Source: an uncultured delta proteobacterium
Lineage (GTDB): Bacteria; Desulfobacterota; Binatia; Binatales; Binataceae
Direction: 5' to 3'
Assembly (NCBI GenBank): GCA_963842085.1
Contig: CAWJET010000001.1
Coordinates: forward strand, 2,048,001-2,112,000
Length of the DNA: 64,000 nucleotides
A program made the position numbers and the translations under genes. The first letter of the stretch is position 1; every line of letters begins with the position of its first letter. Below are positions 1 through 64,000 of this stretch, in pieces. The notes beneath the pieces are model-generated. The model ran no database searches. It was not told where the DNA came from and worked only from the letters and a program-made list of their open reading frames with translations.

Positions 1-1200
1 TCTCTTGACGCCGGCGACGTGCATTGGGCTTTCTCAGGCCTTGATCTCGTGGACCACGACACCGGGGAAGTACTGGCAATCCTAACCCCTGCGGCGGACG
101 ACGCGATACTCGATCATTACGGCATCGCCGACGGACCATCTCTGCGCACCTGGCGAAGCGTGACCCCCATCGTCTTGCCGCAGGCCGCAGCGCGGCGCCG
201 GATTGAGCCCTTACGAAAAGTCGAAGAGGCAAAAGAGGGCCGTGAGCGTTTCGCGGAGCAAGCTCGCGCGGCGACTTCGGTTAGGCAAGCTTTGCGCCAC
301 GCCGGCGTCCGGCAGCGGCCGGAGGCAATCCGATTACAGCGGGAACCGTTCGAATCGAACGGCGCACGCGTCGAGGCCTTCGCAGACGGGACGAGGTTCG
401 CCAAAGAGCGCTTCTGGCACGTCGAGATCGCCTTCGGGGCGCCGGTGCTAGGGCCGCTGATAATTGGAGACGGGCGGTTCCTTGGTTTGGGCGTGATGGC
501 GCCGGCTGGCAGGACAGAAGGGATCCATGCCTTCGCCGTCAACTCAGGGCTCATCGAGAAAGCAGGTCCCACCGAGATTGCTCATGCAGCTCGCAGGGCA
601 GTGATGGCGAGGGTTCAAGATGTCCTCGGTTTTTGGGTTGCCTTGCCGGCATTCTTCTCCGGCCATGAACGGGACGGAGCGCCAGCAGGCACCTCGCACC
701 TTGCGTTCGCCTTCGATCCGCGAACACCACGCCTGCTCATTGTTGCTCCTCACATCCTTGATCGGAGGAAACCGACGGGAGAGGAAAAGCGTCACCTTAC
801 GACCTTGGAGAAGGCACTAGAGAGTTTCGAGGAATTGCGAGCCGGTTCGGCGGGCCACTTGGCGCTCCGTCAGACGTCGGTCGATACAGATAGCGATTCT
901 CTCATGGCTCCTTCGCGCGTTTGGCAAAGCGTGACGCCGTATCTGGTTACTCGCCATGCGAAATCCGGAGGTGCCGACGAAGCCTTGGTTATGGACCTGC
1001 GCGCGGATTGTCGCCGCCGGGGCCTGCCAGAGCCACTTGAGGTGAAACCGCTGGAGTCACGGGGGCTGCAGAACGTCGGATTGCTGGGTCGCGCCAGGCT
1101 GACTTTCGCAGTAGCCGTGAAAGGGCCGATTCTCCTCGGGAAGAGCCGCTATCGAGGAGGGGGGCTTTTTGCTCCTATAGGCGGAAGCCCAGAGAGGTAG
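1..1200 (+). CDS. csb2: Type I-G (I-U) CRISPR-associated Cas5/Cas6 protein Csb2, 5'-truncated by the window edge
   Basis: Frame is open from base 1. WxSVTP motifs and Gly-rich loops GPLIIGDGRFLGLG and GPILLGKSRYRGGGLF. Lies directly upstream of cas2. Confidence 0.85.
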   Translation, partial: SLDAGDVHWAFSGLDLVDHDTGEVLAILTPAADDAILDHYGIADGPSLRTWRSVTPIVLPQAAARRRIEPLRKVEEAKEGRERFAEQARAATSVRQALRHAGVRQRPEAIRLQREPFESNGARVEAFADGTRFAKERFWHVEIAFGAPVLGPLIIGDGRFLGLGVMAPAGRTEGIHAFAVNSGLIEKAGPTEIAHAARRAVMARVQDVLGFWVALPAFFSGHERDGAPAGTSHLAFAFDPRTPRLLIVAPHILDRRKPTGEEKRHLTTLEKALESFEELRAGSAGHLALRQTSVDTDSDSLMAPSRVWQSVTPYLVTRHAKSGGADEALVMDLRADCRRRGLPEPLEVKPLESRGLQNVGLLGRARLTFAVAVKGPILLGKSRYRGGGLFAPIGGSPER

Positions 1201-1208
1201 AGAAGTCC

Positions 1209-1538
1209 ATGCGCAATACGTATCTGGTCTGCTACGACATCTGCGATGACAAGCGGCTGCGGCAAGTTTTCAAGACGATGCGAGATTTCGGCGATCACCT
1301 CCAGTACTCCATCTTCGAGTGCCAATTCACTCCCGCTGACCTAGTGCGATGCCGTCACGCGCTGAGCGAGATTGTCGACCATCGGGATGATCAGGTCCTC
1401 TTCGTCGATCTGGGACCGGTGGAGGGCCGCGGCGATCGCGTAATCACGGCGTTGGGCAAGGCATATTCGCCGATCGACAGTCCCTGCATCGTCGTCGATG
1501 GCGAGAGTGATTCGCCATCGAAAGAGGAACGCTTCTGA
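1209..1538 (+). CDS. cas2: CRISPR-associated endonuclease Cas2
   Basis: YLVCYDICDDKRL and LQYSIFEC motifs; 109 aa. Confidence 0.97.
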   Translation: MRNTYLVCYDICDDKRLRQVFKTMRDFGDHLQYSIFECQFTPADLVRCRHALSEIVDHRDDQVLFVDLGPVEGRGDRVITALGKAYSPIDSPCIVVDGESDSPSKEERF

Positions 1539-1549
1539 GCGCGAGCCAG

Positions 1550-3376
1550 ATGTCGGATCAACCTCAATCGAAGCCAGTCGCAGTTCCAGCAGCCAACTCA
1601 CAACTAAAAACAAAAACGGATCGACCACCTCGCGTTGAGGTCGAACTTCCCGACTATCTGCCGGCGCGGATGCTGAACGAATTTGTCTACTGCCCGCGCC
1701 TTTTCTTTTACGAATGGGTGGAGGGGATCTTCGCCCACAGCGCAGACACGATTGAGGGCGAACTCCGCCACGAGAAGCTCGAGACGAAATCCGATCCGCT
1801 CCCACCGCCGGATCAAGAAGCGCAGATCCATTCGCGCTCGGTAAGTCTGAGCAGCGAGACGCATCGTCTCATTGCGAAAATGGATTTGGTGGAGGGCGAG
1901 GGCGGAACCGTCGTGCCAGTGGACTACAAGAAAGGAAGTCCACGAGATGGCGATGAAGGGCCGCAAGCCTGGCCTGCCGATCGGGTTCAACTTTGCTCCC
2001 AAGCCCTTATCCTTCGGGATAACGGCTACAAGTGCGACGAAGCCATCGCGTACTACCATGCGACGCGGCAGCGCGTGCGCGTCGCGATTGACGAGACGCT
2101 GATCTCGGAAACGCTCGCAGCTGTAGAGGGAGCGAGGGCGCTGGCGCTGCGTGGCCGAATTCCTAAACCGCTGGTGGACAGCCCGAAATGCCCTCGATGC
2201 TCGCTGGTCGGCATATGTCTTCCTGATGAGACGGGGCTCGTTGAGTCGTTGCCGGAGTTTACTCCAACTCCGCAGCTTTCCTTGTTCGATGGCGATGAGC
2301 CCGCGAACGGCGTGCCAGCGAAGTCCGACGATACGGTCCGCCGCCTTGTTCCGGCTCGTGACGATCTGCGCCCGCTCTACGTCACGGGTCACGGGCTGAT
2401 TATTGGCAAGAGCGGCGATGTTCTTCAGATTAAGGAACGCAAGAAATCTGTTCAGGAAGTCCGCGTCGGCGAGATCTCTCAGGTAAACGTGTTCGGAAAT
2501 GTGCAATTCAGCGCAGCGGCCCTTCAGGGGCTGTGCTGGGCGGAGAAGCCAGTCGCGCATTTCTCCTATGGCGGATGGTTCTACGGGCTGACGCAGGGTC
2601 TCGGTTTGAAGAACGTGTTCCTTCGGAAGCGGCAGTTCGCCCTGTCCGAAGATGCGTTCTTCTGCCTGAGCGTTGCGCGCGAGTTTGTTGCCGCGAAGAT
2701 TCGCAATCAACGAACGCTGCTTCGCCGTAACCACATCGAGCCGCCCGCAATCGCGGTCGCACAACTCAAGCGCTACGCCGGAGCCGCGATGAACGCCGAG
2801 GAACTCGATGAACTGCTCGGGATCGAGGGCAATGCGGCTCGCATTTACTTCGCCAACTTCACTGGCCTGGTGAAGGCGGACAACGAGGGCGGCGTTGCGC
2901 CCTTTACGTTCGAGTTCACTCGCCGGAATCGGCGCCCGCCGGTCGATCCGGTTAACGCGCTGCTCTCGTTCGCCTACAGCATGTTGGCGAAAGACCTGAC
3001 AATCATCTGTCACAGCGTCGGCCTTGATCCGTTTATCGGCTTCTTCCATCAACCTCGGTTCGGCCGTCCGGCACTGGCGCTGGACCTGATGGAGGAATTC
3101 AGGCCGCTGATCGCGGACTCTGTTGTTATCAGTGCGATTAACACCGGAATGGTAACGACCGGTGACTTCATTCGCGTCGGTCCAGCCGTCGCTCTCACGC
3201 CGAGCGGGCGAAAGGGTTTTCTGCGTGCGTACGAACAGCGCATGGATGCGCTCGTGACGCATCCACTGTTTGGATACCGAGTGAACTACCGGAGGGTTCT
3301 GGAGATTCAGACGAGACTGCTCGGTAGATTGCTCACCGGCGAAGCCCAGCGATATGTCGGTTTCGAAACGCGCTGA
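1550..3376 (+). CDS. cas4/cas1: Cas4-Cas1 fusion
   Basis: N-terminal Cas4 (YCPR, DLVE...DYKKG, CPRCSLVGIC Fe-S cysteines). C-terminal Cas1 (GIEGNAARIYF, DPVNALLSFAY, GFFH, LALDLMEEFRP). Confidence 0.97.
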   Translation: MSDQPQSKPVAVPAANSQLKTKTDRPPRVEVELPDYLPARMLNEFVYCPRLFFYEWVEGIFAHSADTIEGELRHEKLETKSDPLPPPDQEAQIHSRSVSLSSETHRLIAKMDLVEGEGGTVVPVDYKKGSPRDGDEGPQAWPADRVQLCSQALILRDNGYKCDEAIAYYHATRQRVRVAIDETLISETLAAVEGARALALRGRIPKPLVDSPKCPRCSLVGICLPDETGLVESLPEFTPTPQLSLFDGDEPANGVPAKSDDTVRRLVPARDDLRPLYVTGHGLIIGKSGDVLQIKERKKSVQEVRVGEISQVNVFGNVQFSAAALQGLCWAEKPVAHFSYGGWFYGLTQGLGLKNVFLRKRQFALSEDAFFCLSVAREFVAAKIRNQRTLLRRNHIEPPAIAVAQLKRYAGAAMNAEELDELLGIEGNAARIYFANFTGLVKADNEGGVAPFTFEFTRRNRRPPVDPVNALLSFAYSMLAKDLTIICHSVGLDPFIGFFHQPRFGRPALALDLMEEFRPLIADSVVISAINTGMVTTGDFIRVGPAVALTPSGRKGFLRAYEQRMDALVTHPLFGYRVNYRRVLEIQTRLLGRLLTGEAQRYVGFETR

Positions 3377-3556
3377 TCGAAGCGAGCGGCGAGGTGACCA
3401 TGAAAACCCGGCATCCGCTCGCGAACGGAAAAGCCTTGCCAATGCTATGGTTTAGGACTATCGGACTGGAGAGACTGCCGAGAGCGGCGTTGGGACCGGC
3501 GACCACTCGCAAAACGGCCCAAAGCTCTTTGAAAATTGAAGGCTTGAGAAGGACGC
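3377..3556 (+). promoter_or_regulatory. CRISPR leader
   Basis: 180-bp non-coding stretch between the cas1 stop and repeat 1. Contains GCGAGCGG/CCGCTCGC inverted motifs; the degenerate repeat is at the opposite end of the array. Confidence 0.85.
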
Positions 3557-6500
3557 ATTTCCGCGCTCCTCGGAGCGCGGCCACATTGAAGCGACTGGGA
3601 CGCTGGCGATTTCCGCGCTCCTCGGAGCGCGGCCACATTGAAGCGAACACGGCGGCATAGTGCCGTCAGCCGCGGGGGGCAATTTCCGCGCTCCTCGGAG
3701 CGCGGCCACATTGAAGCTGTTGCTTTCGAGGATACCAAATACCGGCAGCGAAATTTCCGCGCTCCTCGGAGCGCGGCCACATTGAAGCCCGTCGCGTCCC
3801 TATTCGAGCGGCTGAACATTCCGAATTTCCGCGCTCCTCGGAGCGCGGCCACATTGAAGCTATCTGCTGCATGACGGGAAGATTCTTGATTTCGCCGAAT
3901 TTCCGCGCTCCTCGGAGCGCGGCCACATTGAAGCCCGACCGGCATCGTCAACACGGGCGGTTGGTACGACGTCATTTCCGCGCTCCTCGGAGCGCGGCCA
4001 CATTGAAGCAAAAACTCGCGTACCTTTTCGATCGGCGTTCCCGCCAACATTTCCGCGCTCCTCGGAGCGCGGCCACATTGAAGCTTCGTCCCTGTGCATC
4101 ATCCAGTCGGGGCTGTATTTCATTTCCGCGCTCCTCGGAGCGCGGCCACATTGAAGCCGATGCCACTGGAACCCGGTAGACGCAGCGCGCCGTATTTCCG
4201 CGCTCCTCGGAGCGCGGCCACATTGAAGCTTTTCCAGCTTCGCGACTGCCGCCAGGTAGGCCTGGTCATTTCCGCGCTCCTCGGAGCGCGGCCACATTGA
4301 AGCGCTACCAGCCAGATTGCCATCGCCGTTTTCCTCCAATTTCCGCGCTCCTCGGAGCGCGGCCACATTGAAGCCTGAAGGCCGTGGCCAAGGGAGAACT
4401 GACGCTGGGCTTATTTCCGCGCTCCTCGGAGCGCGGCCACATTGAAGCCCGCCGACCGATATCTCCACCTGGGGCTGACCCGCATTTCCGCGCTCCTCGG
4501 AGCGCGGCCACATTGAAGCGAACACGAAGCTAAAGGAACTCGACGACAAAATCAATTTCCGCGCTCCTCGGAGCGCGGCCACATTGAAGCAGTATAAACT
4601 CGGCGCCTGGGCGGTCGCGCAACAAATTTCCGCGCTCCTCGGAGCGCGGCCACATTGAAGCAAGGTCATCGGGCCGCAGCAGCAATCCTTGCAATAGAGA
4701 TTTCCGCGCTCCTCGGAGCGCGGCCACATTGAAGCGATCCAGTAACCAGCTTCCTGTGCGGTCGAGACGAGACACATTTCCGCGCTCCTCGGAGCGCGGC
4801 CACATTGAAGCTATATGAACAACGGATCCGTCACCATAACAATTCTGATTTCCGCGCTCCTCGGAGCGCGGCCACATTGAAGCACGCTTCATTGTGAGAG
4901 TCTGATACTTGCTCTGCAAATTTCCGCGCTCCTCGGAGCGCGGCCACATTGAAGCTGAGATCATAGGCGCGACGGCCCAGTGAAATGAAGACATTTCCGC
5001 GCTCCTCGGAGCGCGGCCACATTGAAGCCCTACTCCTTCGAGGACTAGCAGCCTAATGAGGCGCAATTTCCGCGCTCCTCGGAGCGCGGCCACATTGAAG
5101 CGGAACCATGCAGTGTCAGTCCGCGAGGGCAGCAGCGCATTTCCGCGCTCCTCGGAGCGCGGCCACATTGAAGCCACCAAGACCCTTTAACAACCCGAAT
5201 AGCATCCCCCATTTCCGCGCTCCTCGGAGCGCGGCCACATTGAAGCACAATCTCCCATACATAGGATGTAAGAAAATGCTACACAATTTCCGCGCTCCTC
5301 GGAGCGCGGCCACATTGAAGCGGGCATGGGCGCGTCCCCTCATTCTGGTGAATGCAGATTTCCGCGCTCCTCGGAGCGCGGCCACATTGAAGCTTGGGAG
5401 CCAGGTTGGGATACGGGAGCGGCAGCATATTTCCGCGCTCCTCGGAGCGCGGCCACATTGAAGCGAGGAACTCTATGATGTCCTGTTCGCCGGGGAACAC
5501 CGATTTCCGCGCTCCTCGGAGCGCGGCCACATTGAAGCCTTGCTCAGCACGTCCTTCCCGCCGGGCGGCTTTCCATTTCCGCGCTCCTCGGAGCGCGGCC
5601 ACATTGAAGCAGCATCGAACCTCTGGTGTGCATCGCAAAAGATATCATTTCCGCGCTCCTCGGAGCGCGGCCACATTGAAGCCCTGTACATTTCATTGCC
5701 ATTTACGTTGCCTCCCGGATTTCCGCGCTCCTCGGAGCGCGGCCACATTGAAGCCAGGCGCTCAAGCGCATCTTCAGCGCGCGAAATTCGATTTCCGCGC
5801 TCCTCGGAGCGCGGCCACATTGAAGCGACGCCGCTGCGGCCTCAGTCAACCGCTGGCAGGCAGATTTCCGCGCTCCTCGGAGCGCGGCCACATTGAAGCG
5901 GGTCCAGCGTTAGCGGCAGCGACCCGACTGTCCATATTTCCGCGCTCCTCGGAGCGCGGCCACATTGAAGCTTGCTATGCGAGCTCGCTCACCTGGGGTA
6001 AGCGCGGATTTCCGCGCTCCTCGGAGCGCGGCCACATTGAAGCGACCGTATATCCGCGGTTCCGGCTCTCCCGCTCCGCATTTCCGCGCTCCTCGGAGCG
6101 CGGCCACATTGAAGCTTAGTCACCGTCACCGTGTTAGTATTCGATACGGTATTTCCGCGCTCCTCGGAGCGCGGCCACATTGAAGCAGTATCGTCAGGGC
6201 GCAAGACCAGCGGTTTGATCTTATTTCCGCGCTCCTCGGAGCGCGGCCACATTGAAGCACGACGACCGGCGGGATGCTCTCGCCTTTGACGGACATTTCC
6301 GCGCTCCTCGGAGCGCGGCCACATTGAAGCATGAAAAATGTTTGAACCAGCCCGACCGCATCCCCATATTTCCGCGCTCCTCGGAGCGCGGCCACATTGA
6401 AGCGATCTGATCATGGCGTGCGAGACTGCCGAGGCCGGCCATTTCCGCGCTCCTCGGAGCGCGGCCACATTGAAGCTTGACTAAAGCTTCTGGCGCCAGC

Positions 6501-9479
6501 ACTTCGGCAACGTTATTTCCGCGCTCCTCGGAGCGCGGCCACATTGAAGCCAGAATCCGGCACTCGTGCGCCTTTTGTAGACACAAATTTCCGCGCTCCT
6601 CGGAGCGCGGCCACATTGAAGCCGTTGCCCACGGCGCGCTAAAAGGCCGTTAGACCTGCATTTCCGCGCTCCTCGGAGCGCGGCCACATTGAAGCGCGCG
6701 CCATTCCGCGATCAGCTTGTCGATAAAGTCGGATTTCCGCGCTCCTCGGAGCGCGGCCACATTGAAGCTCGGATGCGGCATCGGTGCTCACCTCCTTGCG
6801 CACTATTTCCGCGCTCCTCGGAGCGCGGCCACATTGAAGCCCGCAGCCGCATGGCATCGATCTCCAAAACTTCGCAGATTTCCGCGCTCCTCGGAGCGCG
6901 GCCACATTGAAGCAAGACCCTCGGGATCCTGAACCGCCGCCGGCACGATAATTTCCGCGCTCCTCGGAGCGCGGCCACATTGAAGCTGGATCTCGAGCCG
7001 ATGCGGCGCGGCGGGCTGCGGGATATTTCCGCGCTCCTCGGAGCGCGGCCACATTGAAGCTACTTAGAGCGGCGTGGGCCGAAGGTGCGTAACAAATTTC
7101 CGCGCTCCTCGGAGCGCGGCCACATTGAAGCCGCAGCGTCCAGGATCTCCTCTACGCGTTCTTCGGTGATTTCCGCGCTCCTCGGAGCGCGGCCACATTG
7201 AAGCGGCGGCGTGGCCGAGATGCGTTTCGGGCGTGACGTTGCGATTTCCGCGCTCCTCGGAGCGCGGCCACATTGAAGCGAGAGTCGTTCCCCCAATTCC
7301 TTGAGGTCTTCCCGCGATTTCCGCGCTCCTCGGAGCGCGGCCACATTGAAGCGGTTCCATCCGCTGGTGACCCAAGGCATGCGCCTGCTGATTTCCGCGC
7401 TCCTCGGAGCGCGGCCACATTGAAGCCGCACCTACGGTGTCTCGCCGCCGGTGCAGTACGTCTCATTTCCGCGCTCCTCGGAGCGCGGCCACATTGAAGC
7501 GGCCTCGACACAATCATCACCCGCGCCTATCTGCGATTTCCGCGCTCCTCGGAGCGCGGCCACATTGAAGCTGGATGAGAAACTGCGGACCTTCCATTAC
7601 CGTCTTCTCTGATTTCCGCGCTCCTCGGAGCGCGGCCACATTGAAGCGGGAATGCGAGAGTTGACCGAGCAGGAACGGGGACTCGGATTTCCGCGCTCCT
7701 CGGAGCGCGGCCACATTGAAGCTCATCGCCGCGCGCAACTCCAGCCCTTCGAGCAACGCATTTCCGCGCTCCTCGGAGCGCGGCCACATTGAAGCATAAC
7801 CATGCCGCGCTGCAAGGTCTGCGGCTTTCTTTTCATTTCCGCGCTCCTCGGAGCGCGGCCACATTGAAGCTATATTGCCTATGCCTTGCGACGTTGCGCA
7901 ATACTTTATTTCCGCGCTCCTCGGAGCGCGGCCACATTGAAGCTATATTGCCTATGCCTTGCGACGTTGCGCAATACTTTATTTCCGCGCTCCTCGGAGC
8001 GCGGCCACATTGAAGCAGTCAAGACCCCAATAACCCGTTGTTGTGTTTGCGTATTTCCGCGCTCCTCGGAGCGCGGCCACATTGAAGCCCAGGACACCAG
8101 CTCACCTGGTCCGTCGCTCCTGGCGGCATTTCCGCGCTCCTCGGAGCGCGGCCACATTGAAGCGAAGCTCGCCGGGCTCGGCCAGCCGTCGGCCATCGGC
8201 TGATTTCCGCGCTCCTCGGAGCGCGGCCACATTGAAGCCAGGCGACCGCCTACAACCCGCAGGGTACGGGGTATATGTATTTCCGCGCTCCTCGGAGCGC
8301 GGCCACATTGAAGCAGCTTCAACCCCGGCGCGCTGCTCCCAACGGCGCCGAATTTCCGCGCTCCTCGGAGCGCGGCCACATTGAAGCCGCAGGAAGCTCC
8401 GCGCTCTCGGACGGTACAAAATGCTGTATTTCCGCGCTCCTCGGAGCGCGGCCACATTGAAGCCAAAAATTGAAGTGGTATTACTTCCTAAAGGTTGATT
8501 AATTTCCGCGCTCCTCGGAGCGCGGCCACATTGAAGCGTGGATCGCGCGGACGAACTCGGTGGTCGAACCAAATTTCCGCGCTCCTCGGAGCGCGGCCAC
8601 ATTGAAGCCGATCGCAACGTTGAGGCTCTTAAGCAGGATGACTCATTTCCGCGCTCCTCGGAGCGCGGCCACATTGAAGCTGGCGATCCGCGCGGAAGCG
8701 CAGCGGCTCGGAATCAATTTCCGCGCTCCTCGGAGCGCGGCCACATTGAAGCTTATTTGATGATGGCGTAACGCTTTGGTCGCTTGGAAAATTTCCGCGC
8801 TCCTCGGAGCGCGGCCACATTGAAGCCAGACGGCGCACGCGAAGAACATGGCCGCACGGCTATTTCCGCGCTCCTCGGAGCGCGGCCACATTGAAGCAAA
8901 CCGCGGCACCTGCTTTGAGGGACTTAGAGGCAAATTTCCGCGCTCCTCGGAGCGCGGCCACATTGAAGCTAGACCACCGCGACGACATTGGTGCCGTCGC
9001 ATCGGAGTATTTCCGCGCTCCTCGGAGCGCGGCCACATTGAAGCGGGAATTCCATCCTTTCCTCGTTTCGGTATGGCGACATTTCCGCGCTCCTCGGAGC
9101 GCGGCCACATTGAAGCGCGAGCGAGCACTTTAAGAGCGCGGTCGCGGTCAGAATTTCCGCGCTCCTCGGAGCGCGGCCACATTGAAGCGAGGATCGCGGG
9201 GCGATGCTTGTTGGGCAATCCCGCATATTTCCGCGCTCCTCGGAGCGCGGCCACATTGAAGCCACAGTTCATCGGCCAACCACCATCACGGAGCCGCATT
9301 TCCGCGCTCCTCGGAGCGCGGCCACATTGAAGCCAGACCCAGATCGCCGACGGGATGCAGTCGCTCACTGAAATTTCCGCGCTCCTCGGAGCGCGGCCAC
9401 ATTGAAGCTATTAGGGGAGGAACTATGGCATCAGCACTCGGAAATTTCCGCGCTCCTCGGAGCGCGGCCACGTTGAAGC
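3557..9479 (+). CRISPR. CRISPR array: 82 repeats of 36 bp (ATTTCCGCGCTCCTCGGAGCGCGGCCACATTGAAGC) and 81 spacers (35-40 bp, except spacer 1 = 16 bp)
   Basis: Repeats counted manually. Internal hairpin CCGCGCTCC-TC-GGAGCGCGG and 3' handle ATTGAAGC. The last repeat has A>G at 9472, marking the trailer end. Confidence 0.99.
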
Positions 9480-9504
9480 CGATGCGCTCTTGCTGCCCCC
9501 GATG

Positions 9505-9819
9505 CTACTCCAGATCCGGACGAGGTCCTTTCGTGGTTTTTCTCGCGTTCGTGATCTTGGCGGGGTCGATGTCAACCCAACCCCCTGCTCTGGCAGCTTC
9601 CAGCTCCTTAAGCGCCCTGGCAACGAGTGCCTCCGCGCCGTCGCGGCGATTGTGCTTGATAACGTAGGAGAGTGCGACTATCTCACCGTCCCGAACCAGC
9701 CGACAAGCATAGTCGGAAATCAGACTCAGGCCGGTGATGTTGGCTATCTCAGCGATGGAGATCGGATATTTCCATGTTTCCTCTCCGTTCGGGACGAGTT
9801 CTATGATGACACGCAACAT
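9505..9819 (-). CDS. Hypothetical protein (104 aa), third gene of the MTase-nuclease operon
   Basis: ATG start 32 bp after the nuclease stop; globular-looking sequence (MLRVIIELVPNG). Confidence 0.65.
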   Translation of the reverse strand: MLRVIIELVPNGEETWKYPISIAEIANITGLSLISDYACRLVRDGEIVALSYVIKHNRRDGAEALVARALKELEAARAGGWVDIDPAKITNARKTTKGPRPDLE

Positions 9820-9851
9820 CGATCGTCCGTCCTGATTTTAGGGATCAGAAG

Positions 9852-10265
9852 TCAGAGTTTGCCTTCATTCGCCAGAGCAACAAAGGCTTCCAGCGAAAGC
9901 ACCGTCACCGCCTCGGTGCCGACAAGGTGCTTCTGGATCTTCTCGACGTAATATTCCCTGAGCGTCCAGCCGGGTCCGCCAAGGACCACGTAGCCGCGTT
10001 TGTAGCTCGGAGCCTCCCTGATGGCTTCGGCGAGGCAAATGATCTCGAAAGGCACCTTCTGTTCGGCAGTGCCCGAACTCTGCTGCCACTTCATCGAGAT
10101 TAGGAACTCTTCGCCCGCTTTTTCGGCGGCCAGATCCACTTTGTGCCGTCCGCCGCCCGGACGCGAACCGACAAGCACCTGCTTGCGATATGAGTAGCCG
10201 CCACGTTTCAGAGCGGGCAGGACCATGCTCTCAAGGACGGCTCCAGTATTTGTGTTCCGCCCCAC
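9852..10265 (-). CDS. Small PD-(D/E)xK-superfamily nuclease (putative restriction endonuclease)
   Basis: E...VDL...ISMKWQQSSGTAEQK pattern; starts 3 bp after the MTase stop. Confidence 0.75.
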   Translation of the reverse strand: MGRNTNTGAVLESMVLPALKRGGYSYRKQVLVGSRPGGGRHKVDLAAEKAGEEFLISMKWQQSSGTAEQKVPFEIICLAEAIREAPSYKRGYVVLGGPGWTLREYYVEKIQKHLVGTEAVTVLSLEAFVALANEGKL

Positions 10266-10268
10266 CCT

Positions 10269-11087
10269 TTAATCGAGACCGCGGGTCGCGAGGACTTCCT
10301 TGGCGGGCGATCGGTCTCCGGTGCAGTTGATCATGCGCGGCGCATCAACCAGAAACAGCGTAAACCCGAGTTTCTTGTACAGTCGAAGAATCCGATCCGT
10401 GGCTTGATTTGACAGGACCGTCGGGCCCCGATGCTTTGCCAACCATTCCCCCAACCGAACTTGGTCGTCCCAGCTGAACCCTTCTTTTGAGTAGGACCGG
10501 AACTCCACGTCATACGGCGGGTCGGCGTAAACGAAGTCGCCGACCTCGACCGGGACCTGCTCGAAGTCGCCGATCGAGAATTCCCACTCACTCAAAATGC
10601 GACGATAGTCCCTGAAATCGCGCTTGTAGTTGATCCGTTTGTATCGGCCAAACGGGACGTTGAACTGTCCGCTTGAATTGAAGCGGCAAAGGCCGTTGTA
10701 GCAGGTGCGGTTCAGATAGTAGAAGAGTGCAGCCGCCTCCGCCGTTTCGGCTCCGCCATCCGAGATCAATTCGTTGAACCGCGCTCGATGCGCGTAATAG
10801 AGGGTCTCGCTGTTGGCAAATCGCAACCGGTCATCGACTCTAAGACCACGCTTGAGCCATGAATAAAAATGAACTGCGTGCGGGTTGATGTCGTTCAACA
10901 GCGCGTGCTTCGGGCGCAGGCTGAGGGTGACGGCGAGCCCACCGCAGAACGGCTCAACCAGGCGCCGGCTTTCGTGCAATTTCCACAATTCGGCAAGATG
11001 CGGAACAAGCCACCGTTTTCCGCCGGCCCACTTGAGAGGAGGTCGAACTGGTACTACCTGCACCTGAAGAACCGCAACCGCCGCCAT
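10269..11087 (-). CDS. Dam-family (D12) N6-adenine DNA methyltransferase
   Basis: KWAGGK, EPFCGG, YLNRTCYNGLCRFN...FNVPFGRY and catalytic DPPY. Confidence 0.95.
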   Translation of the reverse strand: MAAVAVLQVQVVPVRPPLKWAGGKRWLVPHLAELWKLHESRRLVEPFCGGLAVTLSLRPKHALLNDINPHAVHFYSWLKRGLRVDDRLRFANSETLYYAHRARFNELISDGGAETAEAAALFYYLNRTCYNGLCRFNSSGQFNVPFGRYKRINYKRDFRDYRRILSEWEFSIGDFEQVPVEVGDFVYADPPYDVEFRSYSKEGFSWDDQVRLGEWLAKHRGPTVLSNQATDRILRLYKKLGFTLFLVDAPRMINCTGDRSPAKEVLATRGLD

Positions 11088-11344
11088 CGCGCTTTCACCT
11101 TTACTCGATGGCGTGGCCGGAGGCGAGAGCGGACATCTGGTTTTCCTGAGATGCGCACTTTGGTTGTAGACAGGTCCGCTTGAAATCTTAAACCTTCTCC
11201 CGAAGAGCGGCTTCGTCGATCGAAGCGTGAAGCCGCGCTGCTGCGTTTCGCAAAATCCGCCATTTCACGTCACGTGGAACAAATCTTTCTGTGAAACGCT
11301 TTTGGAACGTGACTTAGCCGTCGAACGGGGGGAAAAAAAGTGCT

Positions 11345-11389
11345 TTGATGTCATGAAAAAGTCAAGTATAATTTGACTTATGCATGACA
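11345..11389 (+). promoter_or_regulatory. Sigma70-type promoter of abiEi overlapped by a 41-bp palindromic operator
   Basis: TTGATG (11345-50), 16-bp spacer, TATAAT (11367-72). Palindrome TGTCATG-N3-AAGTCAA-N7-TTGACTT-N3-CATGACA (11349-11389). Confidence 0.75.
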
Positions 11390-12003
11390 CAGACTCGCGC
11401 CGCAACTCACCTCTGCGCGCACGCCTTTTTGAAATTGCCTCCGAACAGGGCGGATACTTCACCGCGCCTCAGGCGCGGACATGCGGCTACAGCAGAGCGC
11501 TGCTTGCTCATCATGCCAAGTCGGGCCGTCTCATTCGAGTCCGTCAGGGGCTTTATCGCTTTCGAGAGTACCCGAGTTCCCCTCGGGAAGACGTGATCGC
11601 CGCATGGCTTGCGGCCGGCAGAGAGACGGCCGTGGTATCCCATGAGAGCGCGCTGGACATTCTGGGTCTTTCCGACGTGGTACCAGACATTGTCCATCTT
11701 ACGGTCCCGAGATCAAAGCGCTACCGTACTGCCACTGTCGGCGCAGCGGTCCACACGACGACTCGGCGGATTGGCAAATCAGACGTGGTCGTACGCGAAG
11801 GAATCCGAGTAACAGGGCCTGTGCGGTCTATCGTGGATTCTGCCGAAGCCGGGACCGCCCCAGAACAGATAATGGCTGCTGTAGGTCAAGCACTGGATCG
11901 GGGCATTGCAACACGGTCAAAACTCCTCGGTGCGGCGAGGGCGCGCGGCGGCAGAGTCGAGCGCCTTGTTCGACAGGCTCTCGAGGAGCGTCGGCAAACA
12001 TGA
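11380..12003 (+). CDS. abiEi: Type IV toxin-antitoxin AbiEi-family antitoxin/transcriptional regulator
   Basis: ASEQGGYFT, RVRQGLYR, VVSHESAL and VRVTGPVRSIVD motifs; 4-bp overlap with the toxin gene. Confidence 0.9.
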   Translation: MHDTDSRRNSPLRARLFEIASEQGGYFTAPQARTCGYSRALLAHHAKSGRLIRVRQGLYRFREYPSSPREDVIAAWLAAGRETAVVSHESALDILGLSDVVPDIVHLTVPRSKRYRTATVGAAVHTTTRRIGKSDVVVREGIRVTGPVRSIVDSAEAGTAPEQIMAAVGQALDRGIATRSKLLGAARARGGRVERLVRQALEERRQT

Positions 12004-12881
12004 AGTACAAAAGCGGTGCTGCGTTTCGTCAGGCGCTGGAACAGCGTCTGCTCGGCCGTTCGCGAGAGACCGGCACTTCTCTCGTTCGCCTGCGCAAAGG
12101 GGTTGTCTTCGATCGCCTTCTGGCGCGCCTTACGGTCGCTGCTCGAGGACGGTGGGTCCTCAAGGGCGCCCTCGCTCTGGACTTCCGACTCGGAGGGCGA
12201 ACGCGGACGACAAAAGACATGGACCTGATTCGCAACGATAGCGAAGAGGCAGCTACCGCTGACCTGATAGCCGCTCAAGCTGTCGAACTCGGTGACTTCG
12301 TCACCTTCGATATCGAGAAGGTGGGCGCGCCTGGCGAAGAGCTCGAAGGCGCTGCAATGAGATACCGCGTAAGAGCGGAACTGGGCGGCAGGCGCTTCGA
12401 GGATGTAATCGTCGATATCGCTTTCTCTGATCCGCTGAAATGGGCGCCCGAGAAAATCGCCGGTACAGATCTTCTGGAATTCGCCGGAATCGAACCGATC
12501 GAGGTTCCGGTCCTACCGCTCGAACAACACATCGCAGAAAAAGTTCACGCCTACACGAGAATTTACTCAAGCGGTCGCACAAGTAGTCGAGCCAAGGATC
12601 TGGTGGATATCGTCCTCGTGAAGCAATTCATGGTGCTGGATGCCGCTCGCCTTCGCACTGCGCTCGTGGGAGTCTTCGAGGGAAGGCGTCAGCATGGTCT
12701 TCCGGATCGGTTCCCGCCACCGCCACCCGAATGGGCGGTCCCGTACCGGAAGCTGGCCAACGAAGTTGGTCTCGATCCGGACCTGCGTCAGGGCCATGCG
12801 CAAGCTGCGGCGCTGCTCGATCCCGTTCTGGCCGGTCGAGCCGCGGGCCACTGGGATCCGGAGCGGGGTTCATGGACGTGA
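12000..12881 (+). CDS. abiEii: AbiEii/AbiGii nucleotidyltransferase toxin
   Basis: WVLKGALAL, RTTKDMDL, AEKVHA and SRAKDLVD motifs. Confidence 0.92.
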   Translation: MKYKSGAAFRQALEQRLLGRSRETGTSLVRLRKGVVFDRLLARLTVAARGRWVLKGALALDFRLGGRTRTTKDMDLIRNDSEEAATADLIAAQAVELGDFVTFDIEKVGAPGEELEGAAMRYRVRAELGGRRFEDVIVDIAFSDPLKWAPEKIAGTDLLEFAGIEPIEVPVLPLEQHIAEKVHAYTRIYSSGRTSSRAKDLVDIVLVKQFMVLDAARLRTALVGVFEGRRQHGLPDRFPPPPPEWAVPYRKLANEVGLDPDLRQGHAQAAALLDPVLAGRAAGHWDPERGSWT

Positions 12882-12901
12882 CGCGTGGGCATCTGATTTA
12901 C

Positions 12902-12941
12902 TGTGCCCAATTTTGTGCCCGGTGTGCCCGATTCTGTGCCC
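12902..12941 (+). repeat. Four TGTGCCC direct repeats (probable integrase arm-type sites)
   Basis: Copies at 12902, 12914, 12923 and 12935, forming two pairs with 12-bp period, about 150-190 bp from the tRNA fragment. Confidence 0.7.
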
Positions 12942-13087
12942 CAACCGGAGATCAATCGAAAGTACTCGGTAACTGAGGGTCGCACTTCAGTCGTGCGCAG
13001 AAAACCCTTCTGCCACAGCGCTTTTACTGCTCTCTAGCGCTACCGAGCGATACCAGACTATTCTGGCGTTTGAGCACGGTTGCACAA

Positions 13088-13132
13088 CTCACATGCAAGA
13101 GGTCCCTGGTTCGAGTCCAGGTGCGTCCACCA
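13088..13132 (+). mobile_element. 3' fragment of tRNA-Val(CAC): attR of an integrative island extending leftwards
   Basis: Anticodon loop CTCACAT, GCAAG, variable loop AGGTC, T-arm CCTGG-TTCGAGT-CCAGG, acceptor strand TGCGTCC, then A-CCA. No matching 5' acceptor strand or D-arm upstream. Confidence 0.85.
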
Positions 13133-13258
13133 ATTAATTCAACTTGTTACGAAGCTCTGGTTTGGCGACGGCGGCGGATTGCAGTACGTTGGAGCAGGCG
13201 ATGTTGTGAAATCGCCAATCGTCGACGTATTTTTGCATGGCTGATGCGAGGTCAGGAA

Positions 13259-13507
13259 ATGTTTGAAGACGAAACCATAGACATTGCGTGCCCGAAGTGC
13301 GGCTTCAAGAACTCGGTCCTCGTGCGGGAATTCGAACGGGCCAGTGAGATTCATATCGTCTGCCAGGGCTGCCAAGTTGGTGTGAAAGTAGAGGCCGCGG
13401 AGTTTCAGCATCGGCTCAATGAGATCAACGACGAGGTCGAGACGATGGAGGTCCAGGCCCGGCAAGCGAAGAGCCCCAAGCCACGCAAAGGTGATTTTCA
13501 GATCTGA
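13259..13507 (+). CDS. Small Zn-ribbon protein with coiled-coil tail (82 aa)
   Basis: CPKC...CQGC; GAGG upstream of ATG 13259. Confidence 0.7.
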   Translation: MFEDETIDIACPKCGFKNSVLVREFERASEIHIVCQGCQVGVKVEAAEFQHRLNEINDEVETMEVQARQAKSPKPRKGDFQI

Positions 13508-13653
13508 AGCCTCAGTAGCCTCGCTCTCAATCAAGATCGGTCGCGAAAAATCGGCGCCCGCGCTCCGCCGCTGCGAGCCGTTTCTTCCCGCCACCGCCGA
13601 AAAGATACGCTGTTGTGACAAGTGATTCCGGTGTGGCATCAATAAGACTCACC

Positions 13654-13983
13654 ATGGGATCGCTCAAGAAGTTCTTGCGCCTGAGCGTCAGCCTGATCGC
13701 GGCGACAATTCTACTCTCGCAGTTCGCCAGCGCGCCGGCCGCTGCCGACATGGACGGCGTGATGATGAGCGGCGGAAAAATGATGATGATGAAAGCGGGT
13801 CAGCCGGCGATGGCGATGGACCACGAAGTCACGATGTCGGACGGCACCATCGTCAGCGTCGACGGCACCGTCAAGCCGAAGAACGGCCCGGAATTTCATC
13901 TGCAAAACGGTGAAATGATTATGATGGACGGGCATCTAATGAAAGGCGGCAAGGCGACCCCGATGAGCCATCAGGAACTTTGA
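13654..13983 (+). CDS. Secreted methionine-rich protein (DUF6799-like)
   Basis: Signal peptide ending APAAA; 15 Met in the 78-aa predicted mature part; DGVMM...MSDGT..DGTV pattern. Confidence 0.8.
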   Translation: MGSLKKFLRLSVSLIAATILLSQFASAPAAADMDGVMMSGGKMMMMKAGQPAMAMDHEVTMSDGTIVSVDGTVKPKNGPEFHLQNGEMIMMDGHLMKGGKATPMSHQEL

Positions 13984-14010
13984 AGATCGCGGAACGGTTG
14001 AATACTCACG

Positions 14011-14679
14011 ATGGACGCGCATGCAGAAACCAGAAACAAGGGACGACGCGCACAACCCGCAGCGATTCGGCTGGCGCATTGGATCAACATTCCACTGCTC
14101 GTCATCATGGCCGGCAGCGGCTTACAGATTTTTGCCGCTTACCCGGCGCTCGGGCCGCGCGGCGCGCAATATGGCTGGTATCCGTTTCAGGACGACGCGC
14201 CGCCGTCGTGGCTGCGCTTGGGCGGATGGCTGGCGGGCGCGCGCCATTGGCACTTCGCGATCGCCTGGTTCCTCATCCTCAACGGCGTGATCTACCTCAT
14301 CTATATGATCGCGAGCGGTGAATGGCGCCGGCGCGTCTTCATCCCCACGCGCGATACCTCGAATGCGATCGCGATGTTCGCTTACTACTTGCGCATTCGT
14401 AAGACTCCGCCGCCCGAGGACTTCTACAACGGCCTGCAGCGCATGGCGTACACCTCCGCGATTCTGTTTGGCGTCGTCGTAGTTCTGTCGGGACTGGCGA
14501 TTTACAAACCGGTGCAGTTGTACTGGATAACCGCGGCATTTGGCGGATACGACGTCGCGCGCGTCGTGCATTTGAGCTGCCTGATTCTGCTCGCACTGTT
14601 CACGGCGATGCACCTGGTGCTGGTCGCGCAGCATCCGCGGACGATAGTCACGATGGTGACCGGAGGGCAGCGTGGCTAG
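14011..14679 (+). CDS. Di-heme cytochrome b membrane subunit (Ni_hydr_CYTB/YdhU-like)
   Basis: RLAHWIN, RHWHF, YNGLQRMAY and ARVVH...MHL; four TM segments. Confidence 0.88.
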   Translation: MDAHAETRNKGRRAQPAAIRLAHWINIPLLVIMAGSGLQIFAAYPALGPRGAQYGWYPFQDDAPPSWLRLGGWLAGARHWHFAIAWFLILNGVIYLIYMIASGEWRRRVFIPTRDTSNAIAMFAYYLRIRKTPPPEDFYNGLQRMAYTSAILFGVVVVLSGLAIYKPVQLYWITAAFGGYDVARVVHLSCLILLALFTAMHLVLVAQHPRTIVTMVTGGQRG

Positions 14680-15364
14680 CCTGATCACGCGGCGAAAACT
14701 TCTGCTCGGTCTCGCCGCGAGCACAGCGCTCGCCGGGTGCGACAGCCGTGCCGCGTCGATGTTCCTGGCCGGGATGGGACGCTGGAACGAGCGCGTCGAT
14801 CGGCTGTTGTTTTCGGAGAATCGCCTCGCGCCCGAACCGCCTGCGTCCGAGCTCACGCCCGAGGCCGATTTCCCAATCTACTTTATTTCGGACACAATGC
14901 CGTTCACGCCGGCGGACTGGGCGCTCAAGGTTGGCGGCCTGGTCGCGCGGCCGGCCGTCTTCTCGCTCGAACAGCTCAAGCGAATGCCGCAAACGAGCAT
15001 GCGAATTCGCCACCATTGCGTCGAGGGCTGGTCGGCGGTGGCCGAGTGGCAGGGCGTACAACTCCGCGAGATCGCGCGGATGGCCGGCGCCAGCCGCGAC
15101 GCGCAGTACGTCGAGTTCCGTTCATTCGACGCCGGCTACTATTCGACGTGGGATATCGAGAGCTCGCTCCATCCGCAAACGATTCTCGCCTATGGCATGA
15201 ACGGACGCCTGCTGTATCCCGATCACGGCGCGCCGCTGCGCCTCTATTCGCCGGTCAAACTCGGCTACAAGAATGTGAAGTATCTGACCGAGGTAAATTT
15301 TCTTCCGCACCGTGCCGGCGGGTATTGGGAAGATCAAGGTTACGACTGGTACGGCGGCGTTTAG
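14672..15364 (+). CDS. Molybdopterin-dependent oxidoreductase, sulfite oxidase/MsrP(YedY)-like; predicted Tat lipoprotein
   Basis: TRRKLL twin-arginine motif plus LAGC lipobox; HCVEGWS, HGAPLRL, LGYKNVK, GGYWED. Confidence 0.9.
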   Translation: MASLITRRKLLLGLAASTALAGCDSRAASMFLAGMGRWNERVDRLLFSENRLAPEPPASELTPEADFPIYFISDTMPFTPADWALKVGGLVARPAVFSLEQLKRMPQTSMRIRHHCVEGWSAVAEWQGVQLREIARMAGASRDAQYVEFRSFDAGYYSTWDIESSLHPQTILAYGMNGRLLYPDHGAPLRLYSPVKLGYKNVKYLTEVNFLPHRAGGYWEDQGYDWYGGV

Positions 15365-16587
15365 TCGATCGCGAGGCTCGCGAACGACACCGCCGACTCG
15401 CTCTGCGGTTCCATCGCGATTCCATATTTGAGCAGGCGTCCGCGGCGGCCGCGCAGCAGCTCGAGCTGCGTGTACATTGGTGACAGCCCGCATATTCGCC
15501 GCGCGTCACGATCCTTCACGATGTCGGCGAAGAAGCCCTCGGGGTCGCCGCGCTTGATATGTTCGATGAGGCTGAGGTCCTCGCGCTGCACGCGCTCTGC
15601 GACTTCGCGATCGGCGGCGAACTCGTCGCCGAATTTCCTGCCGACGTGCGCGAAATCGACGCCCGAAAGAATCAGCACGCGGCGATGCTCCGCGTCGAGC
15701 TCGGCTCGCAGCGCCGCGATGAACGATCCAACCCGGGAATCGCGCGCCGGCACGACTGCGCTCGCGACGATTTCATGAAACGAGCTGACCAGGATCGGCA
15801 CGACCTGGTAGCCGCGCACTCCGAGCGCATAGGCGAGAAACAGCGCCTGAAATTCGATCGAGTGCTCGCCGCGATGCAGCAGCTCGTCGGCGAAGAGATC
15901 GCCGGTGTAGCGCGCCGCGAGCTGATCGATAAACGCACCGTCGGTTTCGACCGCGCCAAACGGCGTCGCATAGTTCTTGCGCGTCGCGCTGAACAGTTCG
16001 GGGCCGGCGCCGTAGTGCGAGGTTCCCAGGATCACCACCAACTCCGGCGGCTCGTGCGCCATCAGCTCGTGATACGCGTGCGCGTAGGCGGCAGCGCCTC
16101 GGCGCGGATCGATATGCGGCGCGATCAGGCCCGCGAGCGACGCCGATTTTTTCACCGTGGGAACGCGGCCGGGTCCTTCCGGCGGGTCGAAGAACGCCGC
16201 CAGCTCGAGGCGCAGCCTCGCCGGATCTCTCTCATAGCAGAGGCCTGCCAGCGCCGCCGGACGGTCGGCACTCGCGAGAAATTCCTCGCGCACGCGCCGC
16301 TCGCGCTCGTGAAATGCGGGCGAGTCGAGAAAGTACGCGCTGTCCAGCGCCGCGATCAACTCGTCGAGCGTCTCGAGCGGAATCATCTCGCCGAAGCGCT
16401 TCGCAAACGCGGCCTGGATATCCTTCAACGACATCCGGCCGTCGAACAGAGTCACGATGAAGTACGCGCCCATCCCGAGCATGACCGGCTCGGGCGCCAG
16501 CCCGCTTGGATCGCGCAAACAGATCAGCGTCTGATCCTGCTGCTCGACGGGGAAAGCCTCGACGGCGCGAATCTTTGGATTTTCCAT
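15361..16587 (-). CDS. amrB: AmmeMemoRadiSam system protein B (Memo family)
   Basis: IAPHID, LGTSH, EHSIEFQ, DFAHVG and ICG motifs; start chosen at MENPKIR. Confidence 0.88.
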   Translation of the reverse strand: MENPKIRAVEAFPVEQQDQTLICLRDPSGLAPEPVMLGMGAYFIVTLFDGRMSLKDIQAAFAKRFGEMIPLETLDELIAALDSAYFLDSPAFHERERRVREEFLASADRPAALAGLCYERDPARLRLELAAFFDPPEGPGRVPTVKKSASLAGLIAPHIDPRRGAAAYAHAYHELMAHEPPELVVILGTSHYGAGPELFSATRKNYATPFGAVETDGAFIDQLAARYTGDLFADELLHRGEHSIEFQALFLAYALGVRGYQVVPILVSSFHEIVASAVVPARDSRVGSFIAALRAELDAEHRRVLILSGVDFAHVGRKFGDEFAADREVAERVQREDLSLIEHIKRGDPEGFFADIVKDRDARRICGLSPMYTQLELLRGRRGRLLKYGIAMEPQSESAVSFASLAID

Positions 16588-16710
16588 GGCGAAATCTAAT
16601 CTTGGAGACAGTCGACGGTGCAGCGCACCGCGTTTACAGATGCTATGGGCTTTGACAAAATCCGGCAAGCCGACCGGAACTCCGCGCGCAAAAATCCGCC
16701 AATCTATAGA

Positions 16711-17142
16711 ATGTCCGACCAACATCGACGCCGCGCCGCTCTGACTCGATCTCATCCGCGACGCAGGGACGCGCCCGCGCGTGCCCGCTACCGAGTTTCG
16801 CGCACCGACTCGCTCGCACCCGGCGAGTCGCTGAAGTTCATGCTGCCGATTCGCGGCGCCGACGAGGAATGCTTTCTCATCAACTTCGGCGGCGAGTTCC
16901 ACGCCTACGTCAATCGATGCCGGCATGTGCCGATGGCGATGGACTGGGTGGACAATCAATTTTTCGCGGAGGAGGGGCGCTACCTGATGTGCCAGACGCA
17001 CAACGCCTACTACGAACCGGCGAGCGGCGAATGTATCGCGGGACCGCCGACTGCATGCGGAAAATATCTTTACCGGGTGCCGACCGAAATCGAAGACGGA
17101 GTCATCTACGCGCGTCCGCCGCTGGAAGAATTCGAAGACTGA
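16711..17142 (+). CDS. Rieske [2Fe-2S] ferredoxin
   Basis: NRCRH...CQTHNAYY...GECIAGP; start uncertain. Confidence 0.88.
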   Translation: MSDQHRRRAALTRSHPRRRDAPARARYRVSRTDSLAPGESLKFMLPIRGADEECFLINFGGEFHAYVNRCRHVPMAMDWVDNQFFAEEGRYLMCQTHNAYYEPASGECIAGPPTACGKYLYRVPTEIEDGVIYARPPLEEFED

Positions 17143-17161
17143 GAGAGAGGACGATTACGGC

Positions 17162-17413
17162 TTATTCGTACTCGTCGCCGAAGTGGGCGCGCACGATTCG
17201 CGCCTTGAGGTACTCGAGGGTGCCGAGATCCTCGACGATGTCGCCGCCGGTGTCGTAGAAGAACAGCTCGCCATTCTTCGTGCGGCCGACCGCGATAATC
17301 CATTCGAGGTCGTCCCGGTCCTCAAGCAAATAGTTGATTGTCTGCGCCACCCCGCGGCCCGGGATAATCGTAATCTTCGGCCTCGGGAGCTTTTCCTTTT
17401 CCTGCTTGGGCAT
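17162..17413 (-). CDS. Hypothetical protein
   Basis: Host-like codon usage; fills the gap downstream of the rRNA methyltransferase gene. Confidence 0.7.
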   Translation of the reverse strand: MPKQEKEKLPRPKITIIPGRGVAQTINYLLEDRDDLEWIIAVGRTKNGELFFYDTGGDIVEDLGTLEYLKARIVRAHFGDEYE

Positions 17414-17484
17414 CTCTTTGATCAACCCTCTGGCGGGAGGATGCGGGAACCGATCACTCAATTACATTAAGAATGCCCAGCGAT

Positions 17485-18735
17485 CTAAGTCAATAGCGCG
17501 TGCACGGCGATCTCAACATGATGCGTGTTGGGGAAAAAATCGAACGCGCGCACGCGATTGATTTTGTATCCCGCCCCCGCCAGCATCCGCAGGTCGCGCG
17601 CCAGCGTCGTAACGTCGCACGATACGTAGATCACAGCTGGTGCGCGCAGCTTGATGATCGGTTCCATCAGACCGGGCGCGCCGGTGCGCGGCGGATCGAG
17701 GACTATGACCTGGGGGCGATAGCGCGCGCGATGGAGAAACTCCGCCGTCGCCGACGCCTTCATCGCGACGAACTGCGCCTCGCGAAACTTCAAGCGCGCG
17801 GCGTTGCGCGACGCCGCGGCGATCGCGCCCGCGTCGGCATCGACACCCGTCACTCGCGCACCGCGCCGCGCCGCGGGCAGACTGAAGTTGCCCGCACCGC
17901 AAAAGAGATCGAGCACCACTTGTGATTCGTGGATTGCTGCCATTTCCATCACGCTTGCGATCAGCTTCTGATTCTGCGCGCGATTCACCTGACTGAAGAG
18001 ATCGGCGTCAGCTTCGATCGAGAGTCCGTCCTCGAGCTCGATCGCAATTGCGGTAGCGCCAACAGTCGCGCGATGCGCGCCCGCTCGCAGCACGATGCCG
18101 GCAATCTCGCTGTCCGATTCGAGCACGTTGCGCGCGCGCCTGAGGTCCTCTTCGTTTGCCGGCTTCTTTAGATACGCGACCTGCACTTCGCGCGCGCCGT
18201 CGCGCACCGCCTCGATCTCTTCGACGCGCTTCCCGAGCGAGCGCGCAAGATGCAGCGGCATCCGGATACCTGACTCGGCGACCAGGCAGGAATCGATTTC
18301 GACGATCGCGTTGCTGCCTGCCGAATAGAACCCGAGCACGCCCTTGGCGCCGACCCTGAGCCGGATTCTCGACCGATAACCGAACTCGGCAGGCGCCGGC
18401 TCGACCAGTCCCGCCGGGTCGATCGCGACTCCCAGCGCGTGGCCCAGTTCGCGCGCGACGACTTCGCCCTTGAAACGCACCTGCGCGCCGTAGTCGATGT
18501 GCTGCCAGTCGCATCCGCCGCATCGCGGCAGATACGGACACGGTGCGGCGCGACGGTCGGCGCTGGCGTGGATGATTTCGCGAATTTTCGCGACCGCGTA
18601 GTCGCGGCGCTCTGAAACTATCTCGACGTCGAGGCGGTCTCCCACCAGCGCACCGGGAACCATCACGGCCTTGCCGTCCTGGCGGCCGACGCCAAACGGC
18701 CCGAACGTCATCGCGCTGATCTCGATCTCCGGCAT
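17485..18735 (-). CDS. rlmD: 23S rRNA (uracil-5)-methyltransferase RlmD/TrmA family with TRAM domain
   Basis: CPYLPRCGGCDWQH Fe-S motif, LDLFCGAGNF, DPPRTG, YVSC, DFFPNTHHVE. Confidence 0.92.
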   Translation of the reverse strand: MPEIEISAMTFGPFGVGRQDGKAVMVPGALVGDRLDVEIVSERRDYAVAKIREIIHASADRRAAPCPYLPRCGGCDWQHIDYGAQVRFKGEVVARELGHALGVAIDPAGLVEPAPAEFGYRSRIRLRVGAKGVLGFYSAGSNAIVEIDSCLVAESGIRMPLHLARSLGKRVEEIEAVRDGAREVQVAYLKKPANEEDLRRARNVLESDSEIAGIVLRAGAHRATVGATAIAIELEDGLSIEADADLFSQVNRAQNQKLIASVMEMAAIHESQVVLDLFCGAGNFSLPAARRGARVTGVDADAGAIAAASRNAARLKFREAQFVAMKASATAEFLHRARYRPQVIVLDPPRTGAPGLMEPIIKLRAPAVIYVSCDVTTLARDLRMLAGAGYKINRVRAFDFFPNTHHVEIAVHALLT

Positions 18736-18829
18736 GCGCACCCGAGTTTATCCCCACTACGCAATTTGCGCGACGCAACTTATAATGAGGCGCGCGCGAG
18801 CGGTCGCGCCATTTCTACGCTCTTACCGG

Positions 18830-21800
18830 GTGACGCCCTTGGCGATCGAGACCGAACTCCGCGACCTAATCGACAGGAATCTACCCGCTGATTCCGCGCC
18901 CCGCGTATACGCTTTCGCCGAGCGGCTGTTCGCGCGCGACTCCGCCGACAATCGCGAGCGCGTCCCGGCCAAGCGGCGGCTTGCTCTCGTGCAGTCAGCG
19001 TTCGAATTCTTTTCGGTCCGCACCGAGCCCGCGATCGCGCGAGTCGCATCGGTTGCGGGAGACGACAACGACACCCTCGCCGTCGTCGAAACGGTGACCA
19101 CCGATTGCCCGTTCATCGTCGACAGCCTGCTCGAATATTTCCATCACCTGGGCGCCACCGTTCGCACGATGCTGCACCCGGTGTTCAAGGTTGCTCGCGA
19201 CAAACAAGGAAGGATCGCATCGTTCGAGCAGTTGCTCTCCGCCGAGCGCGGAGAGTCATTCGTTCACGCGGAACTCGAGCTCACGCCGACGCCGGAACAA
19301 GCGCGCGAAATCGAGCGCGAAGTCATCTCAATTCTCAGCGAGGTCCATGACGCGACCGGCGACTTCGAACAGATGACCGGCCGCGCGCTGCAAATCTGCG
19401 AAGAAACCGCGTCGAACCGCGAACTGATTGAGGTCCGCGACCTCCTGCGCTGGCTCATCCACGGCGGCTTCGTGTTCCTGGGCTATCGCCGCTATCTGGT
19501 GAGTGGCGAGGACGGCACCGCCAGATTCGTGCTCGATCCGGGCACCGAGCTCGGCGTCATGCGCGAGCACGACGAGTCGCGATTTCGCAGTTCGGTCATG
19601 CTCGAGGAACTCTCAGCCGCGCGCCGCAAGCTCTTCTTCGAAGGACCGCCGGTGGTGATCGGCAAGACTCGCGCCGAGTCGCACGTCCATCGCCGCCGTC
19701 CCATGGACAGCGTCTCTATTCGCCGCACCGACGCGTCGGGCCAGGTGGTCGCGTTCGACAATTTCATCGGGCTGTTCACCTCCAAGGCCCACGCCGAGGA
19801 AGCGCAGCACATTCCGGTTTTGCGTGCGAAGCTGCGCGAAGTGCTGGAGTACGAGGGCGCAGCTCCGGGCTCGCATGATTACAAGGAGATCGTCTCCGCC
19901 TTCAACAGCTTCCCCAAGGACGAACTCTTTCGCGCGCCCGTTGCCGAATTGCGCGCGCAGTTGCGCCTCATCCTGGACGTGAAGAGCTCGGCCGCGGTGC
20001 GGCTCTTTGTCGCCCCCGACCTGCGTCATGGCAACGTGATCGCGCTGGTCGTGATGCCGCGCGAAGCCGGCTCCGCCGAGCTTGGCCGGCGCATCCAGGA
20101 TACTCTGGCAGCCGCGCTTCACGGCACCCTGGTCTATTTCCACCTCGCACTCGGCGAGGGTTACACTGCGCGCCTCCATTTCTGTTTCGTGGCCGATCCC
20201 CCGAAGACTTCTTTGATCCGCAGTCTCGAGACGACCATCGCCAACCTCGCCAGGCGATGGGACGATCGGCTGCAGGAGCGGCTGATCGAAAAGTTCGGAC
20301 CCCGGCGTGGACGCGAGCTCGCCGAGCGATGGGCCGGTGCATTCAGCGCTGACTATCAGGCTGCGATCGACATAGCGCGCGCGGTCGCGGACATCGAAGA
20401 CGTCGAGAAGCTAATCGCCGGTGGCCGCGATTTCATGGTCGAGGCCGAACTTCACGCGTCCAGCCACCACGCCGGCGACGGACGGAGCGACATACGTATT
20501 GTCGGGCTCGGCGACGCTCCGATGCTCTCCGACCTGATGCCTACTTTGCAGAACTTCGCGATCCGGGTGCTGTCCGAGGACGCTCACGAACTGCGCCCGC
20601 GCACGGAGGGCAAAGTGACGCGCGCGTACCTGCAGGTCTTTTCCGTGGAGGGACCCGACTCGCAGCCATTCGCAAAATTTCCCGGCGCTGCGCTGATCGC
20701 CGATGCGATCGGCGCGGTGCGCGACGGCCTTACCACGGACGATTCTCTCAACGCGCTCACGCTCACCGCGGGCCTCGCCTGGCGCGAGGTCGCTCTGCTG
20801 CGCACGTATCTGGTCGCCGCGTTCCAGATGCGCCTGGCGCCCTCCCGTCTCAGCCTGCAGCGCGTTCTGACGCTGTATCCCGACCTCGCCAGGCTGCTGT
20901 TCGAACTGTTTACCGCACGCCTCTCGTTCGACAGCCCGGCCGCGCCTGAAAAAATCGCGGAGTTGCGCGAAGCGTATCTCGCGCGTCTCGCTGCAATCGA
21001 AAATATTGTTGACGATCGGATCGCGCGCGGGCTGCTCTCGCTGGTGGAGGCGACCGTGCGCACCAATTTTTTCTGTGCGGTGCCGTCGCCCGACCCGTAC
21101 ATCGCGCTCAAGTTCGAAAGCGCGCGCATCGCCAGGCTGCCCGACACCGCGCCGCTCTACGAAATTCACGTCAACAGTCCGCGCATGGAAGGATGCCATC
21201 TACGCCACGGGCGCGTCGCACGCGGCGGAATTCGCTACAGTGACCGGCCCGACGACTACCGCACCGAGATCCTTGACCTGATGAAGACCCAGACCGTTAA
21301 AAACGCGATCATCGTCCCGCGCGGCGCCAAGGGCGGCTTCATCGTCAAGCCGCGGCCGCGCCAACCGCCGAACCCAACCGATGGCGTCGAGGCTTACAAG
21401 ACGCTGATGAACGCGATGCTCGACCTCACCGACAACCTCACCGACGACGGCCCGGTGCATCCCGCGCGCGTCCGGGTGCTCGACAACGACGGACCTTATC
21501 TCGCCGTCGCGGCCGACAAAGGCACGGCGAGCTTCTCCGACGTCGCCAATCAGATCGCAATCGAGCGCGGTTTCTGGCTCGGCGACGCTTTCGCGTCCGG
21601 CGGCGAACACGGCTACGACCACAAGAAGCTGGGGATCACGGCGCGCGGTGCATGGGAGTCTGCGCGCCGGCATCTGCGCGAGATGGGCCGCGACCCCGAC
21701 CGCGGCGCGCCGATCACGATGATCGGCATCGGCGACATGTCCGGCGACGTGTTCGGCAACGGCCTCCTGCGCTCGCGCAACTTGAAGCTCGTCGCCGCCT

Positions 21801-23617
21801 TCGACCATCGCCACATCTTCATCGATCCCGACCCCGACCCCGCGACGAGCTTCGATGAACGCAAGCGCCTGTTCGAGCTGCCGCGCTCGACTTGGGCTGA
21901 CTACACTCCGTCTCTCATCAGTCGCGGCGGGAGCGTGTTCCGCCGCGGCCAGAAACGAATCGAGCTGAGTGCGCATGCGCGCGCCGCGCTGGCCTGCGAT
22001 TCCGACGCGCTCGACGGCGAGTCGTTGATTCAATGCATTCTGCGCGCGCCGGTCGATCTATTCTACAACGGCGGCATCGGCACCTACGTTCGCGCCAGCA
22101 GCGAGACCGACGCCGAAGTCGCCGACCACGCCAACGACGCTTGCCGAATCACCGCGCCGGAACTTCGCGCCAAAATAGTCGTCGAGGGCGGCAACCTCGG
22201 CTTCACCCAAAAAGCGCGCATCGAGTACGCCCTCAACGGCGGACGGATCAACACCGACGCGATCGACAACTCGGCCGGCGTCGACATGTCGGATCACGAA
22301 GTCAATCTGAAGATTCTGCTCGAGCCGGCCGTGGCCCGCGGCGAGCTGACTTTCGACGCGCGCAACCGCGCGCTCGCCGCATGCGCGGACGAAATTGCCG
22401 ACCGGGTGATCGCGGATAATCGCGACCAGGTGCTGTCGCTCAGCCTCGAACAGCTTCGCAGCCGCACGCACCTGAACGAGTTTCACGACCATCTCCAGGC
22501 CATCGAAGATCGCGGCATCTTGACCGGGATGGAGCCTGTGATGCTCTCGCGCGAGGCGCTGCACAATCGCCATGCGCGCTACCCCGGCCTCACCCGCCCC
22601 GAGCTTGCGCTGGCCGCCGCCTACACCAAGATCGATCTCATCCAGCGGCTGGAAGCCACCGTGCTGGTTGACGATTCGTATCTCGTCGGACGTTTCCTGC
22701 GGCCATACTTCCCGCCGTCGCTCGCGGAGCATTTCAGCGGCGACGTCGGCGCGCATCGCCTCCGCCACGAGCTGATCGCCACTGGCGCCGTCAATGAACT
22801 CGTCGATCTGGTTGGCGCGACTTTCGTCTTCAGCCACGTGCGCGATCGCGGCGTCGCGGCCGAGGACGTGGTCCGGGCATGGGTGATCGCGACCGACGTG
22901 CTTTCAATTCACGAACGCGCCGGCGAGCTGAGGCGAAACTCCGCCACGATCGCGGCCGAATCGGAACTGGGCGCGTTTCTGGCCCTCGAGCGCGCCTGCC
23001 GCAGCGCTACGGGATGGGCGCTCGGCGAACTGGAACCCGCCACTTCGATCGGCGCCGCGGTGACCCGCTTCAGGCCCGCATTCGAAATGTTATGCGGCGA
23101 GTTCCAGACGATGCTCGCGGGCGGCGAGCGCGACCGCTTCGAGCGCCTCTATCGCGAGCTGCGCAATGACATGCTGGACGGCGAACTGGCGCACGGGCTC
23201 GCGCGGCTGGCTTTCGCCGATCACATTCTGAGTGTGCTGAGCCTGAGTTTCGCCCGCGGAATCGAGCCCGCCAAAACGGCTCAATCCTACTTCCGCCTGA
23301 GCGCGCAACTCAACTTCGCAATGCTCGAGGAAGCGCTCCAATCGATCGGCGCCGACGACCGCTGGGAGCGGCGCGCCGCCAACGAACTCGCCGCCGAACT
23401 TCGCGCCGCGCGCATCGCGCTGTGCTGCGCGGTGCTCGACGCAATCGCCGACGATCCCGATATGACTGTCGATGAATCGATCGAGCAGTTGAAGCGGGTC
23501 CGGGCCAATCGATTCGCGGAGGTCGCGCGGCTGTTCGACGAGCTGAAAACGCTTGCGTCGCCGAGCCTGCCTGCTATTCAGGTCACGATTCGCGCGCTCT
23601 CACGCCTGGCTGCTTGA
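18830..23617 (+). CDS. gdhB: Large NAD-specific glutamate dehydrogenase (about 1600 aa)
   Basis: ARGGIRYSDR, VKNAIIVP, AADKGTA, GYDHKKLGITARGAW, GDMSGDVFGNG, DAIDNSAGV; start uncertain. Confidence 0.95.
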   Translation: MTPLAIETELRDLIDRNLPADSAPRVYAFAERLFARDSADNRERVPAKRRLALVQSAFEFFSVRTEPAIARVASVAGDDNDTLAVVETVTTDCPFIVDSLLEYFHHLGATVRTMLHPVFKVARDKQGRIASFEQLLSAERGESFVHAELELTPTPEQAREIEREVISILSEVHDATGDFEQMTGRALQICEETASNRELIEVRDLLRWLIHGGFVFLGYRRYLVSGEDGTARFVLDPGTELGVMREHDESRFRSSVMLEELSAARRKLFFEGPPVVIGKTRAESHVHRRRPMDSVSIRRTDASGQVVAFDNFIGLFTSKAHAEEAQHIPVLRAKLREVLEYEGAAPGSHDYKEIVSAFNSFPKDELFRAPVAELRAQLRLILDVKSSAAVRLFVAPDLRHGNVIALVVMPREAGSAELGRRIQDTLAAALHGTLVYFHLALGEGYTARLHFCFVADPPKTSLIRSLETTIANLARRWDDRLQERLIEKFGPRRGRELAERWAGAFSADYQAAIDIARAVADIEDVEKLIAGGRDFMVEAELHASSHHAGDGRSDIRIVGLGDAPMLSDLMPTLQNFAIRVLSEDAHELRPRTEGKVTRAYLQVFSVEGPDSQPFAKFPGAALIADAIGAVRDGLTTDDSLNALTLTAGLAWREVALLRTYLVAAFQMRLAPSRLSLQRVLTLYPDLARLLFELFTARLSFDSPAAPEKIAELREAYLARLAAIENIVDDRIARGLLSLVEATVRTNFFCAVPSPDPYIALKFESARIARLPDTAPLYEIHVNSPRMEGCHLRHGRVARGGIRYSDRPDDYRTEILDLMKTQTVKNAIIVPRGAKGGFIVKPRPRQPPNPTDGVEAYKTLMNAMLDLTDNLTDDGPVHPARVRVLDNDGPYLAVAADKGTASFSDVANQIAIERGFWLGDAFASGGEHGYDHKKLGITARGAWESARRHLREMGRDPDRGAPITMIGIGDMSGDVFGNGLLRSRNLKLVAAFDHRHIFIDPDPDPATSFDERKRLFELPRSTWADYTPSLISRGGSVFRRGQKRIELSAHARAALACDSDALDGESLIQCILRAPVDLFYNGGIGTYVRASSETDAEVADHANDACRITAPELRAKIVVEGGNLGFTQKARIEYALNGGRINTDAIDNSAGVDMSDHEVNLKILLEPAVARGELTFDARNRALAACADEIADRVIADNRDQVLSLSLEQLRSRTHLNEFHDHLQAIEDRGILTGMEPVMLSREALHNRHARYPGLTRPELALAAAYTKIDLIQRLEATVLVDDSYLVGRFLRPYFPPSLAEHFSGDVGAHRLRHELIATGAVNELVDLVGATFVFSHVRDRGVAAEDVVRAWVIATDVLSIHERAGELRRNSATIAAESELGAFLALERACRSATGWALGELEPATSIGAAVTRFRPAFEMLCGEFQTMLAGGERDRFERLYRELRNDMLDGELAHGLARLAFADHILSVLSLSFARGIEPAKTAQSYFRLSAQLNFAMLEEALQSIGADDRWERRAANELAAELRAARIALCCAVLDAIADDPDMTVDESIEQLKRVRANRFAEVARLFDELKTLASPSLPAIQVTIRALSRLAA

Positions 23618-24601
23618 TCACAGCGCAGCGCTTGGCAGTTGCGCCGTCGGCTGCATCGCGGACTGCGCGGCAGAATCGAGCCGCTCAGCCAGCTGGCGTT
23701 CTCTCAAATCCTGATAGAGTCGCAGACCCGCCGCGACCAGGAACGCGGTGGTCGCAAAGTTGACGCTGATCTCGGCCAGATCGACCAGAAAGATCGTTGT
23801 GCCGAGAAAGCCCGTCACCACTCCGACCGGCCCGAACAGCAGGCTCACCACCACGAACGCTCCCGCTGCCCACGAGTTGAATCCCGACCAGACCGCGAGA
23901 AAGACGACGATCCGCGTCGCGACTTTGAAGAAGCGTTTGCGCATGAGGTCGCGGCTGAACAGCAGCGCATGCCAGCTATGCTTGTCGTCGAAGATCAGCG
24001 CGTACTGCGCGAAGTACAACCACGCGTACACGATCGCGCCAAGCATGATCATCAAGACCAGCGCGATATATGCCCACACCCCGATCGATCCGGGCATAAA
24101 ACTCGACGCCTCCTGGAACAGGAACAACCCAAGGCCCGGCGCCAGCAGTTGCAGAATCGTCACCCAGATGAACGCCGGCCCCAACAGAATCGATTGCCGG
24201 TAAACTTCGATCGCTTCGCCAATAACAGCAGGCTCGCGAATTCCCGCCTGGATCCGCTTGAGTGAGCACAACGTAACCAGCGTCACCAGCAGCGTGAGCA
24301 GCCCGAAAAGTAGATGTAACGCCGTCGTGACCCACGGCCCGAACGGCTGCGGCTCCTGCAGGGGCGCGGGCTTGCTCGGCGTGTCGACGCTATCCACCTG
24401 CGTATAACTGATATTTTGCGAGCCCGGCTCGAAGTTCGTCGCGAGGCGATGCTGCAGATTCAACGCGTCAGGCAGGAGGCACAGCGCCGCCGCCAGCAGC
24501 AACGGCGCCAGCACGATAGCCAGCACCGACCAGTTGCCGCGCAGATCGTTTACCGCGTTGGCGAGATATATGAAGCTGCTTTTGAGGCGAACGGGATTCA
24601 C
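23618..24601 (-). CDS. Multi-pass membrane protein, unknown function
   Basis: About six hydrophobic segments; start uncertain. Confidence 0.75.
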   Translation of the reverse strand: MNPVRLKSSFIYLANAVNDLRGNWSVLAIVLAPLLLAAALCLLPDALNLQHRLATNFEPGSQNISYTQVDSVDTPSKPAPLQEPQPFGPWVTTALHLLFGLLTLLVTLVTLCSLKRIQAGIREPAVIGEAIEVYRQSILLGPAFIWVTILQLLAPGLGLFLFQEASSFMPGSIGVWAYIALVLMIMLGAIVYAWLYFAQYALIFDDKHSWHALLFSRDLMRKRFFKVATRIVVFLAVWSGFNSWAAGAFVVVSLLFGPVGVVTGFLGTTIFLVDLAEISVNFATTAFLVAAGLRLYQDLRERQLAERLDSAAQSAMQPTAQLPSAAL

Positions 24602-24723
24602 GGCGCGCGTAAGAGGTTGGCATCCTCGCATGATCGAGACAAGTCCGCCGCATTTCCGATGGTCACTTCTCGCCTCAGTGTTATATGATGGTTGATGATC
24701 GCCCCCACACGGAGAATGCACTC

Positions 24724-24975
24724 ATGGCCGACGACGACCGCGCATCGAAAATCGAACATGAGAATAAAATGATCCGCCGCCTGCGCTTCCTGGTCGAACT
24801 GACCTTCGCCACCATCGCGCAGGACCATGACATGACGCTCGAACAGGGATGGGAACACGTGCTCGCGCTCAAGGGCGCCGCGGTTGCGATGTTCCCCGGC
24901 AAGGAAGAAACCTTCGACCTCGTCTACCTGCCGCGCTTCTCGCGCCTGCTCGCAGAGCGATTCGGCGCGAATTGA
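24724..24975 (+). CDS. Hypothetical protein (83 aa)
   Basis: GGAG RBS; FPGKEETFDLVYLPRF; stop overlaps the nagA start. Confidence 0.75.
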   Translation: MADDDRASKIEHENKMIRRLRFLVELTFATIAQDHDMTLEQGWEHVLALKGAAVAMFPGKEETFDLVYLPRFSRLLAERFGAN

Positions 24976-26081
24976 AGCTGTCAGGCCTTATCGCCGGGCC
25001 CGACGGCTCGCTTACTCGCGGGCGACTCACGTTCACTGATCGGATCACCGCGGTCGAGCCGGAATCTGTCGACGGCGACTACATCCTGCCCGGCTTCGTC
25101 GATCTTCAAGTAAACGGCTCGCACGGCATCGACGTGATGAACGCGCCGGCCGACGCACTCGCCACTTTAAGCCGCCATCTTGCGCGCGAAGGCGTTACCG
25201 CATGGATGCCGACCGCGGTCACCGCCCCCATCGAAAAGATCGCGCAGGTTCACCAGTCGATCGCTCACGCACTCGAAAATTCGCAGCGCGATAACTCCGC
25301 TGGCGCGGCCGCCATTCTCGGCATGCATCTGGAAGGTCCGTTCATTTCGCCGCTCCGCCTCGGCGCGCATCCTGCGCTCAACCTCGAGCCGTGCGGCGAC
25401 ACTTTCGAACGTGTGCTCGCGATGAACGCGCTTCGCTTGCTCACGCTCGCGCCCGAGTTGCCTGGCGGACTCGACGCGATTCGGCGCCTCGCAGCGCGCG
25501 GCGTGGTCGTCTCCATCGGCCATACCAACGCGACGCTCGACGAGGCCAACGCCGCCGTCGCCGCCGGCGCCCGGATGTTCACGCATTTGTTCAACGCGAT
25601 GCGCCCGCTGAACCATCGCGATCCCGGCGTAGTCGCCGCTGCGCTTGCGCCGTCGCCCGCATTCGCCGCGCTCATCCCCGACGGGGTCCACGTGCATCCC
25701 GCGATCCTCCGCCTTGCGTTCGGCGCTCGCGGCAGGGACGGAATGATCCTTGTCACTGACAAAGTCGCGCTGGCACAAACCTACGGCGCTGAGCAGAGTG
25801 TCGGCCGCGCTCGCGCGACGATTCGCGACGGCGTCGCGCGCCTCGACGACGGTACGCTCGCCGGCAGCATCATCTCGATGCTCGACGGCGTCCGCGTCAT
25901 GGTCGAAAAAGCCGGCGTCAGCCTTGGTGACGCGGCCGTGATGGCCGCGACCAATCCCGCTAACCTCGTCGGCGCGGGCGATCGCGGCCGCATTCAGGCC
26001 GGCGCGCGCGCCGATTTAATCGTGCTCAGCCGGGCGCTAGAGTTGAAGTCCGTGTTCATCGGTGGTCGCGAGATAAGCTAG
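24972..26081 (+). CDS. nagA: N-acetylglucosamine-6-phosphate deacetylase
   Basis: PGFVDLQVNG, HLEGPF, TLAPE, GHT, THLFNAM, DGVHV, LAGS; TTG start. Confidence 0.95.
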   Translation: MKLSGLIAGPDGSLTRGRLTFTDRITAVEPESVDGDYILPGFVDLQVNGSHGIDVMNAPADALATLSRHLAREGVTAWMPTAVTAPIEKIAQVHQSIAHALENSQRDNSAGAAAILGMHLEGPFISPLRLGAHPALNLEPCGDTFERVLAMNALRLLTLAPELPGGLDAIRRLAARGVVVSIGHTNATLDEANAAVAAGARMFTHLFNAMRPLNHRDPGVVAAALAPSPAFAALIPDGVHVHPAILRLAFGARGRDGMILVTDKVALAQTYGAEQSVGRARATIRDGVARLDDGTLAGSIISMLDGVRVMVEKAGVSLGDAAVMAATNPANLVGAGDRGRIQAGARADLIVLSRALELKSVFIGGREIS

Positions 26082-26408
26082 TCGCCGAAACGCTGAAAAA
26101 TCGGGAACTGGTTCAATTTCGATGAAGGGGCTTGGGGCTGAACTTTTCGGCCTGACCCCCGGCGGACTTTCTGTGCTACTCGTACGGTATGCATCATCAT
26201 GCCCCATACTCCCCAAGCCCACCTGAAAACCGCCGAAGCCCGAAGCCCACTTGCGCAAAAACATTTTCTGACGGAACGAAGCTACCGATGGTAGAGCAGC
26301 CGTCCCAAACCCACCACATATGGTATAAACGAAACATCCCTGCTTCCGCTCTTGATCCGCGCGCGACAACGGAGCGCCGCCTTAATACTTAAAAAACGGA
26401 GTCAATCG

Positions 26409-27263
26409 ATGCCGCTGAACAAAGCCTGCGTGGGCCGCGAATTTCCTCCCGTCACGACCAGCGCCACCCTCGACGCGATCCAGAACTATGCGCGCGCGTA
26501 CAACGACGACAACCCCGCGTTCTTCGACGCGAGCCGCCCGGGCGGCATCGTCGCGCCACCGATGTTCGGCGTCACCGTCAGTTGGGACGCCGTGATGAAA
26601 GCCGTGATGGATCCCGACTTGCACGCCGACCTGCTCCGCCTCGTTCACGGCGAGCAGGACATGGAATTTCCAAACCCAATTCGCCCCGGCGACGTTATCA
26701 GCGCGACGGGTAAAATCATTTCGATCGAAACCAAGGCCACCGGCGAGACCATGACCGTCGAGCTGAACGCCGCCAACCAGAAGGGGCAGCCGGTCCAGAA
26801 AACGCTCTTCATCGCTTTTATTCGAGGCGCTCGCAACCGCGACGCCGCGGCCGCGGAACCGCGCGCCGCCGAGCCCGATCGCGATGCGCCAATCTTCTCG
26901 GTCGCGCAGACCATCGACCAGGATCAGACCTACCGCTACGCCGAGGCCTCCGGCGATCGCAACCCGATCCACGTCGATGAAAACATCGCGAAGATGGCGG
27001 GCCTGCCGGGCATCATCGTGCACGGCCTCTGCACGATGGCGTTTACGTCCAAGGTTGTGATCGACAAACTATGTGCCGGCGACCCGACCCGGCTCAAGCG
27101 CTTGCGCGTGCGCTTCTCCCGCCCCGTGCTGCCCGGCCAGACCATCACTACCAAAGTCTGGGCCGATGGCGAGCGCGACGGCCGCAAAGTTTTCGCCTAC
27201 GAGACTTTCAATCCTGACGGCCAGGCCGTTATCAAGGGCGGCATCGCGGAAGTCGCGCCCTGA
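26409..27263 (+). CDS. MaoC-family double hot-dog dehydratase
   Basis: LVHGEQ; SGDRNPIHVD...IVHGLCT hydratase motif. Confidence 0.92.
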   Translation: MPLNKACVGREFPPVTTSATLDAIQNYARAYNDDNPAFFDASRPGGIVAPPMFGVTVSWDAVMKAVMDPDLHADLLRLVHGEQDMEFPNPIRPGDVISATGKIISIETKATGETMTVELNAANQKGQPVQKTLFIAFIRGARNRDAAAAEPRAAEPDRDAPIFSVAQTIDQDQTYRYAEASGDRNPIHVDENIAKMAGLPGIIVHGLCTMAFTSKVVIDKLCAGDPTRLKRLRVRFSRPVLPGQTITTKVWADGERDGRKVFAYETFNPDGQAVIKGGIAEVAP

Positions 27264-27267
27264 CTTT

Positions 27268-28545
27268 GTGAAAATCACCATCGGCCTCTCGCTCTCTCTC
27301 ACCGGCGAATATTCTCCGATGGGCCGGCAAGCCGAAACCGCGATCCGTCTGTTCATCGCCGACGCGAACGCCAGCAGCGCGCTGCGCGTCGCCGGCGAGC
27401 GATGTGAATTCGCCCTCGAATGCCGCGACGACGCCAGCGATCCGGTGCGATGCGCCGAAATCTATCGCTCGCTATGCGCAGATCGCCGCGCCGGCATAAT
27501 CTTTGGCCCATACTCCAATCGCCTCGCGCGCGTCGCCGCGAACATCGCCGAACAATTCGGGCGCGTTTTCGTCAACCACGGTGGCGCCGGCGACGAACTT
27601 TACGATCGCGGCTACAAGATGATCGTAGGAGTACTCAGTCCCGCGAGTGACTACTTGCGCGGTTTCGTTCGCCTGCTGACCCAGCTCAAGCTATGGCGCA
27701 AGCGCGTCGCAATCGTCGCGTCGAAGACGCCGTTCGCACGCGCGGTTGCGTCGGGCTTCGAGCGCGCCGCCGACGAACGCGCCGCTCGCCGCCGCGGAGT
27801 CCGCCTGCGTGTGAAGTGGAACGGCGCGTTCGACCCCGACTCGACGCCCGCGCGCCTTTTCCCCGCGTTGGTGCGCAACCGCGTCAATGCGCTTGCCAGC
27901 GCCGGCAGCTATGAACACGATGTCGCCGTGATGCGCGCGGTCGCAGCTTCACGTCTCAACATTCCGGTGCTCGGATGCGTGGCAGCGGGCGTGCATCGCT
28001 TCGCGTCGGACCTGGGCGAACTGGCGGAAGGAATCGTCGGCCCTTCGCAATGGGAGGATTCCCTTGAGTTCGAGCCTGCGCTCGGCCCGACGCCCGCCGA
28101 GTTTGCGCGTCGAATGCGCACGGCAGGCGCCAACCAAACCGATTCTCCCGACTATCCTGCGGCGCAGATCTACGCTGCCGGCCTGCTCACCGCCGCCGCG
28201 CTGGCTGCGGCGGGTGGTCCGGACGACGCGATGCTTCGTGCTGCATTCTCCGACTTGCGCACCACCACGATGTTCGGCGACTTCTCGATCGATCGCGTCA
28301 GCGGACGCCAGCTCGGTCACCAGATGCTGCTCGTGCAATGGCACCGCGGGCGCAAGGTCATCATCGAGCCGCAATCGCACGACGATTCGGGCGCGCTCGA
28401 TCTTCCCTCTGGCCTGCGCCTGCTCCTTGCGGGAATCGAGATGCTTCGCTTAAGTCGTCCTGACGATTCGCGCGAATCGCTCGGCGACGACGACAGCGAA
28501 TCTGACGATCCGGACCTGGATGAAGATGAGCGCAATCACGATTAG
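27268..28545 (+). CDS. LivK-like branched-chain amino-acid-binding fold protein lacking an obvious signal peptide
   Basis: IGLSLSLTG, DDASDP, FGPYS, TMFGDF...QW; GTG start 4 bp after the maoC stop. Confidence 0.8.
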   Translation: MKITIGLSLSLTGEYSPMGRQAETAIRLFIADANASSALRVAGERCEFALECRDDASDPVRCAEIYRSLCADRRAGIIFGPYSNRLARVAANIAEQFGRVFVNHGGAGDELYDRGYKMIVGVLSPASDYLRGFVRLLTQLKLWRKRVAIVASKTPFARAVASGFERAADERAARRRGVRLRVKWNGAFDPDSTPARLFPALVRNRVNALASAGSYEHDVAVMRAVAASRLNIPVLGCVAAGVHRFASDLGELAEGIVGPSQWEDSLEFEPALGPTPAEFARRMRTAGANQTDSPDYPAAQIYAAGLLTAAALAAAGGPDDAMLRAAFSDLRTTTMFGDFSIDRVSGRQLGHQMLLVQWHRGRKVIIEPQSHDDSGALDLPSGLRLLLAGIEMLRLSRPDDSRESLGDDDSESDDPDLDEDERNHD

Positions 28546-29734
28546 ACTCGAAGGCCGCAAGGTTCTCGCCATCGGCCTGATGTCCGGGACTTCGCACGAC
28601 GGCGTGAGCGCGGCTCTCGTTGAGCTCGACGAGCGCGCCCGTCCGCCCGCGCGCGTGCTCGCGTTTCAAACTTTTCCGTACCGGGCGCGCTTTCGCAAAG
28701 AACTGCTCGCCGCCTCAGCCAACGAGAAAATCGGCGCGGCGGCGATTTCGACGCTCAACTTCGCACTGGGACGCGAGCTGGGACGCGCCGCCATCGAGAT
28801 CGCCCGGCGCGCTGGTGTCGCGCTTTCCGACGTCGCCTTCATCGGATCGCACGGCCATACATTTTTTCATCTGCCGCCGCGCCGCGTTGCCCGCGGACAG
28901 GTCGCCTCCACGATGCAACTCGGCGAGCCCGCCGTTGTCGCCGCAGCCACCGGCGTTCCCGTCGTTGCCGACTTCCGCGCGATGGACCTTGCGCTCGGTG
29001 GCGAGGGCGCGCCGCTCGCCCCGCTCGCCCAACTCTGGCTGTTCGCCGACTCCATGCACGGCCGCGTCGTGCAGAACATCGGCGGCATCGGCAACGCAAC
29101 TTACATTCCGCCCCGCGCGCGCCTGGGCGACGCCGACCTCATCGCATTCGATACCGGCCCGGGTAACATGATGCTCGACGCGCTCGCTTCACGAATCTCT
29201 GGCGGCCGCCTGCGGATGGATCGCGACGGACGCATCGCGGCGCGCGGGCAGGTCAACCAGCCGCTGCTGGCCAGGCTGATGCGCAATCCCTACTTCGGAC
29301 GACGCCCGCCAAAATCGACAGGCCGCGAGGAATTCGGGACCCATCTGCTCGATCGCATCGTCGCCGACGCCCGCCGCATGAAAATCGTTGACTACGATCT
29401 GGTCGCGACCGTTACCGCCCTCACCGCGCGATCGATCGCGGATGCATGCCGCCGCTTCATCCTTCCCCGCGGTCCCGTCGATCAGTTGATCGTCACCGGC
29501 GGCGGCGCAAAAAATTCCACCTTGATGCGCATGCTCGCGGCCGAACTTCCCGAGGTCGAAGTGATCACCGCCGCAGAACTCGGCGTTGACGGCGACGCGC
29601 TCGAGGCCGTCGCATTTGCCATCCTCGGCTACCAGATGCTGCGCGGCCGCCAGGGTAATATCCCCAGTGTCACCGGTGCGCGAGCGCCCGCCATCCTCGG
29701 CAAACTAACGCTGCCCCCGCGTCCACTAGCATGA
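28526..29734 (+). CDS. anmK: Anhydro-N-acetylmuramic acid kinase
   Basis: GLMSGTSHDG, GSHGHT, GGEGAPL, NIGGIGN, FDTGPGN, PKSTGRE. Confidence 0.95.
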   Translation: MSAITIRLEGRKVLAIGLMSGTSHDGVSAALVELDERARPPARVLAFQTFPYRARFRKELLAASANEKIGAAAISTLNFALGRELGRAAIEIARRAGVALSDVAFIGSHGHTFFHLPPRRVARGQVASTMQLGEPAVVAAATGVPVVADFRAMDLALGGEGAPLAPLAQLWLFADSMHGRVVQNIGGIGNATYIPPRARLGDADLIAFDTGPGNMMLDALASRISGGRLRMDRDGRIAARGQVNQPLLARLMRNPYFGRRPPKSTGREEFGTHLLDRIVADARRMKIVDYDLVATVTALTARSIADACRRFILPRGPVDQLIVTGGGAKNSTLMRMLAAELPEVEVITAAELGVDGDALEAVAFAILGYQMLRGRQGNIPSVTGARAPAILGKLTLPPRPLA

Positions 29735-29754
29735 TCGCGTTCGAGCGCAGCCTT

Positions 29755-29820
29755 TGTCATCCTGACCAAGCGAGCGCGAGCGGCAGGAAAGATCTCGGAC
29801 AGCTTCGCGCCAGCGAAGCC
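29755..29820. repeat. Degenerate REP-like palindromic element between convergent genes
   Basis: TGTCATCCTGA...AAGATCT signature and hairpin GCTTCGC-GCCA-GCGAAGC (29802-29819). Confidence 0.45.
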
Positions 29821-29855
29821 GGCTCCGGTTTTGAAATCGCGAAGCGGTCCTTGGA

Positions 29856-31139
29856 TCACGCGCTCCTTTTATCTTCCGGCGCCGGCACTCCCGCCTTCGC
29901 CGCCGACTCGAGTACTGCGGATCGAAAGATACCGTGCGCCATCGTCGATTCCTCGCGCTCGGCGCGCGCCGCATAGATTCTCATCCGCGCTTCATGCGCC
30001 GATTTGTCGTCCGGCGCCGCCGCCACTGCCCAGTCGGCCAGATGACACGCGAGCACGATTTCACCCGCCGCAAGTTTCTCATTCGCGCGCGCGATGATCG
30101 GCGCCACGCCGCCCGCCAGCGCCGCGATCTCCCGCGCGCGTTCGCCGTCGGTCGCGGGTTTCAGATTCGACGGCGTGCCGTCGTACCATCCGCCCTCCAG
30201 CCGCCAGATATTGCGGACGATAAACTGGGGCTCGTCGTACACGGCCTGCAGCCAGGGCTTCTCCGCAAGATTCGGCGGCGGTTTCACCGTGTGAATTATC
30301 TCGTCCAGGGATGAGCCCGCGTTCATCATCGCAACGGTCTGATCGTATAAACTTTGCAGGTAGTTCGCCGTGTCGTTCAGCACCTGGCGCACTCGAATCG
30401 CGCCGAACACCGGGTAGCCATGCCCCGGCACGAGCACTTCCGCCCCCAGCCGCGCCATCGCGCGCAGCGCCTCGGCCCATTCGCGCGCGTAGCGCTGCGC
30501 CTTCTGCGGATTGCCGGCATTGGGGGCGGCCCAGATGATCAAGTCTCCGGTGCACAGCACCTTGCGCTGCGGCATAAACACCCAGCAATGGTCGTCGGTC
30601 TCGCCGCGCGCATGATGGCATTCGAACTTGTCGTCGCCCGCAACTACATTCAACTGACTATCGAAGTAGGTATCCGGATATACATACTCAGTCGGCCACG
30701 CCGCGGGCCGGTTGAACTGCCGCGTATTGACTACTGTGTTATAGCCAGTCGTGCGCTTGTAGCGATCGAATCGCGCCGCGACCGCGCGATGCCCCACCAC
30801 ACGCGGCCGCGCGACCTTGTTCTTCTGCGCATCCGCGACGATCGCCGGCATCCCGCACGCGTGGTCGACGTGCCCGTGCGTGTAAATGGCGGTGTTCACC
30901 CGCTCCGGCGAGAACTGCCGAATCAGTTTCACCGTCGCATCCTGGTTGAAGTAGCCGCCCGTGTCGATCAACACCAGGCCCTCGCGCGTTTTGGCGGCCG
31001 TCACGTTCGCGAACCATCGGTAGAACATCACGCCGTCCGCAATTTCCTCGTACTCTCCGGTCGGCAGGAGCGGATGGCACTGGCGGGTCGTAATCGCGCC
31101 GGTGAAAATCTTTTCCGACTGGTCTCTGATAATGCCCAT
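29856..31139 (-). CDS. Alkyl sulfatase-like metallo-beta-lactamase
   Basis: THGHVDH, GETDDH, PNAGNP, PGHG, GWYDG dimerisation region. Confidence 0.9.
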   Translation of the reverse strand: MGIIRDQSEKIFTGAITTRQCHPLLPTGEYEEIADGVMFYRWFANVTAAKTREGLVLIDTGGYFNQDATVKLIRQFSPERVNTAIYTHGHVDHACGMPAIVADAQKNKVARPRVVGHRAVAARFDRYKRTTGYNTVVNTRQFNRPAAWPTEYVYPDTYFDSQLNVVAGDDKFECHHARGETDDHCWVFMPQRKVLCTGDLIIWAAPNAGNPQKAQRYAREWAEALRAMARLGAEVLVPGHGYPVFGAIRVRQVLNDTANYLQSLYDQTVAMMNAGSSLDEIIHTVKPPPNLAEKPWLQAVYDEPQFIVRNIWRLEGGWYDGTPSNLKPATDGERAREIAALAGGVAPIIARANEKLAAGEIVLACHLADWAVAAAPDDKSAHEARMRIYAARAEREESTMAHGIFRSAVLESAAKAGVPAPEDKRSA

Positions 31140-31160
31140 CGCTGAATCTTCCTCGGCGAC

Positions 31161-31859
31161 TCAATCGATTCGATGCAGCTCCCCGATGTGCCGAATCTTC
31201 TCATGCTCGACCCAGGTGTAGCGCTCGTGCTGATCGACGAGCCGTGCTTCGATGCCCGCCGCGCGCGCGCCCTCGACGTCGATCGAATAGATGTCTCCGG
31301 CAAATTTCACTTCGCCGGGAGCGGCGCCCAGGCGCTCGAGCGCGATTCGAAAAATCCGCGGGTCGGGCTTGGCGACGCCGACAATGTGCGAGTCGATTAT
31401 CACGTCGAAGTAATCCGCCAGCCTGAATCGTCTGGCATCCGCCTCGACCTGCCCCTCCGCATTGGACACGATCGCGAGCTTGTAGCCGGCGGACTTGAAT
31501 GCCTCCAGCGCCTCGAACGTGCCCGGCCGCACGACGCGCCAGAGCGTGGCCTCGCGATGTATCGCGCTGAACCTCGCCGCGCATTCGCGGAATTCCTCTT
31601 CTGGAATTCCCGCCGCCGCCATCCAGCCGCGAAAAAAATGCTCGTAAGCCGCACTGGTGGCTTGCCTGTTCCCCTCGCTCATCAGGTGTCGATCGATCGC
31701 CGCGCGCCCCGCGTATTCGGCATGTTCGAGCGCGAGCGCGTCGAGCTTGCGCCCTTCGCGCGAGAATTCGCGCGCGAGCAATTCGAAGTCCAGGAACGCC
31801 AGCGTGCCGCCAAAGTCGAAGAGCAGCGCCTTGAGGTTTTCCCTCTTCTTCGGGCTCAT
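31161..31859 (-). CDS. HAD-superfamily hydrolase
   Basis: FDFGGTL, VSN, KPDPRIF, GDIYSIDVEGA. Confidence 0.92.
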   Translation of the reverse strand: MSPKKRENLKALLFDFGGTLAFLDFELLAREFSREGRKLDALALEHAEYAGRAAIDRHLMSEGNRQATSAAYEHFFRGWMAAAGIPEEEFRECAARFSAIHREATLWRVVRPGTFEALEAFKSAGYKLAIVSNAEGQVEADARRFRLADYFDVIIDSHIVGVAKPDPRIFRIALERLGAAPGEVKFAGDIYSIDVEGARAAGIEARLVDQHERYTWVEHEKIRHIGELHRID

Positions 31860-31927
31860 TCCGCTAAAGCTTAGCAGGAACCGTCGCCACCGGCGCGGGC
31901 TATCACACGAGTAACGATGGATTGTGG

Positions 31928-32317
31928 TCAGCCGGTGTAGGTCGCGATGTACCAGATGTTGCCGAAGGAGTCCTTCACGCCGGCGGCGCGCTCCTGGTAG
32001 GGCTTGTCTTCGGGGGCGGTGATCGAGGTTGCGCCGGCCGCCAGCGCGCGCTGGTAGGCTGCGTCCACGTCGTCGACGTACACATAGATGGAAGCGGGCT
32101 TGCCGCCGGGATGAGGCGGGTCGCAGACCTCCATCACGACCATCGAATCGCCGATTTTGGCCTCGACGTGAAAGCCCCTGCCGACTCCGAGGCGCTGCAA
32201 TTCCACCGCACCGAAGGCCCGCTTTACCAGTTCCAACATGTCCAAACGGCCGTACAAGTAGGGTCGGACACTGCCGACGCCATGGCGGATGTGGCTTGTG
32301 GCACTACGCATGGGCAT
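31928..32317 (-). CDS. VOC/glyoxalase (PhnB-like) protein
   Basis: YVDDVDAAYQRALAAGA, VKDSFGNIW. Confidence 0.9.
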   Translation of the reverse strand: MPMRSATSHIRHGVGSVRPYLYGRLDMLELVKRAFGAVELQRLGVGRGFHVEAKIGDSMVVMEVCDPPHPGGKPASIYVYVDDVDAAYQRALAAGATSITAPEDKPYQERAAGVKDSFGNIWYIATYTG

Positions 32318-32492
32318 TCTCCGGGCGGACATTATACCGGTATTGGCTGTATCGGTATTAACCAGGCAACGTCCTAATGGTTACGGTATCGCTACTGAGG
32401 GGCTTGGTTTATCCGTGTGCGGTTCGTATTCTAACAGGTCGGTTGCCAAGGCTCGCAGCTTGAATCTACAATCAGTCCGGGGAGATTGACGA

Positions 32493-33797
32493 ATGGCCGA
32501 TCCGCTTAGCTTCGAGGCGCTGGCGAGCAGCGAACATGTGCTGTCCAGCGCGGAAAACTTCGTTCTCTACGTGTTGCTCGAGGCTGTTGCCCGGGGCGCG
32601 GGCGGCGCGGGCGGCGGCAGCCGGGTGCCGCTCAACTTGGGTGTGGTGATAGATCGGTCGGGCTCGATGTACGACGAACGGCGGCTGGAATTCGTCGTCG
32701 ACGCAGTCAAATTCCTGGCCGACAACCTGACCGAGGACGACAAGGTCTCGATAGTCGCGTTTGCCGACAAGGCGAAAGTGATAATCACGCCCGAGGCCGC
32801 GCGTGACAAGGCCGCGATCAAACGCGCGATCGACGATATCGACCTGCTCGAAATCGGCGGCGGCACGCAGATGGCGCTCGGGATGCGTGCGGCAATCGAC
32901 GAGGTCAAGAAAAATCTCAGCCCCGATCGCCTCAATCGCGTGCTGGTGCTCACCGACGGCCAGACCTACGAAGAGACGGCTTGTATCGACCTGGTCGAGA
33001 AGAACCGCGGCGAGATTTCGTTCTCGACGATGGGCGTCGGCGTCGAGTTCAACGAGAAACTGCTGCAACGCCTGGCGCAGGACTCCAACGGCAAATATCA
33101 TTTCATCGGCGACCCGGCCGAGATTCCCAGCATTTTCGAAGACGAGCTCGAGGGACTGCGCTCGGTGAGCCTGCGCAACGGGCGAATCGAGGTGACCCTG
33201 TCGCAGGGCGTGCAGGTGCGCGAAGCGTTTCGAGCTTCGCCGGAAATTTACGTGCTCGGCACGCCGTTGGTCGGCGAGGACCGCAAAATCGGCTACGAGA
33301 TTGGCGACCTGCAGGCGGGCGTGCCCGGCTCCGTGCTGTTGACGCTGGTGCTGCCGCCGCGCAAGCCGGGGCAGGTCAGAATTCTGCAAAGCACGTTCCA
33401 TTACGAGGTGCCGGGCGGCGGCGAAAAGACCGTGGAATGCGATCTGACCGTCGATTACACGCTCGATCGGACGCTGACCAGCAAGCGCAACGGCCGCGTC
33501 ATGAACCTGGTGGACCAGGTCTCGATCGCCAAGCTGCAGGCCAAGGCGGAAGAGGAACTCAAGGCGGGCAACGTCGACCGGGCGACGCGCCTGCTCGGCA
33601 ACGCGCTGCAAGGCACGCAGCGGATGGGCAATGTCAAGGCGACGCAGGCGCTGTCGGGTCTGATCGATCAGATCAAGAAGACGCAGACTCTGCAGACCAA
33701 GGCGGCCAAGACCACGCTGCTGCAAGCGCAGGCAGTGGTGCGCAAGACCCAGATGCTCGATCCGGAAGCGTTGAAGGAATTTCAGAAGTCCGACTAG
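32493..33797 (+). CDS. von Willebrand factor A domain protein with helical C-terminus
   Basis: MIDAS residues DRSGS...GGT...LTDG. Confidence 0.92.
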   Translation: MADPLSFEALASSEHVLSSAENFVLYVLLEAVARGAGGAGGGSRVPLNLGVVIDRSGSMYDERRLEFVVDAVKFLADNLTEDDKVSIVAFADKAKVIITPEAARDKAAIKRAIDDIDLLEIGGGTQMALGMRAAIDEVKKNLSPDRLNRVLVLTDGQTYEETACIDLVEKNRGEISFSTMGVGVEFNEKLLQRLAQDSNGKYHFIGDPAEIPSIFEDELEGLRSVSLRNGRIEVTLSQGVQVREAFRASPEIYVLGTPLVGEDRKIGYEIGDLQAGVPGSVLLTLVLPPRKPGQVRILQSTFHYEVPGGGEKTVECDLTVDYTLDRTLTSKRNGRVMNLVDQVSIAKLQAKAEEELKAGNVDRATRLLGNALQGTQRMGNVKATQALSGLIDQIKKTQTLQTKAAKTTLLQAQAVVRKTQMLDPEALKEFQKSD

Positions 33798-33886
33798 TGT
33801 TATCGCGTGAAACGTGAAAGATGGAAATGAAATTTGGTGAACGGCACGGTACCGATACTTCGAACTCACCGGCGAGGGCTTAGACC

Positions 33887-34531
33887 ATGATCAAATGCGG
33901 CGAATGCGGCTACGAAAACATGGACGGACTTGATTACTGCGACGGATGCGGCGCGAAGCTCGCCGCCGCCGGCACCGCCGCTGGCGCTCCCGCTGCCGCG
34001 GCTCCCGAAGCCGCGGCTCCCGAAGCAGCGCCAGCCGCTCCCGCTGCTGAAAGCACCGACGCTAACGCGGCGCCTGCGGACGGGGCGGCGGCTCCGACGG
34101 CAGAAGCGCCCAAGTCGGAAGCGCCGACCGGTGAGATCAAGCCGGAGGCCGCGCCCGAAAGTGCGCCCGCAACGGCGGCCGCTGCGGCGCCGTTCAAGGC
34201 GAAGCTGGCGGTGGTTCGCGGCGGACGCAAGGGCCAGGAATTCCCGCTCGAAGACGGCAACAATCTGATCGGCAGATGGGATCCCGAGACGGGATCGTTT
34301 CCGGAGGTGGATCTCGACGCCGACGATCCCGAGGCGAAGATCTCGCGCAAGCACGCGCTGATTCGAATCGAAGGAGGCAAGATCACGATCGAGGACATCG
34401 GCAGTCTCAACGGCACCTACGTGAATCGTCAGCCGCGGCTCTCGCCGGGCAGTCCCGCCGAGATCAAGTCGGGTGACGAAGTGATCATCGGAAAAACGTT
34501 TTTGAAGCTGGTGGTAGAACCGATCTCTTGA
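33887..34531 (+). CDS. Zn-ribbon + Ala/Pro/Glu linker + FHA domain protein
   Basis: CGECG...CDGCG; IGR, SRKH, SLNGT. Confidence 0.92.
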   Translation: MIKCGECGYENMDGLDYCDGCGAKLAAAGTAAGAPAAAAPEAAAPEAAPAAPAAESTDANAAPADGAAAPTAEAPKSEAPTGEIKPEAAPESAPATAAAAAPFKAKLAVVRGGRKGQEFPLEDGNNLIGRWDPETGSFPEVDLDADDPEAKISRKHALIRIEGGKITIEDIGSLNGTYVNRQPRLSPGSPAEIKSGDEVIIGKTFLKLVVEPIS

Positions 34532-34606
34532 GCCGCCATCCCCTCCAGTCGCGCCCGGAAGTACGCCGCGTGCGTGGAAGCTGATGGGGGGTTATAGACA
34601 ATCGCC

Positions 34607-36343
34607 ATGAATGCGGGTGAGGAGCTCCCCGAGGGCCATCTTCTCGACGGTCGTTACCGCGTCAAGAAGGTGCTCGGCGTTGGCGGGATGGGACGCGTGT
34701 ACCTGTCCAACGACACGCGCCTGGCGAACCGGCCGGTGGCGGTCAAAGAGATGGTCGTCGGCGACGGAATCCAGGAGAAAAAGGCGGTCGAGGATTTCGC
34801 GCGCGAGGCCAACGTGCTCGCGCGCCTGTCGCATCCGGGGATCCCCACTCTGATCGATCACTTCGCCGAGAACGCGCGCCATTACCTGGTGATGGAGTTT
34901 GTCGCGGGCGGCGATTTGCAGCACCTGCTCGACAAGCTGGGGCCCAAGGGCAAAGTCGCCGAGGACCGAGTTCTCAGGTGGGCGCGGCAGATGCTCGACG
35001 TGCTCGATTTCCTGCACGGGCAAAAGCCGCCGATAATTTATCGCGACCTGAAGCCCGGCAATATCATGATCGACAAGGACGGCCGCGCGATGCTGATCGA
35101 TTTCGGCATCGCGCGCTTCCTGCCGCCGGGCGGACGCGGCACGCAAATCGGTTCGGTCGGCTACGCGCCACCCGAGCAGTACATGGGCAAGGTCGAGACG
35201 CGCTCGGACCTTTACTCGCTGGCCGCCACCATGCATCACCTGCTGACCGGGCGCGATCCGCAGCTCGAGCCGCCGTTCAGCTTTCCTCCCCTGCGCGCGC
35301 TCGCGCCCGAGGTTTCGGTCAAGACGGCCGACGCCGTAATGCGCGCGCTCGAGCAGGACGTGACCAAGCGGCCGGCGTCGGCAAAAGAGATGAAGCGCGC
35401 ACTGCCCGAGCCGCCGCCCGAGAACAAGTCGGGGCAACTGAGTGGGAGCGCGGGACTCGCGATCGGCGCCGGCGCGGGCGCGCCGAGTCCGATGTCCACG
35501 CAGTCGACAGTGGTGCTGAGCAATTCGAATGCGCCGGCGGCGGCGCCACGGTCGCGGCCGATGACCCCGTGGAAGTCGGCGGTATCGAGTGCGCCGGCGT
35601 CCACGATGCCAACGATCGTGCTGAGCGAGCCGGCCGCGGCAAAAATCAAGAGCGGCGGTGGAACGGGCGGCAGCACGGCGGCCAAGCTCGTCGCGCCGCA
35701 AATCAAAAGGGCGATCGAGCTCGGCGGCAAAGCGCGCAGCATGATTGAGCGTCGGCTCAAGGCGCGCATGTCCGCATCGGCGCACAGCGCGGCTCCGAAT
35801 CCGTCATCGACGGCCAAGACGAAAGAGTTGAAGCCGGCGGTAGCGGCGTCGTCGTACGGATCGCGACTCGGCTCGACCGGCGACTCGGCGCAGGCCGACA
35901 CCAAAGCCCGGACGGGTTCGCGCGCATCTTCGTCGCGCAGCTATTCGCCGCGGATTTCGACGGGTCCAGGTGCCGGCGGATTGTTTGCAAACAACAACAA
36001 CGGCGCCGTCGACGTATCCGCCGCGCCGGCCAAGCTGGTCTCGCGCGGCGATGAAATCGAGTTCGGCATTTTTGGGATGCGCACCGTGATCGGACGCTCG
36101 CAGGATAAGGCCGACAAGCTCGATATCGATTTGAAGAAGCTCGCGCAGGGCGGCGATCGCGTCTCGCGGCGCCATGCGGAGATAGTGCTGCGCGGCACCG
36201 ACTACTTCATCCGCGATCTGGGCAGCCTGAACGGCACGTATATCGCCGGGCGCGGCAAGCTCGGGCGCGACCAACTGTATAAGTTGAAAGACCGCGACCA
36301 GGTGGTGTTCGGTGGTGCTATATTGCAGTTTCGGAGAGGCTAG
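34607..36343 (+). CDS. Cytoplasmic Hanks-type Ser/Thr kinase with C-terminal FHA domain
   Basis: GVGGMG, AVKE, YRDLKPGN, DFG, APPE; FHA motifs IGR/SRRH/SLNGT; no TM segment. Confidence 0.95.
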   Translation: MNAGEELPEGHLLDGRYRVKKVLGVGGMGRVYLSNDTRLANRPVAVKEMVVGDGIQEKKAVEDFAREANVLARLSHPGIPTLIDHFAENARHYLVMEFVAGGDLQHLLDKLGPKGKVAEDRVLRWARQMLDVLDFLHGQKPPIIYRDLKPGNIMIDKDGRAMLIDFGIARFLPPGGRGTQIGSVGYAPPEQYMGKVETRSDLYSLAATMHHLLTGRDPQLEPPFSFPPLRALAPEVSVKTADAVMRALEQDVTKRPASAKEMKRALPEPPPENKSGQLSGSAGLAIGAGAGAPSPMSTQSTVVLSNSNAPAAAPRSRPMTPWKSAVSSAPASTMPTIVLSEPAAAKIKSGGGTGGSTAAKLVAPQIKRAIELGGKARSMIERRLKARMSASAHSAAPNPSSTAKTKELKPAVAASSYGSRLGSTGDSAQADTKARTGSRASSSRSYSPRISTGPGAGGLFANNNNGAVDVSAAPAKLVSRGDEIEFGIFGMRTVIGRSQDKADKLDIDLKKLAQGGDRVSRRHAEIVLRGTDYFIRDLGSLNGTYIAGRGKLGRDQLYKLKDRDQVVFGGAILQFRRG

Positions 36344-36349
36344 CGGCGC

Positions 36350-38407
36350 ATGATCACCTGTCCTGAATGCGGCCAAGAGGCGCCGGACGACGCCACGTTT
36401 TGCGATCGATGCGGTCAGGGACTGTCCAAGGCAGCCTCATCCGCGGCGCAGTCGTCGCCGACGCGGCCGACGCCTCTGACAGCCTGCACGTCACTCAGAG
36501 GCGGAATCGAGATAGTCGCGCTGACGGGCCAGACGTCGATTGAAAATCGCTATCGGGCAAAACGGGTCCGCGACGGCAAGACGGAATCGATCGCATTGCG
36601 CGAGCGCTTCGGCCCGCAACCGGCGGCAGAAGCTGTCGATGAAGCGCCGGTGGTCGAGACGCCTGCGCCGCAGGCGGTGCGTAACGAAGATCCCAACGGT
36701 CCGAGCGCCAAGACGGCGGAACTCAGACCGCAGGCTGCGCAAACCAATGGGACCGCATCCGCGGCGCCGCCGCAGCACGCGTCGAGTGCGCCCGTGGCAG
36801 CGCCGGCCGGCACCGACGCGTCGGCGGAAGGCATACAGTCGGCGGTCGCGACCGAAGCGAGCGCTGGCGTTTTGGCCGAGGCCGCGGAGAATGCATCGCC
36901 GGATGAAGCGAGCGAAGCGGCGGAAGCGGCGGTCGTAGCCGAAACTCAGCAAAATTCGGCGAGCGGCGACGGCGCGCTCGAGGATGAATCGCCCGTGGGC
37001 GGCGAAGATCTCGGTGAGGTCTTCGGGCGTGTGCTGGCGCTGTCACAAACGATCAGCCATCCGGCGTTTCAGCGCGCGATCGAAGGATTCGCTTCGGTTG
37101 AAAACGGCCGCGTGTACCTGATTTACGCCGACGAGGTACTAAAGCCGCTGCGTCGCGGTTCTCAGAAAATGAGCGAGCCGGAAGCGATCGCGGCCGCGGT
37201 GCAGCTCTGCCAGGCGATTTCGTTTGTGCATCGCCGGGCGCTCAGGCTCAACGACATCTGCCCGGAATCGGTTTCGCTTGCCAAGGACGGCCGGCTCAAG
37301 CTGACGGGCCTGGACTACGTCAGCAACGACAACGAACTTCAGAGCGAGCCGATTTTCAACGACGGCTACACGGCGCCCGAGATTTATCGCGGCAAAAAAG
37401 TGGACAAGCGCGCTGACATTTTCTCGGCCGGCGCGCTCCTCTACACGTGGCTCACGGGCGCGAGGATTCCCAGCGAGAGCTGGCGCGAAGAGGCCGGACC
37501 GGTCCAGTTCTATCCGCCGCATGTCGTCACACCGCGGCTGGAGAATGCGATTCGCCGTGCGATCGCCTTCAGTCCCGCCGATCGCTGGCCGACGGTCGAC
37601 GAGTTCAAGGCCGAGCTGATCGCGCTCGGAAGCACGATTCGCCTGCGCGCGGCCGCGATGACCGACGTTGGCCGTGTGCGCGAGCATAACGAGGACTCGG
37701 TGCTGGCGGTCGAGTACGTACGCGAATCGCTGGTCGAGCCGGCGCAGACGCATTTGTATGTCGTGGCCGACGGAATGGGCGGCGCGGAGGCCGGCGAAGT
37801 CGCTTCCGCAATTGCCGTTGAGACGATCCGGAGTTACATTGAGACCCGGCTCGATACCGCACGTGGAGAAGTTAAAAACGGAGCGGAGCTGCTGACGGGC
37901 GCGCTCGAAGAAGCGAATTCCAGGATTATCGACTATGTGGCGAGCCATCCGGAGTCGCGCGGAATGGGTTCGACGGGCGTTTGCGCGCTGGTCACGCCTT
38001 CAAACGCGGCCGTGGCCTGGGTCGGCGACAGCCGGGGATACGTGATGGAAGGCGCGACGCTTCGCCAGGTCACGAAGGATCATTCTCTCGTGCAGCGGCT
38101 GGTCGAAATAGGCCAGATAACCGCTGAGGAAGCGCACACGCACGAGCACAAGAACGTGATCACGCGCTCGCTCGGCGCGCGCCAGAGCGGACCAGCCGGG
38201 GCGGAGGCGGTCGCGCTCAAGCTGAAACGCGGGGACAAGCTGATGCTGTGCAGCGACGGCTTGACGGCGCACGTCATGGACAATCAGATCCGCGACATCC
38301 TGGGGCGCAACGCGGATCCCTTCGACGCGGCGCGCGAATTAATCGTCGCAGCCAACGCCGGTGGCGGTACCGACAACATTTCAGTGATTGTAGTCTATGC
38401 AAGCTAG
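36350..38407 (+). CDS. Zn-ribbon + degenerate kinase domain + PP2C phosphatase fusion
   Basis: CPECG...CDRCG; kinase C-lobe YTAPE/DIFSAG with a degenerate catalytic loop; PP2C motifs NED, VADGMGG, VGDSR, CSDGL, GTDNI. Confidence 0.92.
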   Translation: MITCPECGQEAPDDATFCDRCGQGLSKAASSAAQSSPTRPTPLTACTSLRGGIEIVALTGQTSIENRYRAKRVRDGKTESIALRERFGPQPAAEAVDEAPVVETPAPQAVRNEDPNGPSAKTAELRPQAAQTNGTASAAPPQHASSAPVAAPAGTDASAEGIQSAVATEASAGVLAEAAENASPDEASEAAEAAVVAETQQNSASGDGALEDESPVGGEDLGEVFGRVLALSQTISHPAFQRAIEGFASVENGRVYLIYADEVLKPLRRGSQKMSEPEAIAAAVQLCQAISFVHRRALRLNDICPESVSLAKDGRLKLTGLDYVSNDNELQSEPIFNDGYTAPEIYRGKKVDKRADIFSAGALLYTWLTGARIPSESWREEAGPVQFYPPHVVTPRLENAIRRAIAFSPADRWPTVDEFKAELIALGSTIRLRAAAMTDVGRVREHNEDSVLAVEYVRESLVEPAQTHLYVVADGMGGAEAGEVASAIAVETIRSYIETRLDTARGEVKNGAELLTGALEEANSRIIDYVASHPESRGMGSTGVCALVTPSNAAVAWVGDSRGYVMEGATLRQVTKDHSLVQRLVEIGQITAEEAHTHEHKNVITRSLGARQSGPAGAEAVALKLKRGDKLMLCSDGLTAHVMDNQIRDILGRNADPFDAARELIVAANAGGGTDNISVIVVYAS

Positions 38408-38434
38408 GCGCGAACGACGCGTCGGCGATTAACG

Positions 38435-40813
38435 ATGGCCACCTCGCCCAAAGATACATCGCAGCAGACCGGGCCGCTCGCGGCCGGCACCGTGCTGCAG
38501 GGCCGCTACGCGATCGCGCGGCTGCTCGGCGGCGGCGGGATGGGGATGGTCTACCTCGCGCATGACCAGCGCCTGGCCAATCGCCCGTGCGCGATCAAGG
38601 AGATGGTCGATCACTTTATCGACCAGGCGCAGCGGATCGAGGCCAACGAGTATTTCGCGCGCGAAGCCGACACGCTCGCGCAACTGAAGCATCAGGCGAT
38701 TCCCGCGATCACCGACCGCTTCGAACTCGCCAATCGCCATTACCTGGTGATGGAGTACGTCGAGGGGCGCAACCTCGAGGAGGAACTCGCCGCGCGCGGC
38801 GAGCCGCTGCCCGAGGGCCTGGTGATCGACATCGCGCGCCAGCTGTGCGACGTGCTCGCGTATCTGCACGGGCTCACGCCGCCGATAATTTATCGCGACA
38901 TGAAGCCGTCCAACGTGATGGTCAATTCGAACGGGCGGGTGGTGCTGGTGGACTTTGGGATCGCGCGGCTGTTCAAGGCGGCGCGCAAGGGCACGATGAT
39001 CGGCACGCTCGGCTTCGCGCCGCCGGAGCAGTACCAGGGCCTGGTCGATCCGCGCAGCGACATCTACTCGCTGGGTGCGACGCTGCATTACGTGCTGACG
39101 GGCCGCGACCCCGAAAAGTTCCCGCCCTTCAGTTTTCCGCCGGTGCGCGACCTGCGTCCGGGCGCGTCGAGCAACCTGGCGGGCGCTATCGACGCTGCCC
39201 TGGCATACGAGGTGGACGGGCGGCCGGGGACCATCCAGGAATTTCGCGACATGATGCTCTACGGGCGCGGCCTCACGCTCGACGGCGCTCGCGTCAGCTC
39301 GACCAGCGGAACCGGCGGCCTGTCGCAGTACCAGGAACAACTCGAGTTTGAGGACGAGCCGGTCGTTCCTCGCAAGCCGCGCAGCGCGCTGGGCCGTTCG
39401 ATCGGTCTGGCGATCTTCCTGATGGTGTTGGCGGGGGCCGCGTTCGGCGGGACCTACCTTTATTCAGATCCGGCACTGCAGCTGCGGCTCGGGCTCAAGC
39501 CGCTGTTCGACGGACTGCCGTGGAAGCATGAGGAGTTGCTGGCCAAGGCGCGCGAGAATCCGCTCGAATTTTCCCAGATGACGCTGGCGCTTTCGACGCG
39601 CGAGGGCACCGCCCTGGCGCCGCCGCAATCGCAATTCAAGGACACCGATCTGACCAACGCGCGCTACCTGAAGTGGACCGCGACCTTCAAAAACCTGCTC
39701 GCCGGACTGGAAGGGCGCGATGAAAAAGTCGAGGCGCGCTTTTACGATCCGAACGGACTTCAGATAGCGTCCAGCGACACGAATATGTTTATCGGGCCGG
39801 CGCAGAAAACCGCCGACTTCAGCGGCGTGGCGTTGATGCCGACCATGACCGACAAGCCCGCCGGCACCTACAAAGTGGCGCTCTACTCGAACGACAAGAT
39901 GCTCGCGCAGGAAGGCTTCCAGGTTAACCAGGACGTTAGCGCGAGGAACGCAGCGGCGGCGTCCGCGGCGGCGGCTGCGGCGGCCGCGAAGGAAGAGGAG
40001 CGCAAGCGCGAAGAGGAAGCGCGCAAGCTCGCAATGATCGACGAGCGCCGCGCCAAGCCGCTGCAGCTCCGCAGTATCACCTTTCTCAACACTACCAAGA
40101 CCGGAACCGCACTGTCTGGCGCGACCGACTCTTTCGACGTATCGAAGGTGCTGTTCGTCGGCTGGGAAGTCAGCTTCGAGAACCGGCTTTACAAGCTGGA
40201 GCCCGGCCAATACCGCGTCGATGCGGCGTATATCGGGCCGGACGGCCGCACGCTGGGCAGCGTCAACGATTATCAGCCCGTCTCGCCCAGCATGAAAACG
40301 GTGACGTTTAGCGGACGCGTCGGCAACTCGCGCGGCGGCGCGTTTTTGCCGGGGACGTACACGGTTAATTTTTATCTGAACGGCCAATATTTCGACGCGA
40401 AGAGATTTGAGGTGGTGGCCGACGCGGGTGGCAGTCCGTCCGCGACGTACCCGGGCGGCGGCGGCGCAATCGGCAGCTCGATGGGCGGCAGCAGTTCGGG
40501 CTCCAGCATGCTGGGGCCGACGATCGCCACCGGCACCATCAGCGGTCTTCGCAGCGGCGGTAATCCCGAGATGGAGCTTAGGCTGCGTCCGCAGCCCAAC
40601 GGCTTCCTGCACGGCGAGCTCGTCATCCGTCAGTCAGGCTTCGGGATGACGCCGATCGAAGGATTCGTGCGCGGCAACCACCTGCAATTCCAGGTCCCAT
40701 ACGGCACCGAGACGTACTACTTCGAAGGCGCGCGCAGGAACGATCAGATCAGCGGCACTTTCGAATCGACGCCGTCGGGAGAGCGCGGCACCTGGGTCAC
40801 AACGGCGAACTAA
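38435..40813 (+). CDS. Membrane-anchored Ser/Thr kinase with large extracytoplasmic region
   Basis: GGGGMG, AIKE, YRDMKPSN, DFG; TM segment IGLAIFLMVLAGAAFGGTYL; two similar beta-rich domains follow. Confidence 0.95.
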   Translation: MATSPKDTSQQTGPLAAGTVLQGRYAIARLLGGGGMGMVYLAHDQRLANRPCAIKEMVDHFIDQAQRIEANEYFAREADTLAQLKHQAIPAITDRFELANRHYLVMEYVEGRNLEEELAARGEPLPEGLVIDIARQLCDVLAYLHGLTPPIIYRDMKPSNVMVNSNGRVVLVDFGIARLFKAARKGTMIGTLGFAPPEQYQGLVDPRSDIYSLGATLHYVLTGRDPEKFPPFSFPPVRDLRPGASSNLAGAIDAALAYEVDGRPGTIQEFRDMMLYGRGLTLDGARVSSTSGTGGLSQYQEQLEFEDEPVVPRKPRSALGRSIGLAIFLMVLAGAAFGGTYLYSDPALQLRLGLKPLFDGLPWKHEELLAKARENPLEFSQMTLALSTREGTALAPPQSQFKDTDLTNARYLKWTATFKNLLAGLEGRDEKVEARFYDPNGLQIASSDTNMFIGPAQKTADFSGVALMPTMTDKPAGTYKVALYSNDKMLAQEGFQVNQDVSARNAAAASAAAAAAAAKEEERKREEEARKLAMIDERRAKPLQLRSITFLNTTKTGTALSGATDSFDVSKVLFVGWEVSFENRLYKLEPGQYRVDAAYIGPDGRTLGSVNDYQPVSPSMKTVTFSGRVGNSRGGAFLPGTYTVNFYLNGQYFDAKRFEVVADAGGSPSATYPGGGGAIGSSMGGSSSGSSMLGPTIATGTISGLRSGGNPEMELRLRPQPNGFLHGELVIRQSGFGMTPIEGFVRGNHLQFQVPYGTETYYFEGARRNDQISGTFESTPSGERGTWVTTAN

Positions 40814-40817
40814 TAAC

Positions 40818-41210
40818 TTGGACCTGCTCGACGAAGCGGGAATCCCGCAGCCGAAACCGCCGATTATCACCGCCGAGGATCGCGCCGAACTGGCCAGCAT
40901 TGCGCTCGCGCAGCGGCAGTTCTATTACGTGAGCGCGTTTTTTGCGGGATTGGCGGCGGGCGCGGCAATCGCGTACTCCATCGGCTACACCGATGAAGTT
41001 TTCACCATCTTCAAATGGTCCCTTTCAGGAACCGGAATTGCGCTGATCCTGAGCGCGCTCAACATTGGCAAGCTTTATTCATTCAAATGCCCGCGATGCG
41101 GCGAGGTTTACTTCGCGGGAGTCGGCGCGCCGTGGGGAGTCTTCTCGAAGCAATGCGGCACGTGCGGGTTGCCGCTCAATCTGCCCGCCGAGGCGGCATT
41201 GACGCTGTGA
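40818..41210 (+). CDS. Two-TM protein with C-terminal Zn ribbon
   Basis: CPRCG...CGTCG; TTG start 4 bp after the kinase stop. Confidence 0.75.
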   Translation: MDLLDEAGIPQPKPPIITAEDRAELASIALAQRQFYYVSAFFAGLAAGAAIAYSIGYTDEVFTIFKWSLSGTGIALILSALNIGKLYSFKCPRCGEVYFAGVGAPWGVFSKQCGTCGLPLNLPAEAALTL

Positions 41211-41305
41211 AGCCACCTCCCGGGCCTCGACGATCCTCGCGTCCCCAGATTTGTGCTTGAACCTGACCCAAGCACGCGCAATGCTGAGAGTGAAAAAATT
41301 GCATC

Positions 41306-42175
41306 ATGGCGAGTAACGTTTCCCAGGAGAAGCTTCTGTTCTACGCGGCCGCCGGCGCGCTTGGCGGCTTCGCCGCGTGGGGGCTCTCGGAGCCAATCCT
41401 CGGCATCCGCTGGGTCTATGGCCGCGATATCTTGTTCGGCGCGCTGATCGGCGCACTGATCAGCGCGTTTCTCGCCTCGATCGAGACACTCAGCGTAGGC
41501 CAGATTCGCCAGGCAGCGCGCCGATTCATCGTCGGCGGGGTTATCGGCGCGGCCGGCGGAGCGTTGGGGCTACTCGTCGGCGAATTTGCGTTCGACATCC
41601 TGGGCGGGCTCAACGGCCGCATCCTGGGATGGGGCGTGCTTGGAATCGCGGTCGGACTCGGCGTGGGTTCGGCGTCGGGATCGGCGGCGCGGCGGCGCAA
41701 TGGCGCGATCGGCGGCGTGCTGGGCGGAGCGCTCGGCGGATTTTTCTACCAGAGCCTGACGACCACCTTTCCGCAAGCGTTCGGACGTGCGATCGCGATC
41801 ATCATCCTGGGCGCGCTGATCGGATTCTTCATCGGACTGGTCGGCGAGCTGCTCAAGCGCGGCTGGCTGATGGTCGTGCGCAGCCAGAGCCGCAACGCGC
41901 GCGAGGGCCGCGAGTATCCGCTGCTCAAGGGCGTGACTATCATCGGCCGCGCCGAGGAAAGCGACATCGGGCTGTTCGGCGATAAGTCCGTGCTCGGTAG
42001 TCATGCGATCATCCGGCGCGAGGGCAAGAATTTCATCATCAGTCCGACCGGCGGCCAGATATTCGTGAATCGACAGCCGGTAGCGGGCCGCTATGCGCTC
42101 AAGAGCGGCGATCGGCTCGAGGTGGGCGGCACGCTGTTTCTCTTCCGCGAGCGGGCCCAGGCGGCGAATCGATAA
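41306..42175 (+). CDS. Gly-rich multi-TM protein with degenerate C-terminal FHA domain
   Basis: About six GxxxG-rich helices; IIGR...HA...LKSGDRLEVG. Confidence 0.85.
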   Translation: MASNVSQEKLLFYAAAGALGGFAAWGLSEPILGIRWVYGRDILFGALIGALISAFLASIETLSVGQIRQAARRFIVGGVIGAAGGALGLLVGEFAFDILGGLNGRILGWGVLGIAVGLGVGSASGSAARRRNGAIGGVLGGALGGFFYQSLTTTFPQAFGRAIAIIILGALIGFFIGLVGELLKRGWLMVVRSQSRNAREGREYPLLKGVTIIGRAEESDIGLFGDKSVLGSHAIIRREGKNFIISPTGGQIFVNRQPVAGRYALKSGDRLEVGGTLFLFRERAQAANR

Positions 42176-42190
42176 GAGGCGCGGCAGATC

Positions 42191-42958
42191 GTGGGGAGCC
42201 TGCACACCTGCCGAATCGCGCTCCTCATCACGATCGCTTCGATTCTAACTTCGATGCTCGCGGGATGTTCGAGCGTCAATGAAGGCGGCGGCACGGCTGC
42301 GGCACCTACGACGTCGGTTCAGACGCTCGAGTATTACCCGTACCAGGTCAAGGGATACCAAAACAGTTATCCCAAAAAGACCATCCTGATTCTGATGCCG
42401 GCCGACGCGCGTGATGTGACCCGCGACGCCGCGCCGCTCAACGGCAATCCGGCGATCGGAGTTATCGTCGATCAATCGGGCAACGTCACTGAACGCCTGT
42501 ACAGCTCATCGCTTGGCCCGATCCTGCAGCAAGCGATCGGGCGCTCGGCGGACGAGGCGGGGTTGAGCGCGTCGTCGTCTACCGAGGTCACCTATAAGCC
42601 TGGCGTCACGGAGAAAACCGAGTATGTACTCGAGAGCAAGATTCGGCGCTGCTGGGTGAAGAAGGCCCGCGGCGCTGACGGTCAGTACGGTCCCATCTGG
42701 CGGACGATCGCGGACTTTGCGCTCGACGTCTCGATCTACAAGCCGCCGTTCAGCGTTCCGTTCTGGACCGGCAGCACCAACGATACCTACTACGACCCGC
42801 CGGTCGGCTCGTTCGGTCTCGGTTCAGAGGACGAAGCGGGCATTTACGACGAACCGGGGCAGGATTTGTCGGTCGCGCTGACGCGCACGGTGGCCGCGAT
42901 CTTCCAGCGCCAGGACTTGCGCAATCTGGTGCTTGAAGACGACATCAAATCCCGCTAA
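42191..42958 (+). CDS. Predicted lipoprotein
   Basis: Signal peptide with LAGC lipobox. Confidence 0.8.
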   Translation: MGSLHTCRIALLITIASILTSMLAGCSSVNEGGGTAAAPTTSVQTLEYYPYQVKGYQNSYPKKTILILMPADARDVTRDAAPLNGNPAIGVIVDQSGNVTERLYSSSLGPILQQAIGRSADEAGLSASSSTEVTYKPGVTEKTEYVLESKIRRCWVKKARGADGQYGPIWRTIADFALDVSIYKPPFSVPFWTGSTNDTYYDPPVGSFGLGSEDEAGIYDEPGQDLSVALTRTVAAIFQRQDLRNLVLEDDIKSR

Positions 42959-43119
42959 GCGCTTGGTTCCGGGGCGCGGTCTTTGAACAATCGATATGTT
43001 GGAATAGCCTAGGCAGAGCGCCGGATAATCAAATGCCGGAGCGTGCGCGGGAGTTTCCCTCCTGCCGCATGGCTGCGAATCCGGACCGCATCGTCGTCTG
43101 CCAAGAGGAAGCACGTTTG

Positions 43120-44025
43120 ATGGAAATCGGATTCGTTGGTCTCGGCAAAATGGGCATGAACATGGTCGAGCGGCTGCGGCGCGACAATCACCAGATCGTC
43201 GCCTTTGATCTCGACGATGCAAAGCGCAAAGAAGTCTCGACCTTCGGCGCCGACGCCGTCGACTCGCTCAAGGACCTGGTCGCCAGGCTCGCGCCGCCGC
43301 GGGGCGTGTGGGTGATGGTGCCGGCGGGCGAGCCGACCGAGAGCACGATCAACCAACTGGCGGAATTGCTCGAGCCCGGCGACGCGATCATCGATGGTGG
43401 CAACACCAATTTTCACGACGACGTCCGCCGCGCCGCCGTGCTCGCCGCCAGGAAGCTGCATCTCCTCGATGCCGGCACCAGCGGCGGCATCTGGGGACTC
43501 AAGCTCGGTTACTGCCTGATGATCGGCGGCGAGGCGGAAATTTTCAGGCGCTACCAACCGATTTTCGAAACGCTTGCCCCTCCCGGCGGTTACGACCACG
43601 TGGGCGGCCACGGCGCGGGCCATTACGTGAAGATGGTCCACAATGGAATCGAGTACGGGCTGATGCAGGCGTACGCCGAGGGTTTCGAGGCGATGCACGA
43701 GTCGGATTACAAGCTCGACTTGACCAGCATCGCCAACCTGTGGCGAAAGGGCAGCGTCGTGAGATCCTGGCTCCTGGAGCTGACGGCCAACGCGCTGGAA
43801 AAAGATCCGGGGCTCAAGCAAATCCGGGGTTGGGTCGAGGATTCGGGCGAGGGCCGCTGGGCGGTGCAGGACGCAATCGACAAAAGCATCTCGATGCCGG
43901 TAATCACGATGGCGCTGTTCGCGCGCTTTCGCTCCCGCGCCGAAAAGGGCCCGGGAACTTTCGCCGAGAAATTGCTCGCCGCGCTGCGCGACGAGTTCGG
44001 CGGCTACGGCATCGTCAAGGAATAG
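43120..44025 (+). CDS. gnd: 6-phosphogluconate dehydrogenase (decarboxylating, short form)
   Basis: GLGKMG, DGGN, GAGHYVKMVHNGIEYG, DSGEGRW. Confidence 0.96.
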   Translation: MEIGFVGLGKMGMNMVERLRRDNHQIVAFDLDDAKRKEVSTFGADAVDSLKDLVARLAPPRGVWVMVPAGEPTESTINQLAELLEPGDAIIDGGNTNFHDDVRRAAVLAARKLHLLDAGTSGGIWGLKLGYCLMIGGEAEIFRRYQPIFETLAPPGGYDHVGGHGAGHYVKMVHNGIEYGLMQAYAEGFEAMHESDYKLDLTSIANLWRKGSVVRSWLLELTANALEKDPGLKQIRGWVEDSGEGRWAVQDAIDKSISMPVITMALFARFRSRAEKGPGTFAEKLLAALRDEFGGYGIVKE

Positions 44026-44048
44026 AGGGCGAGAGGGTTAAGTTGTTT

Positions 44049-45587
44049 ATGGCCGCGACTGCAGCAAACCGGACTGATTTCAATCACCTTCATCCCATCA
44101 AGGAACGCCATCACTACGATCCGTGCATCGTCGTGATTTTCGGCGGCGCGGGCGACTTGAGCCATCGCAAGCTGATTCCCGCGCTGTACAATCTCTCGAT
44201 CGACGGCGAATTGCCCGACAAGTTCGCGATCCTCGGGTTCTCGATCGAGGATCTCGACGACGAGAAGTATCGCGCGTTCGCGCTCAGCGGCATCGAGCAG
44301 TTCTCGCGCCGCAAGGTCGAGAAAGAACACTGGGCAAAGTTCGCACCCCTGCTGCACTTCAACCGCGGCTCGTTCACCGAGGCCGCCGACTACCAGAACC
44401 TGCGCAAGCGATGCGAAGCGATCGACGCCGAATGCGGCACCGACGGCAACCGCGCTTACTATTTTGCGATTCCGCCGGCATTCATCGAGACCTGCTCGGA
44501 AGGATTGACCGCAGCCGGAATGATTCACCCGCCTGAGAAGGGGCATCCGTTCACGCGTGTCGTGGTCGAAAAGCCGATTGGCTCCGATCTTGCCAGCGCG
44601 TCGGAGATCAACGCCGAGCTCGCGCGCCATTTCGACGAAAGCCAGATTTTCAGAATCGACCACTACCTGGGCAAGGAAACGGTCGAGAACCTGATGGTGT
44701 TGCGGTTCGCCAACGCGATCCTGGAACCTATCTGGACCGCGCGCTTCGTTGACCACGTACAGATCACCGTCGCCGAGGCCGAGGGCGTCGGCACGCGCGC
44801 CGCCTACTACGATCACGCCGGCGCCCTGCGCGACATGGTGCAGAGCCATCTGCTGCAAACCCTTTGCATGATCGCGACCGAGCCGCCCAACACCACCGGC
44901 GCCGAGTCGATGCGTGACGCGAAGCTCGATGTGCTGCGCGCGCTGCGTCCACTTGGCGACGAGGATATCGAGAAATGGGTCGTGCGGGGCCAATACGGCG
45001 AGGGACTAATCGGCAGCGTGCCGGTCAAGGCCTACCGCGGCGAGGAGCACGTCGCGCCGGATTCGCAAGTCGAGACTTTTGTCGCGCTGCGATGCTGGAT
45101 CGACAACTGGCGATGGGCCGGCGTGCCGTTCTACCTGCGCACCGGCAAACGGCTGCCCAAGCGCTCGAGCGAAATCGCGATCTACTTCAACAGCGTGCCC
45201 CGAATCCTGTATAACGCAAACCCACGCGCTCCGCTGGCGCCCAATATGCTGACGATCAGGATTCAACCCGACGAGGGCCTCGCGCTGCACATCATGTCCA
45301 AGGTGCCCGGCTCGCAGACCAAACTCCAGCAGGTCCAGGTCGACTTTCACTACGTGACCTCAACGCCCGAAGCGTACGAGACCCTGCTCAACGACGTGAT
45401 CGTCGGCGACCAGACGCTCTTCATGCGGCGCGACACGGTCGAAGAGGCGTGGAAGTTCGTGCAACCGATCCTGGACGCCTGGGGCCAGTCGCCGATGGAT
45501 CCGCCAATCTACGCGGCGGGGTCGTGGGGACCGCTCGAGGCCGCCCTGATGATCGCCGCTGACGGACGCACCTGGCGAACGCTCTAA
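44049..45587 (+). CDS. zwf: Glucose-6-phosphate 1-dehydrogenase
   Basis: GGAGDLS, EKPIG, RIDHYLGKE, RTGK. Confidence 0.97.
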   Translation: MAATAANRTDFNHLHPIKERHHYDPCIVVIFGGAGDLSHRKLIPALYNLSIDGELPDKFAILGFSIEDLDDEKYRAFALSGIEQFSRRKVEKEHWAKFAPLLHFNRGSFTEAADYQNLRKRCEAIDAECGTDGNRAYYFAIPPAFIETCSEGLTAAGMIHPPEKGHPFTRVVVEKPIGSDLASASEINAELARHFDESQIFRIDHYLGKETVENLMVLRFANAILEPIWTARFVDHVQITVAEAEGVGTRAAYYDHAGALRDMVQSHLLQTLCMIATEPPNTTGAESMRDAKLDVLRALRPLGDEDIEKWVVRGQYGEGLIGSVPVKAYRGEEHVAPDSQVETFVALRCWIDNWRWAGVPFYLRTGKRLPKRSSEIAIYFNSVPRILYNANPRAPLAPNMLTIRIQPDEGLALHIMSKVPGSQTKLQQVQVDFHYVTSTPEAYETLLNDVIVGDQTLFMRRDTVEEAWKFVQPILDAWGQSPMDPPIYAAGSWGPLEAALMIAADGRTWRTL

Positions 45588-45594
45588 GGAGGGA

Positions 45595-46596
45595 ATGCAG
45601 ATGAGCGGCGGCATTACTCTGGCGCGTCATATCAAGACCCAAAGCGCGACGGCGCTGCCGGTCGCGGACCTCGCGCTCATCATGCAGCGCATCGAGTTCA
45701 TCGCCACGCGCATCGCGCGGGAGCTGGCGCTCGCCGGCCACGGCGGGCTCGGCTACACCGGCGAAACCAACGTGCACGGCGAACAGGTCAAGAAGCTCGA
45801 CGAGTTTGGCAACCAGGTTTTCCTCGACGCCTTCGAGCACGGATACCCGGTATGCAGTCTGATCTCTGAGGAAATGGACGAGCCGCATCATTACTCAGTT
45901 GACTGCCGCGATAATAGCTATTGCATACTCTACGATCCTATCGACGGGTCATCTAATACCGACGTAAACGGTTCGCTCGGCACTATCTTCGCCGTTAAGA
46001 AACGTGCACCCGGGCACGGCAAGGCAATCGACGACATCCTGGTGCCGGGAAGCCGGCAGCTAACCGCAGGATACGTCCTGTATGGGCCGGCAACTCAACT
46101 CGTATATAGCGCGGGCGCGGGCGTCGATATCTTCACGCTCGATCGAACGCGCGGCGAGTTCATTCTGTGGAAAGAGAACGTGAAGATGCCGCCGCACGGC
46201 ACTACCTATGCCGTCAACCAGGCGAATGCGGGAAAGTGGCACGAGGGCGCGCGCAAGTTCGTCGCGCATATTACCAGCCGCAAAGACAAACGAACCAGCT
46301 ATTCACTTCGATACTGCGGTGCATTTGTCGCCGACTTCCATCGATGCCTGCTCGAGGGCGGAATATACATGTATCCCGGCGAGGTCGCCGAAGGCGGCAA
46401 TGCCCAGGGCAAGCTCCGCCTGATGTACGAGCTTGCGCCGCTCTCGATGCTCGCCGAGCAGGCGGGCGGCCGCGGCTCGACCGGGGCACAGCGAATTCTC
46501 GACATCGCTGCCACCGCAATCCACGAGCGGCATCCAATTTACATCGGCAGCGCGGAGGAAGTCGCACTCGCCGAGTCGTTCAACGTCGAAGGTTAG
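45595..46596 (+). CDS. fbp: Class 1 fructose-1,6-bisphosphatase
   Basis: NVHGEQVKKLD, SEE, DPIDGSSN, GKLRLMYE. Confidence 0.96.
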   Translation: MQMSGGITLARHIKTQSATALPVADLALIMQRIEFIATRIARELALAGHGGLGYTGETNVHGEQVKKLDEFGNQVFLDAFEHGYPVCSLISEEMDEPHHYSVDCRDNSYCILYDPIDGSSNTDVNGSLGTIFAVKKRAPGHGKAIDDILVPGSRQLTAGYVLYGPATQLVYSAGAGVDIFTLDRTRGEFILWKENVKMPPHGTTYAVNQANAGKWHEGARKFVAHITSRKDKRTSYSLRYCGAFVADFHRCLLEGGIYMYPGEVAEGGNAQGKLRLMYELAPLSMLAEQAGGRGSTGAQRILDIAATAIHERHPIYIGSAEEVALAESFNVEG

Positions 46597-46608
46597 AAAC
46601 GGTTCGCA

Positions 46609-47595
46609 ATGGATGGGCTCATCCTGGCCGGCGATGTCGGTGGAACCAAGACCCATCTCGGTCTGTTCAAGCAAACCGCGGGAACGCTCGAAATCGTGCG
46701 CGAGCATCGCTACGCGACCGCGCAGTTCGACAGCCTCGAGGCGGCATGCGCGGATTTCCTTGGCGCGAGCGTGGCGGTGAATGCCGCCTGCCTCGGCGTG
46801 CCGGGTCCAATAATCGACGGCCGCGCCCAGGCCACCAACGTGGCATGGCAATTGTCCAGCGTTTCGCTGTCGCGCGCTCTCGGCGGCGTGCCGGTTCGCT
46901 TGATTAACGATCTGACGGCGATGGCCTACGGCATGGTTCATCTGAAACCCGCCGAGTTCGTTGTTTTGCATCGCGCGGAAAATCCGCCCGAGCATGGCAA
47001 CATCGGTGTGCTTGCCGCCGGGACCGGTTTGGGCGAATCCGCGCTGGTCTGGGAGGACAACAAATATTACGCGGTGGCGTCCGAGGGCGGGCACAGCGAT
47101 TTCGCGCCGCACGGCGCCGAACAGATCGAGTTGTTGCGGTTTCTGACGGACGAATTCGGACACGTCAGCTATGAGCGCGTCCTCTCGGGTCCGGGCCTGT
47201 GGAACGTCTATAGATTTTTGCGGCGCGAGGGCCACGCCGAAGAGCCAGGTTGGCTGACGGCCCAAATCGCCGCGGGTGACGCGTCGGCCGCCGTGAGCGA
47301 GGCGGCGCTCGAGGGACGCGACCCCGTTTGCGTTCACGCACTGACCATGTTTTGCGATATTTACGGTTCCGAGGCCGCCAACCTGGCGCTCAAGGTTCTG
47401 GCGCTGGGCGGTGTCTTTTTGGGTGGAGGCATTGCGCCGAAAATTTTGCCGATGCTGACCGCGGGTGCGTTCGTGCAAGGATTTTTGTCCAAAGGCAGGC
47501 TGAACGAGATCCTGAAGCGGATCGAAGTCCGTGTCTCGCTCAATCCAGCCGCCGGCCTGCTCGGCGCCGCGCACTGCGCCGCCGCGATGCTGTGA
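46609..47595 (+). CDS. glk: Glucokinase
   Basis: DVGGTKT, LIND, GTGLG, EGGH, ERVLSGPG. Confidence 0.95.
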   Translation: MDGLILAGDVGGTKTHLGLFKQTAGTLEIVREHRYATAQFDSLEAACADFLGASVAVNAACLGVPGPIIDGRAQATNVAWQLSSVSLSRALGGVPVRLINDLTAMAYGMVHLKPAEFVVLHRAENPPEHGNIGVLAAGTGLGESALVWEDNKYYAVASEGGHSDFAPHGAEQIELLRFLTDEFGHVSYERVLSGPGLWNVYRFLRREGHAEEPGWLTAQIAAGDASAAVSEAALEGRDPVCVHALTMFCDIYGSEAANLALKVLALGGVFLGGGIAPKILPMLTAGAFVQGFLSKGRLNEILKRIEVRVSLNPAAGLLGAAHCAAAML

Positions 47596-47644
47596 TATAG
47601 AGGGTGCATACTGGATTGACACTCCCGATCGGAGACAGAGGCAT

Positions 47645-48559
47645 ATGACCAAACGAGTTCGAGAGATTCTGGGCTATTACGATTCCGAAAACGCCGGCGT
47701 GCGCAGCAACCTGGCGCGGATGCTCAACCACGGCAAGCTCGCGGGCACCGGCAAATTCGTGATCCTGCCCGTGGACCAGGGCTTCGAGCATGGCCCGGCG
47801 CGCAGCTTCGCCGTCAATCCGCCCGCCTACGACCCGCGCTATCACTTTCAGCTCGCCATCGACGCCGGATGCAACGCATACGCGGCGCCGCTCGGATTTC
47901 TCGAGGCGGGCGCGGCCGAGTACGCCGGCGAAATTCCGCTCATCCTCAAAGTCAACAGCCACGACGTGCTCAACGAGGAAAAAGATCCGGCGCCCTCGGT
48001 GACCGCCAGCGTCAAGGACGCGCTGCGGCTCGGCGCATCCGCAGTTGGATTGACCATCTACCCCGGCTCGACCCAGGAGAACACGATGTACCAGCACGCG
48101 CGCGAAATCGGCGAAGAGGCCAAGGCCAACGGCCTGCCGCTGGTTATCTGGTCGTACCCGCGCGGCTCCGGTGTCAGCAAGCAGGGCGAGACCGCGCTCG
48201 ACGTGGTTGCGTATGCGGCGCAAATCGCGGCGCAACTCGGTGCGAATATAATCAAAGTCAAGCCGCCCACCGCGTTTATCGAACAGGCCGAAGCCAAGAA
48301 AGCGTACGACGCCAACAAAGTGCCGGTCGAGCCGTTCTCGGCGCGCGTCAAGCATGTCATGCAGTCGGCGTTCGACGGCCGGCGAATCGTGATCTTCTCG
48401 GGTGGCCCCAAGGAGACCGACGAGTCGTTGCTGAATACCGTCCGCGGGATCCATGCGGGCGGCGGCTACGGTTCGATCATCGGCCGCAACAGCTTTCAAC
48501 GTCCGAAGCCTCAAGCGATCGAGCTGCTCGGCAAGGTCATCGACATTTACAGGAGCTGA
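47645..48559 (+). CDS. fbaB: Class I fructose-bisphosphate aldolase
   Basis: ILPVDQGFEHGP, WSYPRG, IIKVK, IIGRNSFQR. Confidence 0.95.
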   Translation: MTKRVREILGYYDSENAGVRSNLARMLNHGKLAGTGKFVILPVDQGFEHGPARSFAVNPPAYDPRYHFQLAIDAGCNAYAAPLGFLEAGAAEYAGEIPLILKVNSHDVLNEEKDPAPSVTASVKDALRLGASAVGLTIYPGSTQENTMYQHAREIGEEAKANGLPLVIWSYPRGSGVSKQGETALDVVAYAAQIAAQLGANIIKVKPPTAFIEQAEAKKAYDANKVPVEPFSARVKHVMQSAFDGRRIVIFSGGPKETDESLLNTVRGIHAGGGYGSIIGRNSFQRPKPQAIELLGKVIDIYRS

Positions 48560-48601
48560 TCAGTCGTCCGCCCAAGGCGCACGAAGGGTGCCAGTGAAAA
48601 A

Positions 48602-49411
48602 ATGAAGTACAGCGAGTACCAGCATCTCCTGCTCGAGCGTAAGGACGACGGCATCCTGCTCATCACGATCAATCGTCCCGAGGTTCTCAACGCCACCAAC
48701 AGCCGCCTCCATTGGGAGTTGAGCCGCGTGTGGCTCGACATCGCCGACGACGATGAAACCAACGTCGTGGTGGTGACGGGCGCCGGGCGCGCGTTTTCAG
48801 CCGGTGGCGACCTCGACATGATCCAGCAGATGGCCGCCAGCGCGGCGAACATCGGCAAGGCATGGAAGGAAGCCGGCGACATCGTCTACAACATGATCAA
48901 TCTCGACAAGCCGATCATCTCGGCGATCAACGGCGTCGCCGTCGGCGCGGGATTGGCGGTCGCGTTCATGGCGGATATCAGCATCGCGTCCGAGGCGATG
49001 CGCATCACGGACGGGCATCTGCGCCTCGGCGTCGCGGCCGGAGATCACGCGGTGATCGTGTGGCCGCTGCTGTGCGGCATGGCCAAGGCGAAGTACTACC
49101 TGATGACCGCGGACTTCATCGACGGCAAGGAGGCCGAGCGCATCGGACTGGTGAGCCTGTGCGTACCCGCCGACAAGCTGATGGACAAGGCGATGGAAGT
49201 CGCGCGCAAGCTCGCGCGCGGCCCGCAGCAGGCGGTGCGATTCACGAAGCGCTCGCTCAACAACTGGCTGCGCGTCGCGGGCCCGGCGTTCGACGCATCG
49301 CTGGCGCTCGAGATGATGGGATTTTTCAGCGCCGATCTGACCGAGGGCGTCGCCGCGTTGCAGGAGAGACGCCAACCGTCCTTCCCTGGCTTCGCAAGGC
49401 CCAAGCCCTGA
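48602..49411 (+). CDS. Enoyl-CoA hydratase/isomerase family protein
   Basis: FSAGGDL, KPIISAING. Confidence 0.92.
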   Translation: MKYSEYQHLLLERKDDGILLITINRPEVLNATNSRLHWELSRVWLDIADDDETNVVVVTGAGRAFSAGGDLDMIQQMAASAANIGKAWKEAGDIVYNMINLDKPIISAINGVAVGAGLAVAFMADISIASEAMRITDGHLRLGVAAGDHAVIVWPLLCGMAKAKYYLMTADFIDGKEAERIGLVSLCVPADKLMDKAMEVARKLARGPQQAVRFTKRSLNNWLRVAGPAFDASLALEMMGFFSADLTEGVAALQERRQPSFPGFARPKP

Positions 49412-49505
49412 CCCGCGACAAGGGCATCTCGCGCCTCTTTTGAAAAGACCTGCATTTTGAAATACTGGTCGTCGTTTGAAACCTCTAACTTGAGCGGGGA
49501 AGAAA

Positions 49506-49844
49506 ATGGTGATGAAGAAATTTGCGCTTGCGGCGGCCTCTGCCATGCTTGTGATGACGGTTGCGTTTGCGGCGCGGCCGGCCTACGCCTCCAGCAAAGT
49601 CGATTGCGACGCCGTGATGAACGAACTCAATAGCGGCAAGCATGAGCGGGAAGTCGCCAAGGATCTGAGCACCACGCTCTACCAGGTCCGCAAATGCAAG
49701 CGGCACGCGAGAGAGGCGGCCAAGGCCGAGACCAAGTCGTCGATACAGGCCAAGACCGGCAAAGAAGCGCCGATGGCGCCAATGGCTGCGCCTTCGTCCG
49801 CGATGGGTGCGGCTTCGCCCGCGGCGGCGGCTTCTCCGAAGTAA
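49506..49844 (+). CDS. Small secreted protein
   Basis: Signal peptide ending AYA; two Cys; Ala/Pro/Met-rich tail. Confidence 0.75.
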   Translation: MVMKKFALAAASAMLVMTVAFAARPAYASSKVDCDAVMNELNSGKHEREVAKDLSTTLYQVRKCKRHAREAAKAETKSSIQAKTGKEAPMAPMAAPSSAMGAASPAAAASPK

Positions 49845-49911
49845 TGATTTGCGCATCGATGCGTCGCGGGCGGTCGTGGCCTGCGACGCTTCTCGCTGCG
49901 CGCAAATCGCG

Positions 49912-50205
49912 ATGCCGAAATGCGAACTGTGCGAGTTGCGTGACTACACGCAGCGCTACGCCGACTTCGTTCATCCGTTCAAATTTACAATCCTCGATTG
50001 TGACTCGTGCGACACTCCGATGGCCGTCTTGGGAGAGCATCGCGCGGTGCCCACGGATCAGGAGCGCGAATTCATGATTGAGGCGCTGTCATTGGTCGCG
50101 CGCGCCAAGTACGGCGCCGATAAATTCGGGATCGACGACGTGATGCGCCAGATTCCCGACCACTGCCACATGCACGCGCGCCCTATTCGCCGCTGGCAAT
50201 ACTAG
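49912..50205 (+). CDS. HIT-like Zn-binding protein
   Basis: CELC, CDSC, HCHMH. Confidence 0.7.
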
Positions 50206-50399
50206 CTGGCGCACCGCGCCGTTCCCGGCCATCAGGCATATTACGGCGCGGTTTCGAGTGTTTTACCCATTTGGTAAGTGCCTCATCTTGTGCTATATGC
50301 CCGCCGTTAAGCGCGCTGCTTTGGGGAAGCGGCGCCGCGGGCTGGAGCAGGGCGCGAGGGGCGCTCCGGCTCGGTTCCCTTCAGGAGGTATGGGGGAAA

Positions 50400-50600
50400 A
50401 TGGCTAACGGTACCGTCAAATGGTTCAGCCCGAAGAAGGGCTACGGCTTCATCACGATGGAGGATGGGCAGGAAGTGTTCGTCCATTACAGCGCCATCGA
50501 TGGGTCAGGTTTCCGCTCGCTCGAACAGGGTGAGCGGGTTGAGTTCGAGGTCGCGCAAGGCCCCAAGGGCCTGCAGGCCTCAAACGTCAACAAGGGCTAG
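50400..50600 (+). CDS. csp: Cold-shock protein
   Basis: GTVKWF, KGYGFI, VFVHYS. Confidence 0.96.
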
Positions 50601-50741
50601 GGCGCGCAGGAGATTCCCAGGAAAAGGGGGTGCGGTTGGACTGCCGTTCATCGGCGCAAGACGCGTCCGCGCCGTCGCGTTGCGCGAGCAGGCACTACAA
50701 GGCCGTGCCTCTCGCCCATCCTGATAGAACGCAAAGAGGGA

Positions 50742-51395
50742 TCAACCGGTATGCGGCCAGGCGCGGTCCCATCGCTCGTCGTGAATCCCCGGGAACACAG
50801 GCTTGCGCAGGGGCCGTTTGAAAGCGTCGGCCGGATAGCCCATCGGCACCAGCGCAATCAGCTGATACTGCTCCGGCACGCCGAGAAGTGCCTTGGTCTC
50901 GGGCTCGCGGCTGCTGAGCATCGTGGTCATCGCGGTGCCGACGCCAAGTGCGCGCGCGGCGAGCATCATCAGTTCGATCGCTGGGAAGATCGAGCCGTAG
51001 GTCGCGCCGAAGTTGAAAAGGTCTTCAGTGCTGCCGCGCTCGACGCGCATCTTCGGCCGATCGAGAAAGACCACGACGTGAACCGGGACGATCGCCAACT
51101 GCGCGGCGAACTCATCGCCGGTCTTGATTGCCTTGACCGCGCGCGGCGACAGGGTCGTGCGTCCGCGGATGATTGCGCTGTCCTTATAGGGACCCCATAC
51201 CGCCTCGTACAGCCGCTGGATTTCGCGCCGTGCTGCGCCGTCGCGCACGACGACAAACTCCCACGGCTGCGCGTTGGAGCCCGACGGCGCCATGTTCGCG
51301 GTCTCGAGGATTTTCACCAGCTCCGCCTCCTGGATCGGGCGGTCGAGGAAACGGCGCATCGTGGGCGTTGAGGTGGCGACTTCGAAGAAATCCAT
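50742..51395 (-). CDS. Nitroreductase family protein
   Basis: MRRF, APSGSNAQPWEF, LAARALGVG, MGYP; GGAGG RBS. Confidence 0.92.
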   Translation of the reverse strand: MDFFEVATSTPTMRRFLDRPIQEAELVKILETANMAPSGSNAQPWEFVVVRDGAARREIQRLYEAVWGPYKDSAIIRGRTTLSPRAVKAIKTGDEFAAQLAIVPVHVVVFLDRPKMRVERGSTEDLFNFGATYGSIFPAIELMMLAARALGVGTAMTTMLSSREPETKALLGVPEQYQLIALVPMGYPADAFKRPLRKPVFPGIHDERWDRAWPHTG

Positions 51396-51427
51396 CGGCG
51401 GCCTCCAGGATTGGTGACTTGGGACTC

Positions 51428-52510
51428 TTAGACTAGTTCGATCGGATGTTCGCGACGTGCGACGACGCGGCCGACGACCGCGGCATCGCGATGCCCGCTG
51501 TTCTGAAGCTCGGCGAGCAGGGCAAGAGACTGCTCCTCGGGAATCGCGATGAGCAACCCGCCCGAGGTCTGCGGATCGAAGGCGATCGTCGCGATCTCGT
51601 CGGCAACTTCGTCTGAGATGCGGACGCTTGGCGCGTAATACTCGCGATTGCGCTCGCCGCCGCCGGGGATCATTCCGGCGCGGCATTGCTCGAGCACGCC
51701 GGGCAGCAGCGGCAGGTCGGATTCCTCGAACACGAGCGTAACGCCACTGCCCTCGGCCATCTTGAGCGCGTGACCGGCGAGACCGAACCCCGTGATGTCG
51801 GTGGCGGCGTGAACGTCGTACTTGAGCATCGCCGATGCGGCCGCGGCGTTGAGCTGCGTCATCGAGCGGACGGCGGCCTGGTAAGGCTCGTCGGCCAGCT
51901 TGTCGCGCTTGAACGCGGTCATCAGGATTCCCGTGCCGAGCGCCTTGCTGAGCACGAGCGCGTCGCCAACTTGCGCGCCGACATTGCGCACGATTCGGTG
52001 CGGATCGATCACGCCGGTGATAGCCATCCCGAATTTCACTTCTTCGTCGGCGACGGTGTGACCGCCGACGATTACGACGCCGGCCTCGCGCGCTTTGTCG
52101 GCGGCGCCGCGCAGAATTTCGGCGAGCATCTCACCCGGCAGTCCCGACTGCGGCCAGCATACGATGTTGAGCGCGGTGCGCGGCACCCCGCCCATCGCGT
52201 AAACGTCCGACAGCGCGTTGGCGGCGGAGATCTGTCCGTAGGTGAAGGGATCGTCAACCACCGGCGTGAAAAAATCGACGGTGTTCACGATCGCAAGATC
52301 GTCGGAAAGACGGAACACTCCGGCGTCGTCGCCCGTGGAGATTCCGACGAGCAAATCAGGGTGGCTCGGCAAATCGAGCCGCGCGAGGACTGCGGAAAGG
52401 TCCGCCGGACCGAGCTTACCGGCTCAACCCGCAGCCTTGCACCGCGCAGTCAGGCGAACCAGGTCGCCCCGCGAGGGATTGTTGTCCTTCGTTTTGGACA
52501 TCGCACCCAT
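51428..52510 (-). CDS. selD: Selenide, water dikinase with in-frame Sec (UGA at 52424-52426)
   Basis: VRLTARCKAAG-U-AGKLGP continues in frame into DDAGV, DFFTP, DVYAMG, TDITGFG and DPQTSGGLL. Start at 52510 or 52501. Confidence 0.93.
52396..52423 (-). promoter_or_regulatory. Candidate bacterial SECIS element
   Basis: Hairpin GGUCC-GGC-GGACC (52399-52411); its G-starting loop begins 17 nt after the UGA. Confidence 0.6.
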
Positions 52511-52598
52511 TGTCGCGCATCCCGGCGCCGAAGTCAGCCGCACGTACACAACTCAGCCGACCAGCTCCCAATCCTATCCTCTCCCTGACAGAGAGAGG

Positions 52599-54530
52599 CT
52601 AAGACTTGAGGCGGAGGCGGCGGGTGTCGCCGACGCGGGTGGTTACACCACTGTGGTCGAAGTGATCGAGCAGCGCGATTGCGAACTTGCGCGACGCGCC
52701 CAGCAGGTCGCGGAAGACGGCGGCCGTGATTTCATTGTGAGTATGGAGATAGTCGACTACGCGGGCGCGGGCGGTATCGGCGGCAGCGCGGCTGAAATAC
52801 AGGTCGGTGGCTATCTTGACCACGCGGCCTTCGCGTTCCATCGCGAGCAGCACCGTTCTGAGACGCGCGAGTTGGTTGGCGGGAATTTTCAATGCCTCGG
52901 CTAACTGCTTGAGATCCGGTGGTTGGAACTGCGCGTTTGTCAGTGCGGCATCGATGCTGGCGCCGAGCGTTTCGGCGTCGCCGCCGAGTTGTACTCGATG
53001 GCCCTTAAGGCGGAGCACGCTTTCCTCGCGCACGATTTCGGATTCGTGGCTCAGGCGATCGATTATCGGACGGAACGCGCGCGCGCCGATTTCGTAGGGC
53101 AGGCGCGTGCGCAGCGCTTCCATCTCGAGGCCCGCTGACAGCGGCTCCTTCTTATGATGCTTCTCGAGCGCGTCGAGCGCGAAGCGTTTCAGCTCGTCCC
53201 ACCTGGTTCGCGTGGTGAAAGCTTCTTCGTCGCCAACTGACAGCTTGATGAAGCGAGGCGCCTGGCGAAGCGCCGCGTCGGCCTCCGCGTCAGGGATGTT
53301 CATCAGGGTTGCAATCCTGATCGCGCCGAGCGCGAAACTCTCCTGCAAATTGATCAACGCTTCGAGCGCGTCGGCGCCGGACGAATACTTGAGCATGCGG
53401 AGATTGGCGCGATAGGCCTCGATCGGCTTGCGGGAGCGGCGGCCCATCGGGTTCAGCACCACGCCGCCGCCGAGTGTGCGCGAATTGGTTTCGTCGCGGA
53501 TGACGAAGCGGTCGCCCGCCAGTGCGACGACAGGGTCTTCGCTCACGAGCTGCGCGAAGCCGGCGGCCTTGGGCGCGATCGCGCCTGCGTCCTCGAGCAC
53601 GATTGCGCGCGCGATGGTCTCTGCCGTGCCGATAAACAGGCGCACACGCGTGTTGTTCCTGAGCGAGCGCTTGGCGGCGGGACGAATCTCGAGCCACGCG
53701 TCGAAACGCGCGGTGGCGGACTCGATCCGCTCGTCGGCGAGCACGTCGCCGCGGGCAAGCCCGAGCTTTTCAGCGCCGGTGAGATTGAGTGCGACGCGCT
53801 GGCATAGGCCGGCGCTGTCGACGGAGTCCGAATGCACCTGGATCGAGCGCACACGGACCTCATTGCCCGACGGCAGCACGCGGAGCTTGTCGCCGACGCG
53901 GACCTCGGCGCCCATCGCGGTGCCCGTGACGACGATGCCGTGCCCCTTGATAACGAACGCGCGATCGAGCGGCAGCCGGAAGACACCGGTCGCGCGACGC
54001 GCCTGGAAGCCGTCGAGCTGGCGGACGATCTCGGCGCGTAATTTGTCCAGGCCGAGGCCAGTCGTCGACGAGACCTCGAGGACCGGTGCGTCGACGAGCG
54101 TGGTGGCGTCGGCCAGCAGCTCGATCTCGTCGCGCACGTCGCGGATGCGCGCCGGGTCGGCGAGGTCGGCCTTGGTGATGACGAAAATGCCGCGGCGGGT
54201 GCCGAGCAAGTGGAGGATGTCGAGATGCTCCTCGGTCTGCGGCATCACGCCGTCGTCGGCCGCCACAGTGAACAGCACGAGGTCGATGCCGTGGGCGCCG
54301 GCCAGCATGTTGCGGATGAAGCGCTCGTGGCCGGGGACGTCAACGACACCGGCGCGAGTGCCATCGGGCAGCGTGAAGTAAGCGAAGCCAAGGTCGATGG
54401 AAATCCCGCGCTCCTTTTCCTCCTTGAGGCGATCGGTGTCCTGGCCGGTGAGCGCCTTGATGAGCGCGGTCTTGCCGTGATCGATGTGGCCGGCGGTGCC
54501 GATGATGGCATGGGTGGTGGGGGAAGTCAT
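52599..54530 (-). CDS. selB: Selenocysteine-specific elongation factor
   Basis: [23 protein letters not shown]; C-terminal winged helix [13 protein letters not shown]. Confidence 0.97.
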
Positions 54531-54716
54531 CGCGGGAATCTTACACTGCGAGCGGCAGGTGGCGTAGGGTGCCGGGGTTGGCGGTTACCTTCATCGATTG
54601 TTCGCCTGTCGTTTGCTGATTAACGTCCAATGTTCGCTCGATTTGAACCGACCGTTCAGGGCGTTTTAACGCCTTGAGGTTGAAGACGCTTTAGTTGTCT
54701 TCGGGAGGCGAGCGAA

Positions 54717-54896
54717 ATGACTACCGTACTCACGCACAAACAGTTGGCGGCGATTCGCGGCTTCGAGAAACCGCAGGGCGAAACGGAGGGACTCACTTTG
54801 AGCCAGCAATGCTTTCTGTCCGAACTGCCGGGCGTGGTCTTTGGCGTCGTCACGTTGATCTGGATCGTCGGCACCCTGGGTTTGCTGATCCGCTAG
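54717..54896 (+). CDS. Small single-TM protein (59 aa), absent from the ORF track
   Basis: GGGAGG RBS 8 nt before the ATG; MTTVLTHKQL...GVVFGVVTLIWIVGTLGLLIR*. Confidence 0.65.
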   Translation: MTTVLTHKQLAAIRGFEKPQGETEGLTLSQQCFLSELPGVVFGVVTLIWIVGTLGLLIR

Positions 54897-54914
54897 GCCG
54901 CGCAAGCGATCCGC

Positions 54915-57293
54915 TCAAGGCAGGAATTTCTTGAGCGCGTTAATCGGGTTTGGAATCGAGGGAATCGCCGATCCAGCCGACGGTGCGCCGACGATCGAAC
55001 CCACCGCGTTCACTCCGCCGCGGATTATGTTGCCGGGCGCGTTGATCGCGCCCATCGCCACGCGCTCCGCCAGCGTCGGCACGTCCGGCAACACCAGCAC
55101 GTCCGGCAGCTTGCCCCTCACCGTCACCGGGATCGCGGCCTGCAGTCCGAGCGCGAGCCGGATGTCGCCGCTCATATCCATGTTCTTGTCCATGTCGAAC
55201 CAGCCGTCGCCCGTGATCGCGTAATCCGGCGACTGCGCGAAGAGATCATGCGTCGTGAACCGCGGCCCCATCTCCTGAAAGCTCATGCGGGCCGATTGCA
55301 GTTCGGTGTTTGGATCGACCAGCAGCCCGTGATGACTCGACATGAACGCCACGTTGACGAGCTGGCTGACGCCCGGCGCCTTCGCGACTGCGTTGAGCGC
55401 GTCGGCCACGATATTGACGCCCATCAGCTTGCCGTTTGCGATGGCCACTCGTCCGCTGCCGCGCAATGTTGGCCTGATTCGATTCCAGTCGGCGCCGCTG
55501 CCGGAAACTGCGACGTTGCCCGTCAGAAAACCGCGCACGGTGCTAGCTGCACCGATATTTTGCGAGCGCAGAGCCTGTTCGAGGTTCAGATTTCTCATCA
55601 CCAGCGTGAGGTTGAACGTCGGCACGGCGCCAAAAACCGCGTCCGCATCCGCCGTCAGCGAGCCGCCGAACATATCGACATTCAGGGGACGCGCCGACGC
55701 GCGGCCATTTAAATACGCCGCCGTCAGATCGAGATTGTTGTATGAAACATTTTCGAGCGATCCGTCCGTCGATTGGATCGCCGCACTGATTCGCGGCGAC
55801 GCCAGCTCGCCGTCAGCCGTGCCTTTGACTGCCAGCCCGTCGATCACGTCGCCCGGCGGACGACTGGCGAATATCTGCGCGAGCTTCACCGAGTCCGCCT
55901 TCAGCGCGTAGCTCGCCTTGAGCGGGCTTAACGATTCGACTCGTCCCGCGAGATTTGCGTGCGCGGAACCGAACGTGAAACTCGTCGGTTCGACGACTTC
56001 GATCCCGTTGGCGAAGCGAATCGTGCCATTCAGATCGGTGATTCCTGTCTGCCACGACGGCACCGGCTTCAGCGCCACCTGTTTCAACGTCGCCGATCCA
56101 TCAAAGGCCGGTGCGTTGCTGCCGAGCTTCGCGGTGCCGTGAACTTCGCCCATGCCCGCCACGCCGTACCCGGCCGCCGCAGTTATCATCGCGCTGAGAT
56201 TGGCAAGGTTGAAGCTGTTCGAATCGACTTGCGCACTCAAGGGTTGCGCGCCGCCGCCCGCGAACCTGCTGGCGGTCACTTCGAGATCGGACAGCTTCAG
56301 GTTGACGCTGGCTGGCTCGAGCTGCTCGCCCCAGGTGCCGTTCGCATTCACCGTCATCGCCGTGCCGGCCGGCTTGTTGAAGAGAGCGGCGTATGCGACC
56401 CGGTTCGCCGTCAGGTCGGTGCTTATCGCAATTGCGAGCTTGCCGACCGTTCCGCGCACAGTGCCGCTGACAGACACCGGATCGGGAATTGAAAGCCCCG
56501 GCGGTATCTTTGAGCCCACGTCGGCGAGCGGCCGGATGCTGTCGAGCAGGAGCGAGTCGAGCTTCAATCTCAGATCGACGGGAATTCCGGACGCGTCCAT
56601 TACGCCTTGATCGAGCAGCGGTCCGACCGTTCCCGACGCCTCGACGTTCTGCGTGTCGCCCGGAAAAGCGAACTTGGTCTCGACGTCGAACGCCGACGCG
56701 GCGTTGAAATTTGTGACGTCGAAATCCAGGTGATGGACGCGAATCGGCGCCATCCTTTCGCCAAGATCGTTGAAATAGATCTCGCCGTCCTCGATGCTGA
56801 GCGCCTTTATCGACAACTGGGCCAGCGACGATCTCTTCGCGCGCCGGCTCGGCATCGGTTCGGTTTTGCGTCGCGCCTCATCGGGGTTGGCGCCAAGAGA
56901 GCTCACATTCAGGTCGCCCCGCGCATTCGTCACGATTCTGATGTCGGGTTTGATCAGTTCAAGCCGGATGACCTTCGCCTCACCCCGAAGCAGCGGGAAA
57001 AACTCGACGTCCACCGACACGTCATTGGCGGCGAGAAACGGTCTTTCAGAAAATGCGGGGTCATCGGCGATCTTGAGACCTGTCACCTCGACCGACACGC
57101 CCCATCCCATCTGCGCCTGTATCTTCCCGACCTCGACGCGACGGCCAAGCGCGTCGCTCACGCGCGCCAGTATTCGTTTCTCATTGCGCGCGACGATCGA
57201 ACTCAGATTGAAGAATGCGTATGCGGTAAGCCCCGCCGCGATCAGCGCGAGTACGCCAGCGACGGTGCCCGAGATGAGTAGTATCCTGCGCAA
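54915..57293 (-). CDS. AsmA-family protein
   Basis: N-terminal TM anchor, SDALGRRVEVG, DVEFFPLLRGE, beta-rich body. Confidence 0.85.
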   Translation of the reverse strand: MRRILLISGTVAGVLALIAAGLTAYAFFNLSSIVARNEKRILARVSDALGRRVEVGKIQAQMGWGVSVEVTGLKIADDPAFSERPFLAANDVSVDVEFFPLLRGEAKVIRLELIKPDIRIVTNARGDLNVSSLGANPDEARRKTEPMPSRRAKRSSLAQLSIKALSIEDGEIYFNDLGERMAPIRVHHLDFDVTNFNAASAFDVETKFAFPGDTQNVEASGTVGPLLDQGVMDASGIPVDLRLKLDSLLLDSIRPLADVGSKIPPGLSIPDPVSVSGTVRGTVGKLAIAISTDLTANRVAYAALFNKPAGTAMTVNANGTWGEQLEPASVNLKLSDLEVTASRFAGGGAQPLSAQVDSNSFNLANLSAMITAAAGYGVAGMGEVHGTAKLGSNAPAFDGSATLKQVALKPVPSWQTGITDLNGTIRFANGIEVVEPTSFTFGSAHANLAGRVESLSPLKASYALKADSVKLAQIFASRPPGDVIDGLAVKGTADGELASPRISAAIQSTDGSLENVSYNNLDLTAAYLNGRASARPLNVDMFGGSLTADADAVFGAVPTFNLTLVMRNLNLEQALRSQNIGAASTVRGFLTGNVAVSGSGADWNRIRPTLRGSGRVAIANGKLMGVNIVADALNAVAKAPGVSQLVNVAFMSSHHGLLVDPNTELQSARMSFQEMGPRFTTHDLFAQSPDYAITGDGWFDMDKNMDMSGDIRLALGLQAAIPVTVRGKLPDVLVLPDVPTLAERVAMGAINAPGNIIRGGVNAVGSIVGAPSAGSAIPSIPNPINALKKFLP

Positions 57294-57323
57294 GGCTGCC
57301 TCTGTCGCGAGTTGATTAGCGAA

Positions 57324-58739
57324 TCATCCGGTACCGCGAGTGAAGTGATCCGCGATCACGTTCGCGACACAGCAAGTCACCTTCCTGGCCGTCGGTATGT
57401 GAAGAAACTCATTGGGGCCGTGGGCGTTGGCGTGAGGTCCTAGCACGCCAGTGATCAGAAATTGCGAGCGCGGGAAACGCTCGCCCAACATTCCCATGAA
57501 TGGAATCGTGCCGCCTTCGCCCATGTAGGCGGTCGGCTTGCCGAAGTAGTCATTCGAGGCCGCGTCGAGGCTGCGCTCGAGCCACGGCGAGAGTTCCGGC
57601 GCGTCCCATCCGCTGGCGCCCCAGTTGGGCCGGAAACTCACCTTGCATCCATACGGCGGATCCTTCTCCAGAATGTGTTTCAGCTTTTGCGACGCGACTT
57701 TTGGATCGACCGTGGGCGGCAGTCTGAGCGACAAACTCAATCCCGTGCCCGGGCGCAGCACGTTGCCGGCGTTGCCGGTCGGCGGCAGGCCGTCGGCGCC
57801 GATGATCGAAAGTGCGGGGCGCCACGCGCGGTTGAGGATAAGCTCGGTGGGATCGTCGCTTACGGGTCGCGCGTGTTCGACGAATGGAAATTTGGTGCTG
57901 ATGTCGTCGCCGAGCACTACGGCGGCGGCCGCCGCCTGCTTGACGCGCGCGTCGGGGATTTTCGCGTAAAATTCCGGCGCGAGCACCTTGCCCGTCGCCT
58001 CGTCCTCGACGCGGCTCAGCAACTGCCGCACGATGCGGAAGCTGTCAGGCACGACACCGCCGGCGTCGCCCGAGTGCACGCCTTCGGTGAGCACCTCGAC
58101 CTGGAGCTTCCCGCCGACCAGCCCGCGCAACGACGTGGTCAACCAGAGTTGGTCGTAGTTGCCGCATCCCGAGTCCAGCGCGATGCACAGGCTCGGCTGC
58201 CCGATCCGGCTCGCCAGATGCTCGATGTAATGCGGGAGATCGAAGCTGCCGCTTTCCTCGCAAGCTTCGACGATCACGACGCATCGCGCGTGTCGAATCG
58301 AGTTCGCCTGCAGCGCGCCGATCGCGCCGAGGCACGCGAACATCGCGTAGCCGTCGTCGGCGCTGCCGCGGCCGTACAACCGATCGCCCTCGAGCACGGG
58401 CTGCCACGGACCCAGCCCTTCGCGCCATCCCGACATCTCGGGCTGCTTGTCCATGTGCCCATAGAGCAGCACGCAATCTTTCGAGTCGCCGGGAATTTCG
58501 ATGAACAAGAACGGGGTACGGCCCTCGAGCCGCACGACCTCCAGCGTCATGCCGCGGATCGGCTGGCGGCGCGCCCAATCCTCGAAGCGCGCGACAACGC
58601 GGTCCATATGGCCGTGCGCTTTCCAGTCGCGATCGAACGCGACCGACTTGTTGGGGATGCGAATGTACTCGATCAGTTCGCCGACTATGGAGGTGTCCCA
58701 AAGCCGCTCGACGTAAGCCCGAATCGCTGACTTGTCCAT
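57324..58739 (-). CDS. M20/M25/M40 metallopeptidase
   Basis: YGHMDKQP, GRGSADDG, CEESGS, NAHGPNE. Confidence 0.93.
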   Translation of the reverse strand: MDKSAIRAYVERLWDTSIVGELIEYIRIPNKSVAFDRDWKAHGHMDRVVARFEDWARRQPIRGMTLEVVRLEGRTPFLFIEIPGDSKDCVLLYGHMDKQPEMSGWREGLGPWQPVLEGDRLYGRGSADDGYAMFACLGAIGALQANSIRHARCVVIVEACEESGSFDLPHYIEHLASRIGQPSLCIALDSGCGNYDQLWLTTSLRGLVGGKLQVEVLTEGVHSGDAGGVVPDSFRIVRQLLSRVEDEATGKVLAPEFYAKIPDARVKQAAAAAVVLGDDISTKFPFVEHARPVSDDPTELILNRAWRPALSIIGADGLPPTGNAGNVLRPGTGLSLSLRLPPTVDPKVASQKLKHILEKDPPYGCKVSFRPNWGASGWDAPELSPWLERSLDAASNDYFGKPTAYMGEGGTIPFMGMLGERFPRSQFLITGVLGPHANAHGPNEFLHIPTARKVTCCVANVIADHFTRGTG

Positions 58740-58777
58740 GACGAAAGCCTACGCGAGATGCGTGGCGATTGGCAAAA

Positions 58778-59278
58778 TCAACCGCGGTCAGCGATCGCGG
58801 ACGACATGCTTTGAATCAACAAATTCAGCGCGGCGGCTGCGAACGTGCGCATGTTGGCGAGGCGATCGGCGCTGCCTGTTTCGACGGTGAGCGAGCGCTC
58901 GGCCGGGCCTGCGACGGCGATGCAACTGTGGCCGGCGGCGTCGCCGTAACGATTGCCGGTGGGTCCGCTCGCGCCGATCTCCGCGATGCTCCAGGTGACG
59001 GCGAAGCGCGTGCGGGCGGCGCGCGCCAGGATCATCGCGCCTTCTTCAGTCACCGATTTGATTCCGGCAAATGCGGAATCGGGAACGTCGAGCATCGCGC
59101 GCCGCGCTTTGAGAGTGTAAACGACGGCGCCGCCGATGAAGTAGGCCGAAGCGCCCGGGACGCTCAGCAGCGCGGCTGAGACAAGGCCTCCGGTAGAGGA
59201 TTCGGCGACCGCAACGTTCTCGCGCCGGTTTTTGAGCATTGCCGCAATTTTTTCCGCCGGCGGAATCAGATCCTGCAT
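58778..59278 (-). CDS. CinA/PncC-family protein
   Basis: AVAESSTGG, PGASAYF. Confidence 0.9.
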   Translation of the reverse strand: MQDLIPPAEKIAAMLKNRRENVAVAESSTGGLVSAALLSVPGASAYFIGGAVVYTLKARRAMLDVPDSAFAGIKSVTEEGAMILARAARTRFAVTWSIAEIGASGPTGNRYGDAAGHSCIAVAGPAERSLTVETGSADRLANMRTFAAAALNLLIQSMSSAIADRG

Positions 59279-59312
59279 GTCGGCCTCTTCAAAATTTAGC
59301 ATCGACGCAATC

Positions 59313-59942
59313 CTATTGTGCGGCGCATCCGTCGAGAAAGATCGACGTGATGATATCGACCGCGCGATCGGGGGTCGTGTACTCGCGACCGTAGCGGTTG
59401 ATCCCGCGCATCATGCCCAGCAGCGATTCGGCCGCGATGCGCGTGTCGATGCCGGCGCGCATCGCACCACGCTGGACGCCGTCGTCGAGAACCCCGCTTA
59501 TCAATCGCGACAAGTCATTGCGCTGAGCTCGATACTGGCGCTCCTGCAAGGGCGGCAACGCCTTGGGATCGCGCAGCAGGGCGAAGAACTGGCGGCGAGT
59601 CCAGAAAAATTTGAGAGCATGGTGGACGATCGCGGCGATCTGCTCGCGCATCGAGGTGCATCCCGCCAGCGCCGTGCGAATTTCGCGCTGCAGTTCGGCG
59701 AAGCCGTTGATTACGACGGCGGCGTAGAGCTCCTCTTTCGATTTGAACTGGCGGTAGACGCTGCCTTTGCCGACTCCGGCGTGAGCGGCAATCTCGTCGA
59801 TCAACACCAGCTCGAATTCCCTCTCGGCAAAGAGTTCGGTGGCGCTCCTCAGGATTCGCTCGCGCAGGAAAGGCGTTGACGGCCGGCCGCGGCCGTCTTT
59901 GCGGCGAATCGGCAGCGAAATCGGTTGTCGCTTGACGGTCAT
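59313..59942 (-). CDS. TetR/AcrR-family regulator
   Basis: IAAHAGVGKGSVYRQFKSKEEL HTH; divergent from the RND operon. Confidence 0.93.
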   Translation of the reverse strand: MTVKRQPISLPIRRKDGRGRPSTPFLRERILRSATELFAEREFELVLIDEIAAHAGVGKGSVYRQFKSKEELYAAVVINGFAELQREIRTALAGCTSMREQIAAIVHHALKFFWTRRQFFALLRDPKALPPLQERQYRAQRNDLSRLISGVLDDGVQRGAMRAGIDTRIAAESLLGMMRGINRYGREYTTPDRAVDIITSIFLDGCAAQ

Positions 59943-60005
59943 GCCTGGAAACCTGCAATCATTAAGATTCGTAGATCCGTAGTCGCAGCTCGCACATCTG
60001 AAATA

Positions 60006-60021
60006 TGGACTGGCGAGTCCA
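60006..60021. promoter_or_regulatory. Candidate TetR operator
   Basis: Perfect inverted repeat TGGACT-GGCG-AGTCCA in the tetR/mdtA intergenic region. Confidence 0.55.
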
Positions 60022-60082
60022 AAATTGCAACAATAGACCTATGAGCGGCGTTTGCTAGTTTGGAGAAGGCGGCAACGAGAAC

Positions 60083-61324
60083 ATGATGGATTCAGACGGT
60101 CCGACGACCGGAAAGCCCAGTGCCTCGCGATTTATGCAGGACGCCGAAGTGCCCAGTTGGCTTGACAAAGCTATGCAACGATGGCGGTTGTGGTTGGTCG
60201 TTCTCATCGTCGCGGTCGCGGGTATCTACTATTTCAGCGGCCGAAGCGCCACTGATTCTTCCACGGCGGCCTCTCCAACCGCGGTACATATTGTTCCGGT
60301 CGCGGCAGTGCCGGCGAAGCTCGGCGATCTGAAGCAGTACATATCTGCGATCGGAACGGTGACTCCCTACAACACGGTCACCGTAAAGAGCCGGGTGGAT
60401 GGACAGCTCGACAAGGTAAACTTTAAAGAGGGACAAATGGTAAAGGCCGGCGACCTGCTGGCTGAGATCGATCCGCGTCCGTACCAGGTGGCGCTGACCC
60501 AGGCCGAAGGTACGCTCGCCAAGGATCAGGCGTCGCTCGAAAACGCCAAGCTTCAATTCGCACGCGACCAGGAACTCTACAATCAAAAGGTTCTCGCACG
60601 TCAGGACCTGGACAACCAGCAGGCGCTGGTTGGGCAGTACGCCGGCGCGATCGAGAGCGACAAGGGCGCGGTGGATAACGCCAAGCTCCAACTGACTTAC
60701 AGCCACATCACGTCGCCGATAACAGGGCGAGTTGGGCTCCGGCTGGTGGACCCGGGCAATATCATTCATGCGACCGACGCGACGGGACTCGCGGTGATCA
60801 CGCAACTGCAGCCGATCGCGGTTGATTTCAGCATTCCGGAGGACGACCTGCCGAGCCTCGAGACCGCGATGAAGACCGATCCTCACTTGCCGGTCGAGGC
60901 TTACGATCGCGACCTCAAGCACAAACTCGCGGAGGGAAATGTGCTCACGACCGACAACGAGATCGATCAGTCGACCGGCACGATCAAGCTGAAGGCGGCC
61001 TTTCCCAATGAGGACAACGCGCTGTTTCCAAATCAATTCGTCAACGCGAAGCTGCTCGTCAATACCCTGCAAAATGCGATTCTGATTCCGGCGGCGGCGG
61101 TCCAGCGCAGCCAACAGGGCTCGTTTGTTTATGTCGTCAAACCCGATCACACCGTCGAGATGCGTCCGGTGACGGTAGGCGCAACCCAGGGCGAGGTGGT
61201 CGCGATAGACAAGGGTCTTGCCGTCGGCGACCTGGTGGTGACCGACGGCGTGGACAAGCTGCAACAAGGATCGCATGTGAGTGTGCAGACGGCGGCAATT
61301 CCGCCTGGGAGCACCACTCCTTGA
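60083..61324 (+). CDS. mdtA: RND efflux membrane fusion protein (MdtA/MuxA)
   Basis: [33 protein letters not shown]. Confidence 0.92.
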
Positions 61325-64000
61325 ATCCTTCGCGCCCGTTCATACTGCGGCCGGTTGCGACCTCGCTGCTGATGGTCGGACTGATGCTGGCGGGGCTCGT
61401 TGCCTACGAACAACTGCCCGTGTCGGCGCTGCCGCAGGTGGACTATCCGACCATCCAGGTCATGACGTTCTACCCGGGCGCGAGTCCGGACGTAATGGCG
61501 TCATCGGTAACGGCGCCGCTCGAACGGCAATTCGGAGAGGTGCCGGGGCTCACGCAGATGACCTCGAACAGCTCGTTCGGCAGCTCGGTCATCACGCTGC
61601 AGTTCGATCTCAACCTGAATATCGACATCGCCGAGCAGGAGGTGCAGGCGGCGATCAACGCAGCCGCGACCTACCTGCCGGCGGATCTGCCGAACCCGCC
61701 CGTTTACAGCAAGACGAATCCGGCCGACGCGCCGATTCTGACGCTGGCGCTGACGTCGAAGGAACTGCCGCTGGACCAGGTCGAAGACCTGGCCGACACG
61801 CGCCTGGCCGAGAAGATCTCGCAACTGCCCGGCGTGGGCCTGGTGAGTATCGGCGGCGGCCAGAAACCTTCGGTCCGCATCCAGGCTAATCCGACCGCGC
61901 TCGCGTCGTACGGTTTGACGCTCGAGGACCTGCGCACGGCGATCGCCAGCGCCAACGTCAACGAGGCCAAGGGCAACTTCGACGGTCGGCAGCAGGCGTA
62001 CACGATCGGCGCCAACGACCAGTTGCTCACGGCCAAGGACTACATGCCGCTGGTCGTCGCGTATCACAACGGCGCTCCGGTCAAGCTGAGCGACGTCGCC
62101 AACGCGATCGACGACGCCGAGAACGTCCAGCAAGCGGCGTGGATGGACCTGACGCCGGCGGTGATCGTCAACGTTCAGCGCCAGCCTGGCGCCAATATCA
62201 TCGCGGTCGTGGACCGGATCAAGGCCCTGATGCCGCGTTTGCAGGCCTCGCTGCCGTCGTCAGTGAAGGTCTCGATCCTGACCGATCGCACCACCACCAT
62301 TCGCGCGTCGGTAGAGGACGTGCAGTTCGAGCTGATGCTGACGGTAGCGCTGGTGGTGATGGTCATCTTCCTGTTTCTGCGCAGCCTGTCGGCGACCATC
62401 ATTCCCAGCATCGCGGTTCCGCTCTCGCTGATCGGAACGTTCGGCGTGATGTACCTGCTCGGCTACAGCCTCGACAACCTGTCGCTGATGGCGCTTACGA
62501 TCTCGACCGGCTTCGTGGTTGACGACGCGATCGTGATGATCGAAAACATCTCGCGCTTCATCGAGGAAGGCGACGCGCCGCTGACGGCCGCGCTCAAGGG
62601 CGCCGAGCAGATCGGCTTCACGATTATGTCGCTGACCATTTCGCTGATCGCGGTGCTGATTCCGCTGCTGTTCATGGGCGATATCGTCGGCCGCTTGTTC
62701 CGCGAGTTCGCGGTCACCCTCGCGGTGACGATCCTGATGTCCGCGGTGGTTTCGCTGACGCTGACGCCGATGATGTGCGCGAAGCTGCTGCGGCATACGC
62801 CCGAGCGCGAGCAGACGTGGTTCTACCGCAGGTCGGAAAAGGTATTCGACGACACCATCGGATTTTACGGCCGGACGCTCGAATGGGTTCTCGAGCACGA
62901 AACCGAAACGCTGATGGTCGCGATTGCCACGCTGGTCCTGACGATCGTGCTCTACATCGTCGTGCCCAAAGGATTCTTCCCGGTGCAGGACACCGGCGTT
63001 ATTCAAGGCGTTTCCGAAGCGCCGCAGACCGTATCGTTCGCCGCGATGGTGCGCGGGCAGCAGGCTTTGGCACGGATCATTTTGCAGGACCCGGCGGTCG
63101 AGAGCCTGTCGTCATTTGTCGGGATCGATGGCACCAACACCACGATTAACAGCGGACGGATACTGATCAATCTGAAACCCCTCGAACAGCGCAAGGTGGA
63201 CATCAGCACGGTCATCGACCGCTTGCGACCCAAGCTGGCGACCGTAAATGGGATGACGCTCTTTTTGCAGCCGGTGCAGGACCTGACGGTCGAAGACCGC
63301 GTCAGCCGGACGCAGTATCAGTACAGCCTCGAAGATCCGAACGCCGCCGAACTGAATCTCTGGACCGCGAAGCTGGTGGACCAGCTCAAGACCATCCCCG
63401 CGCTGCGCAACATCGCCACCGACCAGCAGAACGACGGCCAGCAGGAGCATATCGTCATCGATCGGCTGACGGCTTCGCGCCTGGGTATCTCGCCCAATCT
63501 GATCGACAACACCCTCTACGACGCCTTCGGACAGCGGCAGGTGTCGACGATTTTCACGCAGTTGAACCAGTATCACGTGGTGCTCGAAGTGGCGCCGGAG
63601 TTTCAACGCAGTCCGCACGCGCTTGACGACATCTATATTCGCTCGAACACCGGCGGCGAGGTGCCGCTGAGCGCCTTTACCCACTTCGAGGCGGGCCCGT
63701 CGCCGCTGGTCGTCAACCACGAGGGCCAGTTCCCGGCGGTTACGATCTCGTTCGACCTGGCGCCGGGCTACTCGCTGGGCGACGCGGTCACCGCGATCGA
63801 CAATGCGCGCCAGGAAATCGGAATGCCCGAAAGTATCGCGGCTTCGTTCCAGGGCACCGCGGCGGCGTTTCGGGCGTCGTTGACCAACGAACCGCTGCTG
63901 ATCCTGGCGGCCCTGGTCACCGTGTATATCGTGCTCGGAGTTCTGTACGAGAGTTATATCCACCCGATCACGATTCTCTCGACCCTGCCGTCGGCGGGCG
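61321..64000 (+). CDS. mdtB: RND efflux permease (MdtB/MuxB), 3'-truncated by the window edge
   Basis: TTG start [18 protein letters not shown]; [47 protein letters not shown]. Confidence 0.93.

Follow-up and report, generated by a model that had tools for sequence, protein, structure and literature searches.

A T-x-x-[L/I/M] motif shared by five proteins of a Binataceae kinase, FHA and PP2C operon is a candidate phosphothreonine docking code

We found that five consecutive genes of a signaling cluster in the window (the whole stretch of 64,000 nucleotides that was analyzed), from a soil bacterium of the Binataceae, encode proteins that share a conserved T-x-x-[L/I/M] motif, with at least 12 sites among them. 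To judge from its conservation in sequence, the shared motif is a real feature, and we favor, with moderate confidence, the reading that the sites form a phosphorylation-dependent docking code, which is read by FHA domains, drives multivalent assembly, and is erased by PP2C. The cluster comprises seven genes, all on the + strand (as are all features given below), and its first five genes (33 kb to 41 kb of the window) encode a vWA protein, a zinc ribbon-FHA protein (ZnR-FHA), a Ser/Thr kinase with an FHA domain (STK-FHA), a fusion of a zinc ribbon, a probable pseudokinase and PP2C, and a receptor kinase. Their order is unchanged in all Binataceae loci long enough to display it. Of 140 loci found we kept 80, with orthologue sets of 61 (vWA), 65 (ZnR-FHA), 67 (STK-FHA), 66 (PP2C fusion), and 66 (receptor kinase) proteins.

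The original prediction had placed four motifs in four proteins, namely TQMLDP at 33747-33764 (T419 of the vWA protein), TGEIKP at 34127-34144 (T81 of ZnR-FHA), TKELKP at 35819-35836 (T405 of STK-FHA), and TAELRP at 36713-36730 (T122 of the PP2C fusion), and we recovered all of them at these positions in these genes. One further match to the loose pattern (TLVLPP, 33342) falls within the folded beta-sandwich of the vWA protein and is irrelevant. Upon aligning 61-67 Binataceae orthologues per protein, as had been proposed as a check, we obtained conserved islands amid variable linkers: the linker islands are 0.78-0.89 identical to the window protein, versus 0.31-0.46 outside the islands in those linkers. 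The Thr is retained in 61/61 (T419), 64/65 (T81), 65/67 (T405), and 66/66 (T122) orthologues and Leu or Ile at +3 in 61/61, 63/65, 66/67, and 66/66, respectively. The motif as first defined, T-x-x-[LI]-x-P, did not hold up, as Pro at +5 proved optional (60/61, 55/65, 33/67, and 39/66 in the same order), nor can the pattern T-x-E-[LI]-[KR]-P seen at three sites serve as the definition, as [KR] at +4 varies among orthologues. The core that the alignments support is T-x-x-[L/I/M]. Instead of four sites in four proteins, we count at least 12 in five, with T301 and T336 of STK-FHA, T293 of the receptor kinase, and T365, T375, T384, T397, and T407 of the vWA protein absent from the earlier list; the receptor kinase TGPL that had been put forward is a weak site, with Thr in only 41/66 orthologues.

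Several statistics argue for the motif. Each site's Thr is encoded by all four of its codons (three at T293) and the Leu/Ile by three to six; since synonymous codons vary at both the Thr and +3, selection acts at the protein level. L/I/M stands at +3 of 12/17 conserved linker or tail Thr versus 1/23 unconserved linker Thr (Fisher 1.2e-5), and, with the vWA protein left out, of 6/8 conserved Thr versus a frequency of 0.069 (binomial 2.7e-6). Low-complexity sequence might yield similar short peptides by chance, the more so as the motif was defined post hoc and 20,000 residue shuffles give the loose pattern T-x-x-[LI]-x-P a mean of 0.69 matches, summed over the four proteins. The pattern was observed 5 times, however; at least one match in every one of the four proteins occurred in a fraction of 0.00055 of the shuffles, and T-x-E-[LI]-[KR]-P appeared at least three times in 0/20000. 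Together with sites that are near-invariant in 61-67 orthologues and the identity of islands versus variable linkers, this led us to reject chance resemblance, whose probability we regard as negligible.

The first protein (434 aa, 32493..33797; Pfam VWA, E 5e-19) combines a split beta-sandwich, a vWA domain with a complete MIDAS (D54, S56, S58, T125, T154, and D155, 61/61 orthologues), and a C-terminal helical domain. It matches ArnB of Sulfolobus acidocaldarius (8s05_A) over residues 51-402 (phmmer against PDB, E 2.9e-11), and its AF2 model (pLDDT 92.3) finds 4fx5 (TMt 0.80) and 8s05_A (TMt 0.77) in Foldseek; a Pfam vWA-TerF-like match is weak (32.2 bits, cut-off 29.4). The second protein (214 aa, 33887..34531), a zinc ribbon, an Ala/Pro linker, and an FHA domain (Pfam, E 5e-15), matches ArnA (PDB 8s05_C/5a8i) over residues 3-188 at E 2e-8 to 4e-8, with Pfam zinc-ribbon models staying below cut-off. 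Hence, by sequence and fold, the vWA protein and ZnR-FHA are bacterial homologues of ArnB and ArnA.

The ArnB_C-like domain (residues 331-434, 33483..33794) carries six T-x-x-[L/M] sites, T365 (33585), T375 (33615), T384 (33642), T397 (33681), T407 (33711), and T419 (33747), with Thr in 61/61 orthologues at each and Leu at +3 in 61/61 at five of them (L/M/I at T375). In the family profile, this region aligns to the ArnB region with reported phosphopeptides (PMC6509490), and AF2 predicts helices at 334-357, 361-378, 381-397, 403-417, and 424-433. The homology to ArnB thus makes the presumed free tail a folded domain, and the claim that all motifs lie in tails or linkers stands for the three in linkers or an insert, but not for T419, which sits in the 418-423 loop (pLDDT about 63) that links two helices of the confidently folded domain. 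The other five vWA sites are within confidently predicted helices (pLDDT above 90), so docking there would require an order-to-disorder step like that proposed for ArnB. A Thr with a hydrophobic residue at i+3 in these helices could be explained by helix capping or core packing.

The repeats in the vWA protein extend beyond the Binataceae. Within the last 100 residues of 114 representatives (380-520 aa, among 150 homologues listed, mostly 26-42% identical to the query P0001 and a few higher), L/I/M stands at +3 of 444/905 Thr (0.49), compared to 0.17 both in shuffles and in the rest of the proteins, and 89/114 have at least three T-x-x-[LIM] sites near the C-terminus. C-terminal T-[RKQ]-x-L repeats recur in vWA homologues of 30-40% identity and in three cyanobacterial or Deinococcus plasmid operons. 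In two cyanobacterial ZnR-FHA proteins, the sole linker T-x-x-L, T-A-R-L, looks by eye like the first FHA strand. For the AKT-x-E-L and PTGEI islands, the comparison is confined to Binataceae, at 55-92% identity to the query P0004 in the best segment.

The linker of ZnR-FHA holds the island S-E-A-P-T81-G-E-I-K-P (34115..34144), flanked by indel-rich Ala/Pro stretches and 0.89 identical versus 0.46 elsewhere in the linker. Its FHA domain is closest in sequence to those of GarA/OdhI (E 7e-14), with the protein falling outside the NCBIfam OdhI family (60 bits, cut-off 200), and the phosphothreonine-pocket residues G-R, S-R-x-H, and N-G-T are present in 65/65 orthologues. STK-FHA (578 aa, 34607..36343) joins a Hanks-type Ser/Thr kinase (Pfam Pkinase, E 5e-40) through a disordered linker of ~200 aa to an FHA domain (E 2e-14). 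It is predicted to be catalytically active from K47, E48, D147, K149, N152, and DFG (67/67 orthologues), and the same FHA pocket residues are kept in 63-67/67. Its linker contains T301-V-V-L (35507..35518; Thr and Leu +3 both 66/67), T336-I-V-L (35612..35623; Thr 62/67, Ser in 3, Leu +3 65/67), and the island S-S-T-A-K-T405-x-[E/D]-L (35804..35836; Ala -2 66/67, Lys -1 64/67).

The PP2C fusion (685 aa, 36350..38407; Pfam PP2C, Pkinase, and Zn_Ribbon_1) retains the metal-binding Asp of PP2C in 66/66 orthologues and scores 241 bits for NCBIfam Stp1/IreP (cut-off 230). Its kinase-like domain is matched by Pkinase at residues 233-375 (profile positions 53-198), is split by an insert of ~130 aa, and is without canonical catalytic motifs: the catalytic-loop position reads L-N-D-I-C-P-E-S, and R84 appears by eye to occupy the VAIK Lys position. 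It is a probable pseudokinase. The insert carries the island E-D-P-N-G-P-x-A-K-T122-A-E-L-[K/R]-(P) (36686..36730; identity 0.85 versus 0.31 for the rest), in which D114, N116, G117, P118, A120, K121, T122, A123, E124, and L125 were invariant in one alignment. The receptor-type Ser/Thr kinase (792 aa, 38435..40813; Pfam Pkinase, E 4e-36) has one TM segment (~317-345) and a large extracytoplasmic part, both read from its sequence; its catalytic residues, conserved in 66/66 orthologues, predict an active kinase, and its juxtamembrane linker holds G-T293-x-x-L (39311..39322; Thr and Leu +3 66/66).

Downstream, a multi-TM protein (41306..42175) ends in a third FHA domain (residues 211-274, Pfam E 2e-9), in which visual inspection did not show the S-x-x-H / N-G spacing typical of such domains; its gene lies on the same strand within 1.5 kb in 59/66 loci having enough sequence and probably belongs to the signaling system. 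The seventh gene (42191..42958; same strand, within 3 kb in 60/66 loci) encodes a lipoprotein-like protein of unknown family, with a signal-peptide-like start and a Cys read from the sequence, for which a Pfam scan returned no family. The same kind of scan of the neighbors at 27073-32377 and 41306-47595 gave no Ter, restriction, defence, or T6SS genes.

What reads the sites can be weighed from the residues around them. If they showed a kinase substrate preference only, with each protein regulated singly and no FHA docking, the frequent K/R at -1 (60-61/61 at vWA T397, T407, and T419; 66/67 at T405; 66/66 at T122) would be accounted for, and to our knowledge FHA rules do not require it; mycobacterial Hanks kinases have been reported to favor large hydrophobic side chains at +3, and such a preference would suit our statistics on conservation and on +3 just as well. 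Yet the operon contains two canonical FHA domains with every pocket residue conserved, ArnA FHA was reported to bind phosphorylated ArnB in pull-downs and HDX (PMC12852372), and a kinase and an FHA domain preferring the same +3 residue are mutually compatible, so that we find a substrate preference alone unlikely. The T-x-x-L elements might also be structural or otherwise unrelated to phosphorylation, as helix caps or core of the vWA protein and as amphipathic or strand segments of linkers packing on domains, which would suit the five vWA sites in helices and the beta-prone T-V-V-L and T-I-V-L of STK-FHA. This we hold to be quite unlikely, for the Thr-hydrophobic (+3) spacing recurs in five proteins whose sole common context is a kinase/FHA/phosphatase operon, and Ser, Val, and Ala almost never stand in for Thr at the site columns, as expected for ligands of FHA pockets, which are pThr-specific (PMC3953482).

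Three islands additionally keep E/D at +2 (T81 64/65, T405 65/67, T122 65/66), a residue outside the FHA rule as applied, which may point to another reader. In integrin I-domain ligands, an acidic residue completes the metal coordination of the MIDAS, and the acidic islands (T-G-E-I, T-x-[E/D]-L, and T-A-E-L) could do the same for the complete MIDAS of the vWA protein, with the Thr at most modulating; a Glu-MIDAS contact was indeed raised as a possibility by the ArnB authors (PMC6509490). However, an acidic +2 is missing at 7/12 sites (the vWA sites, T301, and T336), T293 has D/E in 21/66, the Thr and +3 are kept more strictly than E/D is common to the sites, and a MIDAS ligand does not need an invariant Thr, all of which makes such a role improbable.

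We suggest, for the docking code, that the cytoplasmic FHA-fused kinase and the membrane receptor kinase would phosphorylate the common T-x-x-[L/I/M] site, which the vWA helical domain carries in six copies and the remaining four proteins in one or more copies each, within disordered linkers. The canonical FHA domains of ZnR-FHA and STK-FHA would then read the sites through the pThr pocket and the hydrophobic +3; as the original prediction held, selectivity of FHA domains at pT+3, pTXXI included, is documented (PMC5549992, PMC4037201, PMC3953482). A multivalent, phosphorylation-dependent complex would form, T81, which precedes the FHA domain of ZnR-FHA by ~25 residues, may allow GarA/OdhI-like self-binding, and PP2C would remove the marks and dissociate the complex; as the PP2C fusion has its own site in the kinase-like insert, the code might recruit the phosphatase as well. 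In the Binataceae proteins, we infer that these Thr are phosphorylated and bound by FHA domains, as well as which domain reads which site and what results. The earlier interpretation thus keeps its footing in the conserved islands, the intact FHA, kinase, and PP2C residues, and the ArnA/ArnB homology, while its motif definition, its count, and its vWA "tail" do not survive.

The partners of the ArnA/ArnB switch are the kinases ArnC/ArnD and the phosphatase PP2A. As in that switch, a zinc ribbon-linker-FHA protein has as its neighbor a vWA protein whose beta-sandwich is split and whose C-terminal helical domain is rich in Thr, and a Hanks kinase writes, FHA reads, and a phosphatase erases, which in the Binataceae operon is predicted from its genes. 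ArnC was reported to phosphorylate many Thr in the ArnB helical domain, a region then bound by ArnA FHA (pull-downs, HDX-MS; the complex is predicted, not solved), with the unphosphorylated pair tethered by the ZnF (PMC12852372); phosphorylation tightens the pair and yields (ArnA/B)2 and larger complexes that PP2A dissociates (PMC12852372, PMC7472852). In the phosphopeptides reported for ArnB, E-T-T-R-R-I occurs twice and T-R-R-M is also present (PMC6509490), of which T-R-R-I and T-R-R-M fit a T-[RK]-x-[LIM] pattern. Assignment of the phosphosite to the first or second Thr of E-T-T-R-R is ambiguous (PMC6509490), the fastest sites, T353, T363, and T375, are not all T-x-x-I Thr, and the single and paired T-to-A mutants described were without motility phenotype (PMC6509490, PMC12852372). 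Unlike ArnA/ArnB, to which identity is only about 20%, the Binataceae operon itself encodes kinases and a PP2C (not PP2A/PPP) and has candidate sites in every component rather than in the vWA protein alone; its host is a bacterium, not an archaeon, and therefore has no archaellum to regulate.

Other systems share parts of this arrangement. In actinobacteria, GarA and OdhI show FHA self-binding, which ZnR-FHA may share, and GarA likewise has a conserved Thr upstream of its FHA domain; ZnR-FHA differs in its N-terminal zinc ribbon and in having no known metabolic enzyme targets. The actinobacterial ABC transporter Rv1747 has two FHA domains and pThr sites in a disordered linker. The TerY-P triad, reportedly described by Anantharaman in 2012, likewise has co-operonic vWA, PP2C, and Hanks kinase genes, whereas in the Binataceae operon FHA domains are central and zinc ribbons sit on the FHA and PP2C proteins rather than at the kinase C-terminus. 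A phosphorylation-dependent switch was proposed for that triad of TerY-like vWA, PP2C, and Ser/Thr kinase with zinc ribbon (PMC11090510). The T6SS threonine pathway (PpkA, PppA, Fha, TssL) also joins a receptor Hanks kinase, PP2C, and FHA, with an FHA scaffold binding pThr on a partner to cause assembly (PMC3953482), but the Binataceae vWA protein is a separate cytoplasmic ArnB-like protein and not part of a kinase. In DRA0331-DRA0334 of Deinococcus radiodurans, vWA, STK, FHA, and PP2C again share one operon, although in another gene order; the FHA protein was reported to boost kinase phosphorylation, PP2C to counteract it, and the PP2C to carry an N-terminally fused docking module. In Binataceae, the region before PP2C is a Pfam kinase domain rather than the KI-FHA domain of that study, the accessible text of which describes no motif shared across the operon proteins (bioRxiv 10.64898/2026.01.23.701218). 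A Deinococcus sp. plasmid operon of this kind (L082), found with the window vWA protein as query, also has T-x-x-[LIM] repeats in its vWA tail.

We found that the candidate docking motif lies within a run of five co-directional genes on the forward strand, which encode a vWA protein (32493-33797), a zinc-ribbon-FHA protein (ZnR-FHA, 33887-34531), a Ser/Thr kinase with a C-terminal FHA domain (STK-FHA, 34607-36343), a fusion of a zinc ribbon, a kinase-like domain and a PP2C phosphatase (the PP2C fusion, 36350-38407), and a receptor-type Ser/Thr kinase (38435-40813). Downstream on the same strand follow a multi-TM protein with a C-terminal FHA domain (41306-42175) and a lipoprotein-like protein of no known family (42191-42958), which neighbor the operon in 59/66 and 60/66 Binataceae loci, respectively. 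Related loci were collected by a genome scan with the PP2C-fusion alignment, from which the best 80 of 140 were kept (55-92% identity by best segment), and among these the five-gene order was identical in every locus long enough to reveal it. Ortholog alignments were built from ORFs that reached within 15 residues of either end of the window protein. Besides the window copy, each alignment comprised 60-66 of the 80 loci, with truncated contigs and frameshifted ORFs excluded. Operon genes were split into partial ORFs in loci from long-read MAGs (L013, L016, L022, L023, L058 and L075), as in L013, where ZnR-FHA runs out of frame through its linker; assembly frameshifts are the most likely cause. 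The neighboring genes scanned with Pfam were metabolic. They include a glucose-6-phosphate dehydrogenase ORF (43308-45587, forward strand), whose Pfam domains begin only at residue 276, so that its GTG start was probably over-called, with FBPase and glucokinase genes downstream of it.

The original prediction had proposed T-x-x-[LI]-x-P, seen in four of the operon proteins, as a phosphothreonine (pThr) docking code for FHA domains. All four peptides that it listed translate exactly from the DNA (TQMLDP in the vWA protein, TGEIKP in ZnR-FHA, TKELKP in STK-FHA, and TAELRP in the PP2C fusion). Upon shuffling the residues of these proteins 20000 times, we obtained a mean expectation of 0.69 loose motifs against 5 observed, with a match in all four proteins in a fraction of 0.00055 of the shuffles and three copies of the stricter T-x-E-[LI]-[KR]-P in none (0/20000). 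Conservation among orthologs, the check that the prediction itself had named, bore it out for the threonines, which are kept in 61/61, 64/65, 65/67 and 66/66 orthologs, and Leu/Ile at +3 (counted from the Thr) is kept at the same sites in 61/61, 63/65, 66/67 and 66/66. The Pro at +5, also part of the proposed motif, did not hold up in the same way: its counts of 60/61, 55/65, 33/67 and 39/66 indicate that it does not belong to the core. Judged from these alignments, the motif is real but shaped differently from its first definition. Within the variable linkers, it forms short conserved islands around the Thr, with an identity to the window protein of 0.78-0.89 among Binataceae orthologs, versus 0.31-0.46 elsewhere in the same linkers. 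At each site, the orthologs use the full set of four Thr codons (three at T293) and between three and six Leu/Ile codons, which shows selection at the protein level.

Listing every linker or tail Thr that was conserved in at least 70% of orthologs gave 17 sites, 12 of which have L/I/M at +3; of the 23 unconserved Thr in these regions, one does (Fisher 1.2e-5). With the vWA protein set aside, 6/8 conserved Thr have it, versus an L/I/M frequency of 0.069. The sites with L/I/M at +3 are T365, T375, T384, T397, T407 and T419 in the vWA protein, T81 in ZnR-FHA, T301, T336 and T405 in STK-FHA, T122 in the PP2C fusion, and T293 in the receptor kinase. The PP2C-fusion island is longer than first seen, reading E-D-P-N-G-P-x-A-K-T-A-E-L with ten invariant residues (alignment A1, of the PP2C fusion). 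While these positions suit FHA recognition through the +3 residue, the basic residue found at -1 also fits a reading in which the sites reflect a pure kinase consensus. The N-terminal TGPL of the receptor kinase, which had been named alongside the four peptides, proved weak and was dropped as a site, with Thr in 41/66 orthologs only; its invariant P-L is already part of the kinase-domain start. In STK-FHA, linker residues 365-385 form a moderately conserved basic stretch, K-R-A-I-E-L-G-G-K-A-R-S-M-I-E-R-R-L, that contains no Thr.

The operon encodes candidate readers, writers, and an eraser with largely intact residues. ZnR-FHA has the layout of ArnA, the zinc-finger FHA protein of Sulfolobus acidocaldarius: an N-terminal zinc ribbon with invariant C4, C7, C18 and C21, a flexible linker, and a C-terminal FHA domain (Pfam E 5e-15) whose pThr pocket (G129, R130, S153, R154, H156, N175, G176 and T177) is kept in 65/65 orthologs. 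It matched the ArnA structures 8s05_C/5a8i over residues 3-188, a stretch that takes in the zinc ribbon. The FHA domain of ZnR-FHA most resembles that of GarA/OdhI, and with 60.3 bits against a cut-off of 200 for NCBIfam NF041660 the protein falls outside that family, the likeness being limited to the FHA domain. The FHA pocket of STK-FHA is likewise canonical (G496 and R497 67/67, S520 66/67, R521 63/67, H523 67/67, N542 66/67, G543 and T544 67/67). In the third FHA domain, that of the multi-TM protein, inspection by eye showed that G-R is kept and that the usual S-x-x-H and N-G spacing is absent, so that pThr may not be bound there. STK-FHA and the receptor kinase both carry the motifs of active kinases (VAIK Lys, alpha-C Glu, D-x-K-x-x-N and DFG; Pfam Pkinase E 5e-40 and 4e-36), with eight catalytic positions kept in 67/67 and 66/66 orthologs, respectively. 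The extracytoplasmic part of the receptor kinase matched no Pfam family above cut-off; by appearance, two similar beta-rich segments (residues ~370-500 and 540-660) are separated by an Ala/Glu/Lys-rich stretch, and a Gly/Ser-rich linker then leads to a third domain.

We rejected the kinase-like domain of the PP2C fusion as an active kinase. Its catalytic loop reads L-N-D-I-C-P-E-S in place of H-R-D-L-K-P-x-N, with C304 taking the position of the Lys and S307 that of the Asn (both 66/66), D-F-G has become D-Y-V, and R84 occupies the expected Lys position in an alignment by eye. Lacking DFG and, in the catalytic loop, Lys and Asn, the domain is a probable pseudokinase, and the invariance of L-N-D-I-C-P-E-S makes a conserved noncatalytic role likely. 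The domain (residues 47-88 and 219-430) seems split: strands 53-87 look like an N-lobe, and an Ala/Pro/Glu-rich insert of ~130 aa parts them from the helix that opens the Pfam kinase match. An AF2 model of the fusion, built on the shallow alignment A1 (21 sequences, 70-88% identity), was too poor (mean pLDDT 43.7) to inform on more than residues 88-220, where it predicted no secondary structure. The phosphatase itself is of the PP2C/PPM Stp1/IreP type, scoring 241.2 bits with NCBIfam NF033484 (cut-off 230), and its metal-binding D474, D560, D636 and D675 are kept in 66/66 orthologs.

For the vWA protein, the AF2 model (pLDDT 92.3) revealed the three-part architecture of ArnB, the vWA partner of ArnA: a beta-sandwich (strands 5-33 and 225-323) split by the vWA domain (47-223), followed by a C-terminal helical bundle spanning 334-417 and 424-433 (helices 334-357, 361-378, 381-397, 403-417 and 424-433). 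Foldseek matched the model to 4fx5 (Catenulispora, TMt 0.80), 8s05_A (ArnB, TMt 0.77) and 5a8j (an ArnB paralogue, TMt 0.71), and phmmer aligned residues 51-402 with 8s05_A at E 2.9e-11. The vWA site had been assigned to a tail, but the model instead shows a folded ArnB_C-like domain, in which a low-confidence loop (418-423) carries K-T-Q-M-L-D, placing T419, as modeled, in the one exposed loop of that domain. A Pfam scan of the last 105 residues, allowing E up to 1, gave TPR_20 and CENP-R below threshold and no ArnB_C-type family; the homology of this domain is therefore based on its fold and on the profile alignment with the PDB. Residues 365-419 contain nine conserved Thr, six of them in T-x-x-[LM], and align with the ArnB phosphopeptide region. 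The ArnB phosphopeptides hold E-T-T-R-R-I twice as well as T-R-R-M (PMC6509490), and in the profile alignment these motifs fall in the region aligned to the T-x-x-L repeats of the window vWA protein. In ArnB, site assignment is ambiguous between adjacent Thr, and T-to-A mutants showed no motility phenotype (PMC6509490, PMC12852372). Five of the vWA sites are helical in the AF2 model, and these may have a structural role, barring an unfolding of the domain such as has been proposed for ArnB. Furthermore, the vWA MIDAS site is complete, which, together with a conserved E/D at +2 in three islands, leaves room for the acidic islands to be MIDAS ligands. Predicted as an unphosphorylated pair, the FHA domain of ZnR-FHA (100-214, alignment A3) and vWA residues 331-434 (alignment A2) gave ipSAE values of 0.00 and 0.00, which speak neither for nor against their binding.

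The vWA repeats extend well beyond Binataceae. An exhaustive HMMER search with the vWA protein returned 233 representatives at E ≤ 1e-30. Of 150 listed, we analyzed the 114 with a length of 380-520 aa (identity mostly 26-42%), in which 444/905 Thr in the last 100 residues had L/I/M at +3 (0.49), versus 0.17 both in shuffles and in the remainder of these proteins. Three or more such sites occurred in 89/114, with a consensus of [A/G/K]-T-[R/K/Q]-x-L. The analysis suggests that the T-[RKQ]-x-L repeats of the C-terminal domain are the conserved functional element. A tblastn search against plasmids found vWA homologues in 22 records, and in the three examined, genes for the vWA protein, a (zinc-ribbon) FHA protein, a long PP2C and a kinase lie side by side, with 3-5 T-x-x-[LIM] in each vWA tail. 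The N-terminal part of the PP2C carries T-P-E-L in Gloeothece (L081, 6893-14978), T-E-T-V in Nostoc (L083, 6884-12786), and T-P-E-L and T-G-E-L in Deinococcus sp. QL22 (L082, 6752-12538). Read post hoc and with n=3, this hints, as a lead only, that a T-x-E-L site in the phosphatase predates Binataceae.

From the anatomy, homology, conservation and intact residues observed here, we infer each biochemical step of the following mechanism. The two kinases would write a common T-x-x-[L/I/M] mark, and the two canonical FHA domains would read it via the pThr and the hydrophobic +3 residue, in line with the documented +3 rule of FHA domains (PMC5549992, PMC4037201, PMC3953482). This would lead to multivalent assembly around the ArnAB-like pair, which PP2C would reset; having its own site in the ~130-aa pseudokinase-domain insert, PP2C could be recruited by the same code. 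In GarA and OdhI, a phosphorylated N-terminal Thr binds the protein's own FHA domain, and T81, ~25 residues before the FHA domain of ZnR-FHA, could alternatively act by such self-binding. Extending the multivalent-assembly scheme to all seven genes yields a joint reading that, taken as a whole, we consider rather unlikely. It would make T-x-x-[L/I] the one write/read/erase code of a membrane-proximal signalosome, where the receptor kinase would sense an outside signal, both kinases would mark five proteins at no fewer than 12 sites, the FHA domains (two, perhaps three) would cross-link these into a switch-like multivalent assembly or condensate, and PP2C, recruited by its own mark, would collapse it. 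The T-[RK]-x-[LIM] repeats would then be an ancient phospho-switch element of multi-phylum bacterial vWA-FHA-PP2C-kinase operons and archaeal ArnB, and, if true, ArnAB would be one branch of a pan-prokaryotic module and not an archaeal speciality.

Clusters of FHA, kinase and PP2C genes are common in bacteria, and their wiring is mostly obscure for want of known docking sites. For this operon, the sequence supplies a wiring hypothesis of unusual explicitness, with a few invariant Thr on five proteins, each with an FHA-readable +3 residue. FHA/pThr docking, ArnAB, and vWA-FHA-PP2C-kinase operons are already known. New are an explicit list of sites spanning several proteins, the fused architecture, and a connection from the vWA tail repeats of bacteria to the phospho-region of ArnB. 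In the openly accessible main texts searched, we found no shared motif described across a vWA-FHA-PP2C-kinase operon, no work on FHA in Binatota, and none joining FraH, zinc ribbon and FHA.

Among known systems, MoxR-vWA ternary conflict systems are defined by a MoxR AAA+ partner (PMC7159879), and we rejected this reading because no such protein is among the seven of the operon. The TerY-P triad, which combines a TerY-like vWA protein, a PP2C and a Ser/Thr kinase with a C-terminal zinc ribbon, is a further relative (PMC11090510); vWA, PP2C and kinases are present here, but the C-terminus of neither kinase carries a zinc ribbon. The FHA and PP2C proteins have theirs N-terminally, and the operon is thus not a member. 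A Deinococcus radiodurans operon of the same type, DRA0331-0334, has been described as a push-pull FHA/PP2C module (preprint 10.64898/2026.01.23.701218). The closest comparison is ArnA/ArnB, the sole such system with structures and biochemistry, to which the present data tie a widespread bacterial operon type. [quoted passage not shown] This published mechanism is essentially the one that the original prediction had put forward for the operon. ArnA and ArnB regulate archaellum expression, whereas here the host is bacterial and the neighboring genes are metabolic; hence, functional membership of the ArnA/ArnB system fails, while the mechanistic likeness does not.
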